Shown here: one piece after another, positions 1 through 64,000 of the stretch
Layout: every line of letters starts with the position of its first letter
Position numbering within the stretch: the first letter of the stretch is position 1
From: an uncultured Myxococcales bacterium
GTDB lineage: Bacteria > Myxococcota_A > Bradymonadia > UBA4248
Direction: 5' to 3'
DNA length: 64,000 nucleotides
Assembly (NCBI GenBank): GCA_964454015.1
Contig: CAYVQF010000003.1
Coordinates: 127,057-191,056 of the forward strand
Translations under genes and position numbers: made by a program
Notes under the pieces: generated by a model
The model's input: the letters and a program-made list of their open reading frames with translations, nothing else
Databases searched by the model: none
Told to the model about the DNA's origin: nothing

Positions 1-68
1 GCAGAGGGGCGCTCGCCCCGTTTCGAGTCTCACGTGCGAGACGGCAAGGCACGCTCAGGAGGTGACGA

Positions 69-689
69 TCAGCGATCGATGTCGTTGTCAGGAAACTTGG
101 AGCGGTTCCAAGTTTGAGAGTCTCCGCTGGTCGTTGTGTTGTGTGTGTCGGAGATGAGCCACGGCGAGGCTTTCTCTGCTTCGGTTTCAACGACAGGTCG
201 CGATTTCCGCTTTTCATTTTCTTCGGCCTCACCCGTTCCAGTGAACAAGAGGGAGAGGGCCAAGCTGGTTGCGACGACGAGGAAGACAACGAGATAAGCA
301 AAGCGGAAGGTGCGTTGGGCCGATTCTATGGGGCTGTTGTTGTTGTTCGTGCGTTCCGGTTCTGGGGTGCCCAAGACCAGTGGCGAGATGTTTTCACTTC
401 GCACCGAGACAACGCTTTCAACGTTCTTGAGCTCGGTGACCTCTTGCCGGCGTTGTTGCTGCCGCAACGCGTTGTAGGCGAGCATGATGTCTTCGACTGA
501 GAGTTGGAGTTCGCGTGCGTAGTTACGCACGAAACCCTTGGCAAAGACTTCTGCGGGGAAGAGGTCGAAGCGATCACTTTCGATGTTGCGGAGGGCACAA
601 ACCGGAATGCGCGTCACTGAGCCGATCTCTTTGAGAGAGATGCCTCGTGCCTCACGCTCTCTTTTCAATAATGCTCCGGGCGTCTCCAT
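69..689 (-). CDS. rodZ: RodZ-like cytoskeleton protein (XRE-type HTH followed by a single TM)
   Basis: The N-terminus has the RodZ-type HTH (GALLKREREARGISLKEIGSVTRIPVCALRNIESDRFDLFP...FAKGFVRNYAREL). It is followed by a hydrophobic TM (FAYLVVFLVVATSLALSLLF) and a C-terminal tail. The start is trimmed to the internal Met (METPG), which gives the short pre-HTH leader typical of RodZ. The ORF is open up to 842. Confidence 0.65.
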   Translation of the reverse strand: METPGALLKREREARGISLKEIGSVTRIPVCALRNIESDRFDLFPAEVFAKGFVRNYARELQLSVEDIMLAYNALRQQQRRQEVTELKNVESVVSVRSENISPLVLGTPEPERTNNNNSPIESAQRTFRFAYLVVFLVVATSLALSLLFTGTGEAEENEKRKSRPVVETEAEKASPWLISDTHNTTTSGDSQTWNRSKFPDNDIDR

Positions 690-1659
690 AGATTCTCCAC
701 GAGAAACAATTGAAGCCTTTCGGCTTGGGGGCGCAGCAGCGTCAGCGTACTTCGCCACAGGGAGGTGCTTTACACGGATGCCTTTGCCACTGTCAAGGGT
801 AAACCGGCTGCGGTGCGACATGTAGTTGTTGATCGATGTCACACAAGGCGTCCCTGCCTACGCGGACATTGTGACACCGATGTCATAGTCTGCGCAATGG
901 TACGGTCAAAAATGGTGCACAAATTTTCCAGGTTGGGTGATTTGGGGGGTGTAAGGAAGGGTGAATGGGTGCGTTGACAAGGGGATGGCCGAGAGGGGCA
1001 GCGCGCTTCATGGGAGGAGGTCGTCTTCGTGTGGTGGCAGTGGGTGCTAGTAAGGTTGATGGGCTGCTTGGTGCTAATGGGCTGTGCGAGCACCTCTCCA
1101 CGGGCGCCATGCGGGTCGTTTGCGGTGAGGTCATGCGTGGTCGATGACGCCGATCTTCCTCTCAGTGGCGCTGAGATCGAGGGTGGTGTGGATGTTCTTC
1201 AGGGGCATCGGCGTTACTGGCGCGGATTAGAGCATGTGGCATATGAGGCGATGTCTTTGGAGGCGCGGTTGTTCAGGGGGGATGTCGAGGTGAGGCGTAC
1301 TTTTGTGGAGCAGCGGCACAGGCGCCGTGCTTGGTCGGCGCGGCGTTCGATATTGTTGTCGTTGGCGCCCTTGGGGGGGAGTGTGCACACGGTCTTTTTC
1401 GTGGCGTTGGGTGAGCGCTGTGGTTGCGGGACGATTTGTTCATTGGCCCAGTCGATTTGCCGGTCATCGGCTTTGATTTGTGAGGTCTGGTCGTTTTACC
1501 CAGGTGACTCAGATTTGCGTGGAGATTGCGTATGGGCCCAAGTGGAGTGTGAGGGTGCCTTGGCGTTGTGTAGGCGTTGTGGTGGGGCGGCAGGGGGTGA
1601 ATAGATGACACGCTTGGGAGTGGAGACAGAGGTGGTGATTTCTGTTAGAGCCAGAGGAG

Positions 1660-2304
1660 ATGTGCGAGGGACCTGTCAGGGACGCGGTGCTGAGGCTTGC
1701 GGATTCGATGGCGGACGAGGTGACCCTTCAAGAAGAAGAAGCGCTCTTGCGTCGAATGCACGCTGGCGAGAGGCAGTCTTTTCGGGACTTCTACGATATT
1801 TTTGCGTCTCGTTTGTACCGCGGTGTGATTTTTCCGCGGGTGGGTGTGGCCGATCTGGCGGAAGACGTATTGCGCGACACGTTCTTGACGGCTTTCGAGA
1901 AGATCGACTCGTTGCGTTGGCAGGGGCGGAGTCTTTTTCATTGGTTGAGCCGCATTGCGGTGAACAAGATCATCGACTTTCACCGGAGGAACAAGCGCAC
2001 GGAGCGTTTCGTTCAGGGCTATGGCGTGCATGTCGAGTTATGCTCGCGACCGGGGGGTCCGGAGGAAGAGGTGCTGGCAGCGGAACGGACGGTACAGGTT
2101 GGCGAGACGGTGCAGTCTTTGATGGCGGGGCTGAATCCGCGATATAGGCGGGCAGTCGAGCTGCGTTTTCTGCAGGGGATGTCGCGTGAGGCATGCGCGG
2201 ATGCGATGGCGATCAGTGTAGGGAATTTCGACGTTGTGCTGTTTAGGGCCGTACAGAGGCTAAGAGATTTGTTGGCGGCCCGAGGTGGCTTGGATGGTTC
2301 GTGA
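1660..2304 (+). CDS. ECF-type RNA polymerase sigma factor (sigma-70 regions 2 and 4)
   Basis: Region-2-like DLAEDVLRDTFLTAFEKIDSL and region-4 HTH RRAVELRFLQGMSREACADAMAISVGNFDVVLFRAVQRLRDLL. Size (about 200 aa) fits an ECF sigma. The start could instead be at 1708 (MADEVTL). Confidence 0.85.
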   Translation: MCEGPVRDAVLRLADSMADEVTLQEEEALLRRMHAGERQSFRDFYDIFASRLYRGVIFPRVGVADLAEDVLRDTFLTAFEKIDSLRWQGRSLFHWLSRIAVNKIIDFHRRNKRTERFVQGYGVHVELCSRPGGPEEEVLAAERTVQVGETVQSLMAGLNPRYRRAVELRFLQGMSREACADAMAISVGNFDVVLFRAVQRLRDLLAARGGLDGS

Positions 2305-2310
2305 GCGCCG

Positions 2311-3000
2311 ATGCCTGAGATGCGGGCGGTGAGTGGAGCGATGGCAAAGGGAAAACACAGAGAGCATGAGGCCGCGCCAGATGTCGGGAGGGGAGACCTT
2401 TCCGACGGCAGGTGTGCCTCCTCTTTTGCGACCGTCGAAGAAGCGACACCGAGTGAGCAAGAGCAGGCTGGGGCCCTTCGTTTTGCTGAGGTTCTGGCTG
2501 CCATCGAGGGAGGCCGAGGCGCTCTGGATGAATTGGCTGTTGCGGGCGATGACGATGAGATGGCGCACCTTGTTGCTGCGGCGCAGTTGGTGCGGGCAGA
2601 AGGGGTGTCAGCCAGGCGTTCGCCAGGGCAGCATGAGGCGACATGGGCCCGATTGCGAGGCATGGTTCCCGGGAAGCAGAGCCGGCGGCGTGTCGGCGAC
2701 GGGTGGTGGCCTTTGCTCAAGTGGGTGGCCCTACCTGCAGCGGCTGCTGCTGTCATCATGCTCTTTTGGTTTGGCGGTGATGAAGGGCGAAGGCTTCCGG
2801 TCTTGGAGCCCGAGTGGTCTGCGAGCGCCGTGGCGCGGGTCGATGCGTCGGCAGGACGTTATGCGCAGGCTCTACTGACGATGGCGGTGGCACCAGTGGG
2901 AGACACGCCTCTGCGCTCGCTGCGGGAAGCGCAGTTTTCTGCTTGGCGGGTGGACACGACGTTGAGCCAACGTCGTGGCGGGGGAGGTGTGGTCCGATGA
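2311..3000 (+). CDS. putative anti-sigma factor (single-pass membrane protein)
   Basis: It lies immediately 3' of the ECF sigma gene with a 6-nt gap. It has one TM (WWPLLKWVALPAAAAAVIMLFWF) separating an N-terminal cytoplasmic part from a C-terminal part. No ZAS motif is present. Its stop overlaps the next start (ATGA). Confidence 0.5.
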   Translation: MPEMRAVSGAMAKGKHREHEAAPDVGRGDLSDGRCASSFATVEEATPSEQEQAGALRFAEVLAAIEGGRGALDELAVAGDDDEMAHLVAAAQLVRAEGVSARRSPGQHEATWARLRGMVPGKQSRRRVGDGWWPLLKWVALPAAAAAVIMLFWFGGDEGRRLPVLEPEWSASAVARVDASAGRYAQALLTMAVAPVGDTPLRSLREAQFSAWRVDTTLSQRRGGGGVVR

Positions 3001-3500
3001 GGGCGGGACGAAGGCTCATGGCGGTGTGGCTGCTGGCAGGCTTGTTTTGGGCTTGTCAGCAGGATGAGTTGTCGAAGCCACCGGACGAGCGGCACATTGC
3101 AGCGACGGTGGCCATGGCCCAGAGCTATCATGCCCAAGTTGACATCGCCCTAGAGCAAGGCGAGCGTCGTGAGGCGAAGGCGGCGCTCGAGGCGCTGGTC
3201 GAAGCATTGACTGCAGCGGATATGCAGCATCCGGTGGTAGGTGACCTCGCGCTCGATGCTCATGGACGCTTGGCGCGCCTTTGGGAGGAAGAGGGTGAAG
3301 TGGATCTGGCGCTTGCGGTGATAGAGCGGGGTCTTTCCAGCGCAGGTCCTAGAGGGGAGCAGAGCGTGTTTGCTGGGTATTTGTTACAAATGCGAGGTGA
3401 TCTGCTGCGAAGCCAAGGAGATGATCTTGGAGCTGTCGAGGCGCATCGCCAGGCCATTTTGATTTTCAAGTCGATTCTCGAGCGGCAGCGCGAGGAATGA
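2997..3500 (+). CDS. secreted/lipoprotein with a TPR-like helical repeat
   Basis: Signal peptide MRAGRRLMAVWLLAGLFWAC. TPR-like C-terminus (LLQMRGDLLRSQGDDLGAVEAHRQAILIFKSI). ATGA overlaps with both neighbours suggest translational coupling. Confidence 0.5.
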   Translation: MRAGRRLMAVWLLAGLFWACQQDELSKPPDERHIAATVAMAQSYHAQVDIALEQGERREAKAALEALVEALTAADMQHPVVGDLALDAHGRLARLWEEEGEVDLALAVIERGLSSAGPRGEQSVFAGYLLQMRGDLLRSQGDDLGAVEAHRQAILIFKSILERQREE

Positions 3501-4156
3501 AAGTAGTCATGAGAAGCAGAGGCCTTGCGCCACTGATTGGTTGGGTGATGTTGGCCCTAGGGGTTGGCCAGGGCTGCGCGGCCCAGGGCCGGTCTCAGCG
3601 CTCCCTTGGGGATCTTCCCTCGGGAGACAGGTGTCCGGCGCAGATGGAGGCTCCTTTAGAGCGTGACGCGGTCACCACGCCGACGCGGCTTGTGCCGGCC
3701 ATGCCACAAGAGGCTTCGCAGCTCGTCGCGCAAGAAGTGGCACGCATCGAAGGTCTCCGCTCTGATCTGGTTGGCTACAGCGATGCTGTTCCAGCATCCC
3801 CTTCTGCGAGTGTCCCCGCCGAGCAGGAGTTGAAGGTCATGGAGTACGACAGCGCTGAAAAGGCGATGCCGCAACAGACGGGGGCTGGTGCGTCCAAGGC
3901 TGCGCGTAGGTCGTTGGCGGATGAGCTGCGGTCGCGTCGAGAAGAGGCTCGGGACGCAGAGCGGTTGAGCGTTTCTATCCAACGTTGTGGTCAGGCGTGT
4001 GACTTAGCCATGGAGATCTGTCGCTCGGCAGAAGTCATCTGTTCGGTCTCACAGGCACACGCAAGTGATCCACGTTTTGTCGACTCCTGCACCTGGGCCG
4101 CTGAACAGTGCGAGAGCAGCCAGGAGACCTGCGAGATGTGTCTCGAAGGCGAATGA
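3497..4156 (+). CDS. secreted Cys-rich protein (hypothetical)
   Basis: Signal peptide (LAPLIGWVMLALGVGQGCAAQ). The C-terminal 60 aa carry 9 Cys (QRCGQACDLAMEICRSAEVICS...CTWAAEQCESSQETCEMC). It is the last gene of the ECF sigma operon. Confidence 0.5.
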   Translation: MKVVMRSRGLAPLIGWVMLALGVGQGCAAQGRSQRSLGDLPSGDRCPAQMEAPLERDAVTTPTRLVPAMPQEASQLVAQEVARIEGLRSDLVGYSDAVPASPSASVPAEQELKVMEYDSAEKAMPQQTGAGASKAARRSLADELRSRREEARDAERLSVSIQRCGQACDLAMEICRSAEVICSVSQAHASDPRFVDSCTWAAEQCESSQETCEMCLEGE

Positions 4157-4440
4157 TGTTGGCGTCCACGGTGCCTGCGAGCGTGAGAGGGTGGAAGGGG
4201 GTAAAGCGTAAGAACGAAGGGTAGGATAAAAGGTGGGAATGTGGGGGAGGGAAGGTTGGGTAGGCAAAGCCTCTCACGTTCGCAGGCGCCCTGGCGGGGG
4301 CTGTGACAGGGTTCCTTAGGCATCCAGCGCAGAGAGTTCTACGCTGGCTGTAAAGTTACACAGTTGTTAACGTGCGATGACTGCGCTTTGTTCCCAAACA
4401 AAATGCGCATTGCACGCATGGGTTGGGACAGGTCAGTGTA

Positions 4441-5205
4441 CTAGAGGCTTTCCGGGAGGGCGGTGAGCACTTCGGCGCCAGTGGCGGTGACCAAGATGGT
4501 GTGTTCGAACTGGGCTGAGAGCGATCCGTCTGCGGTGACGGCGGTCCAGCCATCATCGAGGATACGAATTCGCCATTGTCCCTGATTGATCATGGGCTCG
4601 ATGGTGAAGGTCATGCCTTCTTTGAGCCTGAGTCCACGGTTGGCTTCCCCGAAGTGCTTGACTTGAGGGGCCTCGTGGAAATTCTTGCCGATGCCGTGTC
4701 CGACAAAATCCCGGACCACAGAGAATCCTTGTGCTTCGGCGTGTTGTTGAATGGCGGCCCCGATGTTGCCGATTCTGGCGCCGGGCCGCACTTCTGCGAT
4801 GCCGAGTTCTAGACACTCTCGCGTCGTCTCGACGAGTCGGCGCGCTTCAGCGTCAGGTGTACCGATGAAGAAGGTGGCCGAGACATCTCCGTGCCAGCCG
4901 TCGAGAATGGAGGTGACGTCGATGTTAATGATATCGCCATCTCGGAGGGTACGGTTGCTGGGGATGCCGTGGCAGACGACTTCGTTGATGGAGGTACAGA
5001 CGCTGGCAGGAAAGCCGTGATAGTTCAAGGTCGCAGGGATGGCGCCGTTGTCGAGGGTGTAGGTGTGGATGAAGGTGTCGATTTCTTTGGTGGTGACACC
5101 GACGGCGAGTCGTTTGCCGGCCTCGACAAGGGTACGTGCGGCGAGTTGACAGGCACGTCGCATGGAGATGAGGTCCGTTTCGCTTTTGATGATGATGCCT
5201 GTCAT
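4441..5205 (-). CDS. map: methionine aminopeptidase, type I
   Basis: Full-length match to the MetAP-I fold with the expected metal-ligand context (VCHGIP, DGWHGD, VGHGIG, FTIEPM, FEHT). The start is trimmed to MTGIIIKSETDL. The upstream in-frame extension is P/T-rich with no similarity to anything I recognise. Confidence 0.9.
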   Translation of the reverse strand: MTGIIIKSETDLISMRRACQLAARTLVEAGKRLAVGVTTKEIDTFIHTYTLDNGAIPATLNYHGFPASVCTSINEVVCHGIPSNRTLRDGDIINIDVTSILDGWHGDVSATFFIGTPDAEARRLVETTRECLELGIAEVRPGARIGNIGAAIQQHAEAQGFSVVRDFVGHGIGKNFHEAPQVKHFGEANRGLRLKEGMTFTIEPMINQGQWRIRILDDGWTAVTADGSLSAQFEHTILVTATGAEVLTALPESL

Positions 5206-5458
5206 GCGGAAAATCCCGTTGGAGGACAAGGGCGTTACGTGGGGAACATGCGCCTCAGGGGGAGTGTAGTGTGGGTGCGGCGTGGATTCAACCTTTGCGT
5301 CCCCATGTGCTGGCGTTGTCGGTGGCAGTGGGACCGGGCACGGGCGGCGGGTCATGGCGCTGCCGGTTGATGAAAGCGCCGTTGGCGTTGGAAAAGTGCG
5401 TGAGTGGGGCGGGCAATGTGCTAAGTTTGGGCAGGAAGCTGGCGGCGGAGGTCATGTG

Positions 5459-6622
5459 ATGTTTGGAAATTTTTTGCGTTTGCTTTTCTTGGCACTGTTT
5501 GTGTTGAGTTGTGCCCAGTCTGAGGTGCGCGTCGAAGACCGGCGGCGGTCTGAGCTGCAGCGACTGCGGAGTGGGTTGCCAGCGTTGGGCGTGGAGACGC
5601 CGCGGGGGAGAGCCGGCGATGGCGAGGTGTTCCGTGGCTCAATCGAGGTACGGACTCCTGATTTTTCGGCCGATGTGGTGATGCTGAGTCCAGTTCCGCC
5701 GCAGGAGTCCCCGAGTGAGTTGGTTCTGGGCGAGTTTCCGTTAGCGCGGCAGAAGAAGGCGATTCTGGATGGGGATACGATCCGCGTCGAGGGTTTGGAA
5801 GGCTCTCTACGGCTGTTGGCCATCGATACTGAGGAGACCTTCAAGAGCGATGCGCAGCGGCGGGAAGCGGCGGTAGACTTTGGGGCCTATGCGCGGGCCA
5901 AGAGAGAGCAGCGCGCCTTTCCCGTCAAGTATGGCACGCCTATGGGGGAGGAAGCGCTGCGGTGGGCAGAGTCTTTCTTTGGGAGCCACAGTGTCGTGCG
6001 ACTGGAGTACGATGATAGGCTGCGCGACTTGGATCTCTATGGTCGGCATTTGGTTTACGTGATGGTGGAGCGGGGAGGGCGGTGGGTGAACTACAACGTG
6101 GAGTGTGTGCGGGCGGGGATGTCACCCTACTTTACCAAGTATGGCTATTCGCGTCGTTTTCACGATGAGTTCGTGGCAGCCCAGGCGGAGGCCCAGGCGG
6201 CGGCTCGGGGTATCTGGGCCGCGGGCGCTGAGGCGTACCCCGATTACGAAGAGCGGTTGCGGTGGTGGAATCGACGCGGCAACGCATTGGTGGTATTTGA
6301 GACACGTCATGGTGGGCGTGAGGGGGTGGTGCATCTGGGGCATGAGCCCGATTATGCGCTATTGGCGGAATGGGTGGGAGAGGTGGTGACCGTGTTTGGT
6401 ACGTTGGGTGAGCGGCGTACGGAGGGGTTGCCCCATATTGCCCGTTTACCCCATGTTCGAGGCGAGTCGTTTTCTTTGGTTGCCTTTAGCGAAGCGGAGT
6501 GGGACGCGATGCAGCTTGACGCGTTTGCGGGCGATTATTTCTATGTCCGTGGAAAGCTGAGCGAATATGGTGGACGTTATCAGTTCAAAGTGACGGACAT
6601 TGAGGCGATTTGGGTCGAGTGA
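5459..6622 (+). CDS. thermonuclease (SNase-like) family lipoprotein with a C-terminal OB-fold-like domain
   Basis: Lipoprotein signal MFGNFLRLLFLALFVLSCAQ. SNase-like core (ILDGDTIRVEG...LRLLAIDTEE...GRHLVYVMVERGGRWVNYNVECVRAGMSPYFTKYGYS...ARGIWA). The C-terminal segment (YFYVRGKLSEYGGRYQFKVTDIEAIWV) resembles an OB-fold nucleic-acid-binding module. Confidence 0.75.
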   Translation: MFGNFLRLLFLALFVLSCAQSEVRVEDRRRSELQRLRSGLPALGVETPRGRAGDGEVFRGSIEVRTPDFSADVVMLSPVPPQESPSELVLGEFPLARQKKAILDGDTIRVEGLEGSLRLLAIDTEETFKSDAQRREAAVDFGAYARAKREQRAFPVKYGTPMGEEALRWAESFFGSHSVVRLEYDDRLRDLDLYGRHLVYVMVERGGRWVNYNVECVRAGMSPYFTKYGYSRRFHDEFVAAQAEAQAAARGIWAAGAEAYPDYEERLRWWNRRGNALVVFETRHGGREGVVHLGHEPDYALLAEWVGEVVTVFGTLGERRTEGLPHIARLPHVRGESFSLVAFSEAEWDAMQLDAFAGDYFYVRGKLSEYGGRYQFKVTDIEAIWVE

Positions 6623-6749
6623 GGCCGGTGTAGCATGGGCTCCCGAATTGACAGGGGAAAAGCCCAATCTATACTGCATGCTGACTACCCGTGTTGGGTG
6701 TCGGAGTGGTTTCTGCAAGGGCGTTGCAAACGACAGGGGTGCATAGGCG

Positions 6750-8831
6750 GTGTCACAGGGTTCAAAGCCAGGAGATCCCAAGGGCGGTCCACCAAAGCTG
6801 GGTGGTGGTTTGAGTGCGAGCGATCTGCGGGCGCGCCTCGGCTTGAAACCTTCGAGTCGTGGTGCGGGTGAGGATCTACGTGCTCGCCTGGGTTTGCTTC
6901 CGCCTGGAGGTGCATCCAAGAGCGCTCCTCCGGCGGCACCGCCGCCTTCGCCGATAAAGAAGGACCCCGACACGCGTTCGATCGAACAGTCTTTGCTCGA
7001 TACGCTTCTGCGCGAAGGTCCGGGGCGGGGGAAGGTTTCGGAATCCGCAGGGAGTGTGCCGCCAGATGTGCCCGCGTCGTCGTTGACGTCGCTGGAGGAT
7101 GTGGTTGACGATGATTTCGATGCCTTTGTGGGCCCTGGGGATGGTCAGGGCGGTGCATCGGAGATCGTCGACGAATTGTCTTCGAGTTGGTTGGTGGTTG
7201 AAGACGATTTGGCCCAGATGGCTGCCCAGGCAGAGAGTGCTGGTGCGCCACCGCCCTTGCGTCCACCGGGTCCAGCGAAAGGTGCCGCTCCGTTGATGTC
7301 AGCGGTCTCTGGCTACACCATGCCGAAGCCTGACGTGGGGGACTTGGTGCAGGCCCCACCGCATCTGCCGCAACCTGAGTCACCGCCGCCGGCACCTGTG
7401 CCAGCGGCGAGTGCGCCGATTCAGCAGCAGGAGGACTTGGCTTCACCGGCGATGAGTGGCAGCTCTCCCATCGTGGCCTCACCGGTGGTTGAAGAACGGA
7501 CGACGCTGCTTGACTCGCTGGAGGATGAGGAGTTCGACGCCTTTCCAGACAGTGAGAAGACGCAGGTGATGATGTCGGCGATGGACTACGATCCATTGTC
7601 GGGTCGCTTGATCGTCGAGAGTGGTAAGGCACCACAGAAAGAGTACGCCTTACCTCGCGACAGGACGACCATCGGACGTGGCACCAAGAACGAGGTGGTG
7701 ATTCCCGATATTGCCATGAGTCGCCAGCACTTTGCGATCGAGCGCCGTGCCGAGGGCTTCATGTTGCGGGATCTCGACAGCGGCAATGGGACCCAGCTCA
7801 ACGGTCGCCGGATAACATCTGCGCAGTTGCGCTCGGGGGACGTGATCGAGGCGGGTAATCTCAAGCTGCGCTTTGAGCAAAGCGGCGGCGATCCGGACGT
7901 CCTGTGGAAGGGTGCGCCGCGCGTCGAGTACCATCCGCGTGACAAGGGCATGCGTTCTGCGGCGAGTAGTACCAGCGGCGGCGGGGGCGCAGCGGCGCCG
8001 GTCTCGCCTCAGGCCGCTCCGGTGATGCAGCCGATGATTCAGCGACCAGGTGGCATTCCCGGTCAGGCCTGGGGGGGTGCTCAGAATCCTTACATGAATA
8101 TGGGTCCGTGGGCCAATCCGCAGATGGGTTATGTGCAAGGCTTTACCCAGCAGGGCCTGCAGCACATGATGCTACCTCCTCCGCGACGTTCTTCGCCGAT
8201 CATCACGGCGCTCATCGTCTTCTTTGGGGTGCTGCTTCTGGGCTTGGTGGTGCTCATCGTCGGCAGCTTGCTCGACAGTGGCTCAGGCTCGGCAGTGACA
8301 GGAAAGAAGGGCGAGGCGGCAGGAGAGGCTGAGGCTGCCAGGGAGCGGAAGCAAGCGGCGGCAGAGCTGGTGACCAGTGGAACGGCTCTCTACGAGCAGG
8401 GTCGGTTGGCGGAAGCCCGCAAGCTTTTCCAAGACGGGTTGACCTTGGATGGGCAGAATGTGACGGCCAAGCTCTTCTTGGAGGAGGTTTTGCCGCGCGA
8501 GCAGCTCGTTGAAGAGCAGCTCAAGCGGGCCTTGATGAACGTCAAAGAAAACCCAACGGTGGCCAACCACGATCGGGCGATGCAGGTTCTGGGGACGGTA
8601 CCAGCCGACAGTACATTCTATGGGGAAGTGCAGAGCCAGCACATTCCCCAGGTGAAGCGGAGCTTCCAGCGGGTGTTGATTCGGGAAGCGAAGCGCTCGA
8701 TTTACTCCAAAAACTATGAGAGGGCGCGGGCTGACTTGCGCAAGATCGAGGTTGAGCTGGGGATCGCGAATGATCCCGATGTCAAGGAGCTGTTGCTCCA
8801 GATCAGTGAGCTCGAGAAGGCTGGTAAGTGA
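6750..8831 (+). CDS. FHA-domain protein (Pro-rich N-terminus, FHA, TM, C-terminal TPR-like region)
   Basis: GTG start. FHA signature TTIGRGTKNEVVIPDIAMSRQHFAIERRAEGFMLRDLDSGNGTQLNGRRI. TM SPIITALIVFFGVLLLGLVVLIVG. The C-terminus is helical and TPR-like. Confidence 0.8.
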   Translation: MSQGSKPGDPKGGPPKLGGGLSASDLRARLGLKPSSRGAGEDLRARLGLLPPGGASKSAPPAAPPPSPIKKDPDTRSIEQSLLDTLLREGPGRGKVSESAGSVPPDVPASSLTSLEDVVDDDFDAFVGPGDGQGGASEIVDELSSSWLVVEDDLAQMAAQAESAGAPPPLRPPGPAKGAAPLMSAVSGYTMPKPDVGDLVQAPPHLPQPESPPPAPVPAASAPIQQQEDLASPAMSGSSPIVASPVVEERTTLLDSLEDEEFDAFPDSEKTQVMMSAMDYDPLSGRLIVESGKAPQKEYALPRDRTTIGRGTKNEVVIPDIAMSRQHFAIERRAEGFMLRDLDSGNGTQLNGRRITSAQLRSGDVIEAGNLKLRFEQSGGDPDVLWKGAPRVEYHPRDKGMRSAASSTSGGGGAAAPVSPQAAPVMQPMIQRPGGIPGQAWGGAQNPYMNMGPWANPQMGYVQGFTQQGLQHMMLPPPRRSSPIITALIVFFGVLLLGLVVLIVGSLLDSGSGSAVTGKKGEAAGEAEAARERKQAAAELVTSGTALYEQGRLAEARKLFQDGLTLDGQNVTAKLFLEEVLPREQLVEEQLKRALMNVKENPTVANHDRAMQVLGTVPADSTFYGEVQSQHIPQVKRSFQRVLIREAKRSIYSKNYERARADLRKIEVELGIANDPDVKELLLQISELEKAGK

Positions 8832-8863
8832 GGGCTGTTCTCAGAGCGCGGTGATGGAGCGGC

Positions 8864-9718
8864 TCACTCCGTTGGTTTTGGGGCGAGCTGGCGCAAGACC
8901 CCCTTGAGGTCATCTTGGCTGAGGGCAAAGGCGGCACACATTTGCTGGAGGCAGATCGATTCTCCAGGTGTCATGATGTTGTCGGCCGCGAGGATAGTGT
9001 AAGCGAAGGAGAGGGCCTGCAAGCGGTCGTCCCGGGCGAGGAGTGATTTGGCGAGGACGCGCAAGCGGAAGGGGATGCCGTCGGCCCGAATACGGCCCAA
9101 GGCGCTTTCGAGGAGATCGCCGATTTCACTTTCGTCGAGTTTGGAGAAGGCCTGATGGTGGGCGAGGTTGAGAGCAATCTGGGTACACTCTTCGGGTTGG
9201 ACCTCGCCGTCGGCGGCGGCCATGACCAGCATGGTTTCGATGTAGGCATCGGTGTGATTGAGGCGGGCCGCGCTACAGGTTTCGTAGAGGTCATCTACGA
9301 TAGCGGTGAGATCGTTCTTTTCGGCGATAGCTCCCATGATTTTTGCGACCTGGTGGTCGGTGAGCATGAGTGCTGCCTGGAAAGCGCGCAGGAGATCCAT
9401 TTCGCTGTCGGCGAGGTTGCCGTCAGCGAGTGAGATCTGGGTGGCCAGGGCAAAGGCCAAGAGCCTGAGCTCACAGTGCTCGAGTTGTTTGGCCAAGTTC
9501 TGCAAGTAGTCATGCAAGCCGTGCAGCTTGAGTTGTTGCAGGGCATGTGAGATGGCGTCGGCGAGGTCTTCCAAGCGGACGCCGCGGAAGCGGGGGTGAC
9601 TGGAGACGGTGGAGACGAGTTGATCGATCTCGTCGTCTTCGATGCGGCCGTCGGCGATGATCATGAGGACCGCGACTTCGATGAGGGCTTTTCGCTCTTC
9701 GAGTTCAGTGGGGGTCAT
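8864..9718 (-). CDS. TerB-like (tellurite-resistance TerB / DjlA N-domain family) protein with three tandem repeats
   Basis: Three repeats of the amphipathic AADG-type TerB-like motif (VAVLMIIADGRIEDDEIDQL / MLVMAAADGEVQPEECTQI / FAYTILAADNIMTPGESICL). The start overlaps the stop of the upstream S1 gene (ATGA). Confidence 0.5.
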   Translation of the reverse strand: MTPTELEERKALIEVAVLMIIADGRIEDDEIDQLVSTVSSHPRFRGVRLEDLADAISHALQQLKLHGLHDYLQNLAKQLEHCELRLLAFALATQISLADGNLADSEMDLLRAFQAALMLTDHQVAKIMGAIAEKNDLTAIVDDLYETCSAARLNHTDAYIETMLVMAAADGEVQPEECTQIALNLAHHQAFSKLDESEIGDLLESALGRIRADGIPFRLRVLAKSLLARDDRLQALSFAYTILAADNIMTPGESICLQQMCAAFALSQDDLKGVLRQLAPKPTE

Positions 9719-11262
9719 TTTTTCACCTTCAACTGCTTGGCGAGGAGATCGCCAAGGGTCGCGAAACCGGCATCGGTGTCTTGGTAGGATGTGGGCGCGC
9801 CCTGCTGCGGCTGTGCTGCATGACCTTTGTTGCGCGAGGTGGATGTTCTGGGTGTGCTCTCGGGCTCGCCTTCGCGTTGCTCCTTGAGGGAGAGGGTGAT
9901 GCGCTTGCGTTCGGTATCCACAGCGAGGACGTGTGCTTGGACCTCATTTCCCGGGGTGAAATCTCGCATGGGAGAGGTCCGCTGGCTTTGCCCGAGCTCG
10001 CTCTTGGGCAAAAGGGCCACGATGCCATCAGCGAGGGCGACGAAGACCCCGAAGTCGGCGACGTGGTCGACGGTGCCAGTGACCAAGGCGCCGACGGGGA
10101 AGTCATGGTCAACGTTGAGCCAGGGGTCGGCGAGGGTGGCTTTGAGTGAGAGTGAGATACGTTTGTTCTCGGGATCGACGCTGAGGATGCGCACATCAAC
10201 GACGTTACCGACGTCGAGGACCTCCGCAGGGTTGTTGACGCGTTGGTGGCGCATCTCCGAGAGGTGGATCAGCCCCTCAATGCCAGGTGCCAATTCGACG
10301 AAGGCTCCGAAAGGCATGAGCTTGGTGACTGTTCCGGTGCGGTTGTTGTCGGCGAAGAGCCAATTGGGCGCGTCTGTCCAGGGATCCTGGAGGAGTTGTT
10401 TGATGGAGAGTGAGATGCGCTCGGTTTTGCCGAGGGCGATGTGCTCGAGGACGAGCACCCTGACGTCGTCTCCCTCTTTGAGCACCTCCGAGGGGTGTTT
10501 GATGCGGGTATGGGCGATTTCGGAGACATGGACCAGGCCATCGATCCCTCCGATATCGACGAAGGCTCCGTAGTCGCGGAGAGAGCGTACCTTTCCCTCG
10601 AGGATGGCCCCCACTTTGAGGCGGGTGCGCAGTTCTTCGCGGCGGACGCGATCTTCTTCTTCGAGGAGTGCTTTGCGGGAGACGACGAAGCGGCGTCCTC
10701 CCTTGTCATATTCCGTGATTTTGAAAGCGTAGGTGGCGCCGAGGTGAATGGAAGGGTCTTCAGTGTAGGCGCGGTCGATGTGGGAGATTGGACAAAAAGC
10801 GCGCTGGCCGAGCACCGCGACCTCAAAGCCCCCTTTGTTGGTGCTTTCGACACGGCCGTTCACGGGGAGCCCAGCGAGGAAGGCCTCTTCGACGGCGAAG
10901 CTGGCGCCGCCGCTTCTGCTGAGCTTGATGCCGCCGTCAAAGCTGGCAATTTTGGCTTTGATGGCATCGCCCGGATGATAGATGAAGTGTCCGTCTTCAC
11001 CTTTGAGCTCGTCGACGGCGATGGCAGCTTCTGCTTTGGAGCCCAGGTCGACGTAAGCGAAGTCCTGGCCGATTTGAATGATGGTCCCTTCGACGCTCAT
11101 GCCGAGCTCGAAGTGCGGGCGTGGGGGCAGCGCTTCTTGGCTAAACATGGCCGCAAAGTCTTCGTCGTCCTCATCGTCGTTGATGGGTTCGGGAAGGGGC
11201 TCTTCGTGCTGCACTTCGTTAGGGAGGTAGGTTCTGCGACGGGGCTTGGTTGGGTCTACCAT
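9715..11262 (-). CDS. S1 RNA-binding domain protein (ribosomal protein S1-like, 4-5 S1 repeats)
   Basis: Repeated S1 motifs (G.V..v..fGaFV.l..gieGLiH.SE....r...P.evl..G..v.v.vl.vd....ri.LS.K). A poly-acidic linker sits near the N-terminus. Confidence 0.8.
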   Translation of the reverse strand: MVDPTKPRRRTYLPNEVQHEEPLPEPINDDEDDEDFAAMFSQEALPPRPHFELGMSVEGTIIQIGQDFAYVDLGSKAEAAIAVDELKGEDGHFIYHPGDAIKAKIASFDGGIKLSRSGGASFAVEEAFLAGLPVNGRVESTNKGGFEVAVLGQRAFCPISHIDRAYTEDPSIHLGATYAFKITEYDKGGRRFVVSRKALLEEEDRVRREELRTRLKVGAILEGKVRSLRDYGAFVDIGGIDGLVHVSEIAHTRIKHPSEVLKEGDDVRVLVLEHIALGKTERISLSIKQLLQDPWTDAPNWLFADNNRTGTVTKLMPFGAFVELAPGIEGLIHLSEMRHQRVNNPAEVLDVGNVVDVRILSVDPENKRISLSLKATLADPWLNVDHDFPVGALVTGTVDHVADFGVFVALADGIVALLPKSELGQSQRTSPMRDFTPGNEVQAHVLAVDTERKRITLSLKEQREGEPESTPRTSTSRNKGHAAQPQQGAPTSYQDTDAGFATLGDLLAKQLKVKK

Positions 11263-11267
11263 GGGCT

Positions 11268-11732
11268 CTATCTGATGATGGCGAGCACTTCGCTGAGTTC
11301 AATGCGCTGTGCGTCGTTGAGTTTTGCTCGCAGTTGTTTTTGGGCCTGGGCAAAGCGGTCGATGCTTTGCTGGAGTCGATCCTGGTGTTGCAGGAGGTAG
11401 TGTTCGCGTTCCACTGTCGCGAGGTTGAGGACATGCTGCTCGAGGTCGGCGACGATGGTATCGATGCGCTGCGCGTTTTGCTGGAGGTAGTCACGCACGC
11501 CTTCGAGATTCTGGCCGGGGTTGTCGTGTGGTTTAGCCAGGATATCCGTGAGTTCGTTGAAGACGGCGACCAAGCGCAGCCCAGGATCATCGTTTTGCTG
11601 AAGCTCTGGCGGTGCCTTTCGCTCTGCAGGTGCTTGCGTGGCTTGCTGGCAGGCGGGGCTGCTTGTCCCAGCCAGGCAGACGAGCAAGATGAGGGAGAGC
11701 CAGTGGTCGTGGAGATAGGTCAGGGCGCGCAT
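11268..11732 (-). CDS. secreted hypothetical protein (signal peptide, helical)
   Basis: N-terminal signal (MRALTYLHDHWLSLILLVCLAGTSSPAC). Q/L-rich helical remainder. No domain recognised. Confidence 0.45.
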   Translation of the reverse strand: MRALTYLHDHWLSLILLVCLAGTSSPACQQATQAPAERKAPPELQQNDDPGLRLVAVFNELTDILAKPHDNPGQNLEGVRDYLQQNAQRIDTIVADLEQHVLNLATVEREHYLLQHQDRLQQSIDRFAQAQKQLRAKLNDAQRIELSEVLAIIR

Positions 11733-11883
11733 AGGAGAGGGAAACCGGGACTGGATAGCGGCCGCAGAGGTGCAGCTTGGGCAGAATTGCGCGCCCTGAC
11801 TTAGGTGTCAAGGCAGCGGTTAGGACCGCTGGCTCTCGGGGCGCGGTGCGGGTCGGCTCCGCTCGATGTGCGTGCGAAAAGGA

Positions 11884-11912
11884 TTGACAAGTAGCGATGG
11901 CCCCATTATATA
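11884..11912 (+). promoter_or_regulatory. near-consensus sigma-70 promoter (TTGACA-N17-TATATA) driving tRNA-Pro
   Basis: TTGACA at 11884-11889 and TATATA at 11907-11912 with a 17-nt spacer. The predicted TSS lies about 6-8 nt downstream, just 5' of the mature tRNA 5' end at 11926. Confidence 0.6.
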
Positions 11913-11925
11913 GCCGCCGTCCACA

Positions 11926-11999
<74 letters not shown>

Positions 12000-12061
12000 T
12001 TTTCAATGAGAGTGAAGCCCTTTGTCGGCCTTTGTCGACCAGGGTCGGTGTGTCCCCGTGT

Positions 12062-13813
12062 TCAGGGCCAGGGCACGTCGCCGCTGATCACGGGTGGCTG
12101 TTGGTTGACCTGTTCGAGCTTGAGCTTGATGTCCGGCAGGTCCAGTGACAGGCCGCTGTTGCGGATTTCCTCGATGGCGCGGTCGAGGTAGCGGCGTTGG
12201 CCTTCTCCGTGGAGCGCGACCTCTCTGGCGAGGATATCGAGCCAGAGGACGGCTGCTTTGCTTCCTTGGGGGTGGCGGCGATAGACCCGAATGAAGTCTT
12301 CTGCGAGGGGTTCAGCGACGCGTCCTTCGCCAAAGAGGTAGTGTCTGAGGATGATCTCGTAGCGCACGAAGCCCGCCATTTGTGGTTCCGCGTCGCCCAT
12401 GATGCGAATGAACTGCTCGCCTGAGCCGATGAAGTCGCGGTGGACTTGGGGGATCTCGAGGCGCTGCTCTGCCGGCGCGGTGGGCAATGGCGAGTCCTTG
12501 GCCCTCTCGTAGGCGGTCAGGACCAAGTTCTTCACCACGGTGTCGCGGTGGGCTCCCTTGGGGTCGGCACCCAGAGAAGCTTTGTAGGCTTCATAGGCTT
12601 CATCGAAGCGCCCGAGTTGATAGAGGGCCTCTCCATTGAGGAACCACATTTGGTGGGCATGGGGGGATTTGGGAAAGAGTTGGAGGTAGTGGGCGTAGGT
12701 GGCGGCCGCCAGATCGTAGAGCGCGGGGAGGTTATCGGCCTGTCCCATGGCGTGCATGCGCAAGGCGAAGGCGCGGACGATGTCTTCAGCCTCGGCGTCG
12801 GCTCTGGCGGCCGGCCCCTGGGCGGCGGTCCATTGGGGTCTGGCTTGGGCCATCTGCACCAGGACTGCCAAGTCTTGGTTCATGGTTTTGAACAAGGCCA
12901 AGCCCTCTGGGCTGGCGTCAAAGGCGGCCTCGTCACCGTCGCGGATGGTGCCGATGTGTCTTTGCTTCTTCAGGGTGGTCAGGACGGCGACTTGGGCTTC
13001 ATAGCCTTCGCGGGTAGAGGGTTTGGCCTGGGCAATGGCTCGGTAGGCATCGGCGGCGCGGGCGGGGTTAGTCTGCAGGCGATCATAGAGCAGGGCCACG
13101 TCACCGGTGAAACGGACGGCTTCAGCTTCGTTGCCGAGGCAAATATCGAGAATGCTTTGGGGGTCATCAACGGGCATGTCGAGGAGGGTGTAGAAGATGG
13201 CCGTGCCATAGCGGAGATCGCTGAGAAAGTCGATGTCGACGAAGGCTTCTGCGCGGCGCCGCAGGGTTTCTTGAAAGAGTTCCTGGAGCATGGCGAAGGC
13301 GCGGGGAGGATCTTCGAAGTGCTCCCAGGCTTCTGCGAGGCGCGGCTCGAGGTTGGTGCGGGAAATGACAGGGCTGTCGATGTAGGTGTCCTCGGCCCAG
13401 CTCAAGGCGCGGGCGCGGTTGGAGATGAGGAAGGCGCGGCGGGCCTCGCGGTTGACCTTGGCAAAGGTGGTTGCGTCCCAATCATGTTCGTTTTGCAAGC
13501 GTTTATGGATTTCGTCCCACAAGAAGAGGTTGATGTCTGCGATGGCTCGGTAGGCTGCGGCTCTCTGGGAAGGTGTCGCCTTCGGGTCCCTGAGGCGTTG
13601 CAGGGCGGCTTGGCCTTGTTCGGTGACCTCAGGTGCGAGGGTGACGACGGAGCTGGTCGCGATTTGGATGTCGAGTTGCTGATTCGCTGCGCCGCCACAG
13701 GCGACGGAGAGTAGGGTTGCGGCGAGTAGTAGCGCGCTGCCCCATGCCCGTGGATCCCGGATTGGGAGCGGTGTTGGCAGTGAAAGCGACTGTATTGATT
13801 GCTTAATTTGCAT
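12062..13813 (-). CDS. large lipoprotein, helical/TPR-like (hypothetical)
   Basis: Start trimmed to MQIKQSIQSLS...ALLLAATLLSVACGG (lipobox). About 580 aa of helical sequence with TPR-like stretches (AYEAYKASLGADPKGAHRDTVVKNLVLTAYERA). Confidence 0.6.
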   Translation of the reverse strand: MQIKQSIQSLSLPTPLPIRDPRAWGSALLLAATLLSVACGGAANQQLDIQIATSSVVTLAPEVTEQGQAALQRLRDPKATPSQRAAAYRAIADINLFLWDEIHKRLQNEHDWDATTFAKVNREARRAFLISNRARALSWAEDTYIDSPVISRTNLEPRLAEAWEHFEDPPRAFAMLQELFQETLRRRAEAFVDIDFLSDLRYGTAIFYTLLDMPVDDPQSILDICLGNEAEAVRFTGDVALLYDRLQTNPARAADAYRAIAQAKPSTREGYEAQVAVLTTLKKQRHIGTIRDGDEAAFDASPEGLALFKTMNQDLAVLVQMAQARPQWTAAQGPAARADAEAEDIVRAFALRMHAMGQADNLPALYDLAAATYAHYLQLFPKSPHAHQMWFLNGEALYQLGRFDEAYEAYKASLGADPKGAHRDTVVKNLVLTAYERAKDSPLPTAPAEQRLEIPQVHRDFIGSGEQFIRIMGDAEPQMAGFVRYEIILRHYLFGEGRVAEPLAEDFIRVYRRHPQGSKAAVLWLDILAREVALHGEGQRRYLDRAIEEIRNSGLSLDLPDIKLKLEQVNQQPPVISGDVPWP

Positions 13814-14006
13814 GACAGGACCACGGGTGGAGAGGGTGGTGGTGCTTGACCGTTCCCTCAAGTCTAAGAGAGGCGGTGGCCGCTGACAATGGCCAGGGCT
13901 CGGTTCAGGTGCGTCGTGGGGCGACCTCAGGACTTTGGCCAGCCTCGGTGGATGGGGTAGCATCTGCGGCTGGGACTGGGTGTGACGCGTGTGGAGAGGG
14001 GGAACC

Positions 14007-14462
14007 ATGTGGCTCAGGTTGGGTGTCTTGGTGCTGTTGTTTTTCTCGTTGGGTTGTGAGCGCGGCGCTGAGGGAGAGGCGAGGGTCGAAGGGTCGGCTT
14101 CTCGCGGCGAGTCATCTGTGGCAGAGCAGGGTCGTGATGCGACGGATCAGCGTATTGTGGCTGAGGTGGTGCTGCTGACGCAGATTTTACAGGGGCGCGG
14201 TACGACGGCTGAGATTGCCGATGCCTTTGAGGCCCATTATGCGGCGCACAAGGAGCGCATTTTGGCGGCGTCACAGGGTGTGGCGGAGAAAGAGAAGGGG
14301 ATGAGCCAGGGCGAGCGCGAGGCCTATCACGACACCTTGATCGGGTGGGAGGAGGTCACGGCCTTTCTCGACGCGCTGGACGCTTTTCAGTCGCAAGCGA
14401 CGCCTGAGGAGACCGTGCGGGTGGAGTCGGTGCTGAGTGAGATATACTTGTTTGCCGACTAG
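14007..14462 (+). CDS. small lipoprotein (hypothetical)
   Basis: Signal/lipobox MWLRLGVLVLLFFSLGCE. Acidic helical remainder. Confidence 0.45.
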   Translation: MWLRLGVLVLLFFSLGCERGAEGEARVEGSASRGESSVAEQGRDATDQRIVAEVVLLTQILQGRGTTAEIADAFEAHYAAHKERILAASQGVAEKEKGMSQGEREAYHDTLIGWEEVTAFLDALDAFQSQATPEETVRVESVLSEIYLFAD

Positions 14463-14584
14463 GCGCGCCAACTTCTGGACACAAGTCGACGCCATCTGCG
14501 CGGGTTGCTGGCGCAGCTTTGGATCGATGCCTTCGGTTCACTCAGTGGCCGGTCACTTTCCGGGACCACGTCCGGTAGGCGTGC

Positions 14585-14619
14585 GCCTGCCGTGGGGTGA
14601 GTCGGGTTGGCGGGCAGGC
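14585..14619 (-). terminator. hairpin immediately 3' of the rpmF stop (GCCTGCC...GGCAGGC), possible weak terminator
   Basis: 7-bp GC stem with a 21-nt loop, starting 1 nt after the rpmF stop. No U-tract follows, so it is at best a weak or Rho-assisted terminator. Confidence 0.25.
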
Positions 14620-14620
14620 T

Positions 14621-14809
14621 CTACTCGTACTCGACGACGGCGATGACGTTTTGTCCTTTGTAGACACCGCAGCTCAAGCAGACCCGATGTGGCAACTTGG
14701 GTTCGCCGCAGTTCGGGCAGTATGAGATGCCAGGTTGTTGGATCCGGTCGTGTTGGCTACGACGCATCCGGGTGCGAGATTTGCTCATGCGTTTCTTGGG
14801 GACTGCCAT
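14621..14809 (-). CDS. rpmF: 50S ribosomal protein L32
   Basis: [19 protein letters not shown]... with the CPNCG...CLSCG zinc-ribbon. 62 aa. Confidence 0.9.
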
Positions 14810-14836
14810 GGGTAGACTCCTAGATGACGGGGGTTA

Positions 14837-15388
14837 TCAGTTGGCCCCGCGGTTTGACTTGAGTGATTTGAGTGCGTCCCATGGGCTGTCGTCCGGTTGG
14901 GCAGGGCACTGGCAGGTCTGGTGGTTGCGGTTGCTACCGCAGCCCGGGCAGAGGCCGGCACAGGATTCTGCGCAGAGGGGGTATGGATCGACTTCGAGGA
15001 GGATGCACTCCTTGAGAATATGTGAGAGATCAATGTTTTCGCCGTCGAAGAAGACCGTGTCGAGGTCGTCTTCTTGCAGCTCGAGCTCGGTGGCAGCGGT
15101 GGCACTCATGGCGGTGCTTTCGGGCAGCAACCACAGGTTCAGCTCGATGGGATAGGCTTGCGGCACGGGCTCGAGGCAGCGACGGCAGGGCAGGGCGAGG
15201 GTGGTCGAGATGTGACCCGAGAGGTGTAGGCGCCCGCGGTGGTGCTTGATGGCCAGGTCGACCGACATGGGTTCCAAGGCCTCGAGGTCGTCGACATCGC
15301 GCACCAAGGCATTCAGGTCGGAGACCGGCAAGGACTTTTCAACCCGGAGTCCCTGTTCGGGATCGATTTGACTAGCGAGATAACGCAT
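14837..15388 (-). CDS. yceD: YceD/DUF177 family protein (large-subunit rRNA accumulation protein), upstream partner of rpmF
   Basis: Conserved yceD-rpmF arrangement. C-terminal Cys cluster (CAESCAGLCPGCGSNRNHQTCQC) typical of DUF177. Start trimmed to MRYLASQID. Confidence 0.75.
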   Translation of the reverse strand: MRYLASQIDPEQGLRVEKSLPVSDLNALVRDVDDLEALEPMSVDLAIKHHRGRLHLSGHISTTLALPCRRCLEPVPQAYPIELNLWLLPESTAMSATAATELELQEDDLDTVFFDGENIDLSHILKECILLEVDPYPLCAESCAGLCPGCGSNRNHQTCQCPAQPDDSPWDALKSLKSNRGAN

Positions 15389-15535
15389 CGCAGCAAGGCC
15401 GTGAAAGGACAGTACCCAAGTGGCCACGGTCTGCAGCGAAATTCGCCGCAGCCACGGTCGCGGTACTCTAGCGAGGTGGATGCGCGGTGTCAACTTCCGT
15501 GTGGCAGTGATCGCATGGCAGAGCCCGAACTCGGG

Positions 15536-16429
15536 TCATGAAGTCGGCGTTGGGTCGAGGCCCCAGTGCTCAGGGCCGGCCAGGACGGTGATGCTTCCCG
15601 GGGGGCTGTTGTTGTCGAAAGCGAAGGTGGTGGTGGCGTCTCGGCACGAGCGTGCCGTTGCTTTCCAGGTGTTATCCGTGGGCTGGTAGGCGATGACTTT
15701 GGCGCATGGATGGGTTGGGGTGCAGATGGTGGTGCCGACGGGGCAGGGTCCGACGACTCTGTTGAGGAGGGCGACGATGGCCGGGTGGTGCAGGCTTTGG
15801 CTTTTGGCTCCGATGGCGTCGAGGGCCAGCATATGGAGTGGCGCCGATCGCGGTTTGGTTGCGAGGGAGGCGGTATGGGTGACGAAGGCGTCGATGACGC
15901 TGAGGAAAAGAGCCAAGGGGTGTTGGAGCACTGGGAAGCGCAGTTTGGGAAGGCCGGAGCCGTCTAGGCCGAGGCGAAACTGAAAGGAAGCCAGCACGGT
16001 GCGGAGGTGGCCCCTGTCGATGACCGGCGAGAGAAAGAGATTGAGGAGGCGCCGCTGTGCTTGTGCGTCCTGATCTTTGGCGAAGGCACCATGGGTGTCG
16101 GCGCCCATTTGGTAGGTGAGGGCCGCGACGACGAGGTCGAACTGTTGTTGGCGCGGCATGGAGGCAAAGGTGACCAAGGCGGCGGCGGTGGCGGCACTGC
16201 GGAGGGCGTGCTCATGAGGGCCTTTGGCCGTTGCGCGCAGGAGGACCATGGTGATGAGGAGATCGCTGTGGGCAGAGGCGAGCTCGAGCAGGCGGATGGC
16301 GATGCGTTTGGTGCGAAAGCGTCCACCTGTTGGCGCGCCGGTGAGGAGGGGTTGCAGCAGGTCCAGGGCCTCAGCGTAGGCGCTTGCCACCATCATGCCG
16401 GCCTGGCTGGTTTTGTGGATGGGGTTCAT
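15536..16429 (-). CDS. degenerate HD-GYP-like domain protein (hypothetical)
   Basis: The order of motifs (AHSD ... HEH ... LGLDGSGLPKL) mimics the HD ... HHE-DGSGYP layout of HD-GYP phosphodiesterases. The HHE triad and the Tyr of GYP are replaced, so this is a likely inactive, receptor-type variant. Confidence 0.4.
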   Translation of the reverse strand: MNPIHKTSQAGMMVASAYAEALDLLQPLLTGAPTGGRFRTKRIAIRLLELASAHSDLLITMVLLRATAKGPHEHALRSAATAAALVTFASMPRQQQFDLVVAALTYQMGADTHGAFAKDQDAQAQRRLLNLFLSPVIDRGHLRTVLASFQFRLGLDGSGLPKLRFPVLQHPLALFLSVIDAFVTHTASLATKPRSAPLHMLALDAIGAKSQSLHHPAIVALLNRVVGPCPVGTTICTPTHPCAKVIAYQPTDNTWKATARSCRDATTTFAFDNNSPPGSITVLAGPEHWGLDPTPTS

Positions 16430-16435
16430 GGTGGC

Positions 16436-17890
16436 TCAGTCCTCGCCGTTGCTGTCTTGGCCTGCTTTGAGGAGGCTCTTTTCCAAAGCGTCAAGGTGGT
16501 CGAGCATGGAGCGCGGGATGGCGCTGTTTTTTCTGCGTTGGCCGGGTTGGCTGTCGGTGGCGTCGAGGAAGGCCATGAGGGAGGCGTCGAGTTCGTTGGG
16601 GAAGCCGTCGTCGATGGGCCCCAAGTCCATGGATTGCCATAGCATATCGGGGTCATCGTCGTCGGGGATTCTGACCTTGACCGCGCCGGTGCTCGGTCGT
16701 CGGTGTTCTGGGGCAATCCACTGGGTTTCGAGTGAGGCGATGGTGTCACGCACCCTCTGCTTGTGCTGTTCAGGGAGGGACTGGGTCGCCTCTTGCCAGA
16801 AAGGATGCTGAAAGGCGTAGCAGGCGCCAAAGAGGGCGATGATGGTAGGTAAGTGCTCGTGAGGGCTCTTGTCGACGGCGAACTTCCACACGTCGAGCGC
16901 TGATTGGCTGAGCCACCACCGCAATATTCTATGTGGGGGATCGGAGACGATGCCATCGGCGACGGCCTCGATGAGCTTCAGGAAAAGCTGTGGCGTGGCC
17001 AATTTTTTGAGGCATGCGGTGGTGACCTCCAAGGTGTGGGTGGCGACCTTGGCGCTGGGGTCACTCATGGTTTCAAGATTGCGGATGGCTTTGAGTATGT
17101 CTTCCCATTCAGCGTTGAAGATCTGTTCGCCGACGATTTTGGCGAAGAGGAGGGCGACCTCTTGGGCGGAGAGGGCGGGTGAGTTGGCCCCGGAGACGGC
17201 GAGCAAGGTTGCTGAGAAATGCCGCCGCAGCGTGCTTTCGTTCTCCATGCGCATGGCCTCGCAGAGGATATCGAGGCTGCGTCGCTCACTTCGGCCGATG
17301 GGAGTCAGGGTCATGAGAGGGGGTGGGTCCCCAACGCGCAGGGGTTCGCCCAGACCGAGGGTGGTTGCCAGCGCGCGTTCGAGCTCCTGCCGGGCCGGCG
17401 GCTTGTTGCTGAGGTGGGCTAGGGAGGTGGTTTGGAAGCGGATGGGTTGCTCACCCTCTTCAAACCAATAGGTGACGAGATCGTGGGTGTCGTTGGGGAG
17501 GTGTTCGCGGTAGACCGTGTAGATTTGGAAGAAGTGAATGAGGTGGAGGGCTTCCAGGCCGTGGACGAAGCTCAGGGCGAGGACGCCCTGGGTGCGGAGG
17601 ACCCTGGCCAGCTCGCGCAGGGCTTCATTTTCGAGGAGGAGTGGCTGGTTGTTGACGAGGAGGTGATCCGAGGTTGCAGGGAGGGTGATATCGACGGAGC
17701 CGCGCGCATCGAGGACGCTGGTCATGTTGCGGAAGAAGACGATGAAGTCAGGGTCTTGTTCGCTGGTGACGTTGGTGGCCAGGAGCAGCGCCAGGCGCTC
17801 CACCACGGCCTGTGGTGTGTCGTCTCGACTGGGCACGGGTGGTCTCTCCAATGCTTGGATGGCCGCGAGCAAGCATGAACACAGAAGCAC
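16436..17890 (-). CDS. hypothetical protein, 484 aa (probable operon partner of the HD-GYP-like gene)
   Basis: Long ORF with a 6-nt gap to the downstream gene. The antisense frames show a typical mirror composition. No domain recognised. Confidence 0.5.
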   Translation of the reverse strand: MLLCSCLLAAIQALERPPVPSRDDTPQAVVERLALLLATNVTSEQDPDFIVFFRNMTSVLDARGSVDITLPATSDHLLVNNQPLLLENEALRELARVLRTQGVLALSFVHGLEALHLIHFFQIYTVYREHLPNDTHDLVTYWFEEGEQPIRFQTTSLAHLSNKPPARQELERALATTLGLGEPLRVGDPPPLMTLTPIGRSERRSLDILCEAMRMENESTLRRHFSATLLAVSGANSPALSAQEVALLFAKIVGEQIFNAEWEDILKAIRNLETMSDPSAKVATHTLEVTTACLKKLATPQLFLKLIEAVADGIVSDPPHRILRWWLSQSALDVWKFAVDKSPHEHLPTIIALFGACYAFQHPFWQEATQSLPEQHKQRVRDTIASLETQWIAPEHRRPSTGAVKVRIPDDDDPDMLWQSMDLGPIDDGFPNELDASLMAFLDATDSQPGQRRKNSAIPRSMLDHLDALEKSLLKAGQDSNGED

Positions 17891-18001
17891 GCAGCGTCGG
17901 GGTGGTGGCAGAACCTGTCTAGGTCAAGTTACACCACTTGGCTTGGGTGGCAAAAGCCTCAGCGAAAAAGACAAGTGCGCCGCAGACGTTCAGGGGGGTG
18001 T

Positions 18002-19159
18002 CTACGGCGGGAGCTGGGGTGTCTGTTCGAGGAGGCGCCGTTGTTGGGCGTCGAGTTCTCCGAGGCTTTGTTGGAGGCGCGCGCGTCGTTGTCGCAGTGC
18101 CTGGAGATCGTCAGCGTTGCCGGTGGGGCTTTCGGGTGTAGCCCGTCCGATGGCCAGGCTAGGATCTGCGTTCTGTATTTGGAAGGGTGTTGGCGGAGTG
18201 GTGGTGGGATCGTAGGTGGGCGGAGGGGTGGCAGGTGGGGTTTCGGATGGCGGAAGGAGCGGCGCCAGCTCAGAGCCTTCACCGCGGCCGATGCCATCAA
18301 AGTAGTTGGGATTTTCCGCGCCATCTGGGCTGTTGCCTCCGGGGCTGAGGCTGGGCTCTTGGGCGGGAGACTTCTGTGCGTCAGGAGATGCGGTGCGTGT
18401 GCTGGTCGTGAGTCGCGTCGCTCGCAGGTCTTCGCCGAAGAGGGCGATTTCATCGGCGTAGTCATCGACGAAGCGTGCAAGTTTCCTTTTTCTTTCGAGG
18501 TCAGTGATTTGTGCATCGATAAGCAGGAGTTGCTTGCGGATGGCTTTTTGGTGATCCGTGAGCTCATCGATGGCTGCGTTGAGCTCTTCGGGGTCAGAGA
18601 AGATGATGGTGTCGAGGCGAGGCGTTTGGCGATCGGTGGCGGGCACAGCGGCGCGGTAGCGCTCCTTTTCGAGCTGGATGGTGTTGAGTTCAGCGATGAT
18701 GGCTGCTTGGTCACTGGTGCTGGTGGCCTGTAGCAGTGCGGTCTCATGTCTGCGAATGCTCTCGTCGAAGAGCGCGATGATATGGTGGCGTTGGTCATCG
18801 AGTTGGGCTAGGAGGAAGCGCTCTTGTTCGGCCATGAGGTTGAGCTGGTCCGCCGTGGTACGGGCGGTTCGGAGCGCGGCCCGGACTTCGATTTGGTTGA
18901 CGATACCATCAGAGCCGCTTTTCAAGCGGTCGATGCTTTGGACTTGTTTGCGGTATTCGCGCTCTAAGGTTTGTCGTTGTTGGCGGAGATTCTCGAGGTT
19001 TTCTCGAGACAGCGCGAGGCGGCTGGTGGCGTCGTGCAGCTCATCGGCCGCTGGCATCGTTGGCGCGACGAGCAGGGCGGCGCAGAAGAGGGCGATGACG
19101 CAGGCGACGCGGCATGGCGTTGGGCTGAGGCGTCGTTGCTGGTTGATGAAGGCCGTCAT
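18002..19159 (-). CDS. secreted coiled-coil protein with a Pro/Thr-rich C-terminus (hypothetical)
   Basis: Start trimmed to MTAFINQQRRL...VACVIALFCAALLVAPTMPAADE (signal/TM). Long heptad-like Q/L/R/E region. The C-terminus is PPATPPPTYDPTTTPPTP. Confidence 0.5.
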   Translation of the reverse strand: MTAFINQQRRLSPTPCRVACVIALFCAALLVAPTMPAADELHDATSRLALSRENLENLRQQRQTLEREYRKQVQSIDRLKSGSDGIVNQIEVRAALRTARTTADQLNLMAEQERFLLAQLDDQRHHIIALFDESIRRHETALLQATSTSDQAAIIAELNTIQLEKERYRAAVPATDRQTPRLDTIIFSDPEELNAAIDELTDHQKAIRKQLLLIDAQITDLERKRKLARFVDDYADEIALFGEDLRATRLTTSTRTASPDAQKSPAQEPSLSPGGNSPDGAENPNYFDGIGRGEGSELAPLLPPSETPPATPPPTYDPTTTPPTPFQIQNADPSLAIGRATPESPTGNADDLQALRQRRARLQQSLGELDAQQRRLLEQTPQLPP

Positions 19160-19392
19160 ATCTGCGTCAAGGAGGTGTGGGCATGGCGCCAAGCAGCGCT
19201 GGCGGTTGAGGCACAGGCCCATGCAGACTTCGCGCCATGAGCGCGCGCGCCTATGGGTCGCGTCGACTTTGTGGTCTCTGGCGTGCGCGTGCATGGGGGA
19301 AATGGCTGTGATAATGGTGGGTTGTGGCTGGCGCTCAGGTGCGTTGGTGATGGCCGGGGAGGCGATGTGGGTCTTAGTTTTGGCGTGGGCGC

Positions 19393-21501
19393 TTGCTGAA
19401 TGGCCTCAGAAATTCGAGGCTGTGGCTGAGATGGTCGAGGACGGGTCGTGTAGTGGGGCTGGCTTTGATTTTTGAACGTGTTTGGCTGCTGCTCATGCTG
19501 GGCTTGGTGGCGGTGCCCATTTGGTTACATCTGCGACGAAGGCGGCGGGCGTTGCCGGTTCATTTTTCGTTGTTTGCGTTGCTGGCGCAGAGCCAGAAGC
19601 AGATGCAGGCGCGGTCATGGTTGCGGCATTGGCTATTGTTGGTCCTGCGGGTCTTGGTGTTGGTTGCTTTCGTGTTTGCCGTGGCGGGCCCCTATGACGA
19701 GGGTGGAGGGCAGGGCGCGTCGTTGCTGTCGGGGCAGACGCTCTATTTGGTAGACGATTCGTTGAGTATGCCTCTGGGCCAGGTTCAGGCCGAGGTCTCG
19801 CGGCATTTGGAGACGCTGTCTCCGGGGGAGGAGGTGCTGTGGTTGTGGGGCAGTGAGGCGGAGTCGTGGAGTAGCGCGTTGGGGACGGGTGGACGGGAGT
19901 CCTTGCTGCAGGCGTTGGCGAGCTGGCCGTCGGGTCGGGGCTATGTGGACATGCCAATGGCGCTGGAGCGCTCTTGCCACGGGATCCGCGGTGCGGGTGG
20001 GGCGCGGGGACAGGTGGTTGTGGTGACGGATTTTCGGCAGGGTAGCTGGTTTTCGGAGCGAGACTGGGTGGCCTGTGCCGGGGTGCGCTTGGCGTGGCTA
20101 GAGGTCGCAGTGGTGCCTTGGAATGTGAGCATTCAAGAGGTGGCGCAGGATGGGGGTGGGTTGTGGGTGACGTTGGAGCAGAGCGGCGCGACAGGGGTCG
20201 AGGAGGTTGTGGCGCGGGTCGAGGTTGGGGGAGATGTCGTTTTTGAGGCGGTGTTGCCCTTGGTGGCAGGCCGAGGGCGCCACCGACTGGAGGGAGTGCG
20301 TTTAGAGGAGGGGGCGGCTTACACTGTGCGCTTGCTGGTGAAGGATGGCTTGGCCGCCGACGACACTTGGCATGCTTTTGCGGCGGGAGGGGAGTCTGTG
20401 CGGGTGCTGGTGGTCAACGGGGACAGCCGCAACGTTCCCTTGTTGGATGAGGCGTTTTTTCTGGAGCGGGCGTTGCGTTACGTGCAGCCCGGACGCCGGG
20501 GCTTCACGGTGCGGGTGCGTTCCGTGGAGGGCATCGGTGCGTCTGATCTGGCGGAGAGTGACGTGGTGGTTTTGGCCAACGTTGGTGCGGTGGGAGCGCT
20601 GTGGGTCGAGTCCTTGAAGCGCTACGTGAGTCAAGGTGGTTCTTTGCTGATGACCATGGGTGAGAGGACGCAGGCCGAGGCTTTTCAGCGCACCTGGGGT
20701 GATTTGTTGCCGCGCCGTCTGCGTGGCGTACGGGAGTTGGCCCAAGCCAGTGATGAGGGGCGTGCTTTGCGCGCCGGGCGGGTGAGTCGTCTGGATTGGG
20801 AGCATCCGGTGTTGCGTGATTTTCTTTCTGAGGGAGGGGAGATGCTGCAGCGCGCGTTGGTGTATCGCTACATGCAGGTGGAGACGGATGCGCGTGCGGG
20901 CGGGGTGATTCTGGCGTTGGCAGATGGTGCGCCGTTGTTGGTCGAGGCGGCGTATGGTGCGGGACGGGTGATGTTGTTGACGACGAGTGTCGACAGGGAT
21001 TGGACCGACTTGCCTCTTCGCAAGGCCTATCTTCCATTGATGCACAGTGTGTTGCGCTATCTAGCGGGGCGTCGTGCGGAGATCTCTGACCAGGCCGTGG
21101 TGGGTGTTCCCTTCCGGCTGGGTGTGCTCGAGGGTGCAGGTGCGGTGGAGGTGCGACGGGTAGGGCGTTGGGCCTGGGAGAGAGCGTGGGCGGGTGAGGG
21201 CGAAGGTGATGTGGAGGTCGTGGTGGATGAGGCTGGCATCTATGAGGTCAGCGAGGTGGTGCGTGGCGAGCGCCGTATGTTTTTGGATGCGCGTTTTGCC
21301 GCCAATGTGGATCGTCGTGAGTCGGAGTGGCGCCGGGTAGATGGCTTGGTGGCTCCGGAGCCTGGGGCTGGGGATGGCGACAGCGCAGCGCTGTGGGCGG
21401 TCGCGACGCGGCGCGGATGGTGGCCGTGGCTGCTGTTGTTGGTGGTGTTGGCGTTGCTTGGCGAGACCGTGGTGGCGTGTAGGCGCAGGTGGGGTGGCTG
21501 A
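19393..21501 (+). CDS. BatA-like protein: N-terminal double-TM domain plus vWA domain (MIDAS DDSLS), with a C-terminal TM
   Basis: N-terminus WLLLMLGLVAVPIWLHLRRRRRALPVHFSLFALL matches the BatA N-terminal double-transmembrane domain. vWA MIDAS motif YLVDDSLSM. C-terminal TM WWPWLLLLVVLALLG. The true start may be a TTG a few codons before the first TM. Confidence 0.7.
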   Translation: MLNGLRNSRLWLRWSRTGRVVGLALIFERVWLLLMLGLVAVPIWLHLRRRRRALPVHFSLFALLAQSQKQMQARSWLRHWLLLVLRVLVLVAFVFAVAGPYDEGGGQGASLLSGQTLYLVDDSLSMPLGQVQAEVSRHLETLSPGEEVLWLWGSEAESWSSALGTGGRESLLQALASWPSGRGYVDMPMALERSCHGIRGAGGARGQVVVVTDFRQGSWFSERDWVACAGVRLAWLEVAVVPWNVSIQEVAQDGGGLWVTLEQSGATGVEEVVARVEVGGDVVFEAVLPLVAGRGRHRLEGVRLEEGAAYTVRLLVKDGLAADDTWHAFAAGGESVRVLVVNGDSRNVPLLDEAFFLERALRYVQPGRRGFTVRVRSVEGIGASDLAESDVVVLANVGAVGALWVESLKRYVSQGGSLLMTMGERTQAEAFQRTWGDLLPRRLRGVRELAQASDEGRALRAGRVSRLDWEHPVLRDFLSEGGEMLQRALVYRYMQVETDARAGGVILALADGAPLLVEAAYGAGRVMLLTTSVDRDWTDLPLRKAYLPLMHSVLRYLAGRRAEISDQAVVGVPFRLGVLEGAGAVEVRRVGRWAWERAWAGEGEGDVEVVVDEAGIYEVSEVVRGERRMFLDARFAANVDRRESEWRRVDGLVAPEPGAGDGDSAALWAVATRRGWWPWLLLLVVLALLGETVVACRRRWGG

Positions 21502-21563
21502 GTTCGTGTCATTGGGTGCTTCTTGCCTCGGGCGAGTTTGCGCGTTAGCTTCTGGCTGCCACT

Positions 21564-22583
21564 GTGGTGGGGAGTTTCAGCATGCCGATAAAATTGACCG
21601 TGTGGTTGTCAGCGGCTTGTGAAAAAGGCCACGTGTTTTTCTGTGACAGCGACGAAGTCGAGGTGGGGCGCTCACCCGGCGTCGATGTTCAGTTGCCGGT
21701 TTCTTTTGTTTCGGGTCATCAGTTTACCCTGGTGGCAGAGGGTGACGCCTTTCTGCTTTCGGACGCGGGGTCGACCAATGGAACGGCGCTCAATGGGAAG
21801 CGACTGGCACCGTATGCGTATGTCCCGGTGTGGAACGGGGATTTGATTGGGGTTGGGGAGCTCTTGATACAGATCGAGATCGTGCCGACGCTCCCCGATG
21901 GGTCTGCGACCACGTCGGAAGATCCCGTGCGGGGCATGGTGCGCGAGGTGCTGCGGGCGCGGGGTGAGGCGTCTGAAGCGACGCTGGAGTTGGCCGACGC
22001 AGTGGGGACGCGTTGGTCAGTGGAAGATATGGGAGCGACGCTTCGGGTGGGTTGTGACGAGGATGCGCAGTTGCGCCTGCCGGAAGGCACTTTGTCGGCG
22101 GGGCGTTCTTTTTTTTTGGAGCGCAGGCCGGGCGCAATTGCCCTGCGGAGCTCGCAGGCGTTGTGGCTGGACGGTGAGCGCTTGGGGGTTGAGCCCCAAG
22201 CATTGGGCGCGGCGCACGAGATTGGTGATGGAGCAGGCGGGGCGAGTTTGCGCTTTCGCGATCCCCTGCGGGTCTATTTGGACGAACTGGCCCGGTTGCC
22301 AGAGGACCGACGCCATGGTGCGGCGGAGCATGTTCATCTTTCGACGCAGCAAATCGATACGACGGGCTACGGCGAGATCGAGGGTGCGCCCCCTGATTTT
22401 GGTCCTCCGGATCGTCCTCCCGTTCCGGCGCAGCCGCGTCTGCGGCATGAGAGCATCGAGGTATCTCTGCGGGAGAGAGGCCGCTGGGGCGCCTTCGAGC
22501 TGTGGACCATCGTCCTCACCCTGCTCGTGGCGCTGGGTGGGGTCATCGTGGTCTACTTCGTATTGCGCTTGGCGATTTTTTGA
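21564..22583 (+). CDS. FHA-domain protein with a C-terminal TM anchor
   Basis: N-terminal FHA (GRSPGVDVQLPVSFVSGHQFTLVAEGDAFLLSDAGSTNGTALNGKRL). C-terminal TM (LWTIVLTLLVALGGVIVVYFVL). Confidence 0.75.
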   Translation: MVGSFSMPIKLTVWLSAACEKGHVFFCDSDEVEVGRSPGVDVQLPVSFVSGHQFTLVAEGDAFLLSDAGSTNGTALNGKRLAPYAYVPVWNGDLIGVGELLIQIEIVPTLPDGSATTSEDPVRGMVREVLRARGEASEATLELADAVGTRWSVEDMGATLRVGCDEDAQLRLPEGTLSAGRSFFLERRPGAIALRSSQALWLDGERLGVEPQALGAAHEIGDGAGGASLRFRDPLRVYLDELARLPEDRRHGAAEHVHLSTQQIDTTGYGEIEGAPPDFGPPDRPPVPAQPRLRHESIEVSLRERGRWGAFELWTIVLTLLVALGGVIVVYFVLRLAIF

Positions 22584-22597
22584 GCGCTGGGCTGCGC

Positions 22598-23683
22598 TCA
22601 GAAGCCGATGCGGTAGCCGAGGAGTATCCCCAGGTAACCGGAATTGCTCGAGCCGGTCAGGTCGTGTTGGAGTCCAGCGTAGAGCCAGCGCAGTTCGGCC
22701 AAAAGGAGGCCGGGCCCGAGCTTGAGATCTGCGCCGACGGCGACATCGACGCCCACAGCGGTTGACTGTTCACTCTGCTCGTCTTGGAGGAGAGGGCTGT
22801 TTTCGGTGGTTTTGAGCATGTGGACGGCGAGGGCGAGGCCGACGTAAGGGACGATGAGGGCATCGGCGTCGAAGATGCGGTAGGCGGCGCCGAGGGAGAC
22901 CTTGAACATGTCGACGCTGAGTTCAAAGGGGTAGGTGCCGTTGATGCGCGAATCATCGACTTCGTCTTCGAATGAAGGTCGGGTGTAGGCGAAGTCGAGG
23001 GTGATGAGGAGCTGGTTGTCGAGAAAAGGAAGGAAGTAATCGATTTCCAAGGCAGCCAGGACAAAGGGTCCGAGATCGGAGGTGGGGATGGCGATACCGA
23101 CGCGGGGTGCGAAAGCGAGCATCCAGGTGGCGGTGTCGGCCATGTTGAAGATGGCGCTGGGTTGGTCATCTCCCTCTCCATCGGTTTCACCGCCCTGCCC
23201 ATCCTCACTCTCTTCAGGTGCATTCTCGGCCAAGAGGCGCTCTTCTTCCTCGCGGCGCAGGCGCTCTTCTTCGTCAGCGCAGGCCTGCGCATCGTCTTGC
23301 ATTTTCTGGACTCTGGCGACGGTCAGTTCACTGCGGATGAGACCTTTGCTGAGGGCCAGAGTGGATTCCTGATAGTAGACGAGGGCCGCCTGACAGTCGC
23401 CTTGGAGGTGTTTGATGCGGGCGAGGTAGTAGAGCACGCCGGGGTCGGCGTCACAGATTTCCGTGGCTTGGGAGAAGAGGGTGAAAGCCTCGTCGTAGTT
23501 GGCTCCTTGCAGGGCGGCGATGCCTTGGGTGACGAAGCTTTGATATTCTTCGTTCTGTTCCAGGTTTTCGCAGGCGTTTTGGGCCTGCGCCAAAGGGGAG
23601 AAGACGCTGAGGCAGATCAACAGCAGGACAGTGGTCAAAGGCTTGGGCTGCGGCAAAAGGTGCAACGAATGGAATTTGCTCAT
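22598..23683 (-). CDS. outer-membrane beta-barrel protein with an N-terminal TPR-like domain
   Basis: Signal peptide (TVLLLICLSVFSPLAQAQ). TPR-like N-terminal region, an acidic linker, then a C-terminal alternating beta-strand pattern ending GYRIGF (aromatic terminal residue typical of OM barrels). Confidence 0.6.
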   Translation of the reverse strand: MSKFHSLHLLPQPKPLTTVLLLICLSVFSPLAQAQNACENLEQNEEYQSFVTQGIAALQGANYDEAFTLFSQATEICDADPGVLYYLARIKHLQGDCQAALVYYQESTLALSKGLIRSELTVARVQKMQDDAQACADEEERLRREEEERLLAENAPEESEDGQGGETDGEGDDQPSAIFNMADTATWMLAFAPRVGIAIPTSDLGPFVLAALEIDYFLPFLDNQLLITLDFAYTRPSFEDEVDDSRINGTYPFELSVDMFKVSLGAAYRIFDADALIVPYVGLALAVHMLKTTENSPLLQDEQSEQSTAVGVDVAVGADLKLGPGLLLAELRWLYAGLQHDLTGSSNSGYLGILLGYRIGF

Positions 23684-23728
23684 TGCTCACGGTACCTATG
23701 AGGATGTTCGGTAGACCGAAATTTCGGG

Positions 23729-26176
23729 TCAGATGTCGACAATTTTGACCCCTTTGGGGCCTTTACGCTCACGATCTTTGCGGTCACGTGGCGGTTGCCG
23801 CTTGGTATCGTCGCCTCCAGTCGGCGGCTCTACCGGTGTGGGGTCCGGTTGGTCTTGGGCCAGGACCTCTTTGGCCTTGCGTGCTTCATCGGCCAGGGGG
23901 TGTTCGGGGAAGCGTTCGATGAGGGTCGTCAGCGCCGCGAGGGCGCTACCAGCATCACCGAGTTCATGGTGGCATTGTGCAGCCGTGAGGAGGGCAGGTG
24001 GTCCATGTTGGGGGTCGTCTTGGGCGCTTTCGAGGTGTGGGAGGGCGCCACGGCATTGGTTGTTTTTGGCCAAGGCTTGTCCGCGCAAGAGATGAGCCTC
24101 CAGTTGTTGAGGATCACTATCGAGGACGGTCAAGGTGAGCTGCGCTGCGAGGGGGAAGTCCTCTGTATCGTAGGCTTGTTGGGCCTGTGCCAGAAGTTCT
24201 TGGGGCGTCGGCGCAGGGGGTGGGTCAGGGGTGACGGCGGGTGGGGGCGTTGGGGTGACGGTGGGTGGCTCAGTGCCATGGCCGGTGGCGTCTGGGGGCT
24301 GGTCATTGCTGGCGCTGGTGGCTATCCAGATGATAGCGATGAGGACGAGGAGCGCTGCAGCGCCTGCGGCTAGGGGCCACAGCTTCTTGGGCTTGGCGTG
24401 CAGGGGGGCGGCGATAGGGCGATCATCGATGGCATCCTTGGGAGCGTCTGCAGGTGCGAGGGTCGTAGGTGCCGCGGTGGTGGGGATGCTTTCGTGTTCA
24501 GCGGAGTCGGGTCCGAAGAGAGCGAAGTCGAGCTCATCGGCGTTGGGTAAGTCCGTGGCCGTGTGCTGGGTGTCTTGGTCTTCGAGCATGGACTCGAGGG
24601 AGGCGGTCGCATGGGGTGGGATATCGGCGTCGGGTGCAGGGTCTGGGTGGCCTTCTGTGGCCGGTTCGTGGTGGGGGATGGCGCTCGGGATGTCTTTGTT
24701 TGCAAGGCCAGTGGATGGTTCTGGCGGCAGATCCGATGCTGGCGCGGGCGATTCTGTGGCCGCGGGTGCGCTGGACGTGTCCTGAAGCGGCGGGGCAGGG
24801 GTGGCAGTGACGGGAGGTCGTGGTGGCACAGGGGGTGGAAGGGGCGGCGCTTTTGCCGGTGCTGATTTGATGGGCGGTGTATCTGCGCGTGCTTCGACGG
24901 CTGGTTCTTCTGAGCTGGGCGCGGGTTGTTCCTGGGGCAACGCGGCAGAGGCAGGAGGTGTGCCCGAGTTCTTGGCTTTTTTTTCTGCAGATTGGGCTAA
25001 GGCCGCTTTGAGGGCGGAGAGTTTGTTGGGTGGTCCTGCGGGAATGCGCCCGACAGGCAGTCCGGTGTTGCTGGGCGCGAGGTTGGAGGCGCTGGCCGTA
25101 TTGTGTTGCAGTTGCGGGTGTTCTTGGTTTTGGGTGGAGGGGTCGGAGAATTTGGCAGCGCTGGGAGGGTTGGTTTTGCGCGATCCAGCTAAGCGCTGGG
25201 CATGTTTGAGGATGTCCTCAGGCGAGGAGTGGCGCTGGACGCGCAGATGTTCAGGGATGATTTCGAGGCTGGCCGCGTGGAGGGCGATGAGCATGTCTTC
25301 AGCCGATGCGAAGCGCTTTTCTGCTTCTTTCTCACAGGCGTGGAGGATGACTTCGCCGAGCTCGGTGTTCACGAGTCCAGGAGGGAGGATGAGTGGCTGG
25401 TAGACCTGATTCTTGATGACCTCCATGCTCGCGCCTGAGACTGCGGCGTTTCCAGTGAGGCATTCAAAGAGGATGAGGCCGGCGGCGTAGATGTCAGTGA
25501 AGGGTCTAGGCTCGGCAAAGAGGATGAACTGCTCGGGCGCCATGTAGGCGGGTGTGCCGAGGATCTGGCCAGCTTGGGTGATGTTGGGGTCGTTCTCGCG
25601 GAAATGCTCTTGAATGCCGGCGATGCCGAAATCGAGCACTTTGGCTGAGGTCAGGATGCCCGAGCCGCTGATCATGATGTTGGATGGCTTGAGATCGCGG
25701 TGGACGATGCCGAGGTTGTGGGCTTCAGCGAGGGCTTCGAGGACTTGGCCGATGACGCGTTTGGCGATGTCGAGGGGCAGAGGTCCTTGACGCAAGACCT
25801 TGGAGAGTGGTTCTCCGCGGATGAACTCGAGGACCATGAAGGGATCATCGTCGCGAAAGCCGGCGTCAAGGAGGCGGACCACGTGAGGGCTGGAGAGATT
25901 GCCAATGAGGCGCATCTCGCGCAGGAATCGTACGGCTTGTTCCCCTCTGGCGTCGACGTTTTTGGTGAGCCCAAGGAGGAGGGTCTTGATGGCCACGATC
26001 TGCCCGGTAGAGATCTGGCGGGCTTTGTGGACGACGCCGAAGCCGCCCGTGCCGATTTCCTCAAGTATTTCATAGCGTTTGAGGAATTCGCCTTGACTGT
26101 CTATTTTGGGATTCTCCACGGCGCTTGCCTCATGAACCAAAGTTTTCCCTTCGAGTGAGCTTAGCGTAGGGGACAC
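23729..26176 (-). CDS. serine/threonine protein kinase (Hanks-type) with a Pro-rich linker, TM and periplasmic TPR domain
   Basis: All catalytic motifs are intact (GTGGFGVV, VAIK, HRDLKPSN, DFG, GTPAYMAPE). The linker is long and Pro-rich. TM LAAGAAALLVLIAIIWIA. C-terminal TPR. Confidence 0.9.
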   Translation of the reverse strand: MSPTLSSLEGKTLVHEASAVENPKIDSQGEFLKRYEILEEIGTGGFGVVHKARQISTGQIVAIKTLLLGLTKNVDARGEQAVRFLREMRLIGNLSSPHVVRLLDAGFRDDDPFMVLEFIRGEPLSKVLRQGPLPLDIAKRVIGQVLEALAEAHNLGIVHRDLKPSNIMISGSGILTSAKVLDFGIAGIQEHFRENDPNITQAGQILGTPAYMAPEQFILFAEPRPFTDIYAAGLILFECLTGNAAVSGASMEVIKNQVYQPLILPPGLVNTELGEVILHACEKEAEKRFASAEDMLIALHAASLEIIPEHLRVQRHSSPEDILKHAQRLAGSRKTNPPSAAKFSDPSTQNQEHPQLQHNTASASNLAPSNTGLPVGRIPAGPPNKLSALKAALAQSAEKKAKNSGTPPASAALPQEQPAPSSEEPAVEARADTPPIKSAPAKAPPLPPPVPPRPPVTATPAPPLQDTSSAPAATESPAPASDLPPEPSTGLANKDIPSAIPHHEPATEGHPDPAPDADIPPHATASLESMLEDQDTQHTATDLPNADELDFALFGPDSAEHESIPTTAAPTTLAPADAPKDAIDDRPIAAPLHAKPKKLWPLAAGAAALLVLIAIIWIATSASNDQPPDATGHGTEPPTVTPTPPPAVTPDPPPAPTPQELLAQAQQAYDTEDFPLAAQLTLTVLDSDPQQLEAHLLRGQALAKNNQCRGALPHLESAQDDPQHGPPALLTAAQCHHELGDAGSALAALTTLIERFPEHPLADEARKAKEVLAQDQPDPTPVEPPTGGDDTKRQPPRDRKDRERKGPKGVKIVDI

Positions 26177-26583
26177 AAAGTGCCAAGAAGTCTAGGAAAG
26201 GAAGGTGGAACAAGTGGTGATTCGAGAGATGCATGGGGTGGCTGGTTGGGGCCGCAATTCGGCATCATTATGGTTTTTTGGGTTCTTCGTGGCGAGGTCG
26301 CAGTTCGGGAGCGTTACGGGGAGATGTAGATGTCGGCGGTGGAGAGGGCGTTTCATGGTTTGGGTTTGGCCAAGGTTCCTGGGGCGCGATGTCAGCGGGG
26401 TATTCGGCGGCTGGTCATATTATGGTTTGGTTTGGCTTTGGCTTTGTCCCCGTCGGGCGGCTTGATTTCCAGGGGTTAAGCTCAATAGTGTGGCCACGGT
26501 GCGCTGGTGCAACCTGGGAGGTGGATCCCAAGGAGAGTGTGGCGCGGCACTTAGTTCCGCAGAAGCGCGGAGAGGGGGAGGTT

Positions 26584-27510
26584 ATGGAGAAGAGCGAGAA
26601 GGTGTGGTTGGACGGCGAGCTCGTGGCGTGGGACGACGCGAATGTCCACGTTTTGACGCACTCTCTTCACTATGGATTGAGCCTATTCGAGGGTATTCGC
26701 GCCTATGAGCGGGCTGATGGCAGGACGCAGATTTTTCGTTTGCGAGAGCACATTCGCCGTCTTTTGGACGGTGGCAAGATAGCGACCATTGATATTCCCT
26801 TTGGCGAAGAGGAGTTGGTCGAGGCTTGTGTGTCGTTGGTGCGGGTCAATGGTCTGCGCTCGTGCTATATTCGTCCGCTGGCGTTTTTGGGTGATGGGGC
26901 GATGGGTCTTTATGCGACGAGCAATCCGGTGCGGGTGGTGATCGTGGCGTGGCCTTGGGGTGCCTATTTGGGCGACAAGGGTTTGCGGGACGGGATCAGG
27001 GCGAAGGTTTCGAGCTTCACGCGTCATCATGTGAACACGAGCATGGTGAAGGCGAAGATTGGTGGTCAGTATGTGAATTCCATCTTGGCCAAACGTGAGG
27101 TGGTGAAGGCGGGCTATGATGAGGCGCTGTTGTTGGACACGAATGGTTACGTGTGCGAGGCCAGCGGTGAGAATATTTTTGCGGTGAAGAACGGTGTTCT
27201 TTTTACGCCGTCGACGGGTTCGAGTCTGTTGAATGGACTTACGCGCGACACGATTCTGCGCTTGGCGGCAGATTTTGGCATTTCCGTGCAGCAGCAGCGC
27301 TTTACGCGTGATGAGCTTTATATCGCCGATGAGGTGTTTTTGACGGGGACAGCGGCTGAGATCACGCCTGTGCGGGAGATCGACGACAGGCAGATCGGTT
27401 CGGGAAGTCGGGGGCCGCTGACGCAACGTTTTCAGGAAGCCTACTTCGACATCGTCAAGGGCTCGGACACGCGCCATGAGGAGTGGTTGCATTGGGTGGA
27501 CTTTGGGTGA
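26584..27510 (+). CDS. ilvE: branched-chain amino acid aminotransferase
   Basis: Class IV aminotransferase over its full length (WLDGELV...EGIRAY...GQYVNSILAKRE...EVFLTGTAAEITPV). Start trimmed to MEKSEKVW. The upstream 117 codons of the ORF are G/W-rich noise. Confidence 0.9.
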   Translation: MEKSEKVWLDGELVAWDDANVHVLTHSLHYGLSLFEGIRAYERADGRTQIFRLREHIRRLLDGGKIATIDIPFGEEELVEACVSLVRVNGLRSCYIRPLAFLGDGAMGLYATSNPVRVVIVAWPWGAYLGDKGLRDGIRAKVSSFTRHHVNTSMVKAKIGGQYVNSILAKREVVKAGYDEALLLDTNGYVCEASGENIFAVKNGVLFTPSTGSSLLNGLTRDTILRLAADFGISVQQQRFTRDELYIADEVFLTGTAAEITPVREIDDRQIGSGSRGPLTQRFQEAYFDIVKGSDTRHEEWLHWVDFG

Positions 27511-27519
27511 GGAGGGGCG

Positions 27520-28911
27520 GTGGCCAATATTTTAGTCATCGATGACAACGAGACGATGCGCGAGGGCGTGGCGCAGGTGGTCGAGCGGATGGGTCACGTT
27601 GCGTATCGGGCGGTGGATGGGGTGCAGGGTCTCGAGCGCTTTCAGCAGTGTTCGATAGATTTTACGATCACCGATTTGAAGATGGCGCGATTGGATGGTT
27701 TGGGGGTGTTGCGGGAGATTCGCCGTGAGGATTCGCGCGCCTTGGTTTTGGTGATCACGGCGCATGGCACGGTGGAGAGTGCCGTGGAGGCGATGAAGGC
27801 GGGTGCTTTCGATTACATCACCAAGCCCTTTCCGCCGGAGGTGTTGCGGCTGAAGGTCGAGAAGGCGCTTGGGGTGCGCCTGGAGCGTGAGCGTCTCGAG
27901 GAGGAGAACGCCTATTTGCGGCGAGACGCCTTGGGCGGTGCGTCTTTTGATGCCATCGTCGGGGACAGTGAGGCGATGCGGCGGACGCTGGACTTGGTGC
28001 GTCGGGTGGCACCGACGGACAGTACGGTCCACCTTTTTGGTGAATCGGGGACGGGTAAGGAGTTGGTCGCCAAGGCGTTGCATGAGGCGTCAGGGCGAGG
28101 GCAGAAGCCTTTCATCCGGGTGAGCTGTAGTGCCTTGGCGGAGTCGCTGTTGGAGAGTGAGCTTTTTGGGCACGAGAAGGGTGCCTTCACGGGCGCGGCG
28201 AAGCGGCGCTTGGGGCGTTTCGAGGTGGCTGATGGTGGGACGCTGTTTTTGGACGAGATAGCTGACATCTCGCCCGGGATGCAGGTGAAGCTGCTGCGGG
28301 TGCTACAAGAGCGCGCTTTTGAGCGCGTGGGTGGGACGCAGACCGTGAAGGTGGACGTGCGCATCGTCTCGGCGACGCACAAAGATCTGCGGCTGGAGGT
28401 GGAGGCTGGGCGTTTTCGGGAAGATCTGTTTTATCGTTTGCACATCGTCCCGATAACGCTCCCTCCGTTGCGGGAGCGTCCGCGTGACGTGGTCGCTTTG
28501 GCGCACCACTTCATTGGCAAGTTGCGTCACCGGACGCGTTCTCAGGTGAAATCGATCAGCGCGGAGGCGCTATTGGCTTTGCAGTCCTATGGTTGGCCCG
28601 GCAATGTTCGCGAGTTGGAGAACAGCATCGAGCAGTCGCTGGTCTTTGCCGTGGGGGAAGAGATTGGCCTTGGGGATCTGCCGCCGCATCTCCATGGGCG
28701 GCCCTCTGGCCGCTACTTGGAGTTGCGTGGTGACGCGCGTCCGCTGCCCGACATTTTGGAAGACCTGGAGCGCCAGTTGATCCTGCGGGCCTTTCGCAGC
28801 GCGTCCGGGGTCAAGACCGAGACGGCCCGGATTTTGGGCATCAAGACGAGCGCGCTGTACTACAAGCTAGAGAAGTACGGCATTGACGAGTCCTTGCTCG
28901 GGGAGTCCTAG
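27520..28911 (+). CDS. sigma-54-dependent response regulator (receiver + AAA+ sigma-54 activation + Fis-type HTH), NtrC family
   Basis: Receiver (ILVIDDNE...[14 protein letters not shown]). Walker [15 protein letters not shown] motif present (EKGAFTGA). Walker B LFLDEI. C-terminal HTH ([19 protein letters not shown]). Confidence 0.9.
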
Positions 28912-28918
28912 GCTCTGC

Positions 28919-31900
28919 TCACTTGGTGGGGGTGTCGAGCCAGGTCCAGCCGCCGTCACGGAGGGCGGTGTCGATGTGGCGGAGGTAGTCGAGGACTTCG
29001 CGCAGCTTGGCCTGGAGGGCGTCTTGGTCGCCACTGTTCTGGGTGGCGGTGCGGACGATGGGGATGAGGGTCCTCTCGATGATGGCGACTTGCTGTGCGA
29101 GCAGCTCTTCAATGCCAGCCGGTGGTGGCGTGGTGACGTTGAGGGCGATCTGTGGATTGGCGAGCTCGTTCACCATGCCAGTGAGGCTCTGGAGGGCTTG
29201 CGGCAGGCTGTTCTGCATGCCTTGGCGCAGGTTGACGATTTCGTCACCGATCTGGGAGATCGCGCCAGAGACGCGGGCCACGGGGTCGTCCTCCTTGCCG
29301 CCCATGACCTTGATGCGCCGGAAATCGTTTTTGATCTGCTCCCAGCGGGTCTGTTGCTGTGGCGTCAGTTGGTGGGTGAGCTCTCTGAGTTTGAGGAGGT
29401 TGGCTTCGGCTCCATTGGTGAGGGTCTGGGCCTCGGCGGTGTAGTGTTCGTCGATGAGGCTTTGGACCTCTTGCGGGGTCATGGCGGCGACGACCTTCTC
29501 GGTGATTTTGTTCATGTTGCGGTAGGAGCCCTGGAGTTGGAAGCGGGGCTCGGTGCGATAAGCGTCGTCCATGGATGCGCTGGCGATGTAGGCGAGGTTG
29601 ACCTGGAGGAGCTGGGCCTGGATGTGGAAGAGGTGCTTGAAGATCGTCACGATTTCGGCGATTTCGACGCTCGAATAGCCGTGGACGAGGTCAGTGGAGG
29701 CGACGTCTTCGCCCTGGGCCATGGCGATGAGTTTGTAGATGTCGTTGCTGTCGCGGGTGGCCAGTGGTGCGAGGACTTGGTTCGAGGTGAGCGCGTTTTC
29801 GATATAGCTGAGGGCGAAGAGGTCGTCGCGTCCTTGGAGGATGTCTCCGAGGTTGTAGGTGTCGGCGCGGTTGGCGAGCATGTCGGGGATTTGAAATTTT
29901 TCCCCGGCTTCGGTGTAGGGGTTGCCCGCCATGACCACGCAGAATTTTTTCCCGCGGAAGTCGTAGGTTTTGGTTCTTCCTTGGAAGACGCCCTCAATTT
30001 TGCGTTGGGCGTCACAGAGGGAGATGAACTTTTGGAGGAGCTCGGGGTGGGTGTGCTGGATGTCGTCGAGATAGAGCATGACGTTGTTGCCCATCTCGAG
30101 GGCCAAATTGATTTTTTCCACCTCTTGCCTGGCTGTTGCGTTGGGGGCTTCGGCGGGGTCGAGGGAGCGGACGGCGTGGCCGAGGGCGGGGCCGTTGATT
30201 TTCATGAAGATGAAGCCGAGGCGGTTGCCGACGTACTCCATGAGGGTGGTTTTTCCGTAGCCCGGTGGTGAGATCAGGAGGAGGAGGCCCATGAGGTCGG
30301 TGCGTTTGCCTTCGCCAGCGGCCCCGATTTGTTTGGCCAGGTTGTTGCCGATGAGCGGCAAGTAGACGTCATTGATGAGTCGGTTACGGACGAAGGAGGT
30401 CATGACGTTGGGGGCGAAGTCGTCAAGGCGCACGCGTTCGCGGAAGCGCTGCAGGAGTTTGGTGCGCAGTTGTCGATAGCTGCGGTAACCCGGCACCCAT
30501 TCTTGGCGGAAGCGTTCGAGGCGCTGGTAGAAGTCGTCGAGGCGTAGGGTCAAGGTGCGGTTGACGATGCGGTGGTGGTTGCCAATGAGCCCTTGGACCT
30601 CGGTCTGGAGGCGTGCGCTGGAGACCTCCATGGTGAGGCGATCCCGGGCGAGCATGACGAGGGTGGCTTCGTCGGTGGCGTCGCGTGGTTGCTCGGGGTG
30701 GTTGGCGGCGAAGGCGTCGAGCCATGCTCTGGCGACGGAGAATTGGGTGGCGGGTTGGGCGCTCAAAGCGGCGAGGTCATCGTCGAAGGCCTGTTGTTGG
30801 GCCGAGGTGCGGAGGTAGTCCAGGAAGGCCGCGCCGAGGCGCTGAGCGTCGCTGCTGATGGGGAAGCGAGGTTGTTGGGCGCTCCCGATTTGTTCAAAGA
30901 GATACCAGGCGGCGAGGTTTCTTTGTTGGGCGTCGGCTTGCAGCGCTGCGTCCTGGAAGAAGTGCTCCAGGTGTTGGCTGAGTTGGTTGACGAAGCGTTG
31001 GTGTTCGGGGCGGTTGGCGAAGGATTGACGCAGGCGAAAGAGGCTGAGGGCGTGGCGATGGACTTGTTCTTTGGGGAAGTCCGGGCTGGCGTAGGCCCAG
31101 AAGAGTGCCGCCCAGGCGCGGCTCTGCGGCGGGTAGCGCAAGAGTCCAGCGCCGTGGCGCATGGTCAGAACTTTGTCGAGGATGAGGGCGGTGTCGTGGT
31201 CGTGGACCCCGCGTTCGTAGGCTTCGTCAAAGCGGTTGGCGGCGAATTCTCTGACAAGTCCGAGGAGTCCTTCGGGCGCGGCCATGGCAGCGGAGAGGCT
31301 TTCGAGGCTGAGTCCTTGGCGGCGCTCTTCGGCGGCGGCGATGATCTCGGCACACAGGAACTCGGCGCGGTAGACCTGGTCGGATTCGGAGATGATGTTA
31401 TGTCCCCAGAATGGCAGCGTGCGGGCGAAGTCCTGGTCTTCGACGGGGGCGTAGAATTCGGTGCCGTTGATGTGAATGGCCATCGTGGTCTGGCCTTCGT
31501 GTTCCCGGGGCACCATGGAGACTTCGATGGGTTGGGTGTTGACTGCGAAGCGGTGGCGTCCGAGCTTGATGAGTGCTTGGCCCTCTTCGTAAAGATCGCG
31601 ACGGTCGCGCAGGGTGCGCAGGGCGTCTTGGCGCAGTTTTTTGGCCTGGCTGCGGACTTCTTCAGCCTTGAGAGTGTCGTCGATGTCCTCGAGGTGCTGC
31701 GCCACTTGGTGCAGCTTGTGGATCATGGGATCGGCGGCGTAGTAGGCGTTGAGTTCGTCTTCAGTCTGGATGGCCTTGAGGCGTCTTTGCGCGCCTTCGA
31801 GGATGCGTTTGGCCGCGCTCATGAGGTTGGTGGCGCGTCGGTTGCGTTCATCGACGAGGGACTGTTTGCGCGCCGTGATGGCGTCGCGCACCTCATCCCG

Positions 31901-34156
31901 TTTCAAGGCGAGGTCAGCGGTGAACTCATGGAGCTCGCCGAAGCGGGCTTCGAGGTCTTCGAGTTGGAGGAGGAGGCGGGTCAGCTCCTCATCGCATCGC
32001 TGTGGGGTGTCACAGAGGGCGAGGGATGACTGTACGCTTTGGCCGAAGAGTTTGAAGTGGGCTGCGAACTCGGCCCGGTTTTCCAGGCTGAGGAGTTGTT
32101 GGTGGCGGCTGGTGATGAGGGCGCGGACGCGGTTTATCTGGGAGAAGACCTCAGCGACCTGCTCCAAGATCTGGGTGCGTAGGGTGGGATCTGGCATTTC
32201 GAGGCCATTGATGACCTCGATGAGTAGCTGTAGTCCTTGGGCGAGGGTGTCCAATTTCTCAGCAGGTGCCTTGAGCTTGTTGGCCTTTTGGATTTGATCG
32301 AGATCAGCGCCGAGGGCATCGATTTGTTTTCGCAGGGGGGTGAATGCTTGCCCGGCGAGGAGGAATTGGACGCATGCTTTGCCGACGTTGTCTGCGTAGC
32401 CGACGAGTTCACGCTCGAGTTTGTCGAGGGCGTCGCGGTCGATGTTGCGGACTTCGCGCAGGGTGATGAGGTGTCCGCGTTGGTTGCGCAGGGCGGTCAT
32501 GGTTTCGAGGAAGCGATCGATCTGGTTCCATTGGGTGGGATCCAGGCCGCGGAGGAGGGTGCGCTGGCTCTCCTGGGCGGCGGCGAGGGCTTGGGCGGCG
32601 GCTTGGGCGAGGCGCAGCACTTTCTCGAACTCATCGATGACTTGTTCGGTGGTGCGTCTGATTTCGAGGAGGCTGTCGCGGAAGGCGATTTCTGGATGTC
32701 CCAGCCAGTCGTAGGTGTCGAGGACGCGGTTGGTGAAGGCGATGAGGTCTTCGAAGGTGCGGCGTGAAGGTTTGGCTGCCTGTACCATCCTTTGTACGGT
32801 GAAGGCATCGGAGATGCCCCGGACGAGGTCGGCATTTCCAATTTTGGCCAGGAATCCGCCGCGGTTAGGTTGGCGGGCGGCTTCTTCGGCGCTGACGAAG
32901 GGTGTTTGCCAGACTTGCACGTTGTGGGTGCGGGTGGGTTCATCGCTGGTGTTGCGGAAGACGATCATTTTGCCGTCTTCGAAGATGGAGTAGCCGTTGC
33001 CAACGATAGGGGTTTGGATTTCTTTTCTGACGAGGTTGTAGGGGTAGAGGAAGTAGGTGCCTTCGTGTTCGCGATGGAAGACGTAGAGGACGTCTTCACC
33101 GTTGGGTGAGCGGATGGCCCTCTTGAAGCGCAATCCTGTGGTGTCGGCGTCGAAGACTTTGTAGTCACCCGTTTGGAGGTAGTAGCCTCCGGGGAAGATG
33201 ATGCCGTGGTCTTCGGGGAGTTGGACGCAGGCTTGTCCGATGGCGTCTTGCCGAACGGCTTCGGCAGTGCGGGTGTTGAAGATGAAGTGTCGGGTGATGC
33301 TTTCGCGGTAGGGCGTGACTTTGAGGAGGATGAGGGCGCCGAGTTTGGCGTAGTGGAAGGGAGCGTCGTCGAGGGACTGGTTGGGATCATCGACGAGCTC
33401 GGCATAGACGCCTTCGCCGCTTTCCGTGTTGTTCTCTACTTTTATGGTGAGGTCACCGCCGACGGTCTCGACGAAGACTTCGTTGAGGATGTTGACATGG
33501 GGGTGGCGTCCTCGGACGTAATTTTCAGGCGTGGTTTCCTGCCAGGTGAAGTCGTGGGCAGGGGGGAAGACATGGTCGCGTTCGCCGCGGTTGTCGACGT
33601 AGGTGATTTGTCCTTGGCTGTCGAAAGTCCAGCGAAAGACTTTGATATCTGGTGAGCTGGTCGAGATCTGGAAGACAGCCAGGAGGTAGCCGTCGTTGAC
33701 GCGGAGTTGTTGGAGCTTGGAGTCTTTGTAGTACTCGCGCAGTTCTTTGAAGTCGCGTTGGAAGCGGGCGTCGACGAGGAAGCCATCGACGGCGCTGATG
33801 TCGATTTCGGCGAGATCGAAACCTTCAGGCGTCGTTGCGAAGCCATGGAGGGAGAAGATGTCGCGGACAGAGGTCTCGGTCTTGAGGCCCATGAAGACGT
33901 TGTAGCCGAGGAGCAGATTGCCTTTGACGTTGACGATGTCGCGGAGCACGCAGTTGTGTTCGGTGCGGACGCGTTCTCTGCCGATACGCTCCAGCTCGGT
34001 GCCGCCAAAGTTCTGCTGTCGGTTCTTGTTGAGTTGTTCGGCGTGCTCTGCCAAGCGACGGGCTTGTTGGACGAGCCGTTGGTGGATGACGTCATAGTTG
34101 CCGAGATCGATGTCGGTGCTGTGCTCATTCTGGGTTGCGTTTGCTTTGTCCACCAT
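28919..34156 (-). CDS. giant (1745 aa) protein with a single MoxR/dynein-type AAA+ module near its C-terminus (hypothetical)
   Basis: Walker A ISPPGYGKTTLME (aa ~1296). Walker B VMLYLDDIQH. MoxR-like sensor region VVMAGNPYTEAGEKFQIPDMLANRADTYNL (nt ~29750-30300). The N-terminal 420 aa are beta-rich, and about 800 aa of Q/L/R-rich helical or coiled-coil sequence follow. No TM or signal peptide. Confidence 0.85.
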   Translation of the reverse strand: MVDKANATQNEHSTDIDLGNYDVIHQRLVQQARRLAEHAEQLNKNRQQNFGGTELERIGRERVRTEHNCVLRDIVNVKGNLLLGYNVFMGLKTETSVRDIFSLHGFATTPEGFDLAEIDISAVDGFLVDARFQRDFKELREYYKDSKLQQLRVNDGYLLAVFQISTSSPDIKVFRWTFDSQGQITYVDNRGERDHVFPPAHDFTWQETTPENYVRGRHPHVNILNEVFVETVGGDLTIKVENNTESGEGVYAELVDDPNQSLDDAPFHYAKLGALILLKVTPYRESITRHFIFNTRTAEAVRQDAIGQACVQLPEDHGIIFPGGYYLQTGDYKVFDADTTGLRFKRAIRSPNGEDVLYVFHREHEGTYFLYPYNLVRKEIQTPIVGNGYSIFEDGKMIVFRNTSDEPTRTHNVQVWQTPFVSAEEAARQPNRGGFLAKIGNADLVRGISDAFTVQRMVQAAKPSRRTFEDLIAFTNRVLDTYDWLGHPEIAFRDSLLEIRRTTEQVIDEFEKVLRLAQAAAQALAAAQESQRTLLRGLDPTQWNQIDRFLETMTALRNQRGHLITLREVRNIDRDALDKLERELVGYADNVGKACVQFLLAGQAFTPLRKQIDALGADLDQIQKANKLKAPAEKLDTLAQGLQLLIEVINGLEMPDPTLRTQILEQVAEVFSQINRVRALITSRHQQLLSLENRAEFAAHFKLFGQSVQSSLALCDTPQRCDEELTRLLLQLEDLEARFGELHEFTADLALKRDEVRDAITARKQSLVDERNRRATNLMSAAKRILEGAQRRLKAIQTEDELNAYYAADPMIHKLHQVAQHLEDIDDTLKAEEVRSQAKKLRQDALRTLRDRRDLYEEGQALIKLGRHRFAVNTQPIEVSMVPREHEGQTTMAIHINGTEFYAPVEDQDFARTLPFWGHNIISESDQVYRAEFLCAEIIAAAEERRQGLSLESLSAAMAAPEGLLGLVREFAANRFDEAYERGVHDHDTALILDKVLTMRHGAGLLRYPPQSRAWAALFWAYASPDFPKEQVHRHALSLFRLRQSFANRPEHQRFVNQLSQHLEHFFQDAALQADAQQRNLAAWYLFEQIGSAQQPRFPISSDAQRLGAAFLDYLRTSAQQQAFDDDLAALSAQPATQFSVARAWLDAFAANHPEQPRDATDEATLVMLARDRLTMEVSSARLQTEVQGLIGNHHRIVNRTLTLRLDDFYQRLERFRQEWVPGYRSYRQLRTKLLQRFRERVRLDDFAPNVMTSFVRNRLINDVYLPLIGNNLAKQIGAAGEGKRTDLMGLLLLISPPGYGKTTLMEYVGNRLGFIFMKINGPALGHAVRSLDPAEAPNATARQEVEKINLALEMGNNVMLYLDDIQHTHPELLQKFISLCDAQRKIEGVFQGRTKTYDFRGKKFCVVMAGNPYTEAGEKFQIPDMLANRADTYNLGDILQGRDDLFALSYIENALTSNQVLAPLATRDSNDIYKLIAMAQGEDVASTDLVHGYSSVEIAEIVTIFKHLFHIQAQLLQVNLAYIASASMDDAYRTEPRFQLQGSYRNMNKITEKVVAAMTPQEVQSLIDEHYTAEAQTLTNGAEANLLKLRELTHQLTPQQQTRWEQIKNDFRRIKVMGGKEDDPVARVSGAISQIGDEIVNLRQGMQNSLPQALQSLTGMVNELANPQIALNVTTPPPAGIEELLAQQVAIIERTLIPIVRTATQNSGDQDALQAKLREVLDYLRHIDTALRDGGWTWLDTPTK

Positions 34157-34498
34157 AAGTCGACCTCATGCTCGTGCATGGCGAAGGAATCACGTCCCGT
34201 TTAGCGGCGCGCCCAGCCTACGCGGTTGTTGGGAAAAGCTCAACGGCGGGTGCTGTGGCGGCGCATGCTAGAGCGTTGTTCTAGGGCTGAGGGGGCTGGG
34301 TGTGATCGTGTTTGTGGTGGCACGGCACGGCGTGCGGTGGTGATTGGACTGGGCGTGTTTGGGGTGGGCTTTGGGGCGGGTCAGGGTGGCCTGGTCGAGT
34401 AGTTGTGTTTGCCTGACACTTTGGGCAAGATGCGCTAGCTTGGGAGAGTGCTTGCGTAGGCTTGGGCCGTTGGCAGGAGTAGAGCCGCGGGCGTTCAA

Positions 34499-35221
34499 TT
34501 GTGGAGGATGGCCATCGTGTCACATCAAGCAGCGTTTTATGCTCCTTTTGAAGTCGTCGTGCTGCCTTATGAGACGACGACACCTGCTTTACGGGCCTGG
34601 TTGCGCTTGGGTGGCTTCTGCATTCCGCCAGTCTTTGCGCGTGTGCATTGGGGTCCTGCCATTTTTCGTGTGGCCCGGGAGAGTCAGGAGCCGCTGGTGT
34701 TGCGTGGGCTGGCGCCCCAGGGGAGTGCGCCGCCGTCGCTGCGGTCGGGTGGTCTCGGCGAGGAGCAGGGCGGCTACGACGATGCGAACAGCAGTGTATC
34801 GACCGGGGCTTTTCAGCCGGTGGCCAACAGCTTGCGGGGAGGTGGGGCGAAGGAGGCGTCGACGATGCAGATCGACTACGACCAGGCCAATGCTTTGGCG
34901 CGTGGGTCTAGAGGTCCGTTGACGGCGGGAGACAACACGGCCCAGGCGGCCCACCGCACGGAGCGCCTGGATCTTTCGGACTGGGGTTTCTTGTTGCGGG
35001 TCGTGCTCATTGCTGATGAGCAGAACCACGATCCCGTGGGGACTTTGGATCGTCTGCGTCCCACCATAGGGACGTGGTTACACAACGAGATTCCTCAGCC
35101 GTCACGACTTGAATACGATCGTCGTTTTCGCCGCGATGTGGAGAAAGGCTTGGCCAGGTTTTTGAGCGAGACGATTGGTCGCTTTCCAATCATCAATGTT
35201 GACATCCAGTTCATCGAGTAG
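34499..35221 (+). CDS. hypothetical protein (240 aa)
   Basis: The only plausible frame in this interval. The overlapping 34344..34922 frame is R/C/W-rich noise. No domain recognised. It overlaps hypA convergently by 11 nt. Confidence 0.4.
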   Translation: MWRMAIVSHQAAFYAPFEVVVLPYETTTPALRAWLRLGGFCIPPVFARVHWGPAIFRVARESQEPLVLRGLAPQGSAPPSLRSGGLGEEQGGYDDANSSVSTGAFQPVANSLRGGGAKEASTMQIDYDQANALARGSRGPLTAGDNTAQAAHRTERLDLSDWGFLLRVVLIADEQNHDPVGTLDRLRPTIGTWLHNEIPQPSRLEYDRRFRRDVEKGLARFLSETIGRFPIINVDIQFIE

Positions 35222-35564
35222 TGGTTTCACCCGAGATGGCGCGGAGGATGATGTCGTTGCCTTCGATGATCCGGACACTGGCGAGCTGACAGTGTGGACA
35301 GAGGTAGTCATCGAGGCTGGGTTGGAAGTGCAGATCACAGGTGAGGCATTGAGCGCGGAGGGGCACCTCATTCAAGTTGAGGTTGGCGTGTTGGGCGAGG
35401 GTGTTCTCGGCGAGGGCGCGAAAAGCTTCTTGCATGGCTTCGGGTTCGACGAGTCTTTGCACACCGAGATCGACGTCGATATGGGTGACTTTGGTGATGC
35501 CGTGATGGCTGGCGTTGTCGATGACCTGTTCGATGAGGGCTTGTGCGATGGACATCTCGTGCAT
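35211..35564 (-). CDS. hypA: HypA-type hydrogenase/urease nickel-insertion zinc-finger protein
   Basis: MHEMSIAQALIEQV... N-terminus plus two CxxC pairs (CLTCDL...CPHCQ). 117 aa, the HypA/HybF size. Confidence 0.75.
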   Translation of the reverse strand: MHEMSIAQALIEQVIDNASHHGITKVTHIDVDLGVQRLVEPEAMQEAFRALAENTLAQHANLNLNEVPLRAQCLTCDLHFQPSLDDYLCPHCQLASVRIIEGNDIILRAISGETTTR

Positions 35565-35608
35565 GGTTTTGGGGGGGCTGAGTGGCTTAGGGGTGGGGCC
35601 TGGTCGCG

Positions 35609-37750
35609 GTGCCCGCTTCTTGGGAGGTGGAGTTTAGTATGCGCAGCGTTTTGAGTCACCCGTGGTGTGTGGTGTTGACGATTCCTCTTTTGGTGGCGTT
35701 GGTGGGGGTCGTGACGGGTGCTTATGTCTATCGCTCGATGCGTTCCATGCTCTTGGAGATGGCAGGAGCTCGCTTCTCCGATAGCGCGGCCAGTGCGTCG
35801 ACGCATGCACAGGCCTTGTTCATGCAGGGTCCGGAGATTCTCTCTTCGTTGCGTTTGGATGTGGAGAGCGGTGAGGCCGTGGTGACCTTCCAGCTTGGGA
35901 CCCGCTTCGTGGAGATCATGCGTCATCGTCCGGGAGTAGCTTGGCTGTCGTACAGCAGCCCAGAGGGGCGCTTCGTTGGCGTTTCGCGCTTGGGAACGTC
36001 AGCGTTTTTACTTACGGAGCAGGAGGTTCTGCGTGAAGGTGTGACGCGTCACCGGGCGTGGGAGCAGGCGGGCTCTTCGTGGCAGTTGGTGCGCGATGAT
36101 GAAGCGGATGACTATGACCCGCGGTTGCGCCCCTTTTATCAGGTTGCCACGCAGACAGAGGGGATCGCCTGGACGGCGCCCTATGTGTTTTTCAACCGCG
36201 GGGTGCCGGGTATTTCTGCGGTACAGGGGGTGCGGGATCCTTTGGGGCGTTTGGTCGGGGTGTTGACCGTCGATTTCGATGTGAGCTCGTTGTCGGCGGC
36301 GCTGACGGCCAGTGCCGAGGCGAGCGGTGTACATATGTTTTTGTATACGGACGCGGACGCGCTCCTAGCGTTGTCGGGGGCGCGCTTCGACGCGACCCCG
36401 GGGCGTGGGAGTGAGGGTGAGTTGGCGGCGTTGGCGGCCTTCGCTGACCCCATGGTGGGGGCCTATTTTGCTGCGCGTCCCAGTGTCGAGGAGGCGCGCG
36501 GGCGATTTCCCGTAGAGGTGGCTGGCGAGGTCTTCCTGGCGCGTGAGGCATCTTTTTCACCGGATGGTCAACACGCTTGGTTCGTAGGCGCCATGGCGCC
36601 GCAGGCGCGTCTGATGGCGCCAGCGACGGCGATGACCCGGTCGAGCCTGTGGTTGGGGCTGGGGGGGTTATTGTTGGTGATGGCCGTATCGGGCGTCTAT
36701 GCGCGTCACATTGCGTGGGCGCGGGGTGTGGCGGCCGAGGCCAAGGCTGAGGCCAGCGAGGCGAGGCAGCGACTGGTCGAAGTGGGCAGCTATCGTTTGG
36801 TGCGGAAGTTGGGGGCGGGCGGTATGGGGGAGGTTTGGGAAGCCGAGCACGTGTTATTGGCGCGCCCTGCGGCGATCAAGTGGATACGGCGTGGGAGCAA
36901 AGGCGTGGCAGGGGAAGAGGCCAACGCGCGTTTCAAGCGGGAGGCGTTGGCGACGGCACGTTTGACGAGTCTGCATACGATCAAGGTCTTTGATTTCGGC
37001 GTGAGTGAGGAGGGGGACTTTTTTTATGTCATGGAGTTGTTGGACGGTGCGGACTTGGACACTTTGGTTCGGCAGTGTGGCCCTTTCCCTGCGGGGCGGG
37101 TGGTGCACGTTTTGATGCAAGTGTGTGCCTCTTTGGCCGAGGCGCATGAGGCAGGCTTGATACATCGGGACGTCAAGCCAGCGAACATATATCTATGCAA
37201 GCAGGGTGTAGCCCATGATGTGGTGAAGGTGCTGGATTTTGGCTTGGTCGAGGAGGTGGGGGCCGAGGAGGAGCAGCGGGTCTTTCAGGGTGGTACCCCG
37301 GCTTACATGGCGCCGGAGGCGATCACTGGGGGGGAGATCGATGGGCGTTCGGATTTGTATTCCTTGGGCTGTGTGGGCTACTGGCTGTTGACGGGGAGCG
37401 CGGTCTTTTCAGCGCCTTCTCCTTCGGCGATGTTGATGCAGCAGGTGCAGGCGATGCCCGAGCGCCCGACTTTGCGGCTAGGTCGGGAGGATTTGCGCGA
37501 TGTGGAAGCGGTGATCATGGCGTGCTTGGCCAAGGATCCCCAGGATCGTCCGGCAGATGCTTTGCATCTTTTACGGTTATTGGGGGAGGTGAACGTGCCT
37601 GCTGACCAGCAGTGGTCGCAGGGTTTTGCGCGGCGGTGGTGGCAGGAGTACGGGGAGGCGCAGGCGGGCTTGGATCTTTTAGCGGCCTACCAAGAAGAGA
37701 AGACCTTGGTGCGCAAGGACTTGGGTGGTCCTGGTCCTTGGCAGCATTGA
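35609..37750 (+). CDS. receptor-type serine/threonine protein kinase (N-terminal TM, extracytoplasmic sensor, second TM, Hanks kinase)
   Basis: TM1 WCVVLTIPLLVALVGVVTGAYVY. Periplasmic region of about 300 aa. TM2 LWLGLGGLLLVMAVSGVYA. Kinase motifs are intact (GAGGMGEV, AIKWI, HRDVKPAN, DFG, GTPAYMAPE). Confidence 0.85.
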   Translation: MPASWEVEFSMRSVLSHPWCVVLTIPLLVALVGVVTGAYVYRSMRSMLLEMAGARFSDSAASASTHAQALFMQGPEILSSLRLDVESGEAVVTFQLGTRFVEIMRHRPGVAWLSYSSPEGRFVGVSRLGTSAFLLTEQEVLREGVTRHRAWEQAGSSWQLVRDDEADDYDPRLRPFYQVATQTEGIAWTAPYVFFNRGVPGISAVQGVRDPLGRLVGVLTVDFDVSSLSAALTASAEASGVHMFLYTDADALLALSGARFDATPGRGSEGELAALAAFADPMVGAYFAARPSVEEARGRFPVEVAGEVFLAREASFSPDGQHAWFVGAMAPQARLMAPATAMTRSSLWLGLGGLLLVMAVSGVYARHIAWARGVAAEAKAEASEARQRLVEVGSYRLVRKLGAGGMGEVWEAEHVLLARPAAIKWIRRGSKGVAGEEANARFKREALATARLTSLHTIKVFDFGVSEEGDFFYVMELLDGADLDTLVRQCGPFPAGRVVHVLMQVCASLAEAHEAGLIHRDVKPANIYLCKQGVAHDVVKVLDFGLVEEVGAEEEQRVFQGGTPAYMAPEAITGGEIDGRSDLYSLGCVGYWLLTGSAVFSAPSPSAMLMQQVQAMPERPTLRLGREDLRDVEAVIMACLAKDPQDRPADALHLLRLLGEVNVPADQQWSQGFARRWWQEYGEAQAGLDLLAAYQEEKTLVRKDLGGPGPWQH

Positions 37751-39562
37751 TCACCGGAACCAGAGGCTTGTTTGGCGGTGGCCGCTGAAGGCGATGGCGA
37801 CGAGGAAGCGGGTCTGAAAGCCAGCGGCGTCGGCGGGGAGTCCGCTCAAGGCCTCATCGCGCAGGCAGGCCATGAAGGCTTCGTCGCCGAAGGTGTCGAA
37901 GGGGGTGTTGGGGTCGGGGGCCAAGATTTCCGTTTTGGCGCCGGTGCCCCAGAAGGAGGCGACCGATTCGACGCGGGCCAACACGAGGCCTTGCACGGGT
38001 TCACCCAGACGTCGCTCCAGGCGTTCGTAACAGCGGGTGATGTTTTTTCGGCGGGCGCGGAACCACTCGTCGAGGAGCGTTTTCAGCTCGGCGGGCATGG
38101 GTGGGGCGTTATCGGTACGTTCTTCGATGAGGGGTCCGAGGGCGATGCTGCGCTCCTGGGCGCGATCGAGGTCGAGGCTTTGGGCGGCGTTTTGGATGTC
38201 TGCGGGGAGTGATGCGGTGATGGGCGCCAGGAGTGGGATGAAGCGGGCCTCGGGGAAGAGCTGGGGCAGGCGCTGGAGTCGTTTGAGTCGGTGGGCGGCC
38301 AAGAGGGTGAGGATTTCTTCATGGGCGTCGATGGCTTCGGCGCGGAGAGCGGTGAGGCGGGCGAGCTCGGGCCATTGGGGATCGAGGACGAAGGGCACCC
38401 AGGCGAGTTCTGAGATGAGCGCCCCTGGCTGGGGTCGCTGTGGGTTGCCGGTTGGCATGAAGTAGAGCTTGGCGAGTGGCGCGGCTCTCTCTTCTGCGAG
38501 CCTGATGTCGCCACCGGCGCTGGCCGTCCGGGCGGTGATGATGCGATCGAGCAGGGTCCATTCGAGCCAGAACCAGAGCAGCGCAGCGCCCTCTTGTCCA
38601 GGTTTGAGGCTCTGATAGAGGGTCTCCGTGGCTTGCCAATCGGGCTCGTGCGCCAGCGCGTCGAGGGCGAAGAGGGCGGTGCGGGCGGCCAGGCGCAGGT
38701 GTTCGTCGTCAACGGCGGACATGAGGGCGTGAAAGCGCACGGCGCACCGGCGGAGATGATCGGCGTGGGTTCGGGCGAAGGCGCGGTGGTCGAGGCGGGC
38801 GGTGGGCGGGTTGGTGCTGGCGTCGATGGTGCAGGCTTCGAAGAGGCGGTTTTCGAGGTCTTGCAGGCAGGTGTTGGTTTGGGTGTACCATGCGGCGTCA
38901 CCCGGTGGGTCATCGGCTCTGGCGATGCGGAAGGGGAAGAAGGTTTGGACGTCGGCGCGCTGTCGTCCCCGGATGAGTCCGCCATCGTGGATGGCGTAGA
39001 AGCCTGGGGTAAGGGGCACGGCGGGTTGGAGGCGCATCATGCCGGGGTGGTCTTCGAGTCGCTCGCTGACGATGGGGGCGATGGAGGCTGGCAGCCAGCC
39101 GACGAAGCCTTCGCGGCTCTTCTCCCACCAGCGCGGCGGGAGTATGGCTTCAGGGGCGAAGCGGGTCAGGCGCAGGGTCGCTGGGTTGAGGGTTCCCGTC
39201 CATAGGACGAGTAGGGGTTGTGCTTGGTCGAGCACGGTGCCAATGGGGCGGACAAAGCCAAAGCCACGGTCGGCGTTGGTTGGGTGTAGGTCCAGGGGGT
39301 CGCCGCGTTCGATTTCGTGCAAGCTGGGTTGGGCGCCCGTGTTCTGCACCCAGAAGAGCCCGAAGCGATCGGGGAGAGGTGAGTCGGGGAGGAGGGGCGC
39401 AGGCGCCATGGCGGGGGTTACGCCTTCGCGGGGGTCTTCGTCTGGTGGCGCCGTGGTAAGGCTTTCCCCGTTACAGGCCAGGAGGGTGGTGGCGAGGAGG
39501 GTGAGCAGGGCGAGGCGCGGTTTGCAAGGACGCGCACGGTTCATGCAGGTGATTGGGTACAT
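37751..39562 (-). CDS. large lipoprotein (hypothetical, ~600 aa)
   Basis: Start trimmed to MYPITCMNRARPCKPRLALLTLLATTLLACNGE (lipobox LLAC). The 231-codon upstream extension of the ORF is P/A/S-rich with no similarity. Abuts the convergent kinase gene. Confidence 0.55.
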   Translation of the reverse strand: MYPITCMNRARPCKPRLALLTLLATTLLACNGESLTTAPPDEDPREGVTPAMAPAPLLPDSPLPDRFGLFWVQNTGAQPSLHEIERGDPLDLHPTNADRGFGFVRPIGTVLDQAQPLLVLWTGTLNPATLRLTRFAPEAILPPRWWEKSREGFVGWLPASIAPIVSERLEDHPGMMRLQPAVPLTPGFYAIHDGGLIRGRQRADVQTFFPFRIARADDPPGDAAWYTQTNTCLQDLENRLFEACTIDASTNPPTARLDHRAFARTHADHLRRCAVRFHALMSAVDDEHLRLAARTALFALDALAHEPDWQATETLYQSLKPGQEGAALLWFWLEWTLLDRIITARTASAGGDIRLAEERAAPLAKLYFMPTGNPQRPQPGALISELAWVPFVLDPQWPELARLTALRAEAIDAHEEILTLLAAHRLKRLQRLPQLFPEARFIPLLAPITASLPADIQNAAQSLDLDRAQERSIALGPLIEERTDNAPPMPAELKTLLDEWFRARRKNITRCYERLERRLGEPVQGLVLARVESVASFWGTGAKTEILAPDPNTPFDTFGDEAFMACLRDEALSGLPADAAGFQTRFLVAIAFSGHRQTSLWFR

Positions 39563-39642
39563 GGTGAGCCGGTTCGAAAGGTCCAGAGTCAGGAGCCTGG
39601 TGCCATCACGCGTCGGTTTCGTGTCGCCGTGGTGAGTGTAAG

Positions 39643-41868
39643 GTGCCCGGGGCAGGTTTGAAAGGGCGAGGGTGCGCGTGCTATGTTCGGCAGGTTTTGT
39701 TGCAGGAAGCGGACATGGTTTCGTGGGTAACGTGGTTTGGCGCAGCAAAGGAGGTGGCGATGGTCGTGGGAGCCGCGGTGGAGACGGACGCAGGGGACTT
39801 AGCGGCCGCAGTGGTGGCAAACCAAGCCAATCTTTGCTGGGAGTTCGCGAGGATGGAGCGCCGGATCGCGGCGTGGGAATGCCTGCGTGAGGATGGCGAC
39901 AAGGGAGCCTATGTGTCTTTTGTGACCACCCAAGAGGCCGAGCGTCTGGCGGTGCGAGCGCGGCGGCGTGAGGCGGTGCGTGCGGGGGCGGACCTGGCGC
40001 TGGAGCGCTTGGTGTCGCGCTATGGTTTGAGCGCGGCTGAGGAGGAGGTGTTGGTGGCGGCGTTGGCTTTTGCGACCAGTGGAGGGTTGCGGCAGGCGCT
40101 GATTCGGGCCCAGGGCAATTTGCTGAAGTCCTATTTGGAGGTGGGTTTTTTGGCGGACTTCCTCTTTCCGCAGGAGACATACGCTGCCGAGTTGGGGTGG
40201 TTGTACCCCGATGGGGTGTTGCTTCGGGAGGGTTTGCTGGTCTTGGAGGTGCCACGGGAGAGTGGTATTGCGGCGCCGTTGTTAGGACAATCCCTCTCGG
40301 TGCCGCATTTCGTGGCGGCCTATGTGCAAGGCCGAGCGGAGCTCGATGAGCGCTTGGTGAGTTTTGGCCGTTACGTGGCGCATGCTGCGCTGGTCGGCGA
40401 GGTGGTGCTGCCCGAGGAGACGCGGCGGAGTTTAGAGGCCTTCATGGGTGGCTTTCCGCAGGCGGAGGGGGTGCTGGTGCTTGGGGAGCGTCCTTGGCGC
40501 TTGTTGGTGTCAGGCCCCCAGGGATGTGGCAAGACGGTCCTGGTGGAGAGCTTGGCACGGTCTTTTGGGCGCCCACTGTTGACGGTGCATTTGGAGCGTT
40601 TGGTGGGTGAGGGTGACGCCCGGGGCTTGCTGGGCCTGGTGCAGAGCAACGCCGCGTTGCATGGTGCGGTGCTGCATTTGTCCATGCCCGAGACGCTGCT
40701 GGAGTCGGACGCGCGCTGGAGCGGGCCTTTGGTGGCCTTGATGGAGAGTTATGGGGGCTTGTGTGTGCTGGAGACGCAGCGTGCGGATCGGCTGGACGAC
40801 AGTTTCGAGTCGTTGATCCATTTCTCCATTGCGGTGGAGCGTCCCGATGCGGACGGTCGGGAGCAGCTTTGGCTGTCGATGTTGCCGCGGGAGGTGGGGC
40901 TAGCGGCGGATGTCGCCTTGGGTGAGCTTTCGGTGAGCTATGAGTTGAGCGGGGGTCAGATCCGCGCGGCCGTGGCGTGGGCGGTGCAGCGCAGTTTGGC
41001 TCGGGGGGTGGCGGAGCTCAGGCATGCCGATCTGGAGGCTGGGGCGCAGAGTCAGCTTCGGGCCAAGCTGGAGGAGTTCACCGAGGCGAGCCGGGTGAAG
41101 TTGACGATGGCGCACTTGGTTCTGCCGAGCGAAGCGATGACGGAGGTGCAGGAGTTTTTGGATGCGTGCCGGCATCGGGCCAAGGTGATGTACGAGTGGG
41201 GTTTTGGTAAGCGTTTGGTGACGGGTAAAGGATTGGTGGCGCTCTTTGCGGGTGAGGCGGGCACGGGCAAGACCTTGTGTGCAGAGATCCTGGCGAATGA
41301 GCTGGATTTGCGTTTGCAGATCGTGAGCATCCCCAAGGTGGTGAGCAAGTGGGTGGGCGAGACGGAGAAGAACATCCGCAAGGTCTTTTCCCACGCTCGG
41401 GCGCAGAACTCGATGCTCCTTTTCGATGAGGCGGACTCGCTTTTCGCCAAGCGGGTCAAGGTAGAGCGCTCGCAGGACCACTACCAGAACATGGAGGTGA
41501 ACATGTTGCTGCAGGAGGTGGAGCGTTTTGATGGGATCATCATCATGACGACCAACCTGGAGGCCAACATCGACAGGGCTTTTGAGCGGCGCATTTTGTT
41601 CAAGATCGAGTTTCCGAGTCCCGAGGCGGCGGAGCGTGAACGGATTTGGCAGACCTTGATTCCGCAGAAGACCCCGGTGGACGAGTCTTTGGATTTCGAG
41701 TTTTTGGCGGAGCGTTATGAGCTGACGGGTGGACAGATAAAGAACGCCATCGTCCGTGCGGCATATCGTTGTAGCGCCGCAGGACACGGATTGAATCAAG
41801 AGGCCTTGGAGTTGGCGGCGCAGCAGCAGGCGAGCGCTGCGGGGCGCTTGGCGCGTGAAGTCTATTGA
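39643..41868 (+). CDS. tandem AAA ATPase (degenerate N-terminal AAA + canonical C-terminal classic-clade AAA, CDC48/FtsH-like)
   Basis: First module has a degenerate P-loop (SGPQGCGKTVL). Second module has GEAGTGKT, DEADSLF and an SRH region (IIIMTTNLEANIDRAFERR), typical of classic AAA. The start may be at 39715 (MVSWVTW). Confidence 0.85.
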   Translation: MPGAGLKGRGCACYVRQVLLQEADMVSWVTWFGAAKEVAMVVGAAVETDAGDLAAAVVANQANLCWEFARMERRIAAWECLREDGDKGAYVSFVTTQEAERLAVRARRREAVRAGADLALERLVSRYGLSAAEEEVLVAALAFATSGGLRQALIRAQGNLLKSYLEVGFLADFLFPQETYAAELGWLYPDGVLLREGLLVLEVPRESGIAAPLLGQSLSVPHFVAAYVQGRAELDERLVSFGRYVAHAALVGEVVLPEETRRSLEAFMGGFPQAEGVLVLGERPWRLLVSGPQGCGKTVLVESLARSFGRPLLTVHLERLVGEGDARGLLGLVQSNAALHGAVLHLSMPETLLESDARWSGPLVALMESYGGLCVLETQRADRLDDSFESLIHFSIAVERPDADGREQLWLSMLPREVGLAADVALGELSVSYELSGGQIRAAVAWAVQRSLARGVAELRHADLEAGAQSQLRAKLEEFTEASRVKLTMAHLVLPSEAMTEVQEFLDACRHRAKVMYEWGFGKRLVTGKGLVALFAGEAGTGKTLCAEILANELDLRLQIVSIPKVVSKWVGETEKNIRKVFSHARAQNSMLLFDEADSLFAKRVKVERSQDHYQNMEVNMLLQEVERFDGIIIMTTNLEANIDRAFERRILFKIEFPSPEAAERERIWQTLIPQKTPVDESLDFEFLAERYELTGGQIKNAIVRAAYRCSAAGHGLNQEALELAAQQQASAAGRLAREVY

Positions 41869-41889
41869 GCATCGCGAAGGAGGTGTGCG

Positions 41890-43728
41890 GTGAAGTTGGT
41901 GGAGTGTGTACCGAATTTTAGCGAAGGTCGTGACCAGCGGATCATCGATGCGATCGTTGGGGTGGTTGAGACGGTGGAGGGTGCGAAGGTATTGGATGTC
42001 GACCCCGGGGCGGACACCCACCGGACGGTGTTGACCTTCGTGGCGCCGCCGGAGGCGGCGTTGGAGGCAGCCTACAGGGTGATCGCCAAGGCGGCGGAGC
42101 TCATCGACATGCGCAAGCATCACGGGGCGCATGCGCGGCATGGCGCGACGGATGTGTGTCCTTTCGTGCCGGTCGCCGGGGTCAGCATGGGGGAGTGTGT
42201 GGCGTTGGCGCGTCGATTGGGCGAGCGAGTGGGGCAATCCCTGGGAATCCCGGTTTATCTTTATGAGGAGGCGGCCAGCAGTGAGGCGCGGCGCAACTTG
42301 GCCCAGGTCCGCAAGGGCGAGTACGAGGCGCTGCCGCAGAAGCTCGTGGATCCGCAATGGCGCCCCGATTTTGGACCTGCCGAGTGGAATGAGCAGGTGG
42401 CCAAGACGGGGGTGGTGACCATTGGTGCGCGCGACTTTCTGATCGCTTACAACATCAACTTGAACACCCGGGACAAGCGGCACGCGACGGATCTGGCTTT
42501 TGCCATCCGGGAGAAGGGGCGGAGTCTGCGGCGTGGGAACACGGAGCCAGACTATTTTCGAGGTGAGATCGTGCGCTACTCGCCGGCCCAGGGCCGTTTT
42601 CCCTGTGCGATGTGTGAGGCGGTGCTGGCGGATGTGGCGAGCACGACGGCGCACTATGCCGAAGTGCATGGCTTTGACTGGCCCGCTTTCATGGAGGGGT
42701 GGGAGCAGCCCCTGGATCGCCTGGAAGGGCTTCCGGTGAAAGAGCCTGGTTTGTTCAAGCATTGCAAGGCGACGGGCTGGGTGATCGAGGATTATGGCTG
42801 CGCCCAGATCACGATGAATTTGACGCGTCCCAGTGAGACACCGCCGCATCTGGTGCTGGAGGCGGTGCGGCGGCTGGCGGCGGCGCGAGGTTTGGTGGTG
42901 ACGGGCTCGGAGATCGTAGGGCTGATGCCTTTTGCCGTGCTTTACGAGGCGGGCCAGTACTATCTTTCCCGTTTGCGTAGCAGCCGTGGCCTTCCTTGGC
43001 CCGATGTGTTGGAGATGGCGATCCGGTCGATGGGTCTGCGCGACGTGGCGCCTTTCGAGGTTGAGAAGAAGGTCATCGGTTTGCCCGAGCGACCGGCGAA
43101 GTGTCTGATGGCTTTGACGAGTCGTGACTTCGTGGACGAGGTTTCACGGGAGTCGCCCGCACCGGGTGGGGGTTCGGTGGCGGCCCTGGCCGGCGCGCTG
43201 GGCGCGGCGCTGTCGGCGATGGTGGCCAATCTGAGCGTGGGGAAAGAGGGTTACGAGTCGAGCTGGGAGTTGCTGGATCAGACGGCGCTGCGGGCGCAGC
43301 AACTCAAGGATCGCCTGGAGCGCAGCGTCGACACGGATACGGAGGCCTTCAACCAAGTGCTGGAGGCGATGCGGCTACCGCGGGGGAGCAGAGAGGAGAG
43401 CGCACGGCGCGAGGCGGCGATCCAGGCTGGCTATCAAGCGGCAGCGCGGGTGCCGCAAGAGACGGCATCGTTGTGCTTGGAGGTGCTCGAGGTGGCAGAG
43501 GTCGTGGTCCGCTACGGGAACAAGCCGTCCATTACCGATGGGGGCGTGGCGGCGTTGGTGGCCTGTGCTGGCGTCGAGGGGGCGGTTTACAATGTTCGGA
43601 TCAACCTCCCGAGCATCAAGGATGGTGCTTTCGTCGCGCAGATGAACGCCGATCTTGCGCAGATGGTGCAGCGGGCGCGTCAATTGCGCACGGACATCGA
43701 TGCGTTGGTCACAGCTTCTTTTGGTTGA
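41890..43728 (+). CDS. bifunctional glutamate formiminotransferase / formiminotetrahydrofolate cyclodeaminase (FTCD-like)
   Basis: GTG start. N-terminal formiminotransferase (MKLVECVPNFSEGRD...). Central domain. C-terminal cyclodeaminase-like helical domain (GGGSVAALAGALGAALSAMVANLS). Confidence 0.85.
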   Translation: MKLVECVPNFSEGRDQRIIDAIVGVVETVEGAKVLDVDPGADTHRTVLTFVAPPEAALEAAYRVIAKAAELIDMRKHHGAHARHGATDVCPFVPVAGVSMGECVALARRLGERVGQSLGIPVYLYEEAASSEARRNLAQVRKGEYEALPQKLVDPQWRPDFGPAEWNEQVAKTGVVTIGARDFLIAYNINLNTRDKRHATDLAFAIREKGRSLRRGNTEPDYFRGEIVRYSPAQGRFPCAMCEAVLADVASTTAHYAEVHGFDWPAFMEGWEQPLDRLEGLPVKEPGLFKHCKATGWVIEDYGCAQITMNLTRPSETPPHLVLEAVRRLAAARGLVVTGSEIVGLMPFAVLYEAGQYYLSRLRSSRGLPWPDVLEMAIRSMGLRDVAPFEVEKKVIGLPERPAKCLMALTSRDFVDEVSRESPAPGGGSVAALAGALGAALSAMVANLSVGKEGYESSWELLDQTALRAQQLKDRLERSVDTDTEAFNQVLEAMRLPRGSREESARREAAIQAGYQAAARVPQETASLCLEVLEVAEVVVRYGNKPSITDGGVAALVACAGVEGAVYNVRINLPSIKDGAFVAQMNADLAQMVQRARQLRTDIDALVTASFG

Positions 43729-43769
43729 GGCCGAGAGTGGCGGCGGCGCCAAGCGGGCGCCGCTAGAGG

Positions 43770-44750
43770 CTAGGCGTCGTATTTGCGCAGGACGAGCTGC
43801 TCATGCAGGTCGATGCCTTGGGCGTTGAGGCGAACCGCTTGGATTTCGGTCTTGGTGTCGTCGGTGAAATCGAGGTGGAGGTAGCCGAAGTCCCAGAGGT
43901 AGAAGAGGTCTGGGATGAGCTTGCGGTCTTTGATCTTGTCAGCGAGTTGGGTTTTGAGTGCGTCGATGGTGAGGGTGGCGTAGCCGTTGTCTTGCCAGTG
44001 TTGGTAGAGATGGCTGAAGAGGGCGTGGCGGAGCGTCCAGTCGAAGCCCTTCTTTTTGAGGACGAAGAGAGGACCGCTGAGGCGGAAGACCTGGCGCCCG
44101 GCGACGGGATTGATGAGGGCGGCGAGGGCGATGTAGATGGAGATGCCGCCGAGCATCATGGTGAGGATTGCCAAGGGGTAATCGAAGAGGCCCGGGGAGT
44201 TGGCGTAGGCGCTGGGTAGGAGCACCTTGACGATTTTGATGACGAAGAGGACGTCGATGACGAGCAGGAAGTAGAAGAGGAGCTTGGAGAAGAAGCCGAA
44301 GCCGAAGGTCAGGGGTACCAAGATCATGAGGAGGACCAGCTCGACGGCGAGCTTGATGGCGTGATCGGGGATGGTGCCATTGGCGACGGCGTAGAGCTCC
44401 CAGGCGTTCATCATCCATTGGAAGGAGAAGAGGGTGAAGATGGCGCCGCCAAAGCCGTTGCGGTTGCGCATTTCCATGAGGCCGGTGAAGAGCTGCCCGA
44501 GGCCGCCGAAGAGAAAGCAGAGGACGGCGGCGGTGAGAAAACCTTCGCGGGTGAGGCCGAAGCCGAAGGCGATGGGCAAGAGGGAGGCGCAGCCAACGGA
44601 GAGGCCGAGGAGGCCAAGAGGGGCTGGGTTGCCGAAGGTTTCTGCGTGGGGGTTGAAGAGATTCACTTTTCCGACCATTCCGTGCTCCTGTTGCAGATCG
44701 CTGAAGATGGCTCGGTGGACCAAGGCCGCCGAATATTGAGGACAAATCAA
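43770..44750 (-). CDS. GPR1/FUN34/YaaH (SatP) family membrane channel with a ~120-aa C-terminal cytoplasmic extension
   Basis: Family signature NPAPLGL and six TM helices, then a soluble C-terminal tail (DWTLRHALFSHLYQHWQDNGYATL...). The start may be at MVGKVNLFNP (44678). Confidence 0.7.
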   Translation of the reverse strand: MICPQYSAALVHRAIFSDLQQEHGMVGKVNLFNPHAETFGNPAPLGLLGLSVGCASLLPIAFGFGLTREGFLTAAVLCFLFGGLGQLFTGLMEMRNRNGFGGAIFTLFSFQWMMNAWELYAVANGTIPDHAIKLAVELVLLMILVPLTFGFGFFSKLLFYFLLVIDVLFVIKIVKVLLPSAYANSPGLFDYPLAILTMMLGGISIYIALAALINPVAGRQVFRLSGPLFVLKKKGFDWTLRHALFSHLYQHWQDNGYATLTIDALKTQLADKIKDRKLIPDLFYLWDFGYLHLDFTDDTKTEIQAVRLNAQGIDLHEQLVLRKYDA

Positions 44751-44909
44751 TACCCGATCATTGTCGCTTCGTCATGGGGGCGGGCGACGAAAATGAGGTC
44801 GGTGCATGGCGCGGACGGTGCTCTTGGTCCAAGGGCAGGTGAGGGCTTTTCGGTTGCAAGGAGGAGGGGCAGGGGGAGGCGCGGGTGGAAAAATTGACTG
44901 GGCGCGGCC

Positions 44910-46412
44910 ATGAGCGAAGATGGGGGCGGCAGGATGCCTGGTCCACAAGAGGACAAGCGCGAGGGAATGCGGATGGCACAGGAAGAACTCACCGAGACCA
45001 CACTAGCCCTACAGCACTACTACGATGTGCGCAGCGTTCAACGGCGTCACTTTTTGGGGACGCTTTACGATGCAGTGGAGCAGCCCTTTGGGCGTCCGGT
45101 CTTGCTTTGGGTACTGGATCAGTTGCCCGAAATGGGGGCTGCGGCGGAGAGCATCGAGCGCTTCGAGCAGGCCATTGTCGCCGGGACCCACCTGCGCCAC
45201 GCGCACCACCAGCGGCCCTTGGACTTTGGGACGCTGAGCGGCGGGGTCCCGTTTCTAGTCATGGATGGTCTGGAGGGGCGCAGCCTGCGCGGGCTCATCT
45301 CTGAGCGGGGACGTTTGGAGCCTTGGGAAGCGCTGCGGGTGCTGGAGCAGGTGGCCGACTTGGTGCGCAGTGCTCATGCCCTCGGTCTGAGCCATTTGGG
45401 TTTGGACGCAGAGCGAATTTGGGTGCGTGATGTGGGGCGCATGGAGGTCTCTGTCTTTGGCTTGGGCCTGGCGTTTACGCGCTCGGAGGTCTTGGCCATG
45501 AGCGGGATCGCCGTTGAGGTGGAGATGATGCGGCATTTGCCGCCCGCGGCCTTTGGCGTCGCTGCAGCGGAGGTTGTGGGAGAAGGCGCCGAGGATGGCG
45601 TGGCGGCGCGGATGGCTGCTGACTTCTATGGCGTCGCGGCGATTTACTACGAGTGTCTGAGCGGTCGGCACCCCTACTTTCGCGATGATCGCGATGTAGG
45701 TGATGGCGTGTTGGCGATCATGCGCGAGGAGCCGCCTTCCTTGGCTCAGCATTTTGGCTTCGGGGAGGGGCTCAGTGGGGTGGTGGCGCAGGGTCTGGGT
45801 CGCGACCCGGTGGCGTCCTTCGAGGGTGTGGGAGCCTTTGTCGAGGCGGTGCGGTTACAGGTGGGGCCAGAGGTTCTGCAGGCTGCGGCGCAGGCGGCGA
45901 CGCCTTTTGGGGCGACGCAGACGGTGGTCCAGGCGGCGGTGGTGGAGGAGGCCGCGGCTCGGGTGTGGTCTTGGCGCGGTGTGCCCGTGTCGTGGTTGGT
46001 GGGCGCTGCCTTGGCGGTGGTGGTGGCCCTGGTGCTGACCTGGGGCATGAGCAGTCGCACGGAGTTGTTGGGTGCCATCGCAATGCCTGAGCTCATTCCG
46101 CAGGCGGGTCCGGGCGAGGGGATCGACGTGGTGCTGGTGAGTGAGGTGGCGGCTTATGAAGGGGAGCGTGGTCGACCGACCCGGGCGGACCTCTACGTGG
46201 TCAACCTGAAGGGCGAGGCGATGCGGGTTGGGCAAACGCCCTATGTGTTGCGCAACCAGCAGGAGGGGGCGCGGCTGCACTTCGTGATGAGCGCGCCTGG
46301 GGTGCGGCCCAAGCAGTTGGCGTTGCGGGTGAGCGATATGGGGGGGCGTTCGATGGTGGTGTCTGAGCAGCTCACCTTGGCGGAGCGTCACACGGCGCAG
46401 CTCGTCCCCTGA
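44910..46412 (+). CDS. pseudokinase-domain membrane protein (kinase fold lacking catalytic motifs) + TM + periplasmic domain
   Basis: Kinase-like fold is recognisable (glycine-loop position YDVRSVQRRHFLGTLYD, hinge PFLVMDGLEGRSL). HRD is replaced by SHLGLD, DFG by VFGLG, and the VAIK lysine is absent. TM VSWLVGAALAVVVALVLTW. C-terminal extracytoplasmic domain of about 130 aa. Confidence 0.7.
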   Translation: MSEDGGGRMPGPQEDKREGMRMAQEELTETTLALQHYYDVRSVQRRHFLGTLYDAVEQPFGRPVLLWVLDQLPEMGAAAESIERFEQAIVAGTHLRHAHHQRPLDFGTLSGGVPFLVMDGLEGRSLRGLISERGRLEPWEALRVLEQVADLVRSAHALGLSHLGLDAERIWVRDVGRMEVSVFGLGLAFTRSEVLAMSGIAVEVEMMRHLPPAAFGVAAAEVVGEGAEDGVAARMAADFYGVAAIYYECLSGRHPYFRDDRDVGDGVLAIMREEPPSLAQHFGFGEGLSGVVAQGLGRDPVASFEGVGAFVEAVRLQVGPEVLQAAAQAATPFGATQTVVQAAVVEEAAARVWSWRGVPVSWLVGAALAVVVALVLTWGMSSRTELLGAIAMPELIPQAGPGEGIDVVLVSEVAAYEGERGRPTRADLYVVNLKGEAMRVGQTPYVLRNQQEGARLHFVMSAPGVRPKQLALRVSDMGGRSMVVSEQLTLAERHTAQLVP

Positions 46413-46422
46413 GGGGACGCTT

Positions 46423-48345
46423 TCAAGGCTGGATGCGTGGCCCAGGGAGGCGGAGGTCGCCGTCGCGGCGGGTGTAGCCTTTGCGGTCGAGGAGCTCCGC
46501 CACGGGGATGAGGTGTTTGCGCGAGAGGCCGGTGAGGTCCCTGAGCTCGCCGATGGAGAGCTGGGGGTGCTCGCTGAAGTGCCGCTGCACCAGGCTCACG
46601 GCGTTCTCCCATGCGGGTGCGCTGACAATCATGTCGGGCCGGATACGGATGAGGCGTCCTTCATCGATGAGTCGCTTGGCGATGACCTTACACAGGGGCA
46701 GGGGTGCCGTGAGGCGTGTCTGGATTTCTTCGATGGCGACGCCGGCCATGCCGAGCTCGTCGAAGGCGGCGGTCATGGCGTTCTCCAAGTGCTCGTCACG
46801 CGGGGGTGGCAGCCGGGCCAGGCGGAGGGCTTCGCCATAGCGGCTGAGCCAGCGCTCCTTCTCGAAGCGCAGCAGGAAGCGGTCGAAGAGGTTCTTGTCC
46901 AGCCCGACTCGCAGGCTGGTGCGTGCTTCTTCTTTGCCGATGCCCGTGGCGTGAGGCGAGGCCTGATGGTGTTCTTCGAGGCAGCGTTGGAGGCGTAGGC
47001 GCAGCTCGTCGAGGGCGCTGCGAGCGAATCTTTGTTCGTCCGTGTCGGCGAGGGCGAGGAGCTCGCCCCGCTTGGTGAGTTGGGCGACAACGGCGAGGAT
47101 TTTGGCGAGGGGGAAGGGGAGGAAGGTGAGGAGTTCTTTGGGGCGGATGCCGCTGACGCCAGCGAGCTCGGCGCGGGCCATGATGGCCCGCTCCGCATCG
47201 TCCGAGGCGAGGGCTTGGAGGCGGGCGGCGTGGGCGGCGAGGTGACGCCGGCGGAAGCGGGGCGCGAGGGGATCCAGGACGCGGCCACCGGCGATGGTTT
47301 TGCCGTAGTTTTTCAGATTTTCGAAGCCGCGGAGGACGAAGCGGTCGCCAGCGATGACCGTGACGGCTTCCTGGGTGCGAATTTGGACGAGGGCCGTCTC
47401 TCCTGGGGCGAGGCGTTGCTCCTGGATGAGGATGATCCTGGCGTTGACTTGGCGGGTGAGGGTGTGGAGCAGGGCCGGGGCGCGATCGGCGATGCCTTTG
47501 TCGACGTGAGGTAGGACTTCGAGCTCGGCGTCGAAGCACAGGCTCTGCTGGAGGCGCCCCGTGGGCGCGACGAGGTCGCCGCGGTGCACGTCATTGTGGG
47601 CAATTCCCGGGAGGTTGATGGCGACCCTGGAGCCAGGCATGACCCGCTTGAGGTCTTCGCCGTGAACGGTGAGTTTGCGGATTTTGGTCTCTTTGCCGTC
47701 GCCGGGGGTGATTTCGACATCATCGCCGAGGGCCATTGGGCCGCCGAGGAGGGTTCCGGTGACGATGGTGCCAAAGCCTTTGAGGGTGAAGACGCGGTCA
47801 ATGGGGAGACGGGGGACGTTGTCGGCGGTCCTGCTCTCGCGGAGGTTGTCTTTGAGCCACGCCGTCAGGGCAGCGCGGGTGCGGTCCAGGGTGGCTTCGT
47901 TCTTCACCGAGCAGTGGAGAATGGCGGCGTCGTGGAGGAAGGTGTCTTTGAAGGCCGTGCGGAGATCGTCTTCCACCAAGAGGAGCCATTCTTCGTCGAC
48001 GAGATCGATCTTGGTCAGCACCACGATCCCGCGTCGCACGCCCATGAGGCGGCAGATTTCGAGATGCTCGCGGGTCTGGGGCATGATGCCTTCGTCAGCG
48101 GCGACGACCATGAGGACCAGATCGAGCCCGCCAGCCCCCGCGACCATGTGGCGGATGAAGCGTTCGTGTCCGGGGACGTCGACGATGCCGACGCGGTGGG
48201 CGCCGATGTCGATCCAGGCGAAGCCCAGCTCGATGGTGATACCGCGGGCCCTCTCCTCTTTGAGGCGTGAGGTGTTGATACCGGTGAGCGCTTCGATGAG
48301 GGAGGTTTTCCCATGGTCGACGTGGCCAGCAGTTCCGAGGATCAC
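46423..48345 (-). CDS. selB: selenocysteine-specific elongation factor SelB
   Basis: GTG start. G1 [10 protein letters not shown]3 [10 protein letters not shown]-Tu-like domains II and III, followed by C-terminal winged-helix repeats. 640 aa. Confidence 0.9.
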
Positions 48346-48597
48346 TTGCAGTCTCCGAGGAAGGGGTCGGTGGCGTCAGGCGGCTCGCTGCGCTTCCGGG
48401 CAGGTGAGCCATGGGAGGTATACCTGTGGTAGCGCTCGCGGTACAAGTGGCCACCCGGTCTCCATCCACTGATGGGGCGATGGTTTTGCTTGCCCGTGCG
48501 CCGCTGGCGTGCAGAATGGCGACGCGGCGCGTATTTGCAGAAGCGACGCAGTGTGGTGAGGGTTCACCCAGTGGGTGCACTGGCGGGGAGTGGGCGA

Positions 48598-49266
48598 ATG
48601 GAAAGGTCTTTGTTTTCGTTGTGTTTGCGTGCGGTGTGCCTGTTCGTGGCGGTCGCCGCAGCGAGCGGTTGTGCCTCGTTTTCGGCGATGCAGACGGCCC
48701 ACACCGTCGCCGAGGGTGAGGTGCGCTACGCAGTCTCCCTTCAGGGCGTGGGTGGGGGTGGGGCGCCGCTGAGCTCTTTTGAGCCAGGTGTGGAAGGCTC
48801 GGTGCGCTATGGGATTGCGGAGGATTGGGACGTGGGCCTGAAGCTGCACCTGTTGGGTGCGCAGGCTGGCGCGAAGGTGCAATTGATGCGCGGCGACTTT
48901 GATTTGGCGCTGGCGCTGGAGGGGGGCTATGGGTGGGTGTGGAGCGCCGGTATCGATGCGCCGCGATCCCACGTGCTGGTGGTGCGGTTGCCGCTGCTGA
49001 TGGAGCAACACTTGCACGAGATCGTGGGTTTGACTTTCGGGCCAGAGCTGAGTGGGGTGTGGGCCGTTGCCGGGGCGGAACGGGGCGATGTCTATGGCGA
49101 CACGGCGCTCTATGGTGGAGGTCGTCTGGGTGTGGTGTTGCGCTTGCTGTCGAATCTGTGGTTGATGCCTGAGGTGATGGGCCAGGTGTCCTTGGTGGGT
49201 GGTGACTCCTTTGGGAGCAACATCATCTGGCAAGGAGGGATGACGTTCTTTTTTGGTGCGCTTTGA
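48598..49266 (+). CDS. lipoprotein, possibly a small beta-barrel (hypothetical)
   Basis: Start trimmed to MERSLFSLCLRAVCLFVAVAAASGCASF. Alternating-hydrophobic strand pattern. Its stop overlaps the PAP2 gene start (ATGA). Confidence 0.5.
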   Translation: MERSLFSLCLRAVCLFVAVAAASGCASFSAMQTAHTVAEGEVRYAVSLQGVGGGGAPLSSFEPGVEGSVRYGIAEDWDVGLKLHLLGAQAGAKVQLMRGDFDLALALEGGYGWVWSAGIDAPRSHVLVVRLPLLMEQHLHEIVGLTFGPELSGVWAVAGAERGDVYGDTALYGGGRLGVVLRLLSNLWLMPEVMGQVSLVGGDSFGSNIIWQGGMTFFFGAL

Positions 49267-50009
49267 TGGGTACAGAGAAGCGCATTGGGGCGAAGGTGAC
49301 AGTGCTGCGCGCATGGTGGGATCGGGTGTGGCTGGCGCTGGCCTGGCGCTATTTGAGTCATTCTCTGATGTTGGGCTTGGCGTTGTTGAACGAGCTGCGA
49401 CCAGCGCCGCAGCTTCCGGACACGGTATTGTCGCTCATTCCCTATGTGGCGTGGGTGGATAGGCACAACTACACGATCTGGCTGGTGCTCTATTTTCCTT
49501 TGGCGCTGTGGTTGTGGCGGCGCGATCGGGACGCTTTCGTTCATTTTCTCTATGTGGGCGGGCTCCTGAGTTTGGTGCGTGGGCTGTGCATTGGTCTCAC
49601 GGGTCTGGGTCCGGTGCACTTGGACGACGTCAACGTGGGGCTGAGTTACGCGGAGCTGTGGCAGGCTTGGTTGCGTTTGGTCAATCCCTTGGATGCGCTG
49701 ATGAGTGACGCGCCTCACGTCTATTTGACGAAGGATCTCTTCTTCTCGGGCCACACGGCGACGACATTCTTGCTCTGGCTCTATTGTCGCAAAGAGCCAG
49801 GCTTGGGCTTGGCGGCGCTTTTGGCCCACGTCGTCGTCGTGGCGTCGGTGTTTTTTGCGCACCTCCACTATACCATCGATGTGGTCGGGGCGTGGGCGAT
49901 CACGGGCTGTGTGTTTGTGCTGGCGCGCCGGATCGGGTATTCATCGTCTAGGTCTCGTGTTGCCATGGCGGGACCTGACGAGTCTGGGAACGTGGAGGTG
50001 GCGGGGTGA
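49263..50009 (+). CDS. PAP2 (type-2 phosphatidic-acid phosphatase) superfamily membrane protein
   Basis: Multi-TM. PAP2 motif C2 and C3 equivalents (FFSGHTATTF and HLHYTIDVVGAWAI). Confidence 0.65.
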   Translation: MMGTEKRIGAKVTVLRAWWDRVWLALAWRYLSHSLMLGLALLNELRPAPQLPDTVLSLIPYVAWVDRHNYTIWLVLYFPLALWLWRRDRDAFVHFLYVGGLLSLVRGLCIGLTGLGPVHLDDVNVGLSYAELWQAWLRLVNPLDALMSDAPHVYLTKDLFFSGHTATTFLLWLYCRKEPGLGLAALLAHVVVVASVFFAHLHYTIDVVGAWAITGCVFVLARRIGYSSSRSRVAMAGPDESGNVEVAG

Positions 50010-50062
50010 GTGCGGCGTTTGTTTTTCGCAGGTATGAATCCCCTCTGACACTGAATCGGTAA

Positions 50063-52315
50063 TTGATGGACGAGCACGGGAAAAGTTCAGGCGCGCGGTG
50101 TCCGAGCTGTGGCGCGGTGGCCAGTGATGAGTGGTGTGGGCAGTGCGGTAGCCGGGTGACTGGCTCTGCTGAGGCTTCGCGGCGCTGGCTCGAGCCGGGC
50201 GAGGTGGTTCGTTTTGGCCCGGCACCGGAGGTGCTATCGAGTGTGGCGGCTGCGCCAGCGGTGACCCAGGCTGAAGAGAAGCCGGCAGGCGGCGAGTGGG
50301 ATGCTGCGGCGCGTACCCGTTTGGATATTCCCGTGGCGTCGATTTTGGCGACGGAGGTGGCCCGGGCTGAGGCGACGAGTACGGAGCCGCAGCCGAGCAT
50401 CAAGAGTGAGGAAGTGCAGGCCGTGGGCAGCCCAGCCCTGGAGGAAGGGGCGGTCTCAGCCGATCTCATGGGCCTCGGTGGTGGTGTTTTAGCGGCCGCG
50501 CGGAGTGCCTTCGAGCGCATTGGCGCGCCACTGGTTCATGCGTCGCCGCCGCCCATGCCGGCAGGCGTCTCCGTTGAGGCGGAGGCCGACGGCGCGGATG
50601 ATCTGGGTCGTCACGACACGATGGTGGCCATGCCCATCGTGCGTCCGGCGACGGACGCCGCCGAGTGCGAGCCGGGCCAATATCTGGTCCGCATCGGTAA
50701 GTCTCGCGAATCCTATTCGCAGCGCCGCCTGTGGGAAGCCGAGGCGGTGTCGGGTGAGCACCACTATGTGGTCGAGGAACGCCGTCTACTCGCGGGTGAA
50801 GATCCCGAGGTGGCGGTGGCCCTGGAGACACCCGACCCGGTGTCGAGTCGCTTCATTTTTGGCCCCTTGTCGCGCTTTCTCCACGACGGTCGCGTGTTGA
50901 CCCTCTATCCCGTGGCGCGTGGTCAGTCGGTGGAGGCTTGGCGCCGCACCCTGGGCCGGGAAGCGGCAACGCCACGGGCGATTCTCAATGTTCTCCGCCC
51001 CATCATCCTGGCGGTCGCTGAGATGCATCGGGAGAACCGGGTGCATCTCCAGATCAACCCGCGGACGGTGTGGCTCTTTCAGGGTAATGTCGGCTTCACT
51101 GGCGCCGACTACTTGGAGCCGTTGCCGGTGGAGCGCAGCCGCTTCAGGGCGACGTTGGGTTTTTCGGCGCCGGAAGTCTTTGGCCGCTCCAAGCAGAGTA
51201 TCGACAAAGGAGCGGACATCTATTCCCTGGGGGCGATGGCCTATTTCTTGGTCGCCGGGGTGATCCCACCGGTGGCACCTGAGACGGCTTATGCGCCAGC
51301 GGTGTCGCCGCGTGATTTTCGGCCGACCTTTCCCGTGGGGTGGACCGAGGCGATTTTGCGGGCCACTGACCCCGTTCCGGGGCGTCGTTTTGCCACGGCG
51401 GAGGCCTTCCTGGAGGCGTTGACCACAGGCTATGCTCAGATCCGGGCTCGCTCTTCCTTCGAGCAAGGGGTGAGCGTGATTGGCGAAGCCGAGCGCCATA
51501 TTGGCTACTCCAAAAAGAAGCGCTCGCCCGTGAACCAGGATCAGGTCTTTTTTGCCCAAGATCCGCTGCGGCGGCGCGTGATGATGGCTGTCGCCGATGG
51601 CGTCTCCACGGCGACCTATGGCTCGGGGGATTTGGCGAGCGGCTTTTTGATCCGGCGCGTCGAGAGGGCGTGGGCCCTGCTGTGCGAGAGCGGAGATGGG
51701 CCCGACGCCGAGGATTTCTTGACGGACATCATCAACGGCGCCAACCGCGACATCTGCGAGCACGTGAACAACACCTGCGGGGCCCTGGCGGCGGGCCCGG
51801 CTCAGGTCATGGGTTCGACGGCGTTGGTCGCTTATGTCGAGGGCGGGGTGATGACCCTGGCATCGCTCGGCGATAGCCGTTGCTATATTGTGCGTTCCGA
51901 TCTCATGGAGTGTCTGACCCGGGACCACAACCTCTTCACGTTGAGTTTGGTGGAAGGGCTGAACATCGAAGACGTATTGGCCATGTCGCATGGGGATGCC
52001 TTGGCGCGTTGTCTTGGGACTTTCGACACGGATCAAGAGGGCTTCTTGGTCGCCATCGATCCTCCCTTCGACATCTACCGGCATCGTTTGCTACCGGGTG
52101 ACAATGTGCTGCTTTGTTCAGATGGGCTCTTTGACTACGCCGGCTCAACCTACGAAGAGAGCGAGAGCAATATTCGCCGCATCGTCTTGACCGAGTCGCA
52201 CCCAGGCATCGCGTGCCTCGAGCTCATTCTGCTCGCCAATCGCGGCGGCGGCGGAGACAACATCGGGGTGGCGCTGATGAAAGTTGGCGGCGAAGTGGTG
52301 CGCGGCGAAGCTTGA
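50063..52315 (+). CDS. zinc-ribbon + pseudokinase-like + PP2C-type Ser/Thr phosphatase fusion protein
   Basis: N-terminal CPSCG...CGQCG ribbon. Central kinase-like domain with APE (FSAPEVFG) and the alpha-F helix (DIYSLGAMAY), but HRD is replaced by HLQINPRT and there is no DFG. The C-terminal PP2C motifs are intact (AVADGVS, GSTALVAYV, LGDSRCYIV, LLCSDGLFD, GGGGDNIGVALM). Confidence 0.8.
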   Translation: MMDEHGKSSGARCPSCGAVASDEWCGQCGSRVTGSAEASRRWLEPGEVVRFGPAPEVLSSVAAAPAVTQAEEKPAGGEWDAAARTRLDIPVASILATEVARAEATSTEPQPSIKSEEVQAVGSPALEEGAVSADLMGLGGGVLAAARSAFERIGAPLVHASPPPMPAGVSVEAEADGADDLGRHDTMVAMPIVRPATDAAECEPGQYLVRIGKSRESYSQRRLWEAEAVSGEHHYVVEERRLLAGEDPEVAVALETPDPVSSRFIFGPLSRFLHDGRVLTLYPVARGQSVEAWRRTLGREAATPRAILNVLRPIILAVAEMHRENRVHLQINPRTVWLFQGNVGFTGADYLEPLPVERSRFRATLGFSAPEVFGRSKQSIDKGADIYSLGAMAYFLVAGVIPPVAPETAYAPAVSPRDFRPTFPVGWTEAILRATDPVPGRRFATAEAFLEALTTGYAQIRARSSFEQGVSVIGEAERHIGYSKKKRSPVNQDQVFFAQDPLRRRVMMAVADGVSTATYGSGDLASGFLIRRVERAWALLCESGDGPDAEDFLTDIINGANRDICEHVNNTCGALAAGPAQVMGSTALVAYVEGGVMTLASLGDSRCYIVRSDLMECLTRDHNLFTLSLVEGLNIEDVLAMSHGDALARCLGTFDTDQEGFLVAIDPPFDIYRHRLLPGDNVLLCSDGLFDYAGSTYEESESNIRRIVLTESHPGIACLELILLANRGGGGDNIGVALMKVGGEVVRGEA

Positions 52316-52360
52316 GCCATTCCCAGTTCGGAGTGGGTGCTGCTGTAGTCTGCTCAGTGG

Positions 52361-53167
52361 GTGATTGCCATGACCGCATATTTTGACCAGCCCTCGTGGG
52401 GCTTGGTGCTGTTCGATATCGACGACACCCTGGTGAATGTTGGGGGTGTGGGCGCCCAAGCTTTAGTGGATACCATCGCCGAAGTCTTTGGGGTTCAGAG
52501 CCCGCCCGATGCCGTGTCCATGGCCGGGCGTACCGATGCCGGCTTGGTGATGGAGATCATGGCGCGCGCTGGCCACTCGGAAGAGGCGGTTCGGTCGCGC
52601 CTGTCCGAGGTCTGGCGTCGGTATCCGCGGCGGCTGGCTGAGGGCTTGCGCGGGCGTGCGCCGCGGGCTTGTCCCGGCGTTTACGAGCTTCTGGAGCGCC
52701 TTGGCTGGGACGGGCGATGGCGCCTCGGTCTCCTCACGGGCAACATGGAGGCGGCAGGGTGGCTGAAGCTGTCGGCCGTGGGGCTGCAGGGCTTCTTCCC
52801 CTGTGGTGCTTTTGGTGACGAGGCCGAAGATCGCCTGGAGTTGGGGCCCCAGGCGCTGGCTGCTGCCGAGGTGGTATTCGGTTCCCCGACACCGCCGGAG
52901 CAGGTGGTGGTGATCGGCGACACCCCCCGTGATGTGGCCTGTGCCCGAGGGATTGGGGCGCGCGCCGTGGCCGTGGCTACGGGGCACTTCAGCGAAGAAG
53001 CCCTACAAGCCGCGGCGCCCGATCTCGTCCTCCCGGATCTCCAAGGGGCGCAGGAGGTCTTGGCGCGGCTGGCCACCTTCTTGCCGCCGCGCCCGCCGCG
53101 CAGCGCTCGAGGCGTGACGCCCAAACCCGTACGCAGTATCTTTGCTCGCCCCGACTGGGATGCGTGA
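52361..53167 (+). CDS. HAD-superfamily hydrolase
   Basis: Motif I LVLFDIDDTLV. Motif III/IV region (VVVIGDTPRDVACARGIGA). Confidence 0.75.
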   Translation: MIAMTAYFDQPSWGLVLFDIDDTLVNVGGVGAQALVDTIAEVFGVQSPPDAVSMAGRTDAGLVMEIMARAGHSEEAVRSRLSEVWRRYPRRLAEGLRGRAPRACPGVYELLERLGWDGRWRLGLLTGNMEAAGWLKLSAVGLQGFFPCGAFGDEAEDRLELGPQALAAAEVVFGSPTPPEQVVVIGDTPRDVACARGIGARAVAVATGHFSEEALQAAAPDLVLPDLQGAQEVLARLATFLPPRPPRSARGVTPKPVRSIFARPDWDA

Positions 53168-53170
53168 GGC

Positions 53171-56100
53171 TCAAGGGCTCGGGGTGTGGGCCCAGTGCGT
53201 CAGGAGCGCTTGCAGACGCTCGGGGCTGACCCTCTCGGGACAGTGGCGTTGCGCTGCGACCAAGGTGGCGTCGAAGGCTTCGCGGTCGGCGGTGCGCGTG
53301 AAAAGTATCAGGCTGCGCAGCAGGGCCGTCGGGTGGGTGGGCTCGAAGAGCAGCGCCCGGGCCAAAAAGGTCTGGGCGGCGGGCCAGTCTCCAGTCGCGA
53401 GATAGAGGTGGGCGAGATAGGCGTGATGGTCTGCGGCGTCTCGGCGGCTGCGCTCGGGCATGTGCGCGGGGTCAGCGCCGCGGTAGCTTTCGACGAGGCG
53501 GTTCATGGTGCTCAGGGCGTCGTTGGCGAGCCCTGCTTGCCACTGGCTCTGCCCCAAGACGAAGGCGACGTCGAGATCACCTGGAGCTTGATTGCGCAGG
53601 AGGGCCAGCAGTGGCACGGCCTCATCGGGCTGGTTTTGGTGGTCGAGGGCATGCTGGGCCGCCGCGAAGAGGCAGCGTCGCCACGGACGGGTGCCAGGCG
53701 TCAGGGTGCGCGCAAAGGCCAGGGCCAGGCGCATGGCTTCGGTGTGATCGCCCAAGGTGAGGGCAATGTTCCACCCCACTTCAAAGAGGGTCTCATTCAC
53801 CGCGAGGGTGCGGCAGGCCCACTGGTGGATGCTCTGCGCTTTGAGCCAGCGCCCCTGACGGCAGAGGACCTGCAGAACCTGAACGATATGGGTCTCTAGT
53901 CGGGCTTCCACGGCCAGCCGCGCCGGTCCCTCCTCCAGGGCGATCTGCTGGGCCAGGAGCAACAGATGCAGTTCGTCGCGCACGTCAGCCATGGGAGCGG
54001 GCGGGGCGGTCGCTGCCTGCGGCGAGGGCTCAGGCCTAGGGCTAGGTTTGGGATCCACGTCCGTAATTGGAGGCGCGTCGCCGCTGTCCTCGTGCTCGGC
54101 CGCGAGGAGGCCATGGAGGCGGCGCAGCGCGGCGACGTCTCCATGGGTGGTGTAGGCGACGGTGAGGCGATCGGCTATCTCCGGGACCTGGGGAAAGCGC
54201 CGAAAGAGCGCCTCCAAAGTGGCTAGCGCCGGTGCGGGTAGCATCTCCAGGCAGGGCTCGAGGGCGACGAGGAGGCGTTGGCCGTAGGGTTCATCTTCGG
54301 GCTCGAGGGCATCGAGGGCGCTGCCGATGGCCGCCAGCAGCAGGTGGGGGTTCTTGGTCTCGGTGGCGATGAGCTCGACCAGGGCCAGGTAGCGCTCCTC
54401 GTAGGGGTTGAGCGCCAGGGCGTCGACGAGGAGGAGGGCGGCGTCCGCAGCGAGGTCGAGCTGGTGGTAGGCGACGGCGGCCATGCGGTCGAGGAGGCGC
54501 TCGATGTCGTAGGGTGAGGGGGCGGAGCAGAGGCGGCTGTGCTGGAGCGCCGCTTGATAGACGCGGTATAGGGCGTCATAGCGGCGGGCGCGGTCCAGGT
54601 CGCGCTCGAGGCGGTTGAAGAGGTCGAGGTCGGTGGGGTTGTCGATGAAGGCTTCGACGCGCAAGTGCAGGGCTTTGCCCTCACTGTGAAGGCGGCGCGC
54701 GTAAAGATCGGCCAGGACCAAACGGATGTGTCCGCTAGCCGGTCCGGCTGGGGTCTGGCGGAGCACCTGCTCGAGGGCTTCGGCGGTCTGCGGCCAAGCC
54801 TGCGTGGGATCGACGAGCGCGTTGGAGAGATGCTTGGCCACCGCAGCGATGAGGGCCTGGCGATTTTCTTCATCGGGGATGGCTGAAGCCGCGTCGACCA
54901 GCGTGTTGATCACCTCGGGACCGTGTTCGGTCTGGGCCAGCGCGTCTGAGACGGAGGCGGTGGTGCCACTGGGTAGGTGCGCCGCAGGGGGCTGCGGGGC
55001 GACGGCTTTGGGCAGGCGTGGTGACGAGATGGGCAGCAATTCGCTGGGCGTGTCGATGTAGGCGTTGAATTTGGCGAGGCGAGCGCCCGCCGCGACGACG
55101 ACGGGCGCTTGGGGAAAGAGGGCGTTGGCGCTGTCGAAGCACTGGCGCGCCTTGCTGTGGTCGCCTCGCTGGGTGGCGATGTCGACGCCGATCAACGCCG
55201 CCATGCAGGCCTGGGCTGGCGTCGCGCCGCCGATGAGCATCTCGATGGCGGCGGCCTTGTCGGTGTAGGCCGCGGCAGGCGAGAGGAGGGCGGCGAGTCG
55301 AGGCCCCATGGGCCCGAGGGGGGCGAAGGACTCGGCAGCGACACCGCGGCCGCCGCGGAGAAGGAAGAAGTCGCGCAGGGGTTGAAGCAGGTGTGCCTGG
55401 GCGTCGTTGTCGTCGAGGGCGGCGAGGATCTTGAGCCAGTCGGCGTCGGTGACGCGCGGGATGGCCAGGTGAAAGGCCGCCGCAAAACAGGCAGGTGCCA
55501 CCCTGAGGCTGTGATGGAGGAGCTGTAACAGGGGCATGAGCAAGGGCTCTTCACCCAGGAGCGCCAGGGCTCGATAGCGCTGGTGGATATCGAGTGTGGC
55601 CGTCGCCTCGAGCTTGGGGTAGAGGCGCTCGAGTCCGATGACGCCCTGGGTGTTGAAGGCGGTGGCTTCAATCATCCAGGAGAGGTGGGCAGCATCGCTG
55701 GGGAGGGCTTTGCGGAGATCGCTGACGCGGGTGGCGGGGTCGTTGTCAGCGAGCAGGGTGTAGAGCCAACGCAAGAGACCGAGGGCTTGAAGGAGGGCAG
55801 GGTCTGTGGCCAGCTCCATACGGAGGCCGATGACGTCGGCGGCTTCGCGGTAGGCCTTGGCTGCCACCCAGGCGCGCTGCGCCTGGATGCGCAAGAGGGC
55901 CGCGAGCTGGTCGGCGCCGCTCTCGGCGAGGGTGAGGAGCGCCTTGGCCGCCGCCGCTGGTGCGCGTTCAGACTGGATCTGGGCGGCGATGACCAAGAGC
56001 GCTGTGGCTTCGGGCTCATCACGCACGGCGCGCGCTGCGTTGCGGAGGGTGGAGGTCGGGAGCTGCACGAAGGGATAGAGATCGAGGGCGTAGAGGGTGA

Positions 56101-56737
56101 GCAGGAGTGGGACGTCGGCGCCGACCGGGAAGGGATCGGGAGGGGGCGGCGGTGAGCCGACGAGGGCACCGAGAAAGAGCAAGGAGATGGCTTCGTCCCA
56201 TGCCTGCTCGGCGAGACAATGCTGCCAGCGTTCGGCGTAGGTTGGGAAAGGGGGCGTGCCCGGGGCGGCGTGCTCGGTCAGTGGCCACAAGGGCAGGGTC
56301 GGGTCGATGGCCAGGGCGGCGCGCGCGAGACGGTCAGCCACTTCGGGACGGCGTCTGCGCAGCAGCAGGTCTGCGAAGACGAGCTGGAGGATAGCTTGGG
56401 CCTCGTCGTCGGCCTTGTGATGCTGAGAGAGTGCGCTGACGGCGAAGTCGGCGCGCTCTTGGTCGCTGTGTCCGGAGAGGAGAAAGGCGGCGCTTCTGCA
56501 GCCAGGCAGGCCTTTGCTTGCGCCGGACAAGAATGCGCGTCGCGCCGCCGTTGGCTGGCCGAGAACCAAGAGCAAGTAGGCAAAGGACGCGTCGGGGCCG
56601 TGGGACTGCTCGTGGGCGAGGAGCGCTTCAGCCAAGAGAGCCGACTCCAGGGGCAGGGCGTCTCTGGATGACTCGGCCCAAGCTGGGATCGATGGCGCTG
56701 ATGTGGGCGGTGGGGCTGCGGTCATGGCGTGATGCAT
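53171..56737 (-). CDS. very large TPR/helical-repeat protein (1188 aa, hypothetical)
   Basis: Continuous A/L-rich helical-repeat composition. No TM and no enzymatic motif. Confidence 0.65.
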   Translation of the reverse strand: MHHAMTAAPPPTSAPSIPAWAESSRDALPLESALLAEALLAHEQSHGPDASFAYLLLVLGQPTAARRAFLSGASKGLPGCRSAAFLLSGHSDQERADFAVSALSQHHKADDEAQAILQLVFADLLLRRRRPEVADRLARAALAIDPTLPLWPLTEHAAPGTPPFPTYAERWQHCLAEQAWDEAISLLFLGALVGSPPPPPDPFPVGADVPLLLTLYALDLYPFVQLPTSTLRNAARAVRDEPEATALLVIAAQIQSERAPAAAAKALLTLAESGADQLAALLRIQAQRAWVAAKAYREAADVIGLRMELATDPALLQALGLLRWLYTLLADNDPATRVSDLRKALPSDAAHLSWMIEATAFNTQGVIGLERLYPKLEATATLDIHQRYRALALLGEEPLLMPLLQLLHHSLRVAPACFAAAFHLAIPRVTDADWLKILAALDDNDAQAHLLQPLRDFFLLRGGRGVAAESFAPLGPMGPRLAALLSPAAAYTDKAAAIEMLIGGATPAQACMAALIGVDIATQRGDHSKARQCFDSANALFPQAPVVVAAGARLAKFNAYIDTPSELLPISSPRLPKAVAPQPPAAHLPSGTTASVSDALAQTEHGPEVINTLVDAASAIPDEENRQALIAAVAKHLSNALVDPTQAWPQTAEALEQVLRQTPAGPASGHIRLVLADLYARRLHSEGKALHLRVEAFIDNPTDLDLFNRLERDLDRARRYDALYRVYQAALQHSRLCSAPSPYDIERLLDRMAAVAYHQLDLAADAALLLVDALALNPYEERYLALVELIATETKNPHLLLAAIGSALDALEPEDEPYGQRLLVALEPCLEMLPAPALATLEALFRRFPQVPEIADRLTVAYTTHGDVAALRRLHGLLAAEHEDSGDAPPITDVDPKPSPRPEPSPQAATAPPAPMADVRDELHLLLLAQQIALEEGPARLAVEARLETHIVQVLQVLCRQGRWLKAQSIHQWACRTLAVNETLFEVGWNIALTLGDHTEAMRLALAFARTLTPGTRPWRRCLFAAAQHALDHQNQPDEAVPLLALLRNQAPGDLDVAFVLGQSQWQAGLANDALSTMNRLVESYRGADPAHMPERSRRDAADHHAYLAHLYLATGDWPAAQTFLARALLFEPTHPTALLRSLILFTRTADREAFDATLVAAQRHCPERVSPERLQALLTHWAHTPSP

Positions 56738-56853
56738 TGGCGAGGCCGGGCGCGAATGCAGCGCCGTGCCCCTGGGCTCATCCCTTGGCGCCTCAACTTA
56801 ACGCAGAAGCATGCGCGTGGCCAACGGCAGCGATTGCGCGCCGCAGGCGGCGC

Positions 56854-57441
56854 TCAAGGGGGGCGGCGCTCGACGACGAAGGAGGTGGGCGCTGTGGTGC
56901 TTAGGAGCATTGGCGCCATGGCTTTCATGAGCTTGCCCGGCTGGGCATCGCTGGCGATGCCCAGCTCTGCCCCGACTTCGACCTCTAGGCGCAAAAGGGC
57001 CAGCTCAGCTTGGGTGTGCTGGAAAGCATAGGCACCCGCGCCGCCGGGGTAGGTGAGGAGCAGCTTGAGGACGAGAGCACCCGTGGCGCCAGGTGTGGCG
57101 TCCAGGCGCCATTCGAAGGTGATTGGGTTGAGGCGTTGGCTGTCGCGGTGGAGCTGTAGCGGTGCGAAGACCGTGGGGAGCAGGCGCTCGACCACCATGG
57201 CCTGTTCCATGGGGTCGAGGCGGTGGTTGCGGTCCAGGTCGGCGAGGTGACGCAACAAGGCCGCTTCTTGGGGCGGCACGCGAAAGACCACGAGCATCTC
57301 CGTGTGCTCAGGGTTCACCTGGAGCAAGACCTGGAAATCGGCCTCGATGTCGTGCGCCGCAGCGGTGGAAACGCCGACGACTGCGCAGAGGACGCAGAGG
57401 GCGGCGAGGACGGGCGGGGGTCGCATGGCATCAGCGTCCAA
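56854..57441 (-). CDS. secreted hypothetical protein
   Basis: Signal peptide MRPPPVLAALCVLCAVVGVSTAAAHD. It overlaps the stop of the upstream giant lipoprotein gene by 11 nt, suggesting co-transcription. Confidence 0.4.
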   Translation of the reverse strand: MDADAMRPPPVLAALCVLCAVVGVSTAAAHDIEADFQVLLQVNPEHTEMLVVFRVPPQEAALLRHLADLDRNHRLDPMEQAMVVERLLPTVFAPLQLHRDSQRLNPITFEWRLDATPGATGALVLKLLLTYPGGAGAYAFQHTQAELALLRLEVEVGAELGIASDAQPGKLMKAMAPMLLSTTAPTSFVVERRPP

Positions 57442-60400
57442 AGGCAGGGTTTTCGAAGAGGGAGCGGAGATTGCGCCGCTGCATGGAGGCTTTGGCCGGG
57501 GTGGCGGGGTTCATAGCCTGCCCGCCACCTTGGCCTGCTTCGGTGCCTTCACAACCATTCTCGCCGGGGGCGATGAGGTTGGGGTTGTGCGGGCAGCCGT
57601 CGAGGTGATTGGGCACACCATCGCCGTCGATGTCTGCGGCCACGCCCATGGATTCGAAGCCCGCGCCGTCGACATCGACCCAGACGGGGTTGGTCATGGC
57701 CCACGGCGTCACCGGGTAGACCTGGTCCGGCTGGAAGATGTCGAGCGGCGAGGCGCCAAAGCCAAAGGAAGCGCCAATGGCGCCGACGGCTTCCGTGATG
57801 ACGATGGGTGGGACTTCGACGGGAGGAACCACAGGGAAGAGGCTCTGGCTGCCGACGACCTCGGCGACGACGAAAGTGTCTCCTTCGAAGTTGAAGGAAC
57901 GCTGGCTGCGCCACTCGCCGGCCTCGTTGCGGCCCGTCAAGGGCTCGCGGTAGAGCTCGATGCCGTTGGCGTAGACCACGAGGAGGTCGACCTCGATCCA
58001 CTTCGGGGCTTGAACTCGCACGTCGATGACGACGTCGCCGTTGGCGGCGACGGTGCTTTCACCGACGGCTGCGCCGTTGACGAAGAGCTCGAGGAAGGGG
58101 CCGTTGGTCATGATGACGCGCTGGTTTTGGATGGCTTCGACCACGTCGATGGGCTGAAGTGAGGCGACGCTCTTGTGGCCGACACGGAGGAAGTTGCGTG
58201 GGAAACCAGGCTCTTGGGTTAGAGGCTTGTGGCTGTCGCTGTTGGCGACGCCCGTGATGATGTGGCCGAGATTGATGAGGTTGAACCAGTCGTTGACCAC
58301 CCCCGGGAAGGCAGCCTCGCCACTGCTGTTGGTGAGGACGGCACCTGGACGGGGATAGTTGGCCGGGAGCTCACCTGGCGCCAGGGGGACGCACTTCTGC
58401 GTTGGGGGCAGCTCTGGGAGGCGCTCATCGCCGGTGACACATTGGGCCGGGTCGTAGGCACGGACGCTGTGAATTTCCCACAATATTTTGCCGTTGAGGA
58501 TTTCCATGGCGTCGAAATCGAGGCTGAAGTTGGAGACGGCGAAGCCGCTGCCGTCGGCATAGGGGCGGCCATTCTCATAGGCGACGAAGGCGGGGCCAAC
58601 GGGTAGGCCCAGACCCAGGCTGGTACCCGTGCCCAGCTTCTGGGGGATGGGCATACCGTCGAGGTTGGAGAGGGCGAACTGGTCAAAGTAACCCAAGACC
58701 ATGTCGCGGGGGTGGTTGACTTGGACGATGGTGCGCTCAGGTCCGAGCGCACCGCGCCGCCGCAGGTCGGCAAAGATTTCCCCCGGGGGCCGATCAGACC
58801 AGGGGAAGGAGCCGTGAAGGGTTTGTTCTGGCCAGTAGTCGAGGGGGTAGGCGTTGAAGTGGCCGCCCTCGAGGGTGGTCAGCTCGATGCCGCGCACGGT
58901 GGTGATGAAATCGTTCAGGCCCAGCTCGGCGATGACGTGGCTCAGGTCGGTGATGATGTTGTGGTCCGTTGCGGCGACGAACTCGACGCCTTCGCCAGCC
59001 AAGGCGCCGATCTGGCGGTGCGGTGGCGACGAGGAGTCGATGGAGGCGCTGGTGTGAAGGTGGAGATCGGCCGAGATGTAGCCCGTGGTGTCGACGACGC
59101 GCTCGAGCGTCGCTGTGACGTCGGCGATCTGGTTGGATTTGAGGTTGAGCTCTTGGGCCATGACCAGGTTGTACTCAACGCCGCGGCTGACGTAGATGCG
59201 ATAGGGTTCATCGGCCGAGGGGCGCACCTTAAGGCTGACCCGACCGCGGGCATCGGTGTAGGCGGTTTTCTCGATGTAGCGGCGGGTGCTGGGATCGTTG
59301 GGGTCGTCGGGGACGAAGTCGGTCACTCTCTCGGGCTCGCCGGAGCGGGAGTCATAGAGGAATTCCGGTGGGCTCATGCCAGGGAAATGGCGGTGGGTCC
59401 CGACCACGGTGACCTTGGCCGGGAGCGGTACGCCGCGTTGGTCCGTGACCAAGACGTTGAGCGTGGCCGAGGACGGCAGATCCAGGACGGTGAAGCTACG
59501 ATCGCCTGGGCTGACGCTGACTGCACGGGGTGCGCCGAGATCGCGGTCCGGGGCGACGGCGCGCATCACGTAACAGCCGCTTTCGACTTTGGCTTTGAAG
59601 CGCCCACCGTTGCGGGTGATCATCTGGGTGTAGTGTTTCCACTGGCTGGGGTCGAGGCGCCCGGCTTCATTGAAATCACCATCGCCGAGGGCGCAGGCCC
59701 GGTCGGGGTCGGCGGCACGGTAGGCCAGGACCCAGGCGTCATCGACGGTGGTGCCCAGGGTGCGATCGATGAGGCGTCCCTCGAGGTGGCCCAAGCTGAG
59801 ATCTTGGCGCCACAGGTTCTGGCGGATATCGAAGACCACGTCTTGAATGGAGGCGGCGTCGCCGTCGCCGACCATGACGTATTTGCTATAGCTGAAGGTT
59901 TCACCTTCTTTGAGAGATGCCGGTGCGAGGGCATAGAAGGCACCCGTGAAAGAGGAGAAATAGAAGGGGACCAACATGCTCCAGGGCTTGACGCTGTCGA
60001 AGCCGACGGCGGCGTAGCGATTGCGGTTGGCCCAGGCATAGTTGTTGGCACCCGGGTGGACCATGACGCCGTAGGAGACGCCTTGGTCGGTGGTCGTGGC
60101 GAGGTATTCCACGGGCAGTCCGGGGATCGCCGGGAGCTCTGGGGGCGTCTGGTAGAGGCCCTCGAGGGTGAGGCGCAGATCGAGGCCGCCGCCCGGGGCG
60201 AAAGTGTCATTGCCAGCGGAGAAGAGGAAGACGTCACCCATGGGGACGGGGAAGACGCCCTCGCTGCCGCCGAGGAGGGTGCCAATCGAGGATTCAAAGG
60301 GGAGTCTGACGGTCCTGCTGCTGAGGTTGGTGACGCCGACGCTGACCTTGACGTAGCTGGCGTTGGGTGGCAGCTCATAATCGATATAGAAGCTCAAAAC

Positions 60401-61645
60401 AGGTGTCGGCTGCCCCTGGGAGCAGTAGGGGAGGCAGAGGACGCCGTCACCGTGATCCGGCAGGGGGTTGCAGGCACAGGCTTCGGCGTCGTAAGTGCCG
60501 CGTTGGCAGGGGTAGGTGTTGCCGTTTTTGCCGGTGAGGAAGCCTTCGGCCGGGCAGGCAGGATCGCACAGCGGCCCGGGGTCGTCGGGGCAGACTTCGG
60601 CGAGGCGGGTCACCCCATTGAGGTCGGTGCAGCGACAGCGTTCGGGATCGTCTGGGTCGGGGATGCATACGCGACCGAGGGTGCTGGGACAGTTCTCGGT
60701 ACAGAAAGGTGTCGATGCCTCAACACAGGGATCAGGGGTGCTGAGGGGGTCGAAGCAGGCACAGAGCCCAGGTTGGTTCGGGTCGGGCACGCAGACCCGT
60801 CCGCCTTCACTGGGGCAATTGGGGTCGCAGAATGGGCCCTCACCGAGGGCGCAATTCGTCGAGATTTGCTGGTGGTTGACACAGAGGCAGCTCTCGGGGT
60901 CGAAGACGCCCGGTGTACAGGGGATGTCGCTCTCGGGGATGCGCCAGTTCCAACCCTGTACGGTGCCTGCTGCGTTGGTACGGGGCACGGCTTTGCACTG
61001 GGGCGAGCAGAGGACGCCGCCAGGGGTGGCGCAGGCCTGCTCGGCGGGGAGGGCGGTGCAGCTCCCTTGCTCCCAGTGGCCGAGGGTGCAGGTGAGTTGC
61101 TGCGAGACCGTGTCGGCTGGGCTGTCGCCGTAGGCGTTGATGAGCAGCTCGTTGAGGCCCTTGACCATGGTGAGGAACTCCCCGCCGTAGCCAGAGATGC
61201 GCAGGCGCGCCGGCTGGCCGTTGCGGCCGTCGTTGAGGATTTCCGCTTTCTTGGGGTTCAAGGCTTGGAGAAAGAAGGCCGGGAACATCTCGCCGAACAT
61301 GTCCTGGCCTTGGCCGCCGAAGGCGCCGCCGCGCTCGGAGGCGCGCCGGAGATCCATGTCGATGATGCCGCCGCCGTAGATGCCAAAGCCACGGGCAAAG
61401 CCGATGTCCTGGACGATGACCCGGATCTTGTCGTTCTCGAGCATGTAGTCGCCCACCTCACCGAGGGCACGTTTGCCTCCGATGAGCTGTTCGCGGCGGG
61501 TGATCTGGTAAGCCCTGGCTTGACCGCCATCGCCGACGACGTCGTCGTCTTGGATGCAGCCGCTCAAGGTCGGGCTCAACCCGATGGCGCTGAGGATGAA
61601 GAGTCCAAGCACGAACCCCTTGGCGGGTATAGCCTGTGGCGTCAT
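57431..61645 (-). CDS. giant (1404 aa) secreted lipoprotein: EGF-like Cys-rich repeats + PHP-family metal-dependent phosphoesterase domain + TSP3-like Ca-binding motif
   Basis: Lipobox LSPTLSGC. Repeated CPxxxGRVCxPDPxxPxxCxC modules (aa ~185-400). PHP hallmarks ADLHLHTSASIDS ... VAATDHN ... NHP (nt ~58650-59075). C-terminal DIDGDGVPNHLDGCPHNPN. Confidence 0.8.
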   Translation of the reverse strand: MTPQAIPAKGFVLGLFILSAIGLSPTLSGCIQDDDVVGDGGQARAYQITRREQLIGGKRALGEVGDYMLENDKIRVIVQDIGFARGFGIYGGGIIDMDLRRASERGGAFGGQGQDMFGEMFPAFFLQALNPKKAEILNDGRNGQPARLRISGYGGEFLTMVKGLNELLINAYGDSPADTVSQQLTCTLGHWEQGSCTALPAEQACATPGGVLCSPQCKAVPRTNAAGTVQGWNWRIPESDIPCTPGVFDPESCLCVNHQQISTNCALGEGPFCDPNCPSEGGRVCVPDPNQPGLCACFDPLSTPDPCVEASTPFCTENCPSTLGRVCIPDPDDPERCRCTDLNGVTRLAEVCPDDPGPLCDPACPAEGFLTGKNGNTYPCQRGTYDAEACACNPLPDHGDGVLCLPYCSQGQPTPVLSFYIDYELPPNASYVKVSVGVTNLSSRTVRLPFESSIGTLLGGSEGVFPVPMGDVFLFSAGNDTFAPGGGLDLRLTLEGLYQTPPELPAIPGLPVEYLATTTDQGVSYGVMVHPGANNYAWANRNRYAAVGFDSVKPWSMLVPFYFSSFTGAFYALAPASLKEGETFSYSKYVMVGDGDAASIQDVVFDIRQNLWRQDLSLGHLEGRLIDRTLGTTVDDAWVLAYRAADPDRACALGDGDFNEAGRLDPSQWKHYTQMITRNGGRFKAKVESGCYVMRAVAPDRDLGAPRAVSVSPGDRSFTVLDLPSSATLNVLVTDQRGVPLPAKVTVVGTHRHFPGMSPPEFLYDSRSGEPERVTDFVPDDPNDPSTRRYIEKTAYTDARGRVSLKVRPSADEPYRIYVSRGVEYNLVMAQELNLKSNQIADVTATLERVVDTTGYISADLHLHTSASIDSSSPPHRQIGALAGEGVEFVAATDHNIITDLSHVIAELGLNDFITTVRGIELTTLEGGHFNAYPLDYWPEQTLHGSFPWSDRPPGEIFADLRRRGALGPERTIVQVNHPRDMVLGYFDQFALSNLDGMPIPQKLGTGTSLGLGLPVGPAFVAYENGRPYADGSGFAVSNFSLDFDAMEILNGKILWEIHSVRAYDPAQCVTGDERLPELPPTQKCVPLAPGELPANYPRPGAVLTNSSGEAAFPGVVNDWFNLINLGHIITGVANSDSHKPLTQEPGFPRNFLRVGHKSVASLQPIDVVEAIQNQRVIMTNGPFLELFVNGAAVGESTVAANGDVVIDVRVQAPKWIEVDLLVVYANGIELYREPLTGRNEAGEWRSQRSFNFEGDTFVVAEVVGSQSLFPVVPPVEVPPIVITEAVGAIGASFGFGASPLDIFQPDQVYPVTPWAMTNPVWVDVDGAGFESMGVAADIDGDGVPNHLDGCPHNPNLIAPGENGCEGTEAGQGGGQAMNPATPAKASMQRRNLRSLFENPAFGR

Positions 61646-61661
61646 TCTTTATGCCTCCGAG

Positions 61662-62903
61662 TCACCAGACCACTTGGACGAGGGCCTCGATGAGGTCGTT
61701 GTCGACGCCAGCGCTGCCTTCTTCTTGGGTGACGGTGTAGTTGAGCTTGAGCTCAACGGGCAGCGCTTCGAGTCGGTAGGCGACCCCGATGGTGTGGTAG
61801 ATCAGGAGGTCGTCGACGGCGAGCTCCGTGTCGTCTTTGAAGGGGTCGAGGTAGGCAAAGCGGTAGCCGACCTGGAAGCGGTAGTCGGGGATGGGCAGGC
61901 GGTAGGCGATCTGGGCGAGGATGCCGATGGTGTCGCGCTTGGCCTCACCGGCGCCAGGGTACTCGCGGGTGTTCCACAAGAGCTGGGCCAGCGCGTCGAC
62001 GCCGTAGGCCTTGAGCTGCAGGTCGACCTGCCAAGAGAGATCTTCTTCGTCGAGTTGGTTGGGCAGGGTGCCCTCGGTGCGCTGGTTGTAGCTGAGCCCG
62101 CCACCGAAGACCAAGAAGGAGTCCGGTTGATAGAGGCCGAGGAGCTGGTTGCGCAGATGGAACTCGAGGCGGCCAAAGTAGGCCAGGTGGTTGTTGTCGT
62201 TGCGGGTCGAGGAGACCGTGTTGCCGTTGGTGATGGCGGCGTGATAGGTGAAGCCGACGGGGCCAAAGTCGATGACGTCCGAGAGCAAGCTCAGGCCGGC
62301 TTGACGCGAGGGGGTGAAGCCGGCGTTGCCCGGGCGCTGGATGCCTTCACCGGGGCGCACGCCGCTGGAGACCACCGAGGGGCGGACGAAGGTGAGGTCG
62401 GCAGCGGACTCGGTGGCTTCGAGATCGAAAGGCGGCTTGTACTGACCCACCCGCACTTTGAAGAAGTCGGCGAAGCGATACTCGCCGTAGGCGTCCTTGA
62501 GCTCGACCCGTTGGCTGCCAACGGTGTCGTTGGCGTTGGTGCGGACGTCGCCGGCGCCGTCCAGGGCGAGGCGCAGCTCCAGCTTGTCGAGGTAATTGAT
62601 TTTGACACCCGTACGGGCGTCGAGCATGGCGAAGCCGTTGTTTTGGCCGATGAAGTCCGGCGCGTTGTCGCCCTCGGCGCCGACCCAGATGAAGCCCGTG
62701 CGGACGTAACCGTAGAGGGTGGCCGCCCAATCGCCGACGGTGAAGGTGAGGGGCGGGTTCTCCGAGGGTCCGCGGGCCCAGTCGATGTCCTGTGCTGCTG
62801 TGGTGCGCGGCAGCACCATGGTGCCGCCGAGGCAGAGCAGGAGGGTGAAGGAGAGCAGGGCGGGGCCCAAGAAGGCAGAAGCAGAGAATCCAGGTCTGTT
62901 CAT
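61662..62903 (-). CDS. outer-membrane porin-like beta-barrel protein
   Basis: Start trimmed to MNRPGFSASAFLGPALLSFTLLLCLGGTMVLPRTTAAQD (signal). Amphipathic beta-strand pattern throughout. C-terminal LVQVVW. Confidence 0.6.
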   Translation of the reverse strand: MNRPGFSASAFLGPALLSFTLLLCLGGTMVLPRTTAAQDIDWARGPSENPPLTFTVGDWAATLYGYVRTGFIWVGAEGDNAPDFIGQNNGFAMLDARTGVKINYLDKLELRLALDGAGDVRTNANDTVGSQRVELKDAYGEYRFADFFKVRVGQYKPPFDLEATESAADLTFVRPSVVSSGVRPGEGIQRPGNAGFTPSRQAGLSLLSDVIDFGPVGFTYHAAITNGNTVSSTRNDNNHLAYFGRLEFHLRNQLLGLYQPDSFLVFGGGLSYNQRTEGTLPNQLDEEDLSWQVDLQLKAYGVDALAQLLWNTREYPGAGEAKRDTIGILAQIAYRLPIPDYRFQVGYRFAYLDPFKDDTELAVDDLLIYHTIGVAYRLEALPVELKLNYTVTQEEGSAGVDNDLIEALVQVVW

Positions 62904-63115
62904 CGGTTCCAGACTCCTCGACAGAAGGATCGACGACGAAAATCTGAGGGTGTTGACCTCGAGAGGCGGGTTGACGCAAGGCGGCGGCATGGCTATGCGC
63001 TGTGGGAGGCGCAGCCGCCTTTGGACAGGGCGGACACTAACCTATATGCCCGGTCGGAGCAAACGCAACGGCGCAAGGGGTGTGCGGGCCTTTTAGTGCC
63101 CCTGGAGGTGACGCG

Positions 63116-63955
63116 ATGGCTAGTGATTTTCTCGATGCAGACGCGCTTTGCGCCGTCCTCGAGTGGGTGCGTGAGGCCGGTGCGATGGCGCGAGGCTTTC
63201 GCCAGAGCGGCGCGTATTCCGTGGTGGAGAAGGGCGGCGGTGCCGGTCCGGTGACCGAGGCCGACGAGGCGATCAGCGCCTTTCTCATGCAAGCCCTGCA
63301 GGGGGCCTTTCCAAAAGACACGGTGGTCAGCGAGGAGAGCCCCGCTGCGACCCAGTGGCAGCGGCGCACTTGGCTCATCGATCCCATTGACGGCACCCTG
63401 GATTTCGTCCGCGGTGGGGAGGAATTCGCCGTCATGGTGGGGCTGGTGGTGGCGGGCGCGCCGCGCTTCGGGGTGGTCTATCAACCCATGCTGCATCGCC
63501 TCTATTGGGGTGGCGCTGGCTTGGGGGCGTGGTGCGCGACGCCAAGTGGCACCGTGGCGCTGCGGGTTTCGACCTGCGCTGACTTGTCGGCTGCGGTGAT
63601 GGTGAAATCGCGGCACCACCCCAGCAGCGCCGTCGACGACTTGGGTGCCGAGCTCGGCATCGCGAGGGTGCAAGAGATGGGTTCCATGGGGCTCAAGGTC
63701 GCCGCCGTGGCCGAGGGGCGGGCCGATGTCTATGTGAACCTGTCGGGCAAGTCCTCGCTGTGGGATGTGGCCGGTCCGCAGGCCATTCTCGAGGCGGCAG
63801 GCGGTCGGCTCAGCGGCTTGGAGGCAGGGACCCCGGCCTACGTGCCGGCGCCGCTGGCGATAGCGCACCCGGTGGTGGCGAGCAATGGCCAAGTGCATGA
63901 CCAGGTTCAGCGCGGCGTGGCTCGCGTTTTCGGTCGCAGCGGGGGCTTGCGCTGA
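63116..63955 (+). CDS. inositol-monophosphatase/CysQ family 3'(2'),5'-bisphosphate nucleotidase-like phosphatase
   Basis: Family motifs EES...WLIDPIDGTLDFVRG and WDVAGPQAILEAAGG. GGAGG RBS 6 nt upstream of the ATG. Confidence 0.8.
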   Translation: MASDFLDADALCAVLEWVREAGAMARGFRQSGAYSVVEKGGGAGPVTEADEAISAFLMQALQGAFPKDTVVSEESPAATQWQRRTWLIDPIDGTLDFVRGGEEFAVMVGLVVAGAPRFGVVYQPMLHRLYWGGAGLGAWCATPSGTVALRVSTCADLSAAVMVKSRHHPSSAVDDLGAELGIARVQEMGSMGLKVAAVAEGRADVYVNLSGKSSLWDVAGPQAILEAAGGRLSGLEAGTPAYVPAPLAIAHPVVASNGQVHDQVQRGVARVFGRSGGLR

Positions 63956-64000
63956 CTGGCAAGGGTGCTGGGGATCCACCTTCGCGGGAGCAGCGCCCGG

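Follow-up and report, generated by a model that had tools for sequence, protein, structure and literature searches.

In FtsH–HflK/C, a cage of SPFH proteins surrounds an AAA+ protease, with FtsH itself membrane-anchored, of the classical AAA+ clade and fused to its protease. The DUF3686 family of ATPases would share with it, by analogy, the theme of an AAA+ ATPase joined to a membrane scaffold of the SPFH family; the DUF3686 protein is instead soluble, MoxR-like and devoid of a protease domain. The Vps4/ESCRT-III and PspA systems offer a second comparison, the common idea being the recycling of a membrane-bound polymer by an ATPase, and PspA joins the DUF3686 operon in some Gammaproteobacteria. 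Here, however, the ATPase is of a different AAA+ clade, has no MIT domain and is linked to PspA in a minority of loci. MoxR ATPases are typically stand-alone proteins of about 300–350 aa paired with a VWA partner, whereas the protein described below has 1745 aa and no VWA neighbor. The operon that carries the family was described in 2024 by comparative genomics as encoding a 'novel AAA+ ATPase', was placed in the PSP network and was predicted to act in sub-membrane dynamics (PMC11237479). This was the only paper we found on the combination of SPFH, AAA+ and propeller. We found none joining flotillin with the name 'DNA repair ATPase', and searches of some 8 million papers for DUF3686, PF12458, DUF7902 and PF25472 returned no paper; we found no experimental work on the family. 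A paper on SPFH proteins of Pseudomonas aeruginosa leaves the ATPase unmentioned.

The gene studied here lies within a 64-kb stretch of DNA that we analyzed as a whole (the window). It starts with ATG, with a GAGG 9–12 nt 5′ of the start codon.

28919..34156, minus strand: complete gene of a 1745-aa DUF3686-family AAA+ ATPase, stop codon included (ORF list, translation, full-length homologs and Pfam).

We consider this gene real, as had been proposed from the open reading frame, because a record identical to the protein exists and alignments to more than 7,300 homologous clusters span 93–100% of its length. Long antisense ORFs within the gene (for example 28883–30271 and 30572–32029, both on the plus strand) were rejected as shadows of a GC-rich coding sequence; where other loci have them, they are likewise no more than shadows.

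The protein is a typical member of a family that is widespread and already named, and it has the same domain order. Pfam DUF3686 (PF12458) matches at aa 35–482 with E = 1.6e-198, covering profile positions 2–447 of 448, and DUF7902 (PF25472) follows at aa 603–686, so that the earlier statement that the protein contained no recognized domain besides the AAA+ module does not hold. A Pfam AAA match covers aa 1292–1412, where both AAA (PF00004, 27.5 bits against a cut-off of 21.2) and AAA_5 (PF07728, 24.3 bits against 22) are above their cut-offs but marginal. The order DUF3686, DUF7902, AAA is common to more than 7,300 protein clusters. The earlier note had found the architecture impossible to map; it indeed fits no characterized family, but the named family DUF3686 shares its domain order, and the combination of PF12458, PF25472 and AAA makes this protein a routine member. 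A search with the N-terminal domain alone found 727 clusters (at 50% identity). Full-length members have about 1600–1950 aa, the longest listed 2044 aa. They occur in at least five phyla: members were found outside Myxococcota in Actinomycetota, Gammaproteobacteria and Planctomycetota, among others. This copy is 52–59% identical to its nearest relatives and 31–47% identical to the most distant members sampled. It belongs to the length class of the family and carries its invariant motifs. Of the 269 alignment columns conserved to at least 97% among 197 other members, it retains 261. Searches against PDB sequences, whether with the protein alone or with a profile of 25 sequences, returned no solved relative, only the P-loop stretches of p97, RuvB and Rix7; NCBIfam likewise gave only sub-threshold P-loop matches to RuvB and CDC48.

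The domain layout was read from two overlapping AlphaFold2 (AF2) models, with mean pLDDT values of 85.5 and 83.6. The architecture is that of a large cytoplasmic protein with an N-terminal β-propeller, a long helical arm and then a MoxR-like AAA+ module. From the N terminus, the parts are as follows.

32906..33991, minus strand: N-terminal β-propeller, aa 56–417, the core of DUF3686 (about 28 strands in AF2, pLDDT mostly 85–94; Foldseek).
31592..32890, minus strand: first helical region, aa 423–855, with helices of 40–58 residues and DUF7902 inside (AF2; Pfam PF25472).
32099..32350, minus strand: DUF7902 (PF25472), aa 603–686 (Pfam, E = 4.6e-25).
31445..31573, minus strand: small β-sheet unit, aa 862–904 (predicted by each of the two AF2 models, whose ranges overlap at this unit).
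30647..31369, minus strand: second helical domain, aa 930–1170 (AF2, pLDDT mostly above 90).
30431..30631, minus strand: small β unit and long connecting helix into the ATPase, aa 1176–1242 (AF2).
29837..30286, minus strand: AAA+ α/β core, aa 1291–1440.
29306..29827, minus strand: lid and following helical domain, aa 1444–1617, with the invariant QGSYR (AF2; invariant columns).
28922..29284, minus strand: C-terminal helical tail, aa 1625–1745 (low AF2 pLDDT and low conservation).

A helix at aa 20–50 precedes the propeller. The β-rich character ascribed to the N-terminal domain from its sequence is borne out by the roughly 28 strands of the model, and Foldseek searches with this domain matched β-propellers throughout (the propeller of prolyl oligopeptidase, paraoxonase, Ski8 and CyRPA). 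The top Foldseek matches of the N-terminal half, IFT-A and nucleoporin chains that combine a propeller with a solenoid, had TM-scores of just 0.06–0.12, and we do not take them as kinship to coat proteins. The roughly 800 aa described as helix ahead of the AAA+ module are mostly long helices, but two small β units interrupt them. Their richness in Q, L and R had also been remarked on; the Q-richness is present, but it reflects the biased composition of this copy when set against its homologs (Q 7.0% vs 4.6%, N 4.4% vs 2.8%, with a skew toward Q, N and H). The AAA+ motifs had been placed correctly, but the module is not at the very C-terminal end, as some 300 residues lie beyond the core: the MoxR-like module spans aa ~1291–1560 and is followed by the helical tail. 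Conservation extends over the full length and is highest at aa 1251–1450, where the consensus reaches about 90%. In the tail (aa 1625–1745), consensus drops to 0.32–0.54, homologs carry large insertions, and the length varies across the family.

All motifs of the ATPase core that had been read as MoxR-type (GYGKT, LYLDD, NPYTE and PDMLANRADTYNL) are in place. Walker A is SPPGYGKTT at 1296–1304 and Walker B is VMLYLDDIQH at 1359–1368; AGNPYTE follows at 1410–1416 and PDMLANRADTYNL at 1424–1436. Sensor 1 is N1412, R1430 is an arginine-finger candidate and QGSYR (1542–1546) may provide sensor 2. Across 25 diverse members, this protein included, Walker A, the DD of Walker B, the sensor-1 asparagine, R1430 and GSYR are invariant, as are, in the same alignment, the wider motifs SPPGYGKT, DDIQH, GNPYT, PDMLxNR and QGSYR. 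AF2 places a pre-sensor-1 hairpin at aa 1385–1400, between the post-Walker-B helix and the sensor-1 strand, whereas at the helix-2 position (aa 1326–1339) it predicts a conserved loop with no hairpin. Reading the sequence of the pore loop 1 region, we found no aromatic residue, which makes a classical threading unfoldase mechanism doubtful. Walker B has DD rather than DE, which may mean slow turnover or a switch-like mode of action.

In the models, the ATPase core and lid are structurally closest to members of the MoxR family. The best matches are CbbQ (PDB 6l1q) and NorQ (PDB 9qh4), with which they share the pattern NPxxE...LxxR(A/F)D and, as modeled, a pre-sensor-1 β-hairpin. The module is just 12–14% identical to CbbQ and NorQ, has DD in Walker B, shows no clear helix-2 β-hairpin insert in the model and forms part of a 1745-aa chain in which a propeller and about 800 aa of helices come before it. 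The structural likeness, together with a VWA gene found downstream in Myxococcus loci, could point to a canonical MoxR-type chaperone working with a VWA-domain partner, as in RavA–ViaA, CbbQ–CbbO and NorQ–NorD. However, the protein is five times as large as a MoxR ATPase, and the VWA partner is missing: no VWA gene adjoins the ATPase gene in the window, and a VWA cluster is not conserved in the 81 loci compared from other genomes, where conservation is limited to the SPFH and small membrane-protein genes described below. The earlier observation of no vWA partner and no transmembrane (TM) segment thus agrees with the neighborhoods and with our failure to see a TM segment in the protein, and pairing with a VWA protein is a most improbable mode of action.

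RefSeq names the family 'DNA repair ATPase' and Pfam calls it 'ATPase involved in DNA repair'. That the protein repairs DNA is suggested by this inherited database name and by a weak local likeness to RuvB at Walker A (E about 1e-3), but the RuvB similarity is limited to about 35–50 residues at the P-loop, the NCBIfam RuvB models score 16–19 bits against cut-offs of 282–299, and RuvB ranks structurally below CbbQ and NorQ. A Pfam scan of the 1745-aa protein detected neither a DNA-binding domain nor a nuclease, protease, TIR or other effector domain. The conserved partners are membrane proteins, and repair genes are not conserved nearby. We found no support for the database name in this analysis and give a role in DNA repair hardly any weight.

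The neighborhood of the family in other genomes, in which conservation had been suggested as a check, is strongly conserved. In 79 of the 81 loci, a gene of about 710 aa lies directly upstream of the ATPase on the same strand; the two exceptions start at a contig edge. Upstream of it, a gene for a small membrane protein of about 240 aa is present in 74 of 81. The ~710-aa partner carries a TM segment at its N terminus, together with an SPFH/Band_7 domain and a long helical region rich in E and A; the SPFH/Band_7 domain was matched in 7 of the 20 members, at best with E = 5e-11, and on plasmid pQBR103 RefSeq lists an 'SPFH domain-containing protein' beside the 'DNA repair ATPase'. The assignment of the small partner as YqiJ/NfeD-like is taken mainly from PMC11237479, the Pfam match being marginal (E = 0.02–0.03 in 1 of 20 members). 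Profiles of both partner proteins matched nothing among PDB sequences or NCBIfam.

In 16–17 of the 81 loci the operon is extended by genes for PspA/IM30 and YjfI (DUF2170). The ATPase might accordingly remodel the ESCRT-III-like polymers of PspA/IM30 in the manner of Vps4, rather than a flotillin scaffold: in Pseudomonas-type loci the operon follows genes for PspA (E = 4.5e-53) and YjfI/DUF2170 (E = 1.3e-52), on pQBR103 it is fused with yjf genes, and the published analysis sets it in the PSP network (PMC11237479). Yet PspA is adjacent in 16–17 loci, as against 79 for the SPFH gene, and the AAA+ module resembles MoxR and falls outside the Vps4/classical clade; no MIT-like domain was detected. 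We regard this reading as improbable.

We favor the reading in which the DUF3686 ATPase is the ATP-driven partner of an SPFH/flotillin-like scaffold and a small YqiJ/NfeD-like protein, and does the same job in trans in the present genome; we put its probability at roughly 55%. Gene neighborhood is the one line of evidence that ties the family to flotillin, and that neighborhood is missing at this locus. The gene upstream of the ATPase is a divergent 234-aa ORF, not a flotillin-like gene. No SPFH or YqiJ-like gene was found in the 64-kb window by tblastn, and HMMs of the partner families found none at E ≤ 10, with a positive control scoring E = 0 and 1.6e-54. The locus therein differs from the family, whose SPFH and YqiJ-like genes stand beside the ATPase in the large majority of other loci (79 and 74 of 81).

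The divergent gene and the ATPase gene share an intergenic region.

34157..34516, no strand: intergenic region shared with the divergent 234-aa gene (34517–35221, plus strand) (sequence; public-contig gene calls).

In canonical loci, a flotillin-like gene would sit at this position. The '340-bp G-rich upstream region' singled out earlier is merely part of a window-wide strand skew: the GC skew is +0.23 over the whole 64 kb, and the composition of 34157–34516 matches it. The convergent σ54 activator noted next to the ATPase gene is present, as a response regulator gene at 27520–28911 (plus strand) with 7 bp between the stop codons. A σ54 site (TGGCAC-N5-TTGC-like) was sought near the ATPase start without success, the sole site with three mismatches lying 316 nt upstream; no σ70-like promoter was found in 34157–34516, and terminator-like sites are rarer at the locus than in shuffled sequences. 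Neither the upstream G-richness nor the σ54 activator could be linked to the ATPase by these promoter and neighborhood checks.

This gene and its three closest relatives (P0002, P0003 and P0004) form a small clade, all four without partner genes within the available flanks, while the next relative outside it has them. The ATPase thus persists intact without its operon neighborhood. It is conceivable that the clade was repurposed for a different substrate after leaving the flotillin operon. In addition to the distribution of the partner genes, the terminal branch of the window protein is long (0.33 in a neighbor-joining tree without bootstrap), and 8 near-invariant columns are changed, against a family median of 1; one of the changes, W1391F, falls on the tip of the pre-sensor-1 hairpin. 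Most of them are conservative, however, set against 261 of 269 columns retained, and P0002, P0003 and P0004 have only 2–5 changes each. The distance to the gammaproteobacterial outgroup (0.85) is within one standard deviation of the family value (0.78 ± 0.09), and the extreme compositional bias of the genome can also yield a long branch. The four loci have acquired no new shared neighbor, having in common only the ATPase, shadow ORFs and generic Ser/Thr kinases. Repurposing is therefore unlikely; most likely, the stand-alone copy still does the job of the family with partners encoded elsewhere in the genome.

A remodeller or stress ATPase had been suggested for the protein, which was a reasonable guess, but the 'uncharacterised machine' already belongs to a named family, DUF3686. 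The further suggestion that it serves in defense is not supported. An ATPase of an anti-phage or conflict system would suit a large multidomain protein with an NTPase and a propeller, some copies of which are on large plasmids (13 records). However, PADLOC-DB 2.0 gave no significant match (the best, mad8, had E = 0.035 and 11.6 bits and was confined to the P-loop), there were 0 matches among 50,697 phage records, and no effector domain was found. The same three-gene operon spans phyla at 40–55% full-length identity, unlike fast-turnover defense genes, and the genes around the ATPase in the window are ordinary chromosomal ones with housekeeping and signaling functions. A defense role is very unlikely.

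For the family, we infer that ATP-driven remodeling of a flotillin-type membrane scaffold is the most likely function. The ATPase would pair with the membrane-anchored SPFH/flotillin-like scaffold and the small YqiJ/NfeD-like membrane protein. Its AAA+ modules probably form a ring, by analogy with CbbQ and NorQ, and the propellers may serve as binding heads. Hydrolysis of ATP would then power the building, remodeling or dismantling of the flotillin-type assembly at the membrane, or the extraction of its clients, and so contribute to membrane maintenance or to the handling of envelope stress. More tentatively, DUF3686 could be a dedicated ATP-driven motor for the assembly and disassembly of SPFH cages, a possible equivalent, for membrane scaffolds, of Vps4 or NSF, with the stand-alone clade uncoupled from the operon and acting in trans or on a new substrate. 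If the inferred remodeling role is right, the family would provide the first regulator of bacterial SPFH/flotillin assemblies known to consume energy.

The family is already named in databases and described in the 2024 paper, and this copy is one more, divergent member, which shares no more than 59% identity with any other protein on record. Because its partners are absent, this copy is a poor starting point as a test case. The DUF3686 family as a whole merits experiments: a protein of about 190 kDa, found in at least five phyla and encoded almost always beside a flotillin-like gene.

The ATPase gene (28919-34156, minus strand; 1745 aa, ATG start) is a real gene, present as the earlier note had claimed. 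A recorded metagenomic contig of 231,783 bp encodes an identical protein, which aligns over 93–100% of its length with more than 7,300 protein clusters. With 120 homologues aligned, conservation spans the entire protein and peaks at about 90% consensus at residues 1251-1450. Antisense ORFs, the longest of 485 aa, run across the gene (28883-30271 and 30572-32029, both plus strand, and others). These were rejected as genes because their equivalents in other loci recur only as shadows of the ATPase gene.

Pfam places DUF3686 ("ATPase involved in DNA repair") at residues 35-482 (E = 1.6e-198) and DUF7902 at residues 603-686 (E = 4.6e-25). Homologues among the matches listed carry the same Pfam set, with the RefSeq name "DNA repair ATPase". 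The protein is near certain to be a member of the DUF3686 family. The earlier observation is confirmed and its AAA+ classification supported; the proposal of an unmapped architecture has to be given up, because a named family has the same domain order. An N-domain search alone returned 727 clusters at 50% identity, with full-length members of 1600-1950 aa and identities as low as 31%. When each species was represented by a single genome, at least 579 matches were confirmed; those listed belong to Myxococcota, Actinomycetota, Gammaproteobacteria, Planctomycetota, Acidobacteriota and others. The gene occurs on 13 plasmid or chromid records and was absent from the phage records searched, and the locus studied here lies in an ordinary chromosomal context, not in an island. 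A function in anti-phage defence is very unlikely.

The four ATPase motifs reported earlier were located by position in the protein.

Sequence motifs of the ATPase module
aa 1296-1304: SPPGYGKTT (Walker A)
aa 1359-1368: VMLYLDDIQH (Walker B)
aa 1410-1416: AGNPYTE
aa 1424-1436: PDMLANRADTYNL

Two AlphaFold2 models, each built on a 99-sequence alignment, cover residues 1-900 (mean pLDDT 85.5) and 881-1745 (mean pLDDT 83.6). They show a predicted propeller–helical–AAA+ layout.

Predicted elements of the ATPase (AlphaFold2; tail also from the alignment)
aa 20-50: helix
aa 56-417: about 28 beta strands
aa 423-855: long helices, some of 40-58 residues
aa 862-904: small beta unit
aa 930-1170: helical domain, well predicted
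aa 1176-1242: beta unit and long helix
aa 1291-1440: AAA+ alpha/beta core
up to about aa 1617: lid and further helices
after about aa 1617: tail of low confidence and poor conservation

Foldseek matched the N-terminal half only to beta-propellers (prolyl oligopeptidase propeller, paraoxonase, Ski8 and CyRPA); the TM-scores are low, and this half is therefore assigned to a fold class only. In the ATPase core, a predicted beta-hairpin at residues 1386-1399 lies between Walker B and sensor 1, and the model contains no clear helix-2 hairpin. The module is very divergent in sequence: its Pfam scores are marginal for both AAA (27.5 bits) and AAA_5 (24.3 bits), and a family profile searched against PDB sequences retrieved only the P-loop stretches of RuvB and Rix7. 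The earlier "MoxR-type" assignment is therefore supported by the predicted structure, whose ATPase geometry is MoxR-like, and not by sequence scores. Judged from the alignment, the catalytic residues are invariant in the family, as are a Walker B of DD rather than DE and the lack of an aromatic residue at the pore loop 1 position. That the protein works as a classical MoxR–VWA chaperone is exceedingly improbable. The database name would make it a true DNA repair enzyme; nothing but a P-loop resemblance to RuvB speaks for that name, and such a role is extremely unlikely.

To define the conserved neighbourhood, every ORF of 81 loci from other genomes was clustered. In 79 loci the gene immediately upstream, in the same orientation, encodes a protein of about 710 aa; the remaining two loci begin at a contig edge. 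In 74 of the 81, this gene is itself preceded by one for a protein of about 240 aa. The larger partner combines a TM segment at its N-terminus with an SPFH/Band_7 domain (matched in 7 of 20 partners, best E = 5e-11) and a long E/A-rich helical region. The smaller has several TM segments and a soluble domain at its C-terminus, and its match to YqiJ/NfeD is marginal only. Linkage of the ATPase to the SPFH protein is near-obligate across phyla. This operon has been described before and assigned a proposed role in sub-membrane dynamics (PMC11237479); we found no experimental study of the DUF3686 family or the flotillin-linked ATPase in the literature.

In 16-17 gammaproteobacterial loci among the 81, genes for PspA/IM30 and YjfI (DUF2170) precede the operon. 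On pQBR103, a megaplasmid of Pseudomonas fluorescens SBW25 (NC_009444.1, 86458-103521), the operon is joined to a complete yjf gene set: yjf-type genes (DUF2491, DUF350, DUF1190, glutathionylspermidine synthase), the small membrane gene, the RefSeq "SPFH domain-containing protein" and, directly after it, the "DNA repair ATPase" follow on one strand. An ATPase that remodels PspA itself is rather improbable. We favour, at a probability of roughly 55%, a family member whose AAA+ modules would assemble as a ring, with helical arms and propellers serving as binding heads. ATP would be spent on assembling, remodelling or dismantling a flotillin-type membrane scaffold, or on extracting its clients, inside a wider PspA/envelope-stress network; the window copy may do the same job in trans. 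This mechanism is much less certain than family membership.

The window copy stands alone, without operon partners alongside.

Genes around the ATPase gene
23729-26176, minus strand: signalling gene
27520-28911, plus strand: sigma-54 response regulator (signalling gene)
34517-35221, plus strand: divergent gene, 234 aa
35211-35564, minus strand: hypA (hydrogenase nickel insertion)
35609-37750, plus strand: signalling gene
37751-39562, minus strand: protein of about 600 aa, no Pfam match
39643-41868, plus strand: protein of about 700 aa, variant winged-helix domain (PF22977) and two AAA modules
50063-52315, plus strand: signalling gene

Upstream lie the divergent 234-aa gene, which has no Pfam or NCBIfam match and is not common to other stand-alone loci, and then hypA; downstream, a convergent sigma-54 response regulator follows after 7 bp. 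Across the 64-kb window, tblastn detected no homologue of either partner, and the partner-family HMMs gave nothing at E <= 10 (control locus: E = 0 and 1.6e-54). In a neighbour-joining tree the ATPase groups with three relatives (one from "Deltaproteobacteria bacterium CG2_30_63_29") whose available flanks likewise hold no partner genes, the upstream gene being divergent and unrelated in each; the next relative out keeps the canonical pair. Together the four make up a small clade whose ATPase has lost its linkage to the flotillin-like and YqiJ-like genes, and no further neighbour is common to their loci. Of 269 columns with at least 97% conservation among 197 other sequences, the window protein keeps 261, the changes being V100I, G165S, R210P, A935C, G979A, L1242V, A1310G and W1391F (family median 1, 95th percentile 7), and its distance to an outgroup deviates from the family mean by less than 1 SD. 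It is therefore intact and under constraint. Repurposing of the stand-alone clade is unlikely.

The 340-bp G-rich upstream region noted earlier is not a feature of the gene but part of a window-wide GC skew of +0.23; neither a sigma-54 nor a sigma-70 consensus was detected upstream of the ATPase. The strand asymmetry is extreme and uniform over 1-64000 (AT skew -0.14), and cumulative skew climbs without a turn; in 88 loci from other genomes, absolute skew has a median of 0.024 and reaches 0.16 at most. Minus-strand genes carry C at 50-62% of their third codon positions, and plus-strand genes carry G at 44-51% of theirs (coding-strand GC3 skew -0.5 to -0.66 and +0.34 to +0.41). The skew biases the amino-acid composition of encoded proteins, which explains why the ATPase is enriched in Q, N and H and depleted in E, G and V relative to its homologues.

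Signalling genes are dense around the ATPase: two Ser/Thr kinases (one TPR, one Cache sensor), a kinase-like PP2C protein and the sigma-54 response regulator. The immediate neighbours of hypA include no other hyp or hydrogenase genes. The second AAA module of the winged-helix protein matches classical AAA strongly (E = 2e-35), and SelB and formiminotransferase-cyclodeaminase are also encoded in the window.

The DUF3686 family is known and named but experimentally uncharacterised, and the window ATPase adds a member in an unusual stand-alone context. The family at large is well worth experiments, preferably in a species that keeps the operon.

Follow-up and report, generated by a model that had tools for sequence, protein, structure and literature searches.

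The locus and its family

The gene described here lies in the window, by which we mean the whole 64,000-nucleotide stretch of DNA that was analysed, and the coordinates of its coding sequence and features are collected in Table 1. The open reading frame opens upstream of the putative initiation codon, with a TTG at position 50063 of the plus strand, and ends at 52315. The ATG at 50066 is the likely start because the homologues share the same opening, M-x6-10-CxxCG. That the frame is coding is certain, since homologues match it at 46-62% identity across most of the protein length, with E-values down to 1e-235, and since the Pfam PP2C_2 model scores above its cutoff. From the N to the C terminus, the product comprises a putative CxxC-x8-CxxC zinc ribbon, a disordered linker of about 150 residues, a Hanks-type kinase fold and a PPM/PP2C phosphatase domain. 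No transmembrane segment was found in the 749-aa protein, which is soluble and cytoplasmic. All the motifs quoted from the sequence in the original prediction are present (CPSC at residues 12-15, CGQC at 24-27, and HLQINPRT, SAPE and DIYSLG as placed in Table 1), and its central observation, a dead kinase domain fused to a PP2C phosphatase, is confirmed as real.

Table 1. Features of the gene and of its protein, in window positions and protein residues
Feature	Position	Strand	Residues	Basis or remark
Whole CDS	50066..52315	+	749 aa + stop	putative ATG start at 50066
Putative zinc ribbon, C12-x2-C15-x8-C24-x2-C27	50099..50146	+	12-27	Cys pattern conserved in relatives
Conserved WLxxGxxxxF motif after the ribbon	50186..50215	+	W41-F50	homologue consensus
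Variable, disordered Ala/Pro/Glu-rich linker	50216..50662	+	51-199	low pLDDT, low identity
Pseudokinase domain, Hanks-type fold	50663..51460	+	200-465	PDB profile matches, hhalign, AF2
beta3 strand YVVEER, Glu237 at the ATP-binding Lys site	50765..50782	+		hhalign, PknB K40 to Glu237
Remnant of the catalytic loop, HLQINPRT in place of HRDxKPxN	51044..51067	+	327-334	HMMER and hhalign
DFG remnant GFTGAD	51092..51109	+		Gly in place of the metal-binding Asp in both registers
Structural landmarks kept, SAPE to alphaF DIYSLG	51164..51232	+	367-370 to 384-389	family alignment
PPM/PP2C domain	51473..52300	+	470-745	Pfam, NCBIfam, Foldseek
PP2C motif I, RSPVNQD (R486, D492)	51521..51541	+	486-492	N490, Q491 and D492 invariant
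PP2C motif II, ADGVS (D511/G512, metals M1 and M2)	51593..51607	+	510-514	corresponds to tPphA D34/G35; invariant
GDSR (D603, third-metal ligand)	51869..51880	+	602-605	corresponds to tPphA D119; invariant
SDGLFD (D686)	52118..52135	+	685-690	corresponds to tPphA D193; invariant
GGDNIG (D731)	52250..52267	+	729-734	corresponds to tPphA D231; invariant

When clustered at 50% identity, the proteins that share this architecture form at least 26 clusters, all of them from MAGs or metagenomes, and the relatives that carry names belong to the Deltaproteobacteria/Myxococcales. A database search with a 29-sequence profile, limited by a word-index pre-filter, returned nine known relatives and two ordinary kinases. 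This is a small, undescribed family of uncultured myxobacteria-like genomes. Its members are unevenly conserved along their length, with a mean pairwise identity of 0.64 in the PP2C domain, 0.53 in the C-lobe of the pseudokinase and 0.19 in the linker; in conservation the C-lobe thus comes close to the PP2C domain.

The gene tables of the related loci L001-L004 contain no conserved neighbour, and a tblastn search of 12 window neighbours against loci L002-L009 revealed no shared neighbour, its single match being a GTPase-domain one between SelB and LepA. As there is no conserved operon partner, the functional unit is the fusion itself. A link with the two active STKs of the window (35609-37750 and 23729-26176), which had been raised in the original prediction, is unsupported, both genes being 12-26 kb distant with no neighbour conserved in the related loci, and no partner kinase could be identified from the gene context. 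Three other contexts were considered and rejected. The same-strand trio PAP2_C, pseudokinase-PP2C and HAD, read as a 'phosphatase operon', is not conserved elsewhere. Membership of the anti-phage defence systems PglW, MADS6, PD-T4-6 or MkoA was dismissed on partial kinase-fold matches only (NCBIfam and PADLOC, E 1e-4 to 1e-11), and no partner genes of these four systems are adjacent. Finally, protein P0015, which combines zinc ribbons with a PP2C domain, is not a degenerate relative, as it has no kinase-like domain.

Phosphatase, kinase-like and N-terminal domains

The C-terminal domain is recognized by two Pfam models, PP2C_2 (41.3 bits versus a cutoff of 24) and PP2C (29.8 versus 20.3), the former of which matches 29 of 29 aligned family members. 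The NCBIfam Stp1/IreP model NF033484 matches with E=2e-29 and 102.7 bits, under its equivalog cutoff of 230, and Foldseek matched its beta-sandwich fold with flap to the active bacterial phosphatases Stp1, PstP, tPphA and PppA at a TM of about 0.8, the PDB entries 2pk0, 1txo, 2xzv and 5f1m being retrieved at E-values of about 1e-15 and target-normalised TM values of 0.78-0.84. The proposal that the metal-binding motifs are retained held for every ligand in the alignment to tPphA, and these motifs are invariant in the 29 aligned members, which have diverged to 28-57% identity with the window protein; motif I (RxxNQD, with the equivalent of tPphA D18) was assigned by inspection. The His of the classical DGMGGH is missing, as is often the case in PF13672-type enzymes, and motif II reads ADGVSTATYGSG. 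With an active site that is fully conserved at the sequence level, the domain is apparently a working metal-dependent phosphatase.

The central domain was described from the outset as keeping the landmarks of the kinase fold, and three approaches agree that this fold is complete: an hhalign comparison with a profile led by M. tuberculosis PknB (244 columns, probability 99.8%); the secondary structure predicted by AF2, with beta1-5 in the N-lobe, a short alphaC and helices alphaD-alphaI, mostly at pLDDT 86-98; and Foldseek, in which Mtb PknI is the best kinase fold match. Profile matches in the PDB include PknB, PknA and PknE (E about 1e-14 to 1e-10), and the Pfam Pkinase model reaches 25.7 bits, under its cutoff of 31.7, with a match limited to profile positions 91-196.

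The loss of catalytic motifs was checked in two ways, by aligning a HMMER profile with S. aureus PknB (PDB 4eqm) and by running hhalign against the profile led by Mtb PknB. Compared with HRDIKPQN / HRDVKPAN, the catalytic loop of the window protein replaces the catalytic Asp with Gln, the Lys with Asn and the Asn with Thr, and the HRD Asp is found in none of 40 family proteins. The counterpart of the DFG Asp is Gly343 (register GFT) according to HMMER or Gly346 (register GAD) according to hhalign. The N-lobe correspondences derive from a low-identity profile alignment combined with AF2 secondary structure and are less certain than those of the C-lobe: the glycine loop GFGGMS aligns, in a low-confidence hhalign register, with ESYSQR (E215-R220), which has no Gly, and Glu237 stands at the site of the beta3 Lys of VAVK. 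No GxG occurs anywhere in beta1-beta2. Across the close subfamily the beta3 'VEE' does not vary, and at the Glu237 position most members of the broad family likewise have an acidic residue. Thus the glycine loop, the beta3 Lys, the HRD Asp and the DFG Asp are absent, as anticipated, together with the catalytic Asn, and the family has no conserved equivalent at a shifted position, its catalytic-loop and DFG columns being variable. Judged from these alignments, the kinase-like domain is catalytically dead, all of its ATP-, metal- and phosphotransfer residues being lost and its fold intact, and the pseudokinase would be unable to bind or use ATP.

What is invariant in this domain is structural. 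The window protein retains the APE motif, the alphaF Asp (DxxSxG) and the alphaH-alphaI Arg (R441) of active kinases. P369 and R441 are the only invariant pseudokinase columns of the 29-sequence alignment and E370 is at least 90% conserved, and therefore the C-lobe core is under structural selection; Glu370 of the APE motif and Arg441 (51386-51388) constitute the conserved C-lobe salt-bridge pair.

At the N terminus, the window protein carries two CxxC knuckles within the spacing of about 8-20 residues expected of a zinc ribbon, its four Cys are shared by five homologues (P0002, P0006, P0007, P0009 and L008), and the CxxC...CxxC pattern is present in 13 of 17 further family representatives. 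The Pfam Zn_ribbon_3 match of the window protein is weak (E=0.039, 13.9 bits versus a cutoff of 27), a Pfam zinc-ribbon match at E<0.01 is found in 6 of the 29 aligned members, and the AF2 pLDDT of the ribbon is about 75. The pattern recurs in most family members, and the ribbon noted in the original prediction appears to be real; it may offer a handle for binding nucleic acids or proteins, as was suggested there. Residues 41-50, which hold the WLxxGxxxxF motif, are predicted to be ordered, with a pLDDT of 92 between low-confidence sequence on both sides and a strand at 47-50, and in the linker the pLDDT falls below 50 at residues 55-140 and 151-186. On this flexible tether, the ribbon and the WLxxGxxxxF motif probably form an accessory element that folds back onto the core.

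For the full-length protein, AF2 gave a pTM of 0.78, even though about 190 of its residues are disordered. When the model was limited to the 554 residues 196-749, the pTM was 0.89 and the pLDDT 91.7, and the predicted geometry between pseudokinase and PP2C is therefore confidently fixed, the two making up a single rigid unit in the prediction. Order is also predicted for the activation segment (pLDDT about 89-94, residues 340-370), and the conserved alphaG region could form an internal interface instead of a partner-binding one.

Proposed function and alternative explanations

We consider it reasonably probable that the protein is a Mn2+/Mg2+-dependent PPM/PP2C Ser/Thr phosphatase permanently coupled to a dead Hanks-type domain that acts as a docking/regulatory module. 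The docking or regulatory role is one that we infer for the pseudokinase, which would serve as a module for protein recognition. Conservation in the domain appears to be highest in alphaF, in the P+1/APE segment and in a Pro-rich stretch that stands in place of alphaG, and the P+1/APE, alphaF and alphaG surfaces are those that active kinases use for substrate holding and kinase pairing. In the most likely mechanism, the pseudokinase would bind active Hanks kinases or their substrates in phosphorylated form and present them to the adjacent PP2C site, and partner docking would confer specificity on the phosphatase in a kinase-rich lineage. A more specific version, which we put forward only tentatively, is a dedicated 'anti-kinase' class of phosphatase, in which the dead domain would mimic a kinase protomer and heterodimerise with specific active Hanks kinases through the front-to-front (alphaG/P+1) kinase-kinase interface, thereby bringing their phosphorylated activation loop into the PP2C site. 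If this were true, kinase-fold pairing, and not peptide sequence, would set phosphatase specificity in kinase-rich Myxococcota.

The pseudokinase may instead work mainly within its own polypeptide, as an autoinhibitor or allosteric activator of the PP2C domain, with the activation segment or alphaG region occupying or shaping the PP2C cleft or flap, much as SnRK2 and clade A PP2Cs lock in trans, until relieved by a signal, which could be phosphorylation, a ligand or the action of a partner on the zinc ribbon. The predicted rigid packing between the domains (pTM 0.89) and the predicted order of the activation segment are consistent with such a switch in cis, and the acidic insertion of 56-161 residues that a sister subfamily carries exactly within the activation segment points to a hot spot of regulation; the Foldseek PP2C matches also include SnRK2.6-HAB1 (3ujg_B), via its PP2C chain only. 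However, neither a conserved Ser/Thr nor a conserved ligand pocket emerged, and regulation alone would have no obvious need to keep a substrate-binding P+1/APE segment. We regard this explanation as rather unlikely, and it is compatible with the docking model, not exclusive of it.

The remaining explanations assign the kinase fold either a chemistry of its own or no function at all. The domain might be an atypical but active kinase whose catalytic residues have moved elsewhere, in the manner of WNK-type kinases, and the protein would then be bifunctional, both kinase and phosphatase. D348 lies 2-5 residues past the DFG position, at a site where the close subfamily has D, E or H, many sister-subfamily members have F-D/E-G near that position, and Arg220/221 is conserved on beta2. 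Against these candidates, five independent catalytic elements are all missing, the ATP-binding Lys is replaced by Glu, the window protein has a non-acidic Thr at the F-D/E-G position of the sister subfamily, and the 29-sequence alignment contains no conserved residue that could be a replacement, its invariant P369 and R441 being both structural; an active kinase is thus very improbable. There is precedent among bacterial kinase-fold proteins (Table 1 of PMC12599244) for repurposing to another chemistry, such as AMPylation in SelO or glutamylation in SidJ, which would operate here alongside the phosphatase, but enzymes of this type keep active-site Lys, Asp and Asn, while no polar active-site residue is invariant in the present family, and hhalign places the domain in the canonical, unflipped register of Hanks kinases, leaving this proposal still less credible. 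Finally, the lost catalytic motifs and a Pfam Pkinase score under the gathering threshold might be taken as signs of an evolutionary relic, the functionless and decaying kinase remnant of a once bifunctional kinase-PP2C fusion. We give this the least credence of all, as 26 or more clusters (50% identity) have kept the fold together with many segments of its surface, the C-lobe reaches an identity of 0.53 versus 0.19 in the truly unconstrained linker, AF2 confidence is very high and the gene is uninterrupted by frameshifts or stops.

Hanks-type kinases are very numerous in myxobacteria and their relatives and, to our knowledge, the way in which PP2C phosphatases choose their targets in such kinase-rich cells is poorly understood. 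A 2010 survey of two myxobacterial genomes took as its starting expectation that phosphatase numbers would match those of kinases (PMC2887360). A PP2C hard-wired to a kinase-shaped domain in a conserved family offers a concrete and testable route to PP2C target choice, and the two domains, predicted as a rigid unit of 554 residues (pLDDT 92), look promising for study by structural and biochemical methods.

Comparison with known systems

With the bacterial PPM/PP2C phosphatases Stp1/IreP, PstP, tPphA, PrpC and PppA, the window protein shares the fold (TM about 0.8) and the metal motifs, including the third-metal Asp. These enzymes lack, however, its approximately 470 N-terminal residues (zinc ribbon, linker and pseudokinase), and their motif II is DGMGGH versus ADGVSTATYGSG in the window protein. 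Proteins of the PRK14559 type, among them P0015, likewise join an N-terminal CxxC...CxxC and an acidic disordered linker to a C-terminal PP2C, but carry the classical DGMGGH and no kinase-like domain between ribbon and phosphatase; the NCBIfam PRK14559 model matches the window protein in the PP2C part only, at 34 bits versus a cutoff of 374.

Dead or nearly dead kinase domains that regulate or target a fused catalytic domain occur in RNase L, in JAK JH2-JH1 and, as the kinase-homology domain, in receptor guanylyl cyclases. Their outputs are an RNase, a kinase and a cyclase, their homology with the window protein is limited to the kinase fold, and several of these pseudokinases still bind nucleotide. 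The plant ABA complexes of SnRK2 with clade A PP2Cs (PDB 3UJG) likewise unite a kinase fold and a PP2C in a tight, specific pair and provide a model for docking; in them, separate proteins meet in trans and the kinase is active and itself the substrate, whereas in the window protein the pair is covalent and the kinase is dead.

Hanks-type and PP2C domains are also found on one bacterial polypeptide in the Pseudomonas/Deinococcus fusions described by Krupa and Srinivasan in 2005, with the PP2C N-terminal and the kinase C-terminal (PMC1262709), and in Vibrio Sppsk1, a fusion of the same order that phosphorylates a host protein (PMC11846826). The kinase of these fusions has been reported, or is taken, to be active, while in the window family the order is reversed and the kinase is dead throughout. 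A 2025 catalogue of bacterial Ser/Thr pseudokinase families (ActPs1-3 including MviN, GLW, CP1, DYD and DLHK) makes no mention of a PP2C-linked family (bioRxiv 10.1101/2025.01.12.632604; PMC12599244). The statement in the original prediction that the arrangement is poorly documented in bacteria therefore stands.

The catalogued pseudokinases resemble the present one in having a Hanks-type fold in which the Lys of VAIK and the Asp of both HRD and DFG are substituted, fusions to non-kinase domains and a presumed non-catalytic role. The window family nevertheless fits none of them, being set apart by the published descriptions (PMC12599244): the ActPs are actinobacterial and the window protein is not; the GLW family has a GLW motif, a poly-Leu beta3 and a transmembrane segment, the CP1 family a COG3899 ATPase, and the DLHK family a retained HRD Asp and a helicase, all of which the window protein lacks; and the DYD family is membrane-bound, unlike the window protein. 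None of the seven families of 2025 has been characterised with a phosphatase partner, and the window family would stand beside them as an eighth, enzyme-linked one.

Gene start and predicted architecture

The open reading frame of the target, the zinc-ribbon, kinase-like and PP2C protein, opens on a TTG that is directly followed by an ATG at 50066, from which the product counts 749 residues. Homologues begin M-x6-10-CxxCG, as the target does from this ATG, so that 50066 is the likely true start on sequence comparison. In the public record of the identical gene (P0001, 690 aa), the start is set 59 codons after this ATG, so that both the conserved ribbon and WLxxGxxxxF are missing from the call. 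The window has a GC content of 63% and long spurious ORFs are frequent in it, such as an antisense ORF of 432 codons. The target and its frame are certainly coding, given relatives with 46–62% identity over most of the length (E down to 1e-235) and matches above thresholds to the Pfam models PP2C_2 and PP2C. The NCBIfam Stp1/IreP PP2C model also matched (E=2e-29), yet far under its equivalog cutoff, and no transmembrane segment was found in the protein. All motif strings quoted in the original prediction were recovered in their places.

Coordinates of the target, its segments, other window genes and related genes
Feature	Position	Strand	Remark
Active Hanks kinase, kinase + TPR	23729-26176	-	
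DUF3686 ('ATPase involved in DNA repair') + DUF7902 + AAA protein	28919-34156	-	1745 aa
Active Hanks kinase, Cache + kinase	35609-37750	+	
Winged-helix + double-AAA protein	39643-41868	+	741 aa
Second kinase-like protein	44910-46412	+	500 aa
SelB, selenocysteine-specific elongation factor	46423-48345	-	all winged-helix domains present
PAP2_C-type protein	49263-50009	+	upstream neighbour
Target ORF	50063 (TTG) to 52315	+	
Spurious ORF	50786-52084		antisense
HAD-family hydrolase	52361-53167	+	downstream neighbour
P0001 gene (locus L001)	L001 598-2670 = window 50243-52315		
Multi-Ig-like (ASH/PKD) protein genes	L006 4769-6847; L007 4791-6962; L008 662-2785		~700 aa, ahead of the insertion-bearing pseudokinase-PP2C genes
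Zinc ribbon, Pfam	residues 11-31		weak
Pkinase, Pfam	residues 298-402		25.7 bits, below threshold of 31.7
PP2C_2, Pfam	residues 480-709		
Zinc ribbon, AlphaFold2	residues 10-30		moderate confidence
WLxxGxxxxF, AlphaFold2	residues 41-50		strand, high confidence, pLDDT 92
Linker, AlphaFold2	residues 55-186		disordered
Kinase fold + PP2C, AlphaFold2	residues 200-745		very confident

The full-length AlphaFold2 model, built from a 29-sequence family alignment, reached a mean pLDDT of 80 and a pTM of 0.78. Its kinase-like part comprises an N-lobe of five strands with a short alphaC, followed by alphaD/alphaE, beta7-8, the APE helix, alphaF and the terminal helices. When residues 196–749 were modelled alone, pLDDT rose to 91.7 and pTM to 0.89, a value that, for two domains of ~270 residues each, indicates a confidently predicted relative orientation; judged by this pTM, pseudokinase and PP2C would form one rigid body in the model. 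Foldseek against the PDB matched the PP2C half to Stp1 (S. agalactiae/S. aureus), M. tuberculosis PstP, tPphA and PppA (target-normalised TM 0.78–0.84) and, for the kinase half, gave M. tuberculosis PknI as the top match; no PDB chain spanned both halves.

Catalytic residues of the two domains

The original prediction of a dead kinase joined to an apparently active phosphatase was borne out for both halves at the level of sequence and fold. Two independent alignments were used for motif loss. A HMMER profile built on the pseudokinase region matched S. aureus PknB (4eqm, E=3.5e-14), as well as PknA, PknE and PknB, in the PDB, and hhalign placed the 29-sequence pseudokinase alignment against an active-kinase profile headed by M. 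tuberculosis PknB with 99.8% probability over 244 columns. In both, the HRD(I/V)KP(Q/A)N motif is replaced by H327-L-Q-I-N-P-R-T334, and the DFG aspartate by Gly343 (HMMER) or Gly346 (hhalign). According to hhalign only, the GFGGMS glycine loop reads ESYSQR and the VAVK lysine corresponds to Glu237, which opens a 'VEE' motif invariant within the close subfamily. The structural residues SAPE, DIYSLG and Arg441 are kept; among the 29 diverged members, invariance within the pseudokinase is limited to P369 and R441, with E370 conserved to at least 90%. This pattern matches the pair of APE glutamate and alphaH-I arginine whose salt bridge staples the C-lobe in eukaryotic-type kinases.

In the PP2C domain, phmmer alignment to tPphA paired ADGVS with VADGMG (D34/G35), GDSR with GDSR (D119, third metal), CSDGL with CSDGL (D193) and GGGDN with GGRDN (D231), whereas the motif-I Arg and Asp come from RSPVNQD. 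The metal motifs are retained as proposed; these columns are all invariant in the 29-sequence alignment, and the flap region (RDHNLFTLSL..G....HGDALARCLG) is strongly conserved as well. The classical GGH is missing from motif II, as it usually is in PF13672-type enzymes. On sequence and fold, the phosphatase would be expected to be functional.

Family distribution and genomic context

A word-indexed search of 5.8 billion proteins returned only nine relatives, including P0001. Exhaustive HMMER with a pseudokinase-only profile against 1.84 billion 50%-identity representatives gave four close representatives at E <1e-100 and, among the best 150 matches, at least 22 further representatives that share the target's layout, in which a CxxC...CxxC ribbon usually precedes a kinase-like domain devoid of HRD, with PP2C at the C-terminus. 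An HRD-type motif was absent from all 40 family sequences collected; PP2C_2 matched 29/29 aligned members and Pkinase 23/29. Mean pairwise identity within the close subfamily was 0.64 for PP2C, 0.53 and 0.40 for the pseudokinase C-lobe and N-lobe, 0.33 for the zinc ribbon and 0.19 for the linker. Within the pseudokinase, conservation is highest in GFSAPExFGR, D(I/V)(Y/F)SLG and PPVAPETAFAPAxxPRDFRPxFPxGW, the last standing in place of a shortened alphaG. One subfamily bears an acidic insertion of 56–161 residues that separates the catalytic-loop remnant from APE; L006-L008, three loci from MAGs labelled Myxococcales or 'proteobacterium', belong to it.

Named relatives come from the MAGs 'Deltaproteobacteria bacterium CG_4_9_14_3' and 'Myxococcales bacterium', with no cultured organism seen among the relatives found. 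Database names for the family go no further than 'protein phosphatase 2C domain-containing protein', 'PrpC' or 'protein phosphatase'. In one relative (P0009, NCBI, 545 aa, on a 223-kb contig) similarity is lost midway in PP2C and the protein ends early; a frameshift, a pseudogene or a MAG assembly error may account for this.

The target and its two flanking genes, separated by 46–57 bp, lie on the same strand as three phosphatase-superfamily genes in a row. Neither these nor other window neighbours recur beside homologues in the related loci compared, and the two active Hanks kinases of the window lie 12–26 kb away. With no recurring neighbour and no transmembrane segment, the fusion protein itself seems to be the functional unit. 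In L006, L007 and L008 (3/3), a same-strand gene for a ~700-aa secreted multi-Ig-like (ASH/PKD) protein lies upstream; the target has no counterpart of it.

The second kinase-like protein, encoded on the target's strand 3.6 kb ahead of it, lacks the HRD aspartate ('SHLGLDAERIWV'), has a Leu/Trp-rich beta3 region ('RPVLLWVLDQ') and carries one transmembrane helix (residues ~358-376) C-terminal to the kinase-like domain. These features fit the proteobacterial 'GLW' pseudokinases as described in PMC12599244. It matched Pfam Pkinase (E=7e-4), the target pseudokinase profile (hhalign, 93%) and PADLOC PD-T4-6 kinase models (E as low as 5e-29), and was not found beside target homologues in the related loci. 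The SelB gene indicates that the source organism uses selenoproteins. GC skew (+0.23) and AT skew (-0.14) are extreme over window positions 1-64000 and alike in genes of either strand, an asymmetry unusually strong for a bacterial chromosome; GC skew is +0.14 in L006, +0.19 in L007 and near zero in the other related loci.

Role of the pseudokinase and comparison with known systems

A dead kinase fold and an intact PP2C site, both conserved family-wide, are established for the target at the level of sequence, and their coupling is predicted to be rigid. We consider it somewhat probable that the pseudokinase serves as a recognition or regulatory module of the phosphatase, the favoured version being that it would dock phosphorylated partners for the adjacent PP2C. 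Docking is favoured because the C-lobe surfaces for substrates and partners are under the strongest selection, whereas the nucleotide pocket has been given up and even turned acidic by Glu237. The main rival, compatible with docking, is a cis-regulatory switch, similar to the way in which SnRK2 kinases and clade-A PP2Cs lock each other.

An atypical active kinase would keep its catalytic residues in shifted positions. An aspartate, D348, does sit a few residues past the DFG position, where the sister subfamily often has F-D/E-G; neither is conserved family-wide, and the target has Thr in place of the acidic residue, so a shifted but active site is unsupported. No conserved replacement for HRD or DFG was found. 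This reading is unlikely, as are a SelO- or SidJ-like reuse of the fold for other catalysis and a decaying relic, since the family clearly conserves the fold but no polar residue of the active site.

The original prediction was thus correct in observation and structural interpretation, and its statement that the arrangement is poorly documented in bacteria agrees with the literature. Known bacterial fusions in Pseudomonas and Deinococcus (PMC1262709) and Vibrio Sppsk1 (PMC11846826) place PP2C first and an active kinase second, whereas in the target the order is reversed and the kinase is dead. The 2025 bacterial STK atlas and companion review give seven pseudokinase families with their partner domains (ActPs1-3, GLW, CP1, DYD, DLHK; PMC12599244; bioRxiv 10.1101/2025.01.12.632604); neither text mentions PP2C, and the target pseudokinase matches none of the seven by published descriptions. 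Full-text searches for pseudokinase and PP2C turned up no publication describing a fusion of this kind, and a myxobacterial phosphatase survey does not mention one. The target is a member of an undescribed, MAG-restricted zinc-ribbon-pseudokinase-PP2C family, which offers a clean, testable system for phosphatase specificity in kinase-rich bacteria. In concept, it resembles the eukaryotic pseudokinase-enzyme fusions RNase L, JAK and the receptor guanylyl cyclases; the steering of a fused enzyme by a pseudokinase is an established principle, and the new part is a pseudokinase module built into a PP2C phosphatase.

Follow-up and report, generated by a model that had tools for sequence, protein, structure and literature searches.

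On its minus strand, the analysed window (64,000 nucleotides of DNA from an uncultured Myxococcales bacterium) carries a tight three-gene operon that is conserved across Myxococcota and encodes a Porin_O_P-family barrel, a lipoprotein hydrolase and a small EF-hand protein. We propose that the exported hydrolase, a member of the CehA/McbA family, cleaves a phosphoester polymer, and assign this explanation as a whole a probability of roughly 55%. Taken by themselves, the identity of the enzyme and its place in the operon are held with high confidence; phosphoester chemistry on a polymer, taken by itself, is a tentative assignment that falls somewhat short of even odds. The features discussed below are collected in Table 1.

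The central gene is a genuine reading frame, and a protein identical to its 1404-aa product is on record (P0001). It matches the NCBIfam model NF038032 (CehA/McbA family metallohydrolase) at E = 9.5e-40 with 136.9 bits, the curated cutoff being 80; the match falls into two stretches, the better of which aligns aa 1118-1324 with model positions 158-315. This bears out the earlier note's proposal of a PHP-type metallohydrolase domain in an exported protein. Its premise that PHP domains are normally cytoplasmic fails here, since the protein scores above the CehA/McbA cutoff and McbA is periplasmic by experiment; signal peptides have been reported for CehA (review PMC8292978). CehA and McbA are the only characterised members of the NF038032 family, and both are carbamate-ester, not phosphoester, hydrolases.

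Altogether 126 homologues were found, about 120 of them strong, and 380 species genomes, almost all from Myxococcota, contain a relative. The hydrolase family is present in the predatory lineages Myxococcales and Bradymonadia, and Lujinxingia vulgaris TMQ2 (locus L030) is a cultured carrier of the locus. With the whole protein as query, phmmer found no match among PDB sequences, literature searches with the family name and with Myxococcus plus PHP returned no papers, and searches for an M. xanthus orthologue with proteomic localisation data yielded only MAG-derived or unnamed proteins. The suggestion that the enzyme is of an uncharacterised type thus holds in part: its clade contains no studied member, but automatic annotation already knows the family by name, and public pipelines label the orthologues CehA/McbA family metallohydrolase.

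From N- to C-terminus, the protein consists of a lipobox ending in Cys30, a beta-supersandwich, two Ig-like domains of the CarboxypepD_reg type, a PHP domain with a beta-sandwich, a loop resembling thrombospondin (TSP) type 3 repeats, and a disordered tail. The hydrolase domain is the best-conserved part.

Table 1. Genes of the operon and features of the hydrolase, with positions counted from the first nucleotide of the window.
Feature	Position	Strand	Basis or remark
Porin_O_P-family barrel gene, operon gene 1	61662..62903	-	413 aa from ATG at 62903
CehA/McbA-family (PHP-type) metallohydrolase lipoprotein gene, operon gene 2	57431..61645	-	Open reading frame, 1404 aa
Small secreted protein gene, operon gene 3	56854..57426	-	190 aa from ATG at 57426; 195 aa from TTG at 57441
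Signal peptide and lipobox, aa 1-30	61556..61645	-	Read from sequence
Supersandwich, first half, aa 45-175	61121..61513	-	AF2 pLDDT mostly > 88
Cysteine-rich insertion, aa 176-415	60401..61120	-	Cysteine spacing; absent from short homologues
Supersandwich, second half, aa 416-615	59801..60400	-	AF2 pLDDT 90-97
Two tandem Ig-like/transthyretin-like (CarboxypepD_reg) domains, aa 616-850	59096..59800	-	AF2 pLDDT > 93
PHP-type (CehA/McbA) metallohydrolase domain, aa 855-1325	57671..59083	-	NF038032
Single TSP type 3-like calcium loop DIDGDGVPNHLD, aa 1337-1356	57578..57637	-	Pfam TSP_3
Disordered Gly/Pro-rich tail, aa 1357-1404	57434..57577	-	AF2 pLDDT < 50

The N-terminus, MTPQAIPAKGFVLGLFILSAIGLSPTLSGC, agrees with the claim of a lipoprotein. 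After a hydrophobic core of 14 residues it ends in the lipobox LSGC, which fits the pattern [LVI][ASTVI][GAS]C and whose Cys30 is invariant in 39 diverse homologues. From this sequence the hydrolase is a Sec-exported lipoprotein with predicted lipidation at Cys30. We applied the lipoprotein sorting rules of M. xanthus (PMC3222651), under which the rarity of Lys at position +2 (3 of 200 family members) and of Ala at position +7 (16 of 200) argues against signals for inner-membrane retention or for export to the matrix. Given the invariant lipobox cysteine and no inner-membrane retention signal, the outer membrane is the most likely predicted location. The 14 potential disulfides of the cysteine-rich insertion described below fit an oxidising compartment.

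Within the hydrolase domain, the PHP motifs are present as described: aa 860-865 read DLHLHT, and aa 892-896 read ATDHN. The domain itself, previously placed at aa 840-1010, extends over about aa 855-1325; it includes long inserted loops and, at aa about 1177-1265, a beta-sandwich embedded in it. Its match to Pfam PHP (PF02811) is weak: the window protein reaches 19.1 bits (E = 0.0017, aa 860-923), below the gathering score of 26.4, and 16 of 39 family members match at E <= 0.01, the best at 1e-5. Conservation is complete at D860, H862, H864, D870, D1137, H1139 and R1150 and at least 90% at E885, D894, H895, E921, H929, N977 and H978. Nine putative metal ligands, H862, H864, D870, H895, E921, H929, H978, D1137 and H1139, would occupy the canonical PHP positions, with R980 and R1150 conserved nearby. 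Four of the nine were mapped onto E. coli YcdX by hhalign, which pairs H862/H864/D870/H895 with H7/H9/H15/H40; the other five were placed from the motif pattern. A complete set of nine ligands together with arginines is the pattern of PHP phosphoesterases, as seen in the structures of YcdX and histidinol-phosphate phosphatase.

Structural comparisons agree with this placement at the first motifs. A profile search of solved structures gave weak matches to the PHP enzymes 4gc3, 1m65, 3e38 and 2anu at motifs I-II. The AF2 model of the C-terminal part (pLDDT 90.8, pTM 0.90) shows alternating beta/alpha elements and Ig-like domains; Foldseek of this model against the PDB listed Ig-like and pilin matches only and is silent on the PHP fold.

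Two groups of enzymes serve as points of reference. With the cytoplasmic PHP proteins compared, namely E. coli YcdX, L-histidinol-phosphate phosphatase 4gc3, TM0559 2anu and 3e38, the hydrolase shares the ligand pattern HxH, D/H, DH, E, H, H, DxH, and in the two-domain Bacteroides protein 3e38 a beta-sandwich likewise follows the PHP domain, as far as its PDB title tells. The similarity to these phosphoesterases, however, covers only about 40-50 residues, whereas the domain here comprises about 470 aa with very long loops and belongs to an exported protein that is predicted to be lipid-anchored and is fused to binding and spacer domains. CehA and McbA are exported as well, and our hydrolase domain lies well above their family cutoff. 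They cleave the ester bonds of carbaryl and oxamyl by means of histidines of the PHP-like domain (review PMC8292978), and these histidines are essential. In contrast to the present protein, they measure about 770-790 aa, reside on catabolic plasmids or transposons in Proteobacteria and have xenobiotic carbamates as substrates; ours is a chromosomal Myxococcota lipoprotein of 1404 aa, equipped with supersandwich, two Ig-like domains, cysteine insertion and TSP3 loop, and encoded in an operon with porin and EF-hand protein.

The accessory domains are of a carbohydrate-type and spacer character. The supersandwich is galactose-mutarotase-like, with Foldseek matches in the PDB to YidC P1, the N-domain of GH36 and aldose 1-epimerases (E about 1e-5 to 1e-3), and its first half contains the invariant residues D66, N71, D96, D98, R101 and D115. 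For the Ig-like domains, Foldseek ranks CnaB-type domains of pilins and adhesins highest in the PDB (E 4e-9 to 1e-6); 32 of 39 family members carry PF13620, and a PDB profile search matches the carboxypeptidase D regulatory domain. Apart from this carbohydrate-type supersandwich and the Ig-like spacers, the search for accessory domains detected no nucleic-acid-binding domain.

The cysteine-rich modules, described earlier as EGF-like and as forming the N-terminal third, turn out to be an insertion of about 240 aa inside the conserved beta-sandwich domain. The repeated spacing is present as claimed: 28 cysteines lie at regular distances within aa 186-408, arranged in four tandem six-cysteine modules C-x7-C-x3-C-x(7-25)-C-x9-C-x-C that begin at aa 205, 265, 307 and 352, plus flanking cysteine pairs. 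Only two copies of the exact motif CPxxxGRVCxPDPxxPxxCxC are present. Read in one register, the modules show a six-cysteine spacing with a C-x-C pair as in EGF-like domains, but the resemblance ends with the spacing, and we rejected an EGF-like identity: even with a limit of E <= 10 there is no match to a Pfam EGF model, the approximated PROSITE EGF patterns are absent, and no EGF proteins occur among the phmmer matches. Compared with Pfam and NCBIfam at E <= 10, the isolated insert yields only noise (CXCXC E = 0.73, Trp_halogenase E = 0.27). A phmmer search of 1.84 billion representative proteins returned five matches, these being orthologues and one small repeat protein, P0122 (193 aa), with three tandem copies of the module; we regard it as a rare, family-specific repeat.

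The insertion sits in a loop of the supersandwich and is carried by about eight orthologues, while about 100 shorter homologues are without it; aa 261-340 have no counterpart even in the long orthologues. AF2 confidence over the insert is low to moderate. The window copy belongs to a small subclade that gained a four-module, disulfide-rich insertion in a surface loop of the supersandwich. It is probably a stabilising or binding appendage outside the catalytic core. As a nearly orphan disulfide repeat, the modules are of modest interest for protein evolution.

Towards the C-terminus, the thrombospondin-type calcium-binding motif proposed before is recognisable as DIDGDGVPNHLDGCP from aa 1338, a single DxDxDG loop like those of TSP type 3 repeats, but its one match to TSP_3 (PF02412; E = 2e-5; 24.6 bits) narrowly misses the gathering score of 25. 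In orthologues, several TSP_3 repeats are clearly recognised (best E = 5.3e-15). The subsequent tail ends in a conserved motif, here RNLRSLFENPAFGR, for which a comparison of the C-termini of 110 homologues gave the consensus D[IV]R.[IL]F..F..H, frequently with a His-rich end after it.

The three genes are closely packed. Only 16 nt separate porin and hydrolase genes, and this gap contains a GGAGG. The hydrolase gene was formerly placed upstream of the porin gene; as it is encoded on the minus strand, it is the porin gene that lies upstream (5'). The small secreted gene at the 3' end is present as described, but its overlap hinges on the start codon: from TTG it overlaps the hydrolase gene by 11 nt, while the ATG lies 4 nt past the hydrolase stop and gives no overlap. 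A public assembly uses this ATG. A scan of 56600..63200 for promoters and terminators found none above shuffle expectation.

The arrangement recurs in related genomes. A porin homologue directly precedes the hydrolase gene in 74 fetched loci, corresponding to about 95% of the loci with enough upstream sequence, and is absent in only four such loci. Iterated HMM searches placed a homologue of the small protein directly downstream in 51-52 loci; about a third of the loci are devoid of this gene. The distant paralogue P0115 has no neighbouring porin. Two further neighbours in the window were considered: a TPR gene (53171..56737) was rejected as a member of the system, being not conserved beside the homologues and giving a lone tblastn match to the window's own contig, and linkage of the divergent inositol-monophosphatase gene (63080..63955) is not supported, with co-occurrence in only four loci among the short flanks fetched. 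Phosphate-regulon genes are not conserved near the hydrolase loci examined, and no link to Pho regulation was seen in them.

The porin-like gene noted earlier is confirmed by its match to Pfam Porin_O_P (PF07396; 25.4 bits, gathering score 20.9), and 30 of 33 orthologues match the same model, the best at E = 3e-14. With OprP and OprO it has in common the Porin_O_P family, a signal peptide and a C-terminal aromatic beta-signal (...VQVVW). It differs from them in that a profile search of solved structures with the porin family retrieved no OprP or OprO chain at E <= 10, so phosphate selectivity cannot be assumed. MXAN_0562 of M. xanthus, also annotated as Porin_O_P, is probably not the porin of this cassette; it adjoins an HtpX homologue.

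In the small protein, the signal peptide ends ...AAA|H. Conservation is complete for His25 (numbering of the 190-aa product), which directly follows a conserved alanine, and reaches at least 90% for A24, D63 and E74; cleavage by signal peptidase behind the alanine would make His25 the mature N-terminus. The protein contains one EF-hand-like 12-residue loop DxDxDG...E, DLDRNHRLDPME, which is single and not a paired EF-hand domain. Accordingly, the family profile matches calbindin and calmodulin only at this loop (E = 3e-6). EF-hand_5 is found in 11 of 37 members, and no Pfam family covers the whole protein.

Our working model combines these parts as follows. In the hydrolase, H862/H864/E921/D1137 may form metal site alpha, E921/H929/H978 site beta and D870/H895/H1139 site gamma, and the metal centre would activate water for the cleavage of an ester bond. 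The substrate could be a polymeric or glycan-bearing molecule, in the envelope or outside the cell, with a phosphomonoester or phosphodiester bond; the supersandwich might hold it, with the conserved acidic cluster as a possible binding site. The Porin_O_P-type barrel, presumably co-transcribed, would pass the substrate or an anionic product across the outer membrane, and the small protein with its invariant histidine and EF-hand loop may act as a metal- or calcium-dependent accessory. The idea of a surface or extracellular hydrolase complex fares well to this extent: as the coupling to porin and small protein is conserved phylum-wide, an envelope-located hydrolase system is a fair reading, but its substrate chemistry is what we infer. 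Phosphodiesterase or nuclease activity, as put forward before, does not stand as a finding, the only characterised relatives being hydrolases of carbamate esters.

These relatives lead to a competing explanation, which keeps architecture and location and assumes a carboxyl-ester, carbamate or amide hydrolase like CehA/McbA that acts on a natural ester, for instance in a lipid, an acylated glycan, a secondary metabolite or a peptidoglycan-linked group. CehA/McbA is the best and only above-threshold family match, the genomic context is not phosphate-related and the porin is not close to OprP/OprO. We nevertheless hold this rather unlikely, as the nine ligand positions and conserved arginines follow the phosphoesterase pattern, and the partner barrel falls into the Pfam family of anion/phosphate porins. 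Moreover, carbamate pesticides are recent xenobiotics, and hence the activity of CehA and McbA is likely a recruited side activity. A more specific version, along the lines of the earlier note, is a surface or extracellular nuclease, or a phosphodiesterase for nucleotides or polyphosphate, that could supply phosphate or nucleotides, e.g., during predation. The PHP domains of PolX and RNase AM are nucleases, and an exported lipoprotein paired with a Porin_O_P barrel in a family present in predatory lineages would suit such a role. However, the accessory domains are of the carbohydrate and Ig-like types with none for nucleic acids, similarity to PolX and RNase AM does not extend beyond the HxH motif, and no connection to the Pho regulon was seen; we consider this explanation quite improbable.

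Very improbable is a mainly structural porin-lipoprotein complex, i.e., a tether, plug or adhesin whose PHP domain would bind metal as a scaffold instead of processing nutrients as an enzyme. Porin-lipoprotein complexes with structural roles are known, one example being PMC11369160; Ig-like spacers, a TSP3 calcium loop and a disulfide-rich appendage are reminiscent of adhesins, and the conserved C-terminal peptide behind its disordered linker could dock onto a partner. Against this speaks that all canonical catalytic and metal ligands stay invariant or almost invariant even among highly divergent members, as one would expect of a functioning enzyme, and that the hydrolase domain is the best-conserved region.

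A more far-reaching version is improbable. The trio might constitute a dedicated outer-membrane machine, found mainly in Myxococcota, in which the PHP enzyme, facing the surface or the periplasm, is docked on its own barrel, possibly via the conserved C-terminal peptide, and degrades a phosphorylated polymer, e.g., prey nucleic acid, teichoic acid or polyphosphate, with the products being channelled through the barrel. The invariant histidine of the small protein and the His-rich tails of many orthologues could load metal into the enzyme outside the cytoplasm. If true, the trio would resemble SusCD in its logic as a module for acquiring nutrients, yet be built from unrelated parts.

Exported PHP-like hydrolases are frequently annotated in genomes, yet the only two with known biochemistry are pesticide hydrolases. 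The locus represents a version that spans the Myxococcota, a phylum with many predators, and that is encoded in an operon together with a dedicated porin and an accessory protein; it thus offers a concrete system for finding the natural substrate of the CehA/McbA family. Should this substrate prove to be a phosphorylated polymer, the operon would represent a new way of scavenging nutrients at the outer membrane.

The evidence supports well that the middle gene of the operon (see the table) encodes an exported, lipid-anchored, multidomain metallohydrolase of the PHP type (CehA/McbA family), embedded in a conserved porin operon. The protein is present in identical form in public assemblies (P0001) and has 126 homologues, the best with 50% identity across 95–98% of the length; about 100 others among them reach approximately 65% coverage with E values of 1e-130 to 1e-230. 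The 126 homologues show the reading frame to be a genuine gene. With each species represented by a single genome, a scan revealed 380 stretches encoding relatives, the best 80 of which belong nearly all to the Myxococcota (Myxococcales, Polyangiaceae, Nannocystis, Labilithrix, Bradymonadia) and include the cultured carrier Lujinxingia vulgaris TMQ2. Antisense reading frames of up to 993 aa lie over the gene (58712-61693 and 57302-58162 on the plus strand, among others). They are missing from all public gene calls, both of the corresponding contig and of the homologous loci, and are most likely reverse frames with few stops, as is common in high-GC DNA, rather than genes.

Features of the operon and domains of the hydrolase (aa, positions in the hydrolase)
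Feature	Position	Strand	Remark
Porin-like gene	61662..62903	-	upstream of the hydrolase gene, same strand
Hydrolase gene	57431..61645	-	ORF, 1404 aa
Small secreted protein gene	56854-57426	-	190-aa product from ATG
Two Ig-like CarboxypepD_reg domains	aa 616-850
Hydrolase domain	aa 855-1325		AlphaFold2: alternating beta/alpha elements, long loops, embedded beta-sandwich
TSP3-like loop, single copy	aa 1337-1356		DIDGDGVPNHLDGCP from aa 1338; 24.6 bits vs gathering score 25

The motifs from which the earlier note deduced its domains are all present: the lipobox LSGC (Cys30), DLHLHT (aa 860-865), ATDHN (aa 892-896), the loop DIDGDGVPNHLDGCP and 28 cysteines. Its PHP domain is supported. The hydrolase scores 136.9 bits with NCBIfam NF038032 (CehA/McbA family metallohydrolase; curated cutoff 80) and the ligand positions are conserved, but the Pfam PHP model matches weakly (aa 860-923, 19.1 bits), below its gathering score of 26.4. 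The same model matches 16 of 39 family members (best E = 1e-5). Among 39 to 81 divergent members, D860, H862, H864, S868, D870, D1137, H1139, and R1150 are invariant, while E885, D894, H895, E921, H929, N977, and H978 are conserved in at least 90%. Profile-sequence comparison with E. coli YcdX pairs H862/H864/D870/H895 with the ligands H7/H9/H15/H40 (E = 2e-4), and a profile search against solved structures gave weak matches to histidinol-phosphate phosphatase, YcdX, 3e38, and TM0559 at the YcdX-aligned motifs.

That PHP domains are normally cytoplasmic, as the note had remarked, does not hold here, since the subfamily includes the periplasmic McbA as well as CehA, which is reported with signal peptides (PMC8292978). 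The lipobox ends at Cys30, which is invariant in the family. In Myxococcus xanthus, Lys at +2 identifies inner-membrane lipoproteins and Ala at +7 matrix lipoproteins (PMC3222651). Since our protein carries neither (Ile at +2, Val at +7), outer-membrane anchoring is the default prediction; within the family, Lys +2 occurs in 3 and Ala +7 in 16 of 200 members.

Structures were modelled by AlphaFold2 with family alignments in two stretches, aa 616-1404 (confident; pLDDT 90.8, pTM 0.90) and aa 31-625 (moderate; pLDDT 77, core >90). As modelled, the N-terminal domain folds into a galactose-mutarotase-type beta-supersandwich. A Foldseek search of the PDB relates it to the YidC P1 domain, GH36 N-terminal domains, and aldose 1-epimerases (E approximately 1e-5 to 1e-3), and it contains an invariant polar cluster (D66, N71, D96, D98, R101, D115). 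At the C-terminal end, a disordered tail follows the TSP3-like loop and closes with a motif common to the family, D[IV]R.[IL]F..F..H (RNLRSLFENPAFGR in the window copy), with a possible role in docking or in metal handling. Many orthologues continue into a terminus rich in His (HGHDHGH, HSH, HAH). In the window copy (57434-57480, aa 1389-1404), the R..LF core is kept but the histidines are lacking.

Alignment with shorter homologues delimits aa 176-415 as an insertion within the supersandwich, which besides the window protein is carried only by the long orthologues P0002-P0008; even compared with these, aa 261-340 are additional. In the insertion, four modules of the pattern C-x7-C-x3-C-x(7-25)-C-x9-C-x-C follow one another in tandem, with Cys pairs at the flanks; its 28 cysteines (aa 186-408) fit an oxidising compartment. 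The EGF-like identity proposed for these modules had to be rejected: no Pfam or NCBIfam model matches the insertion, EGF being absent even at E <= 10; PROSITE EGF patterns, which we approximated, do not occur in it; and phmmer against 1.84 billion representative proteins returned five matches only, namely three full-length orthologues, one orthologue fragment, and a 193-aa lipoprotein-like protein from a public metagenome (P0122). The latter consists of this 6-Cys module (GGCPLTGVxCxPxCPxSGxLPGGAPCTRGxFxxxxCxC) repeated three times in tandem, and thus the module exists beyond the hydrolase family. By these three tests, the region is no EGF domain but a disulfide-rich repeat that is rare and autonomous.

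The adjoining porin-like gene of the note is confirmed, lying upstream of the hydrolase gene and not downstream: the two genes are separated by 16 nt containing GGAGG, and a porin homologue lies immediately 5' of the hydrolase gene in 74 fetched loci. It is missing from only four loci with enough upstream sequence. As exceptions to the operon rule, these homologous loci (L019, L021, L051, and L064) have at least 2.8 kb upstream, with neither a porin nor a small protein gene detectable. Pfam Porin_O_P matches 30 of 33 porin family members; similarity of the family to solved OprP/OprO structures was not detectable. A small-protein homologue follows immediately 3' in 51-52 loci, loci devoid of it being mostly from Polyangiaceae, Labilithrix, and unassigned Myxococcales, and the order porin-hydrolase-small gene is kept among distant relatives. 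The overlap claimed for the small gene depends on its start: TTG overlaps the hydrolase gene by 11 nt, but ATG lies 4 nt past the stop. Signal peptides of the small proteins end in Ala-His with an invariant His (His25 of the window's product). If cleavage comes after the conserved Ala, this His would be the first residue of the mature protein, where it would fit metal binding. The family has one EF-hand-type loop; one member matches DUF1007 very weakly (E = 0.13). Two neighbours were rejected as partners, the upstream inositol-monophosphatase gene, which is not conserved, and the TPR gene directly downstream (53171-56737, minus strand; 1188 aa, Ala/Leu-rich, C-terminal TPR repeats), which has no counterpart beside homologous operons.

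The GC skew of the window (1-64000) is very strong, with +0.23 overall on the plus strand and 0.12-0.35 in each 2-kb bin, and the C-rich strand carries nearly all credible genes. Third-codon-position skew is approximately -0.5 (C over G) in minus-strand genes and +0.06 in the plus-strand gene 63080..63955, and therefore indicates a strand-specific bias beyond codon preference. A further gene (28919-34156, minus strand) encodes 1745 aa, in which DUF3686 ('ATPase involved in DNA repair', E = 1.6e-198) and DUF7902 are matched, along with an AAA domain at the C-terminus.

Concerning function, we favour phosphoester hydrolysis on a substrate that would be polymeric or glycan-bearing, because the canonical metal-ligand positions are complete and accompanied by conserved arginines, a carbohydrate-type binding domain is present, and the partner stems from an anion-porin family. 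A non-phospho esterase is nevertheless a serious rival, since CehA and McbA, the sole characterised relatives, cleave carbamate esters and a search for phosphate-related context came up empty. Literature and protein-record searches yielded no experimental data on any clade member.

An uncharacterised type, as the note supposed, applies to the clade but not to the family, which is known; MAG annotations name several orthologues 'CehA/McbA family metallohydrolase' or 'carboxypeptidase regulatory-like domain-containing protein'. The clade is thus an uncharacterised, Myxococcota-wide form of an already known kind of exported hydrolase, and the cysteine-rich insert of the window copy is unusual and specific to its lineage.
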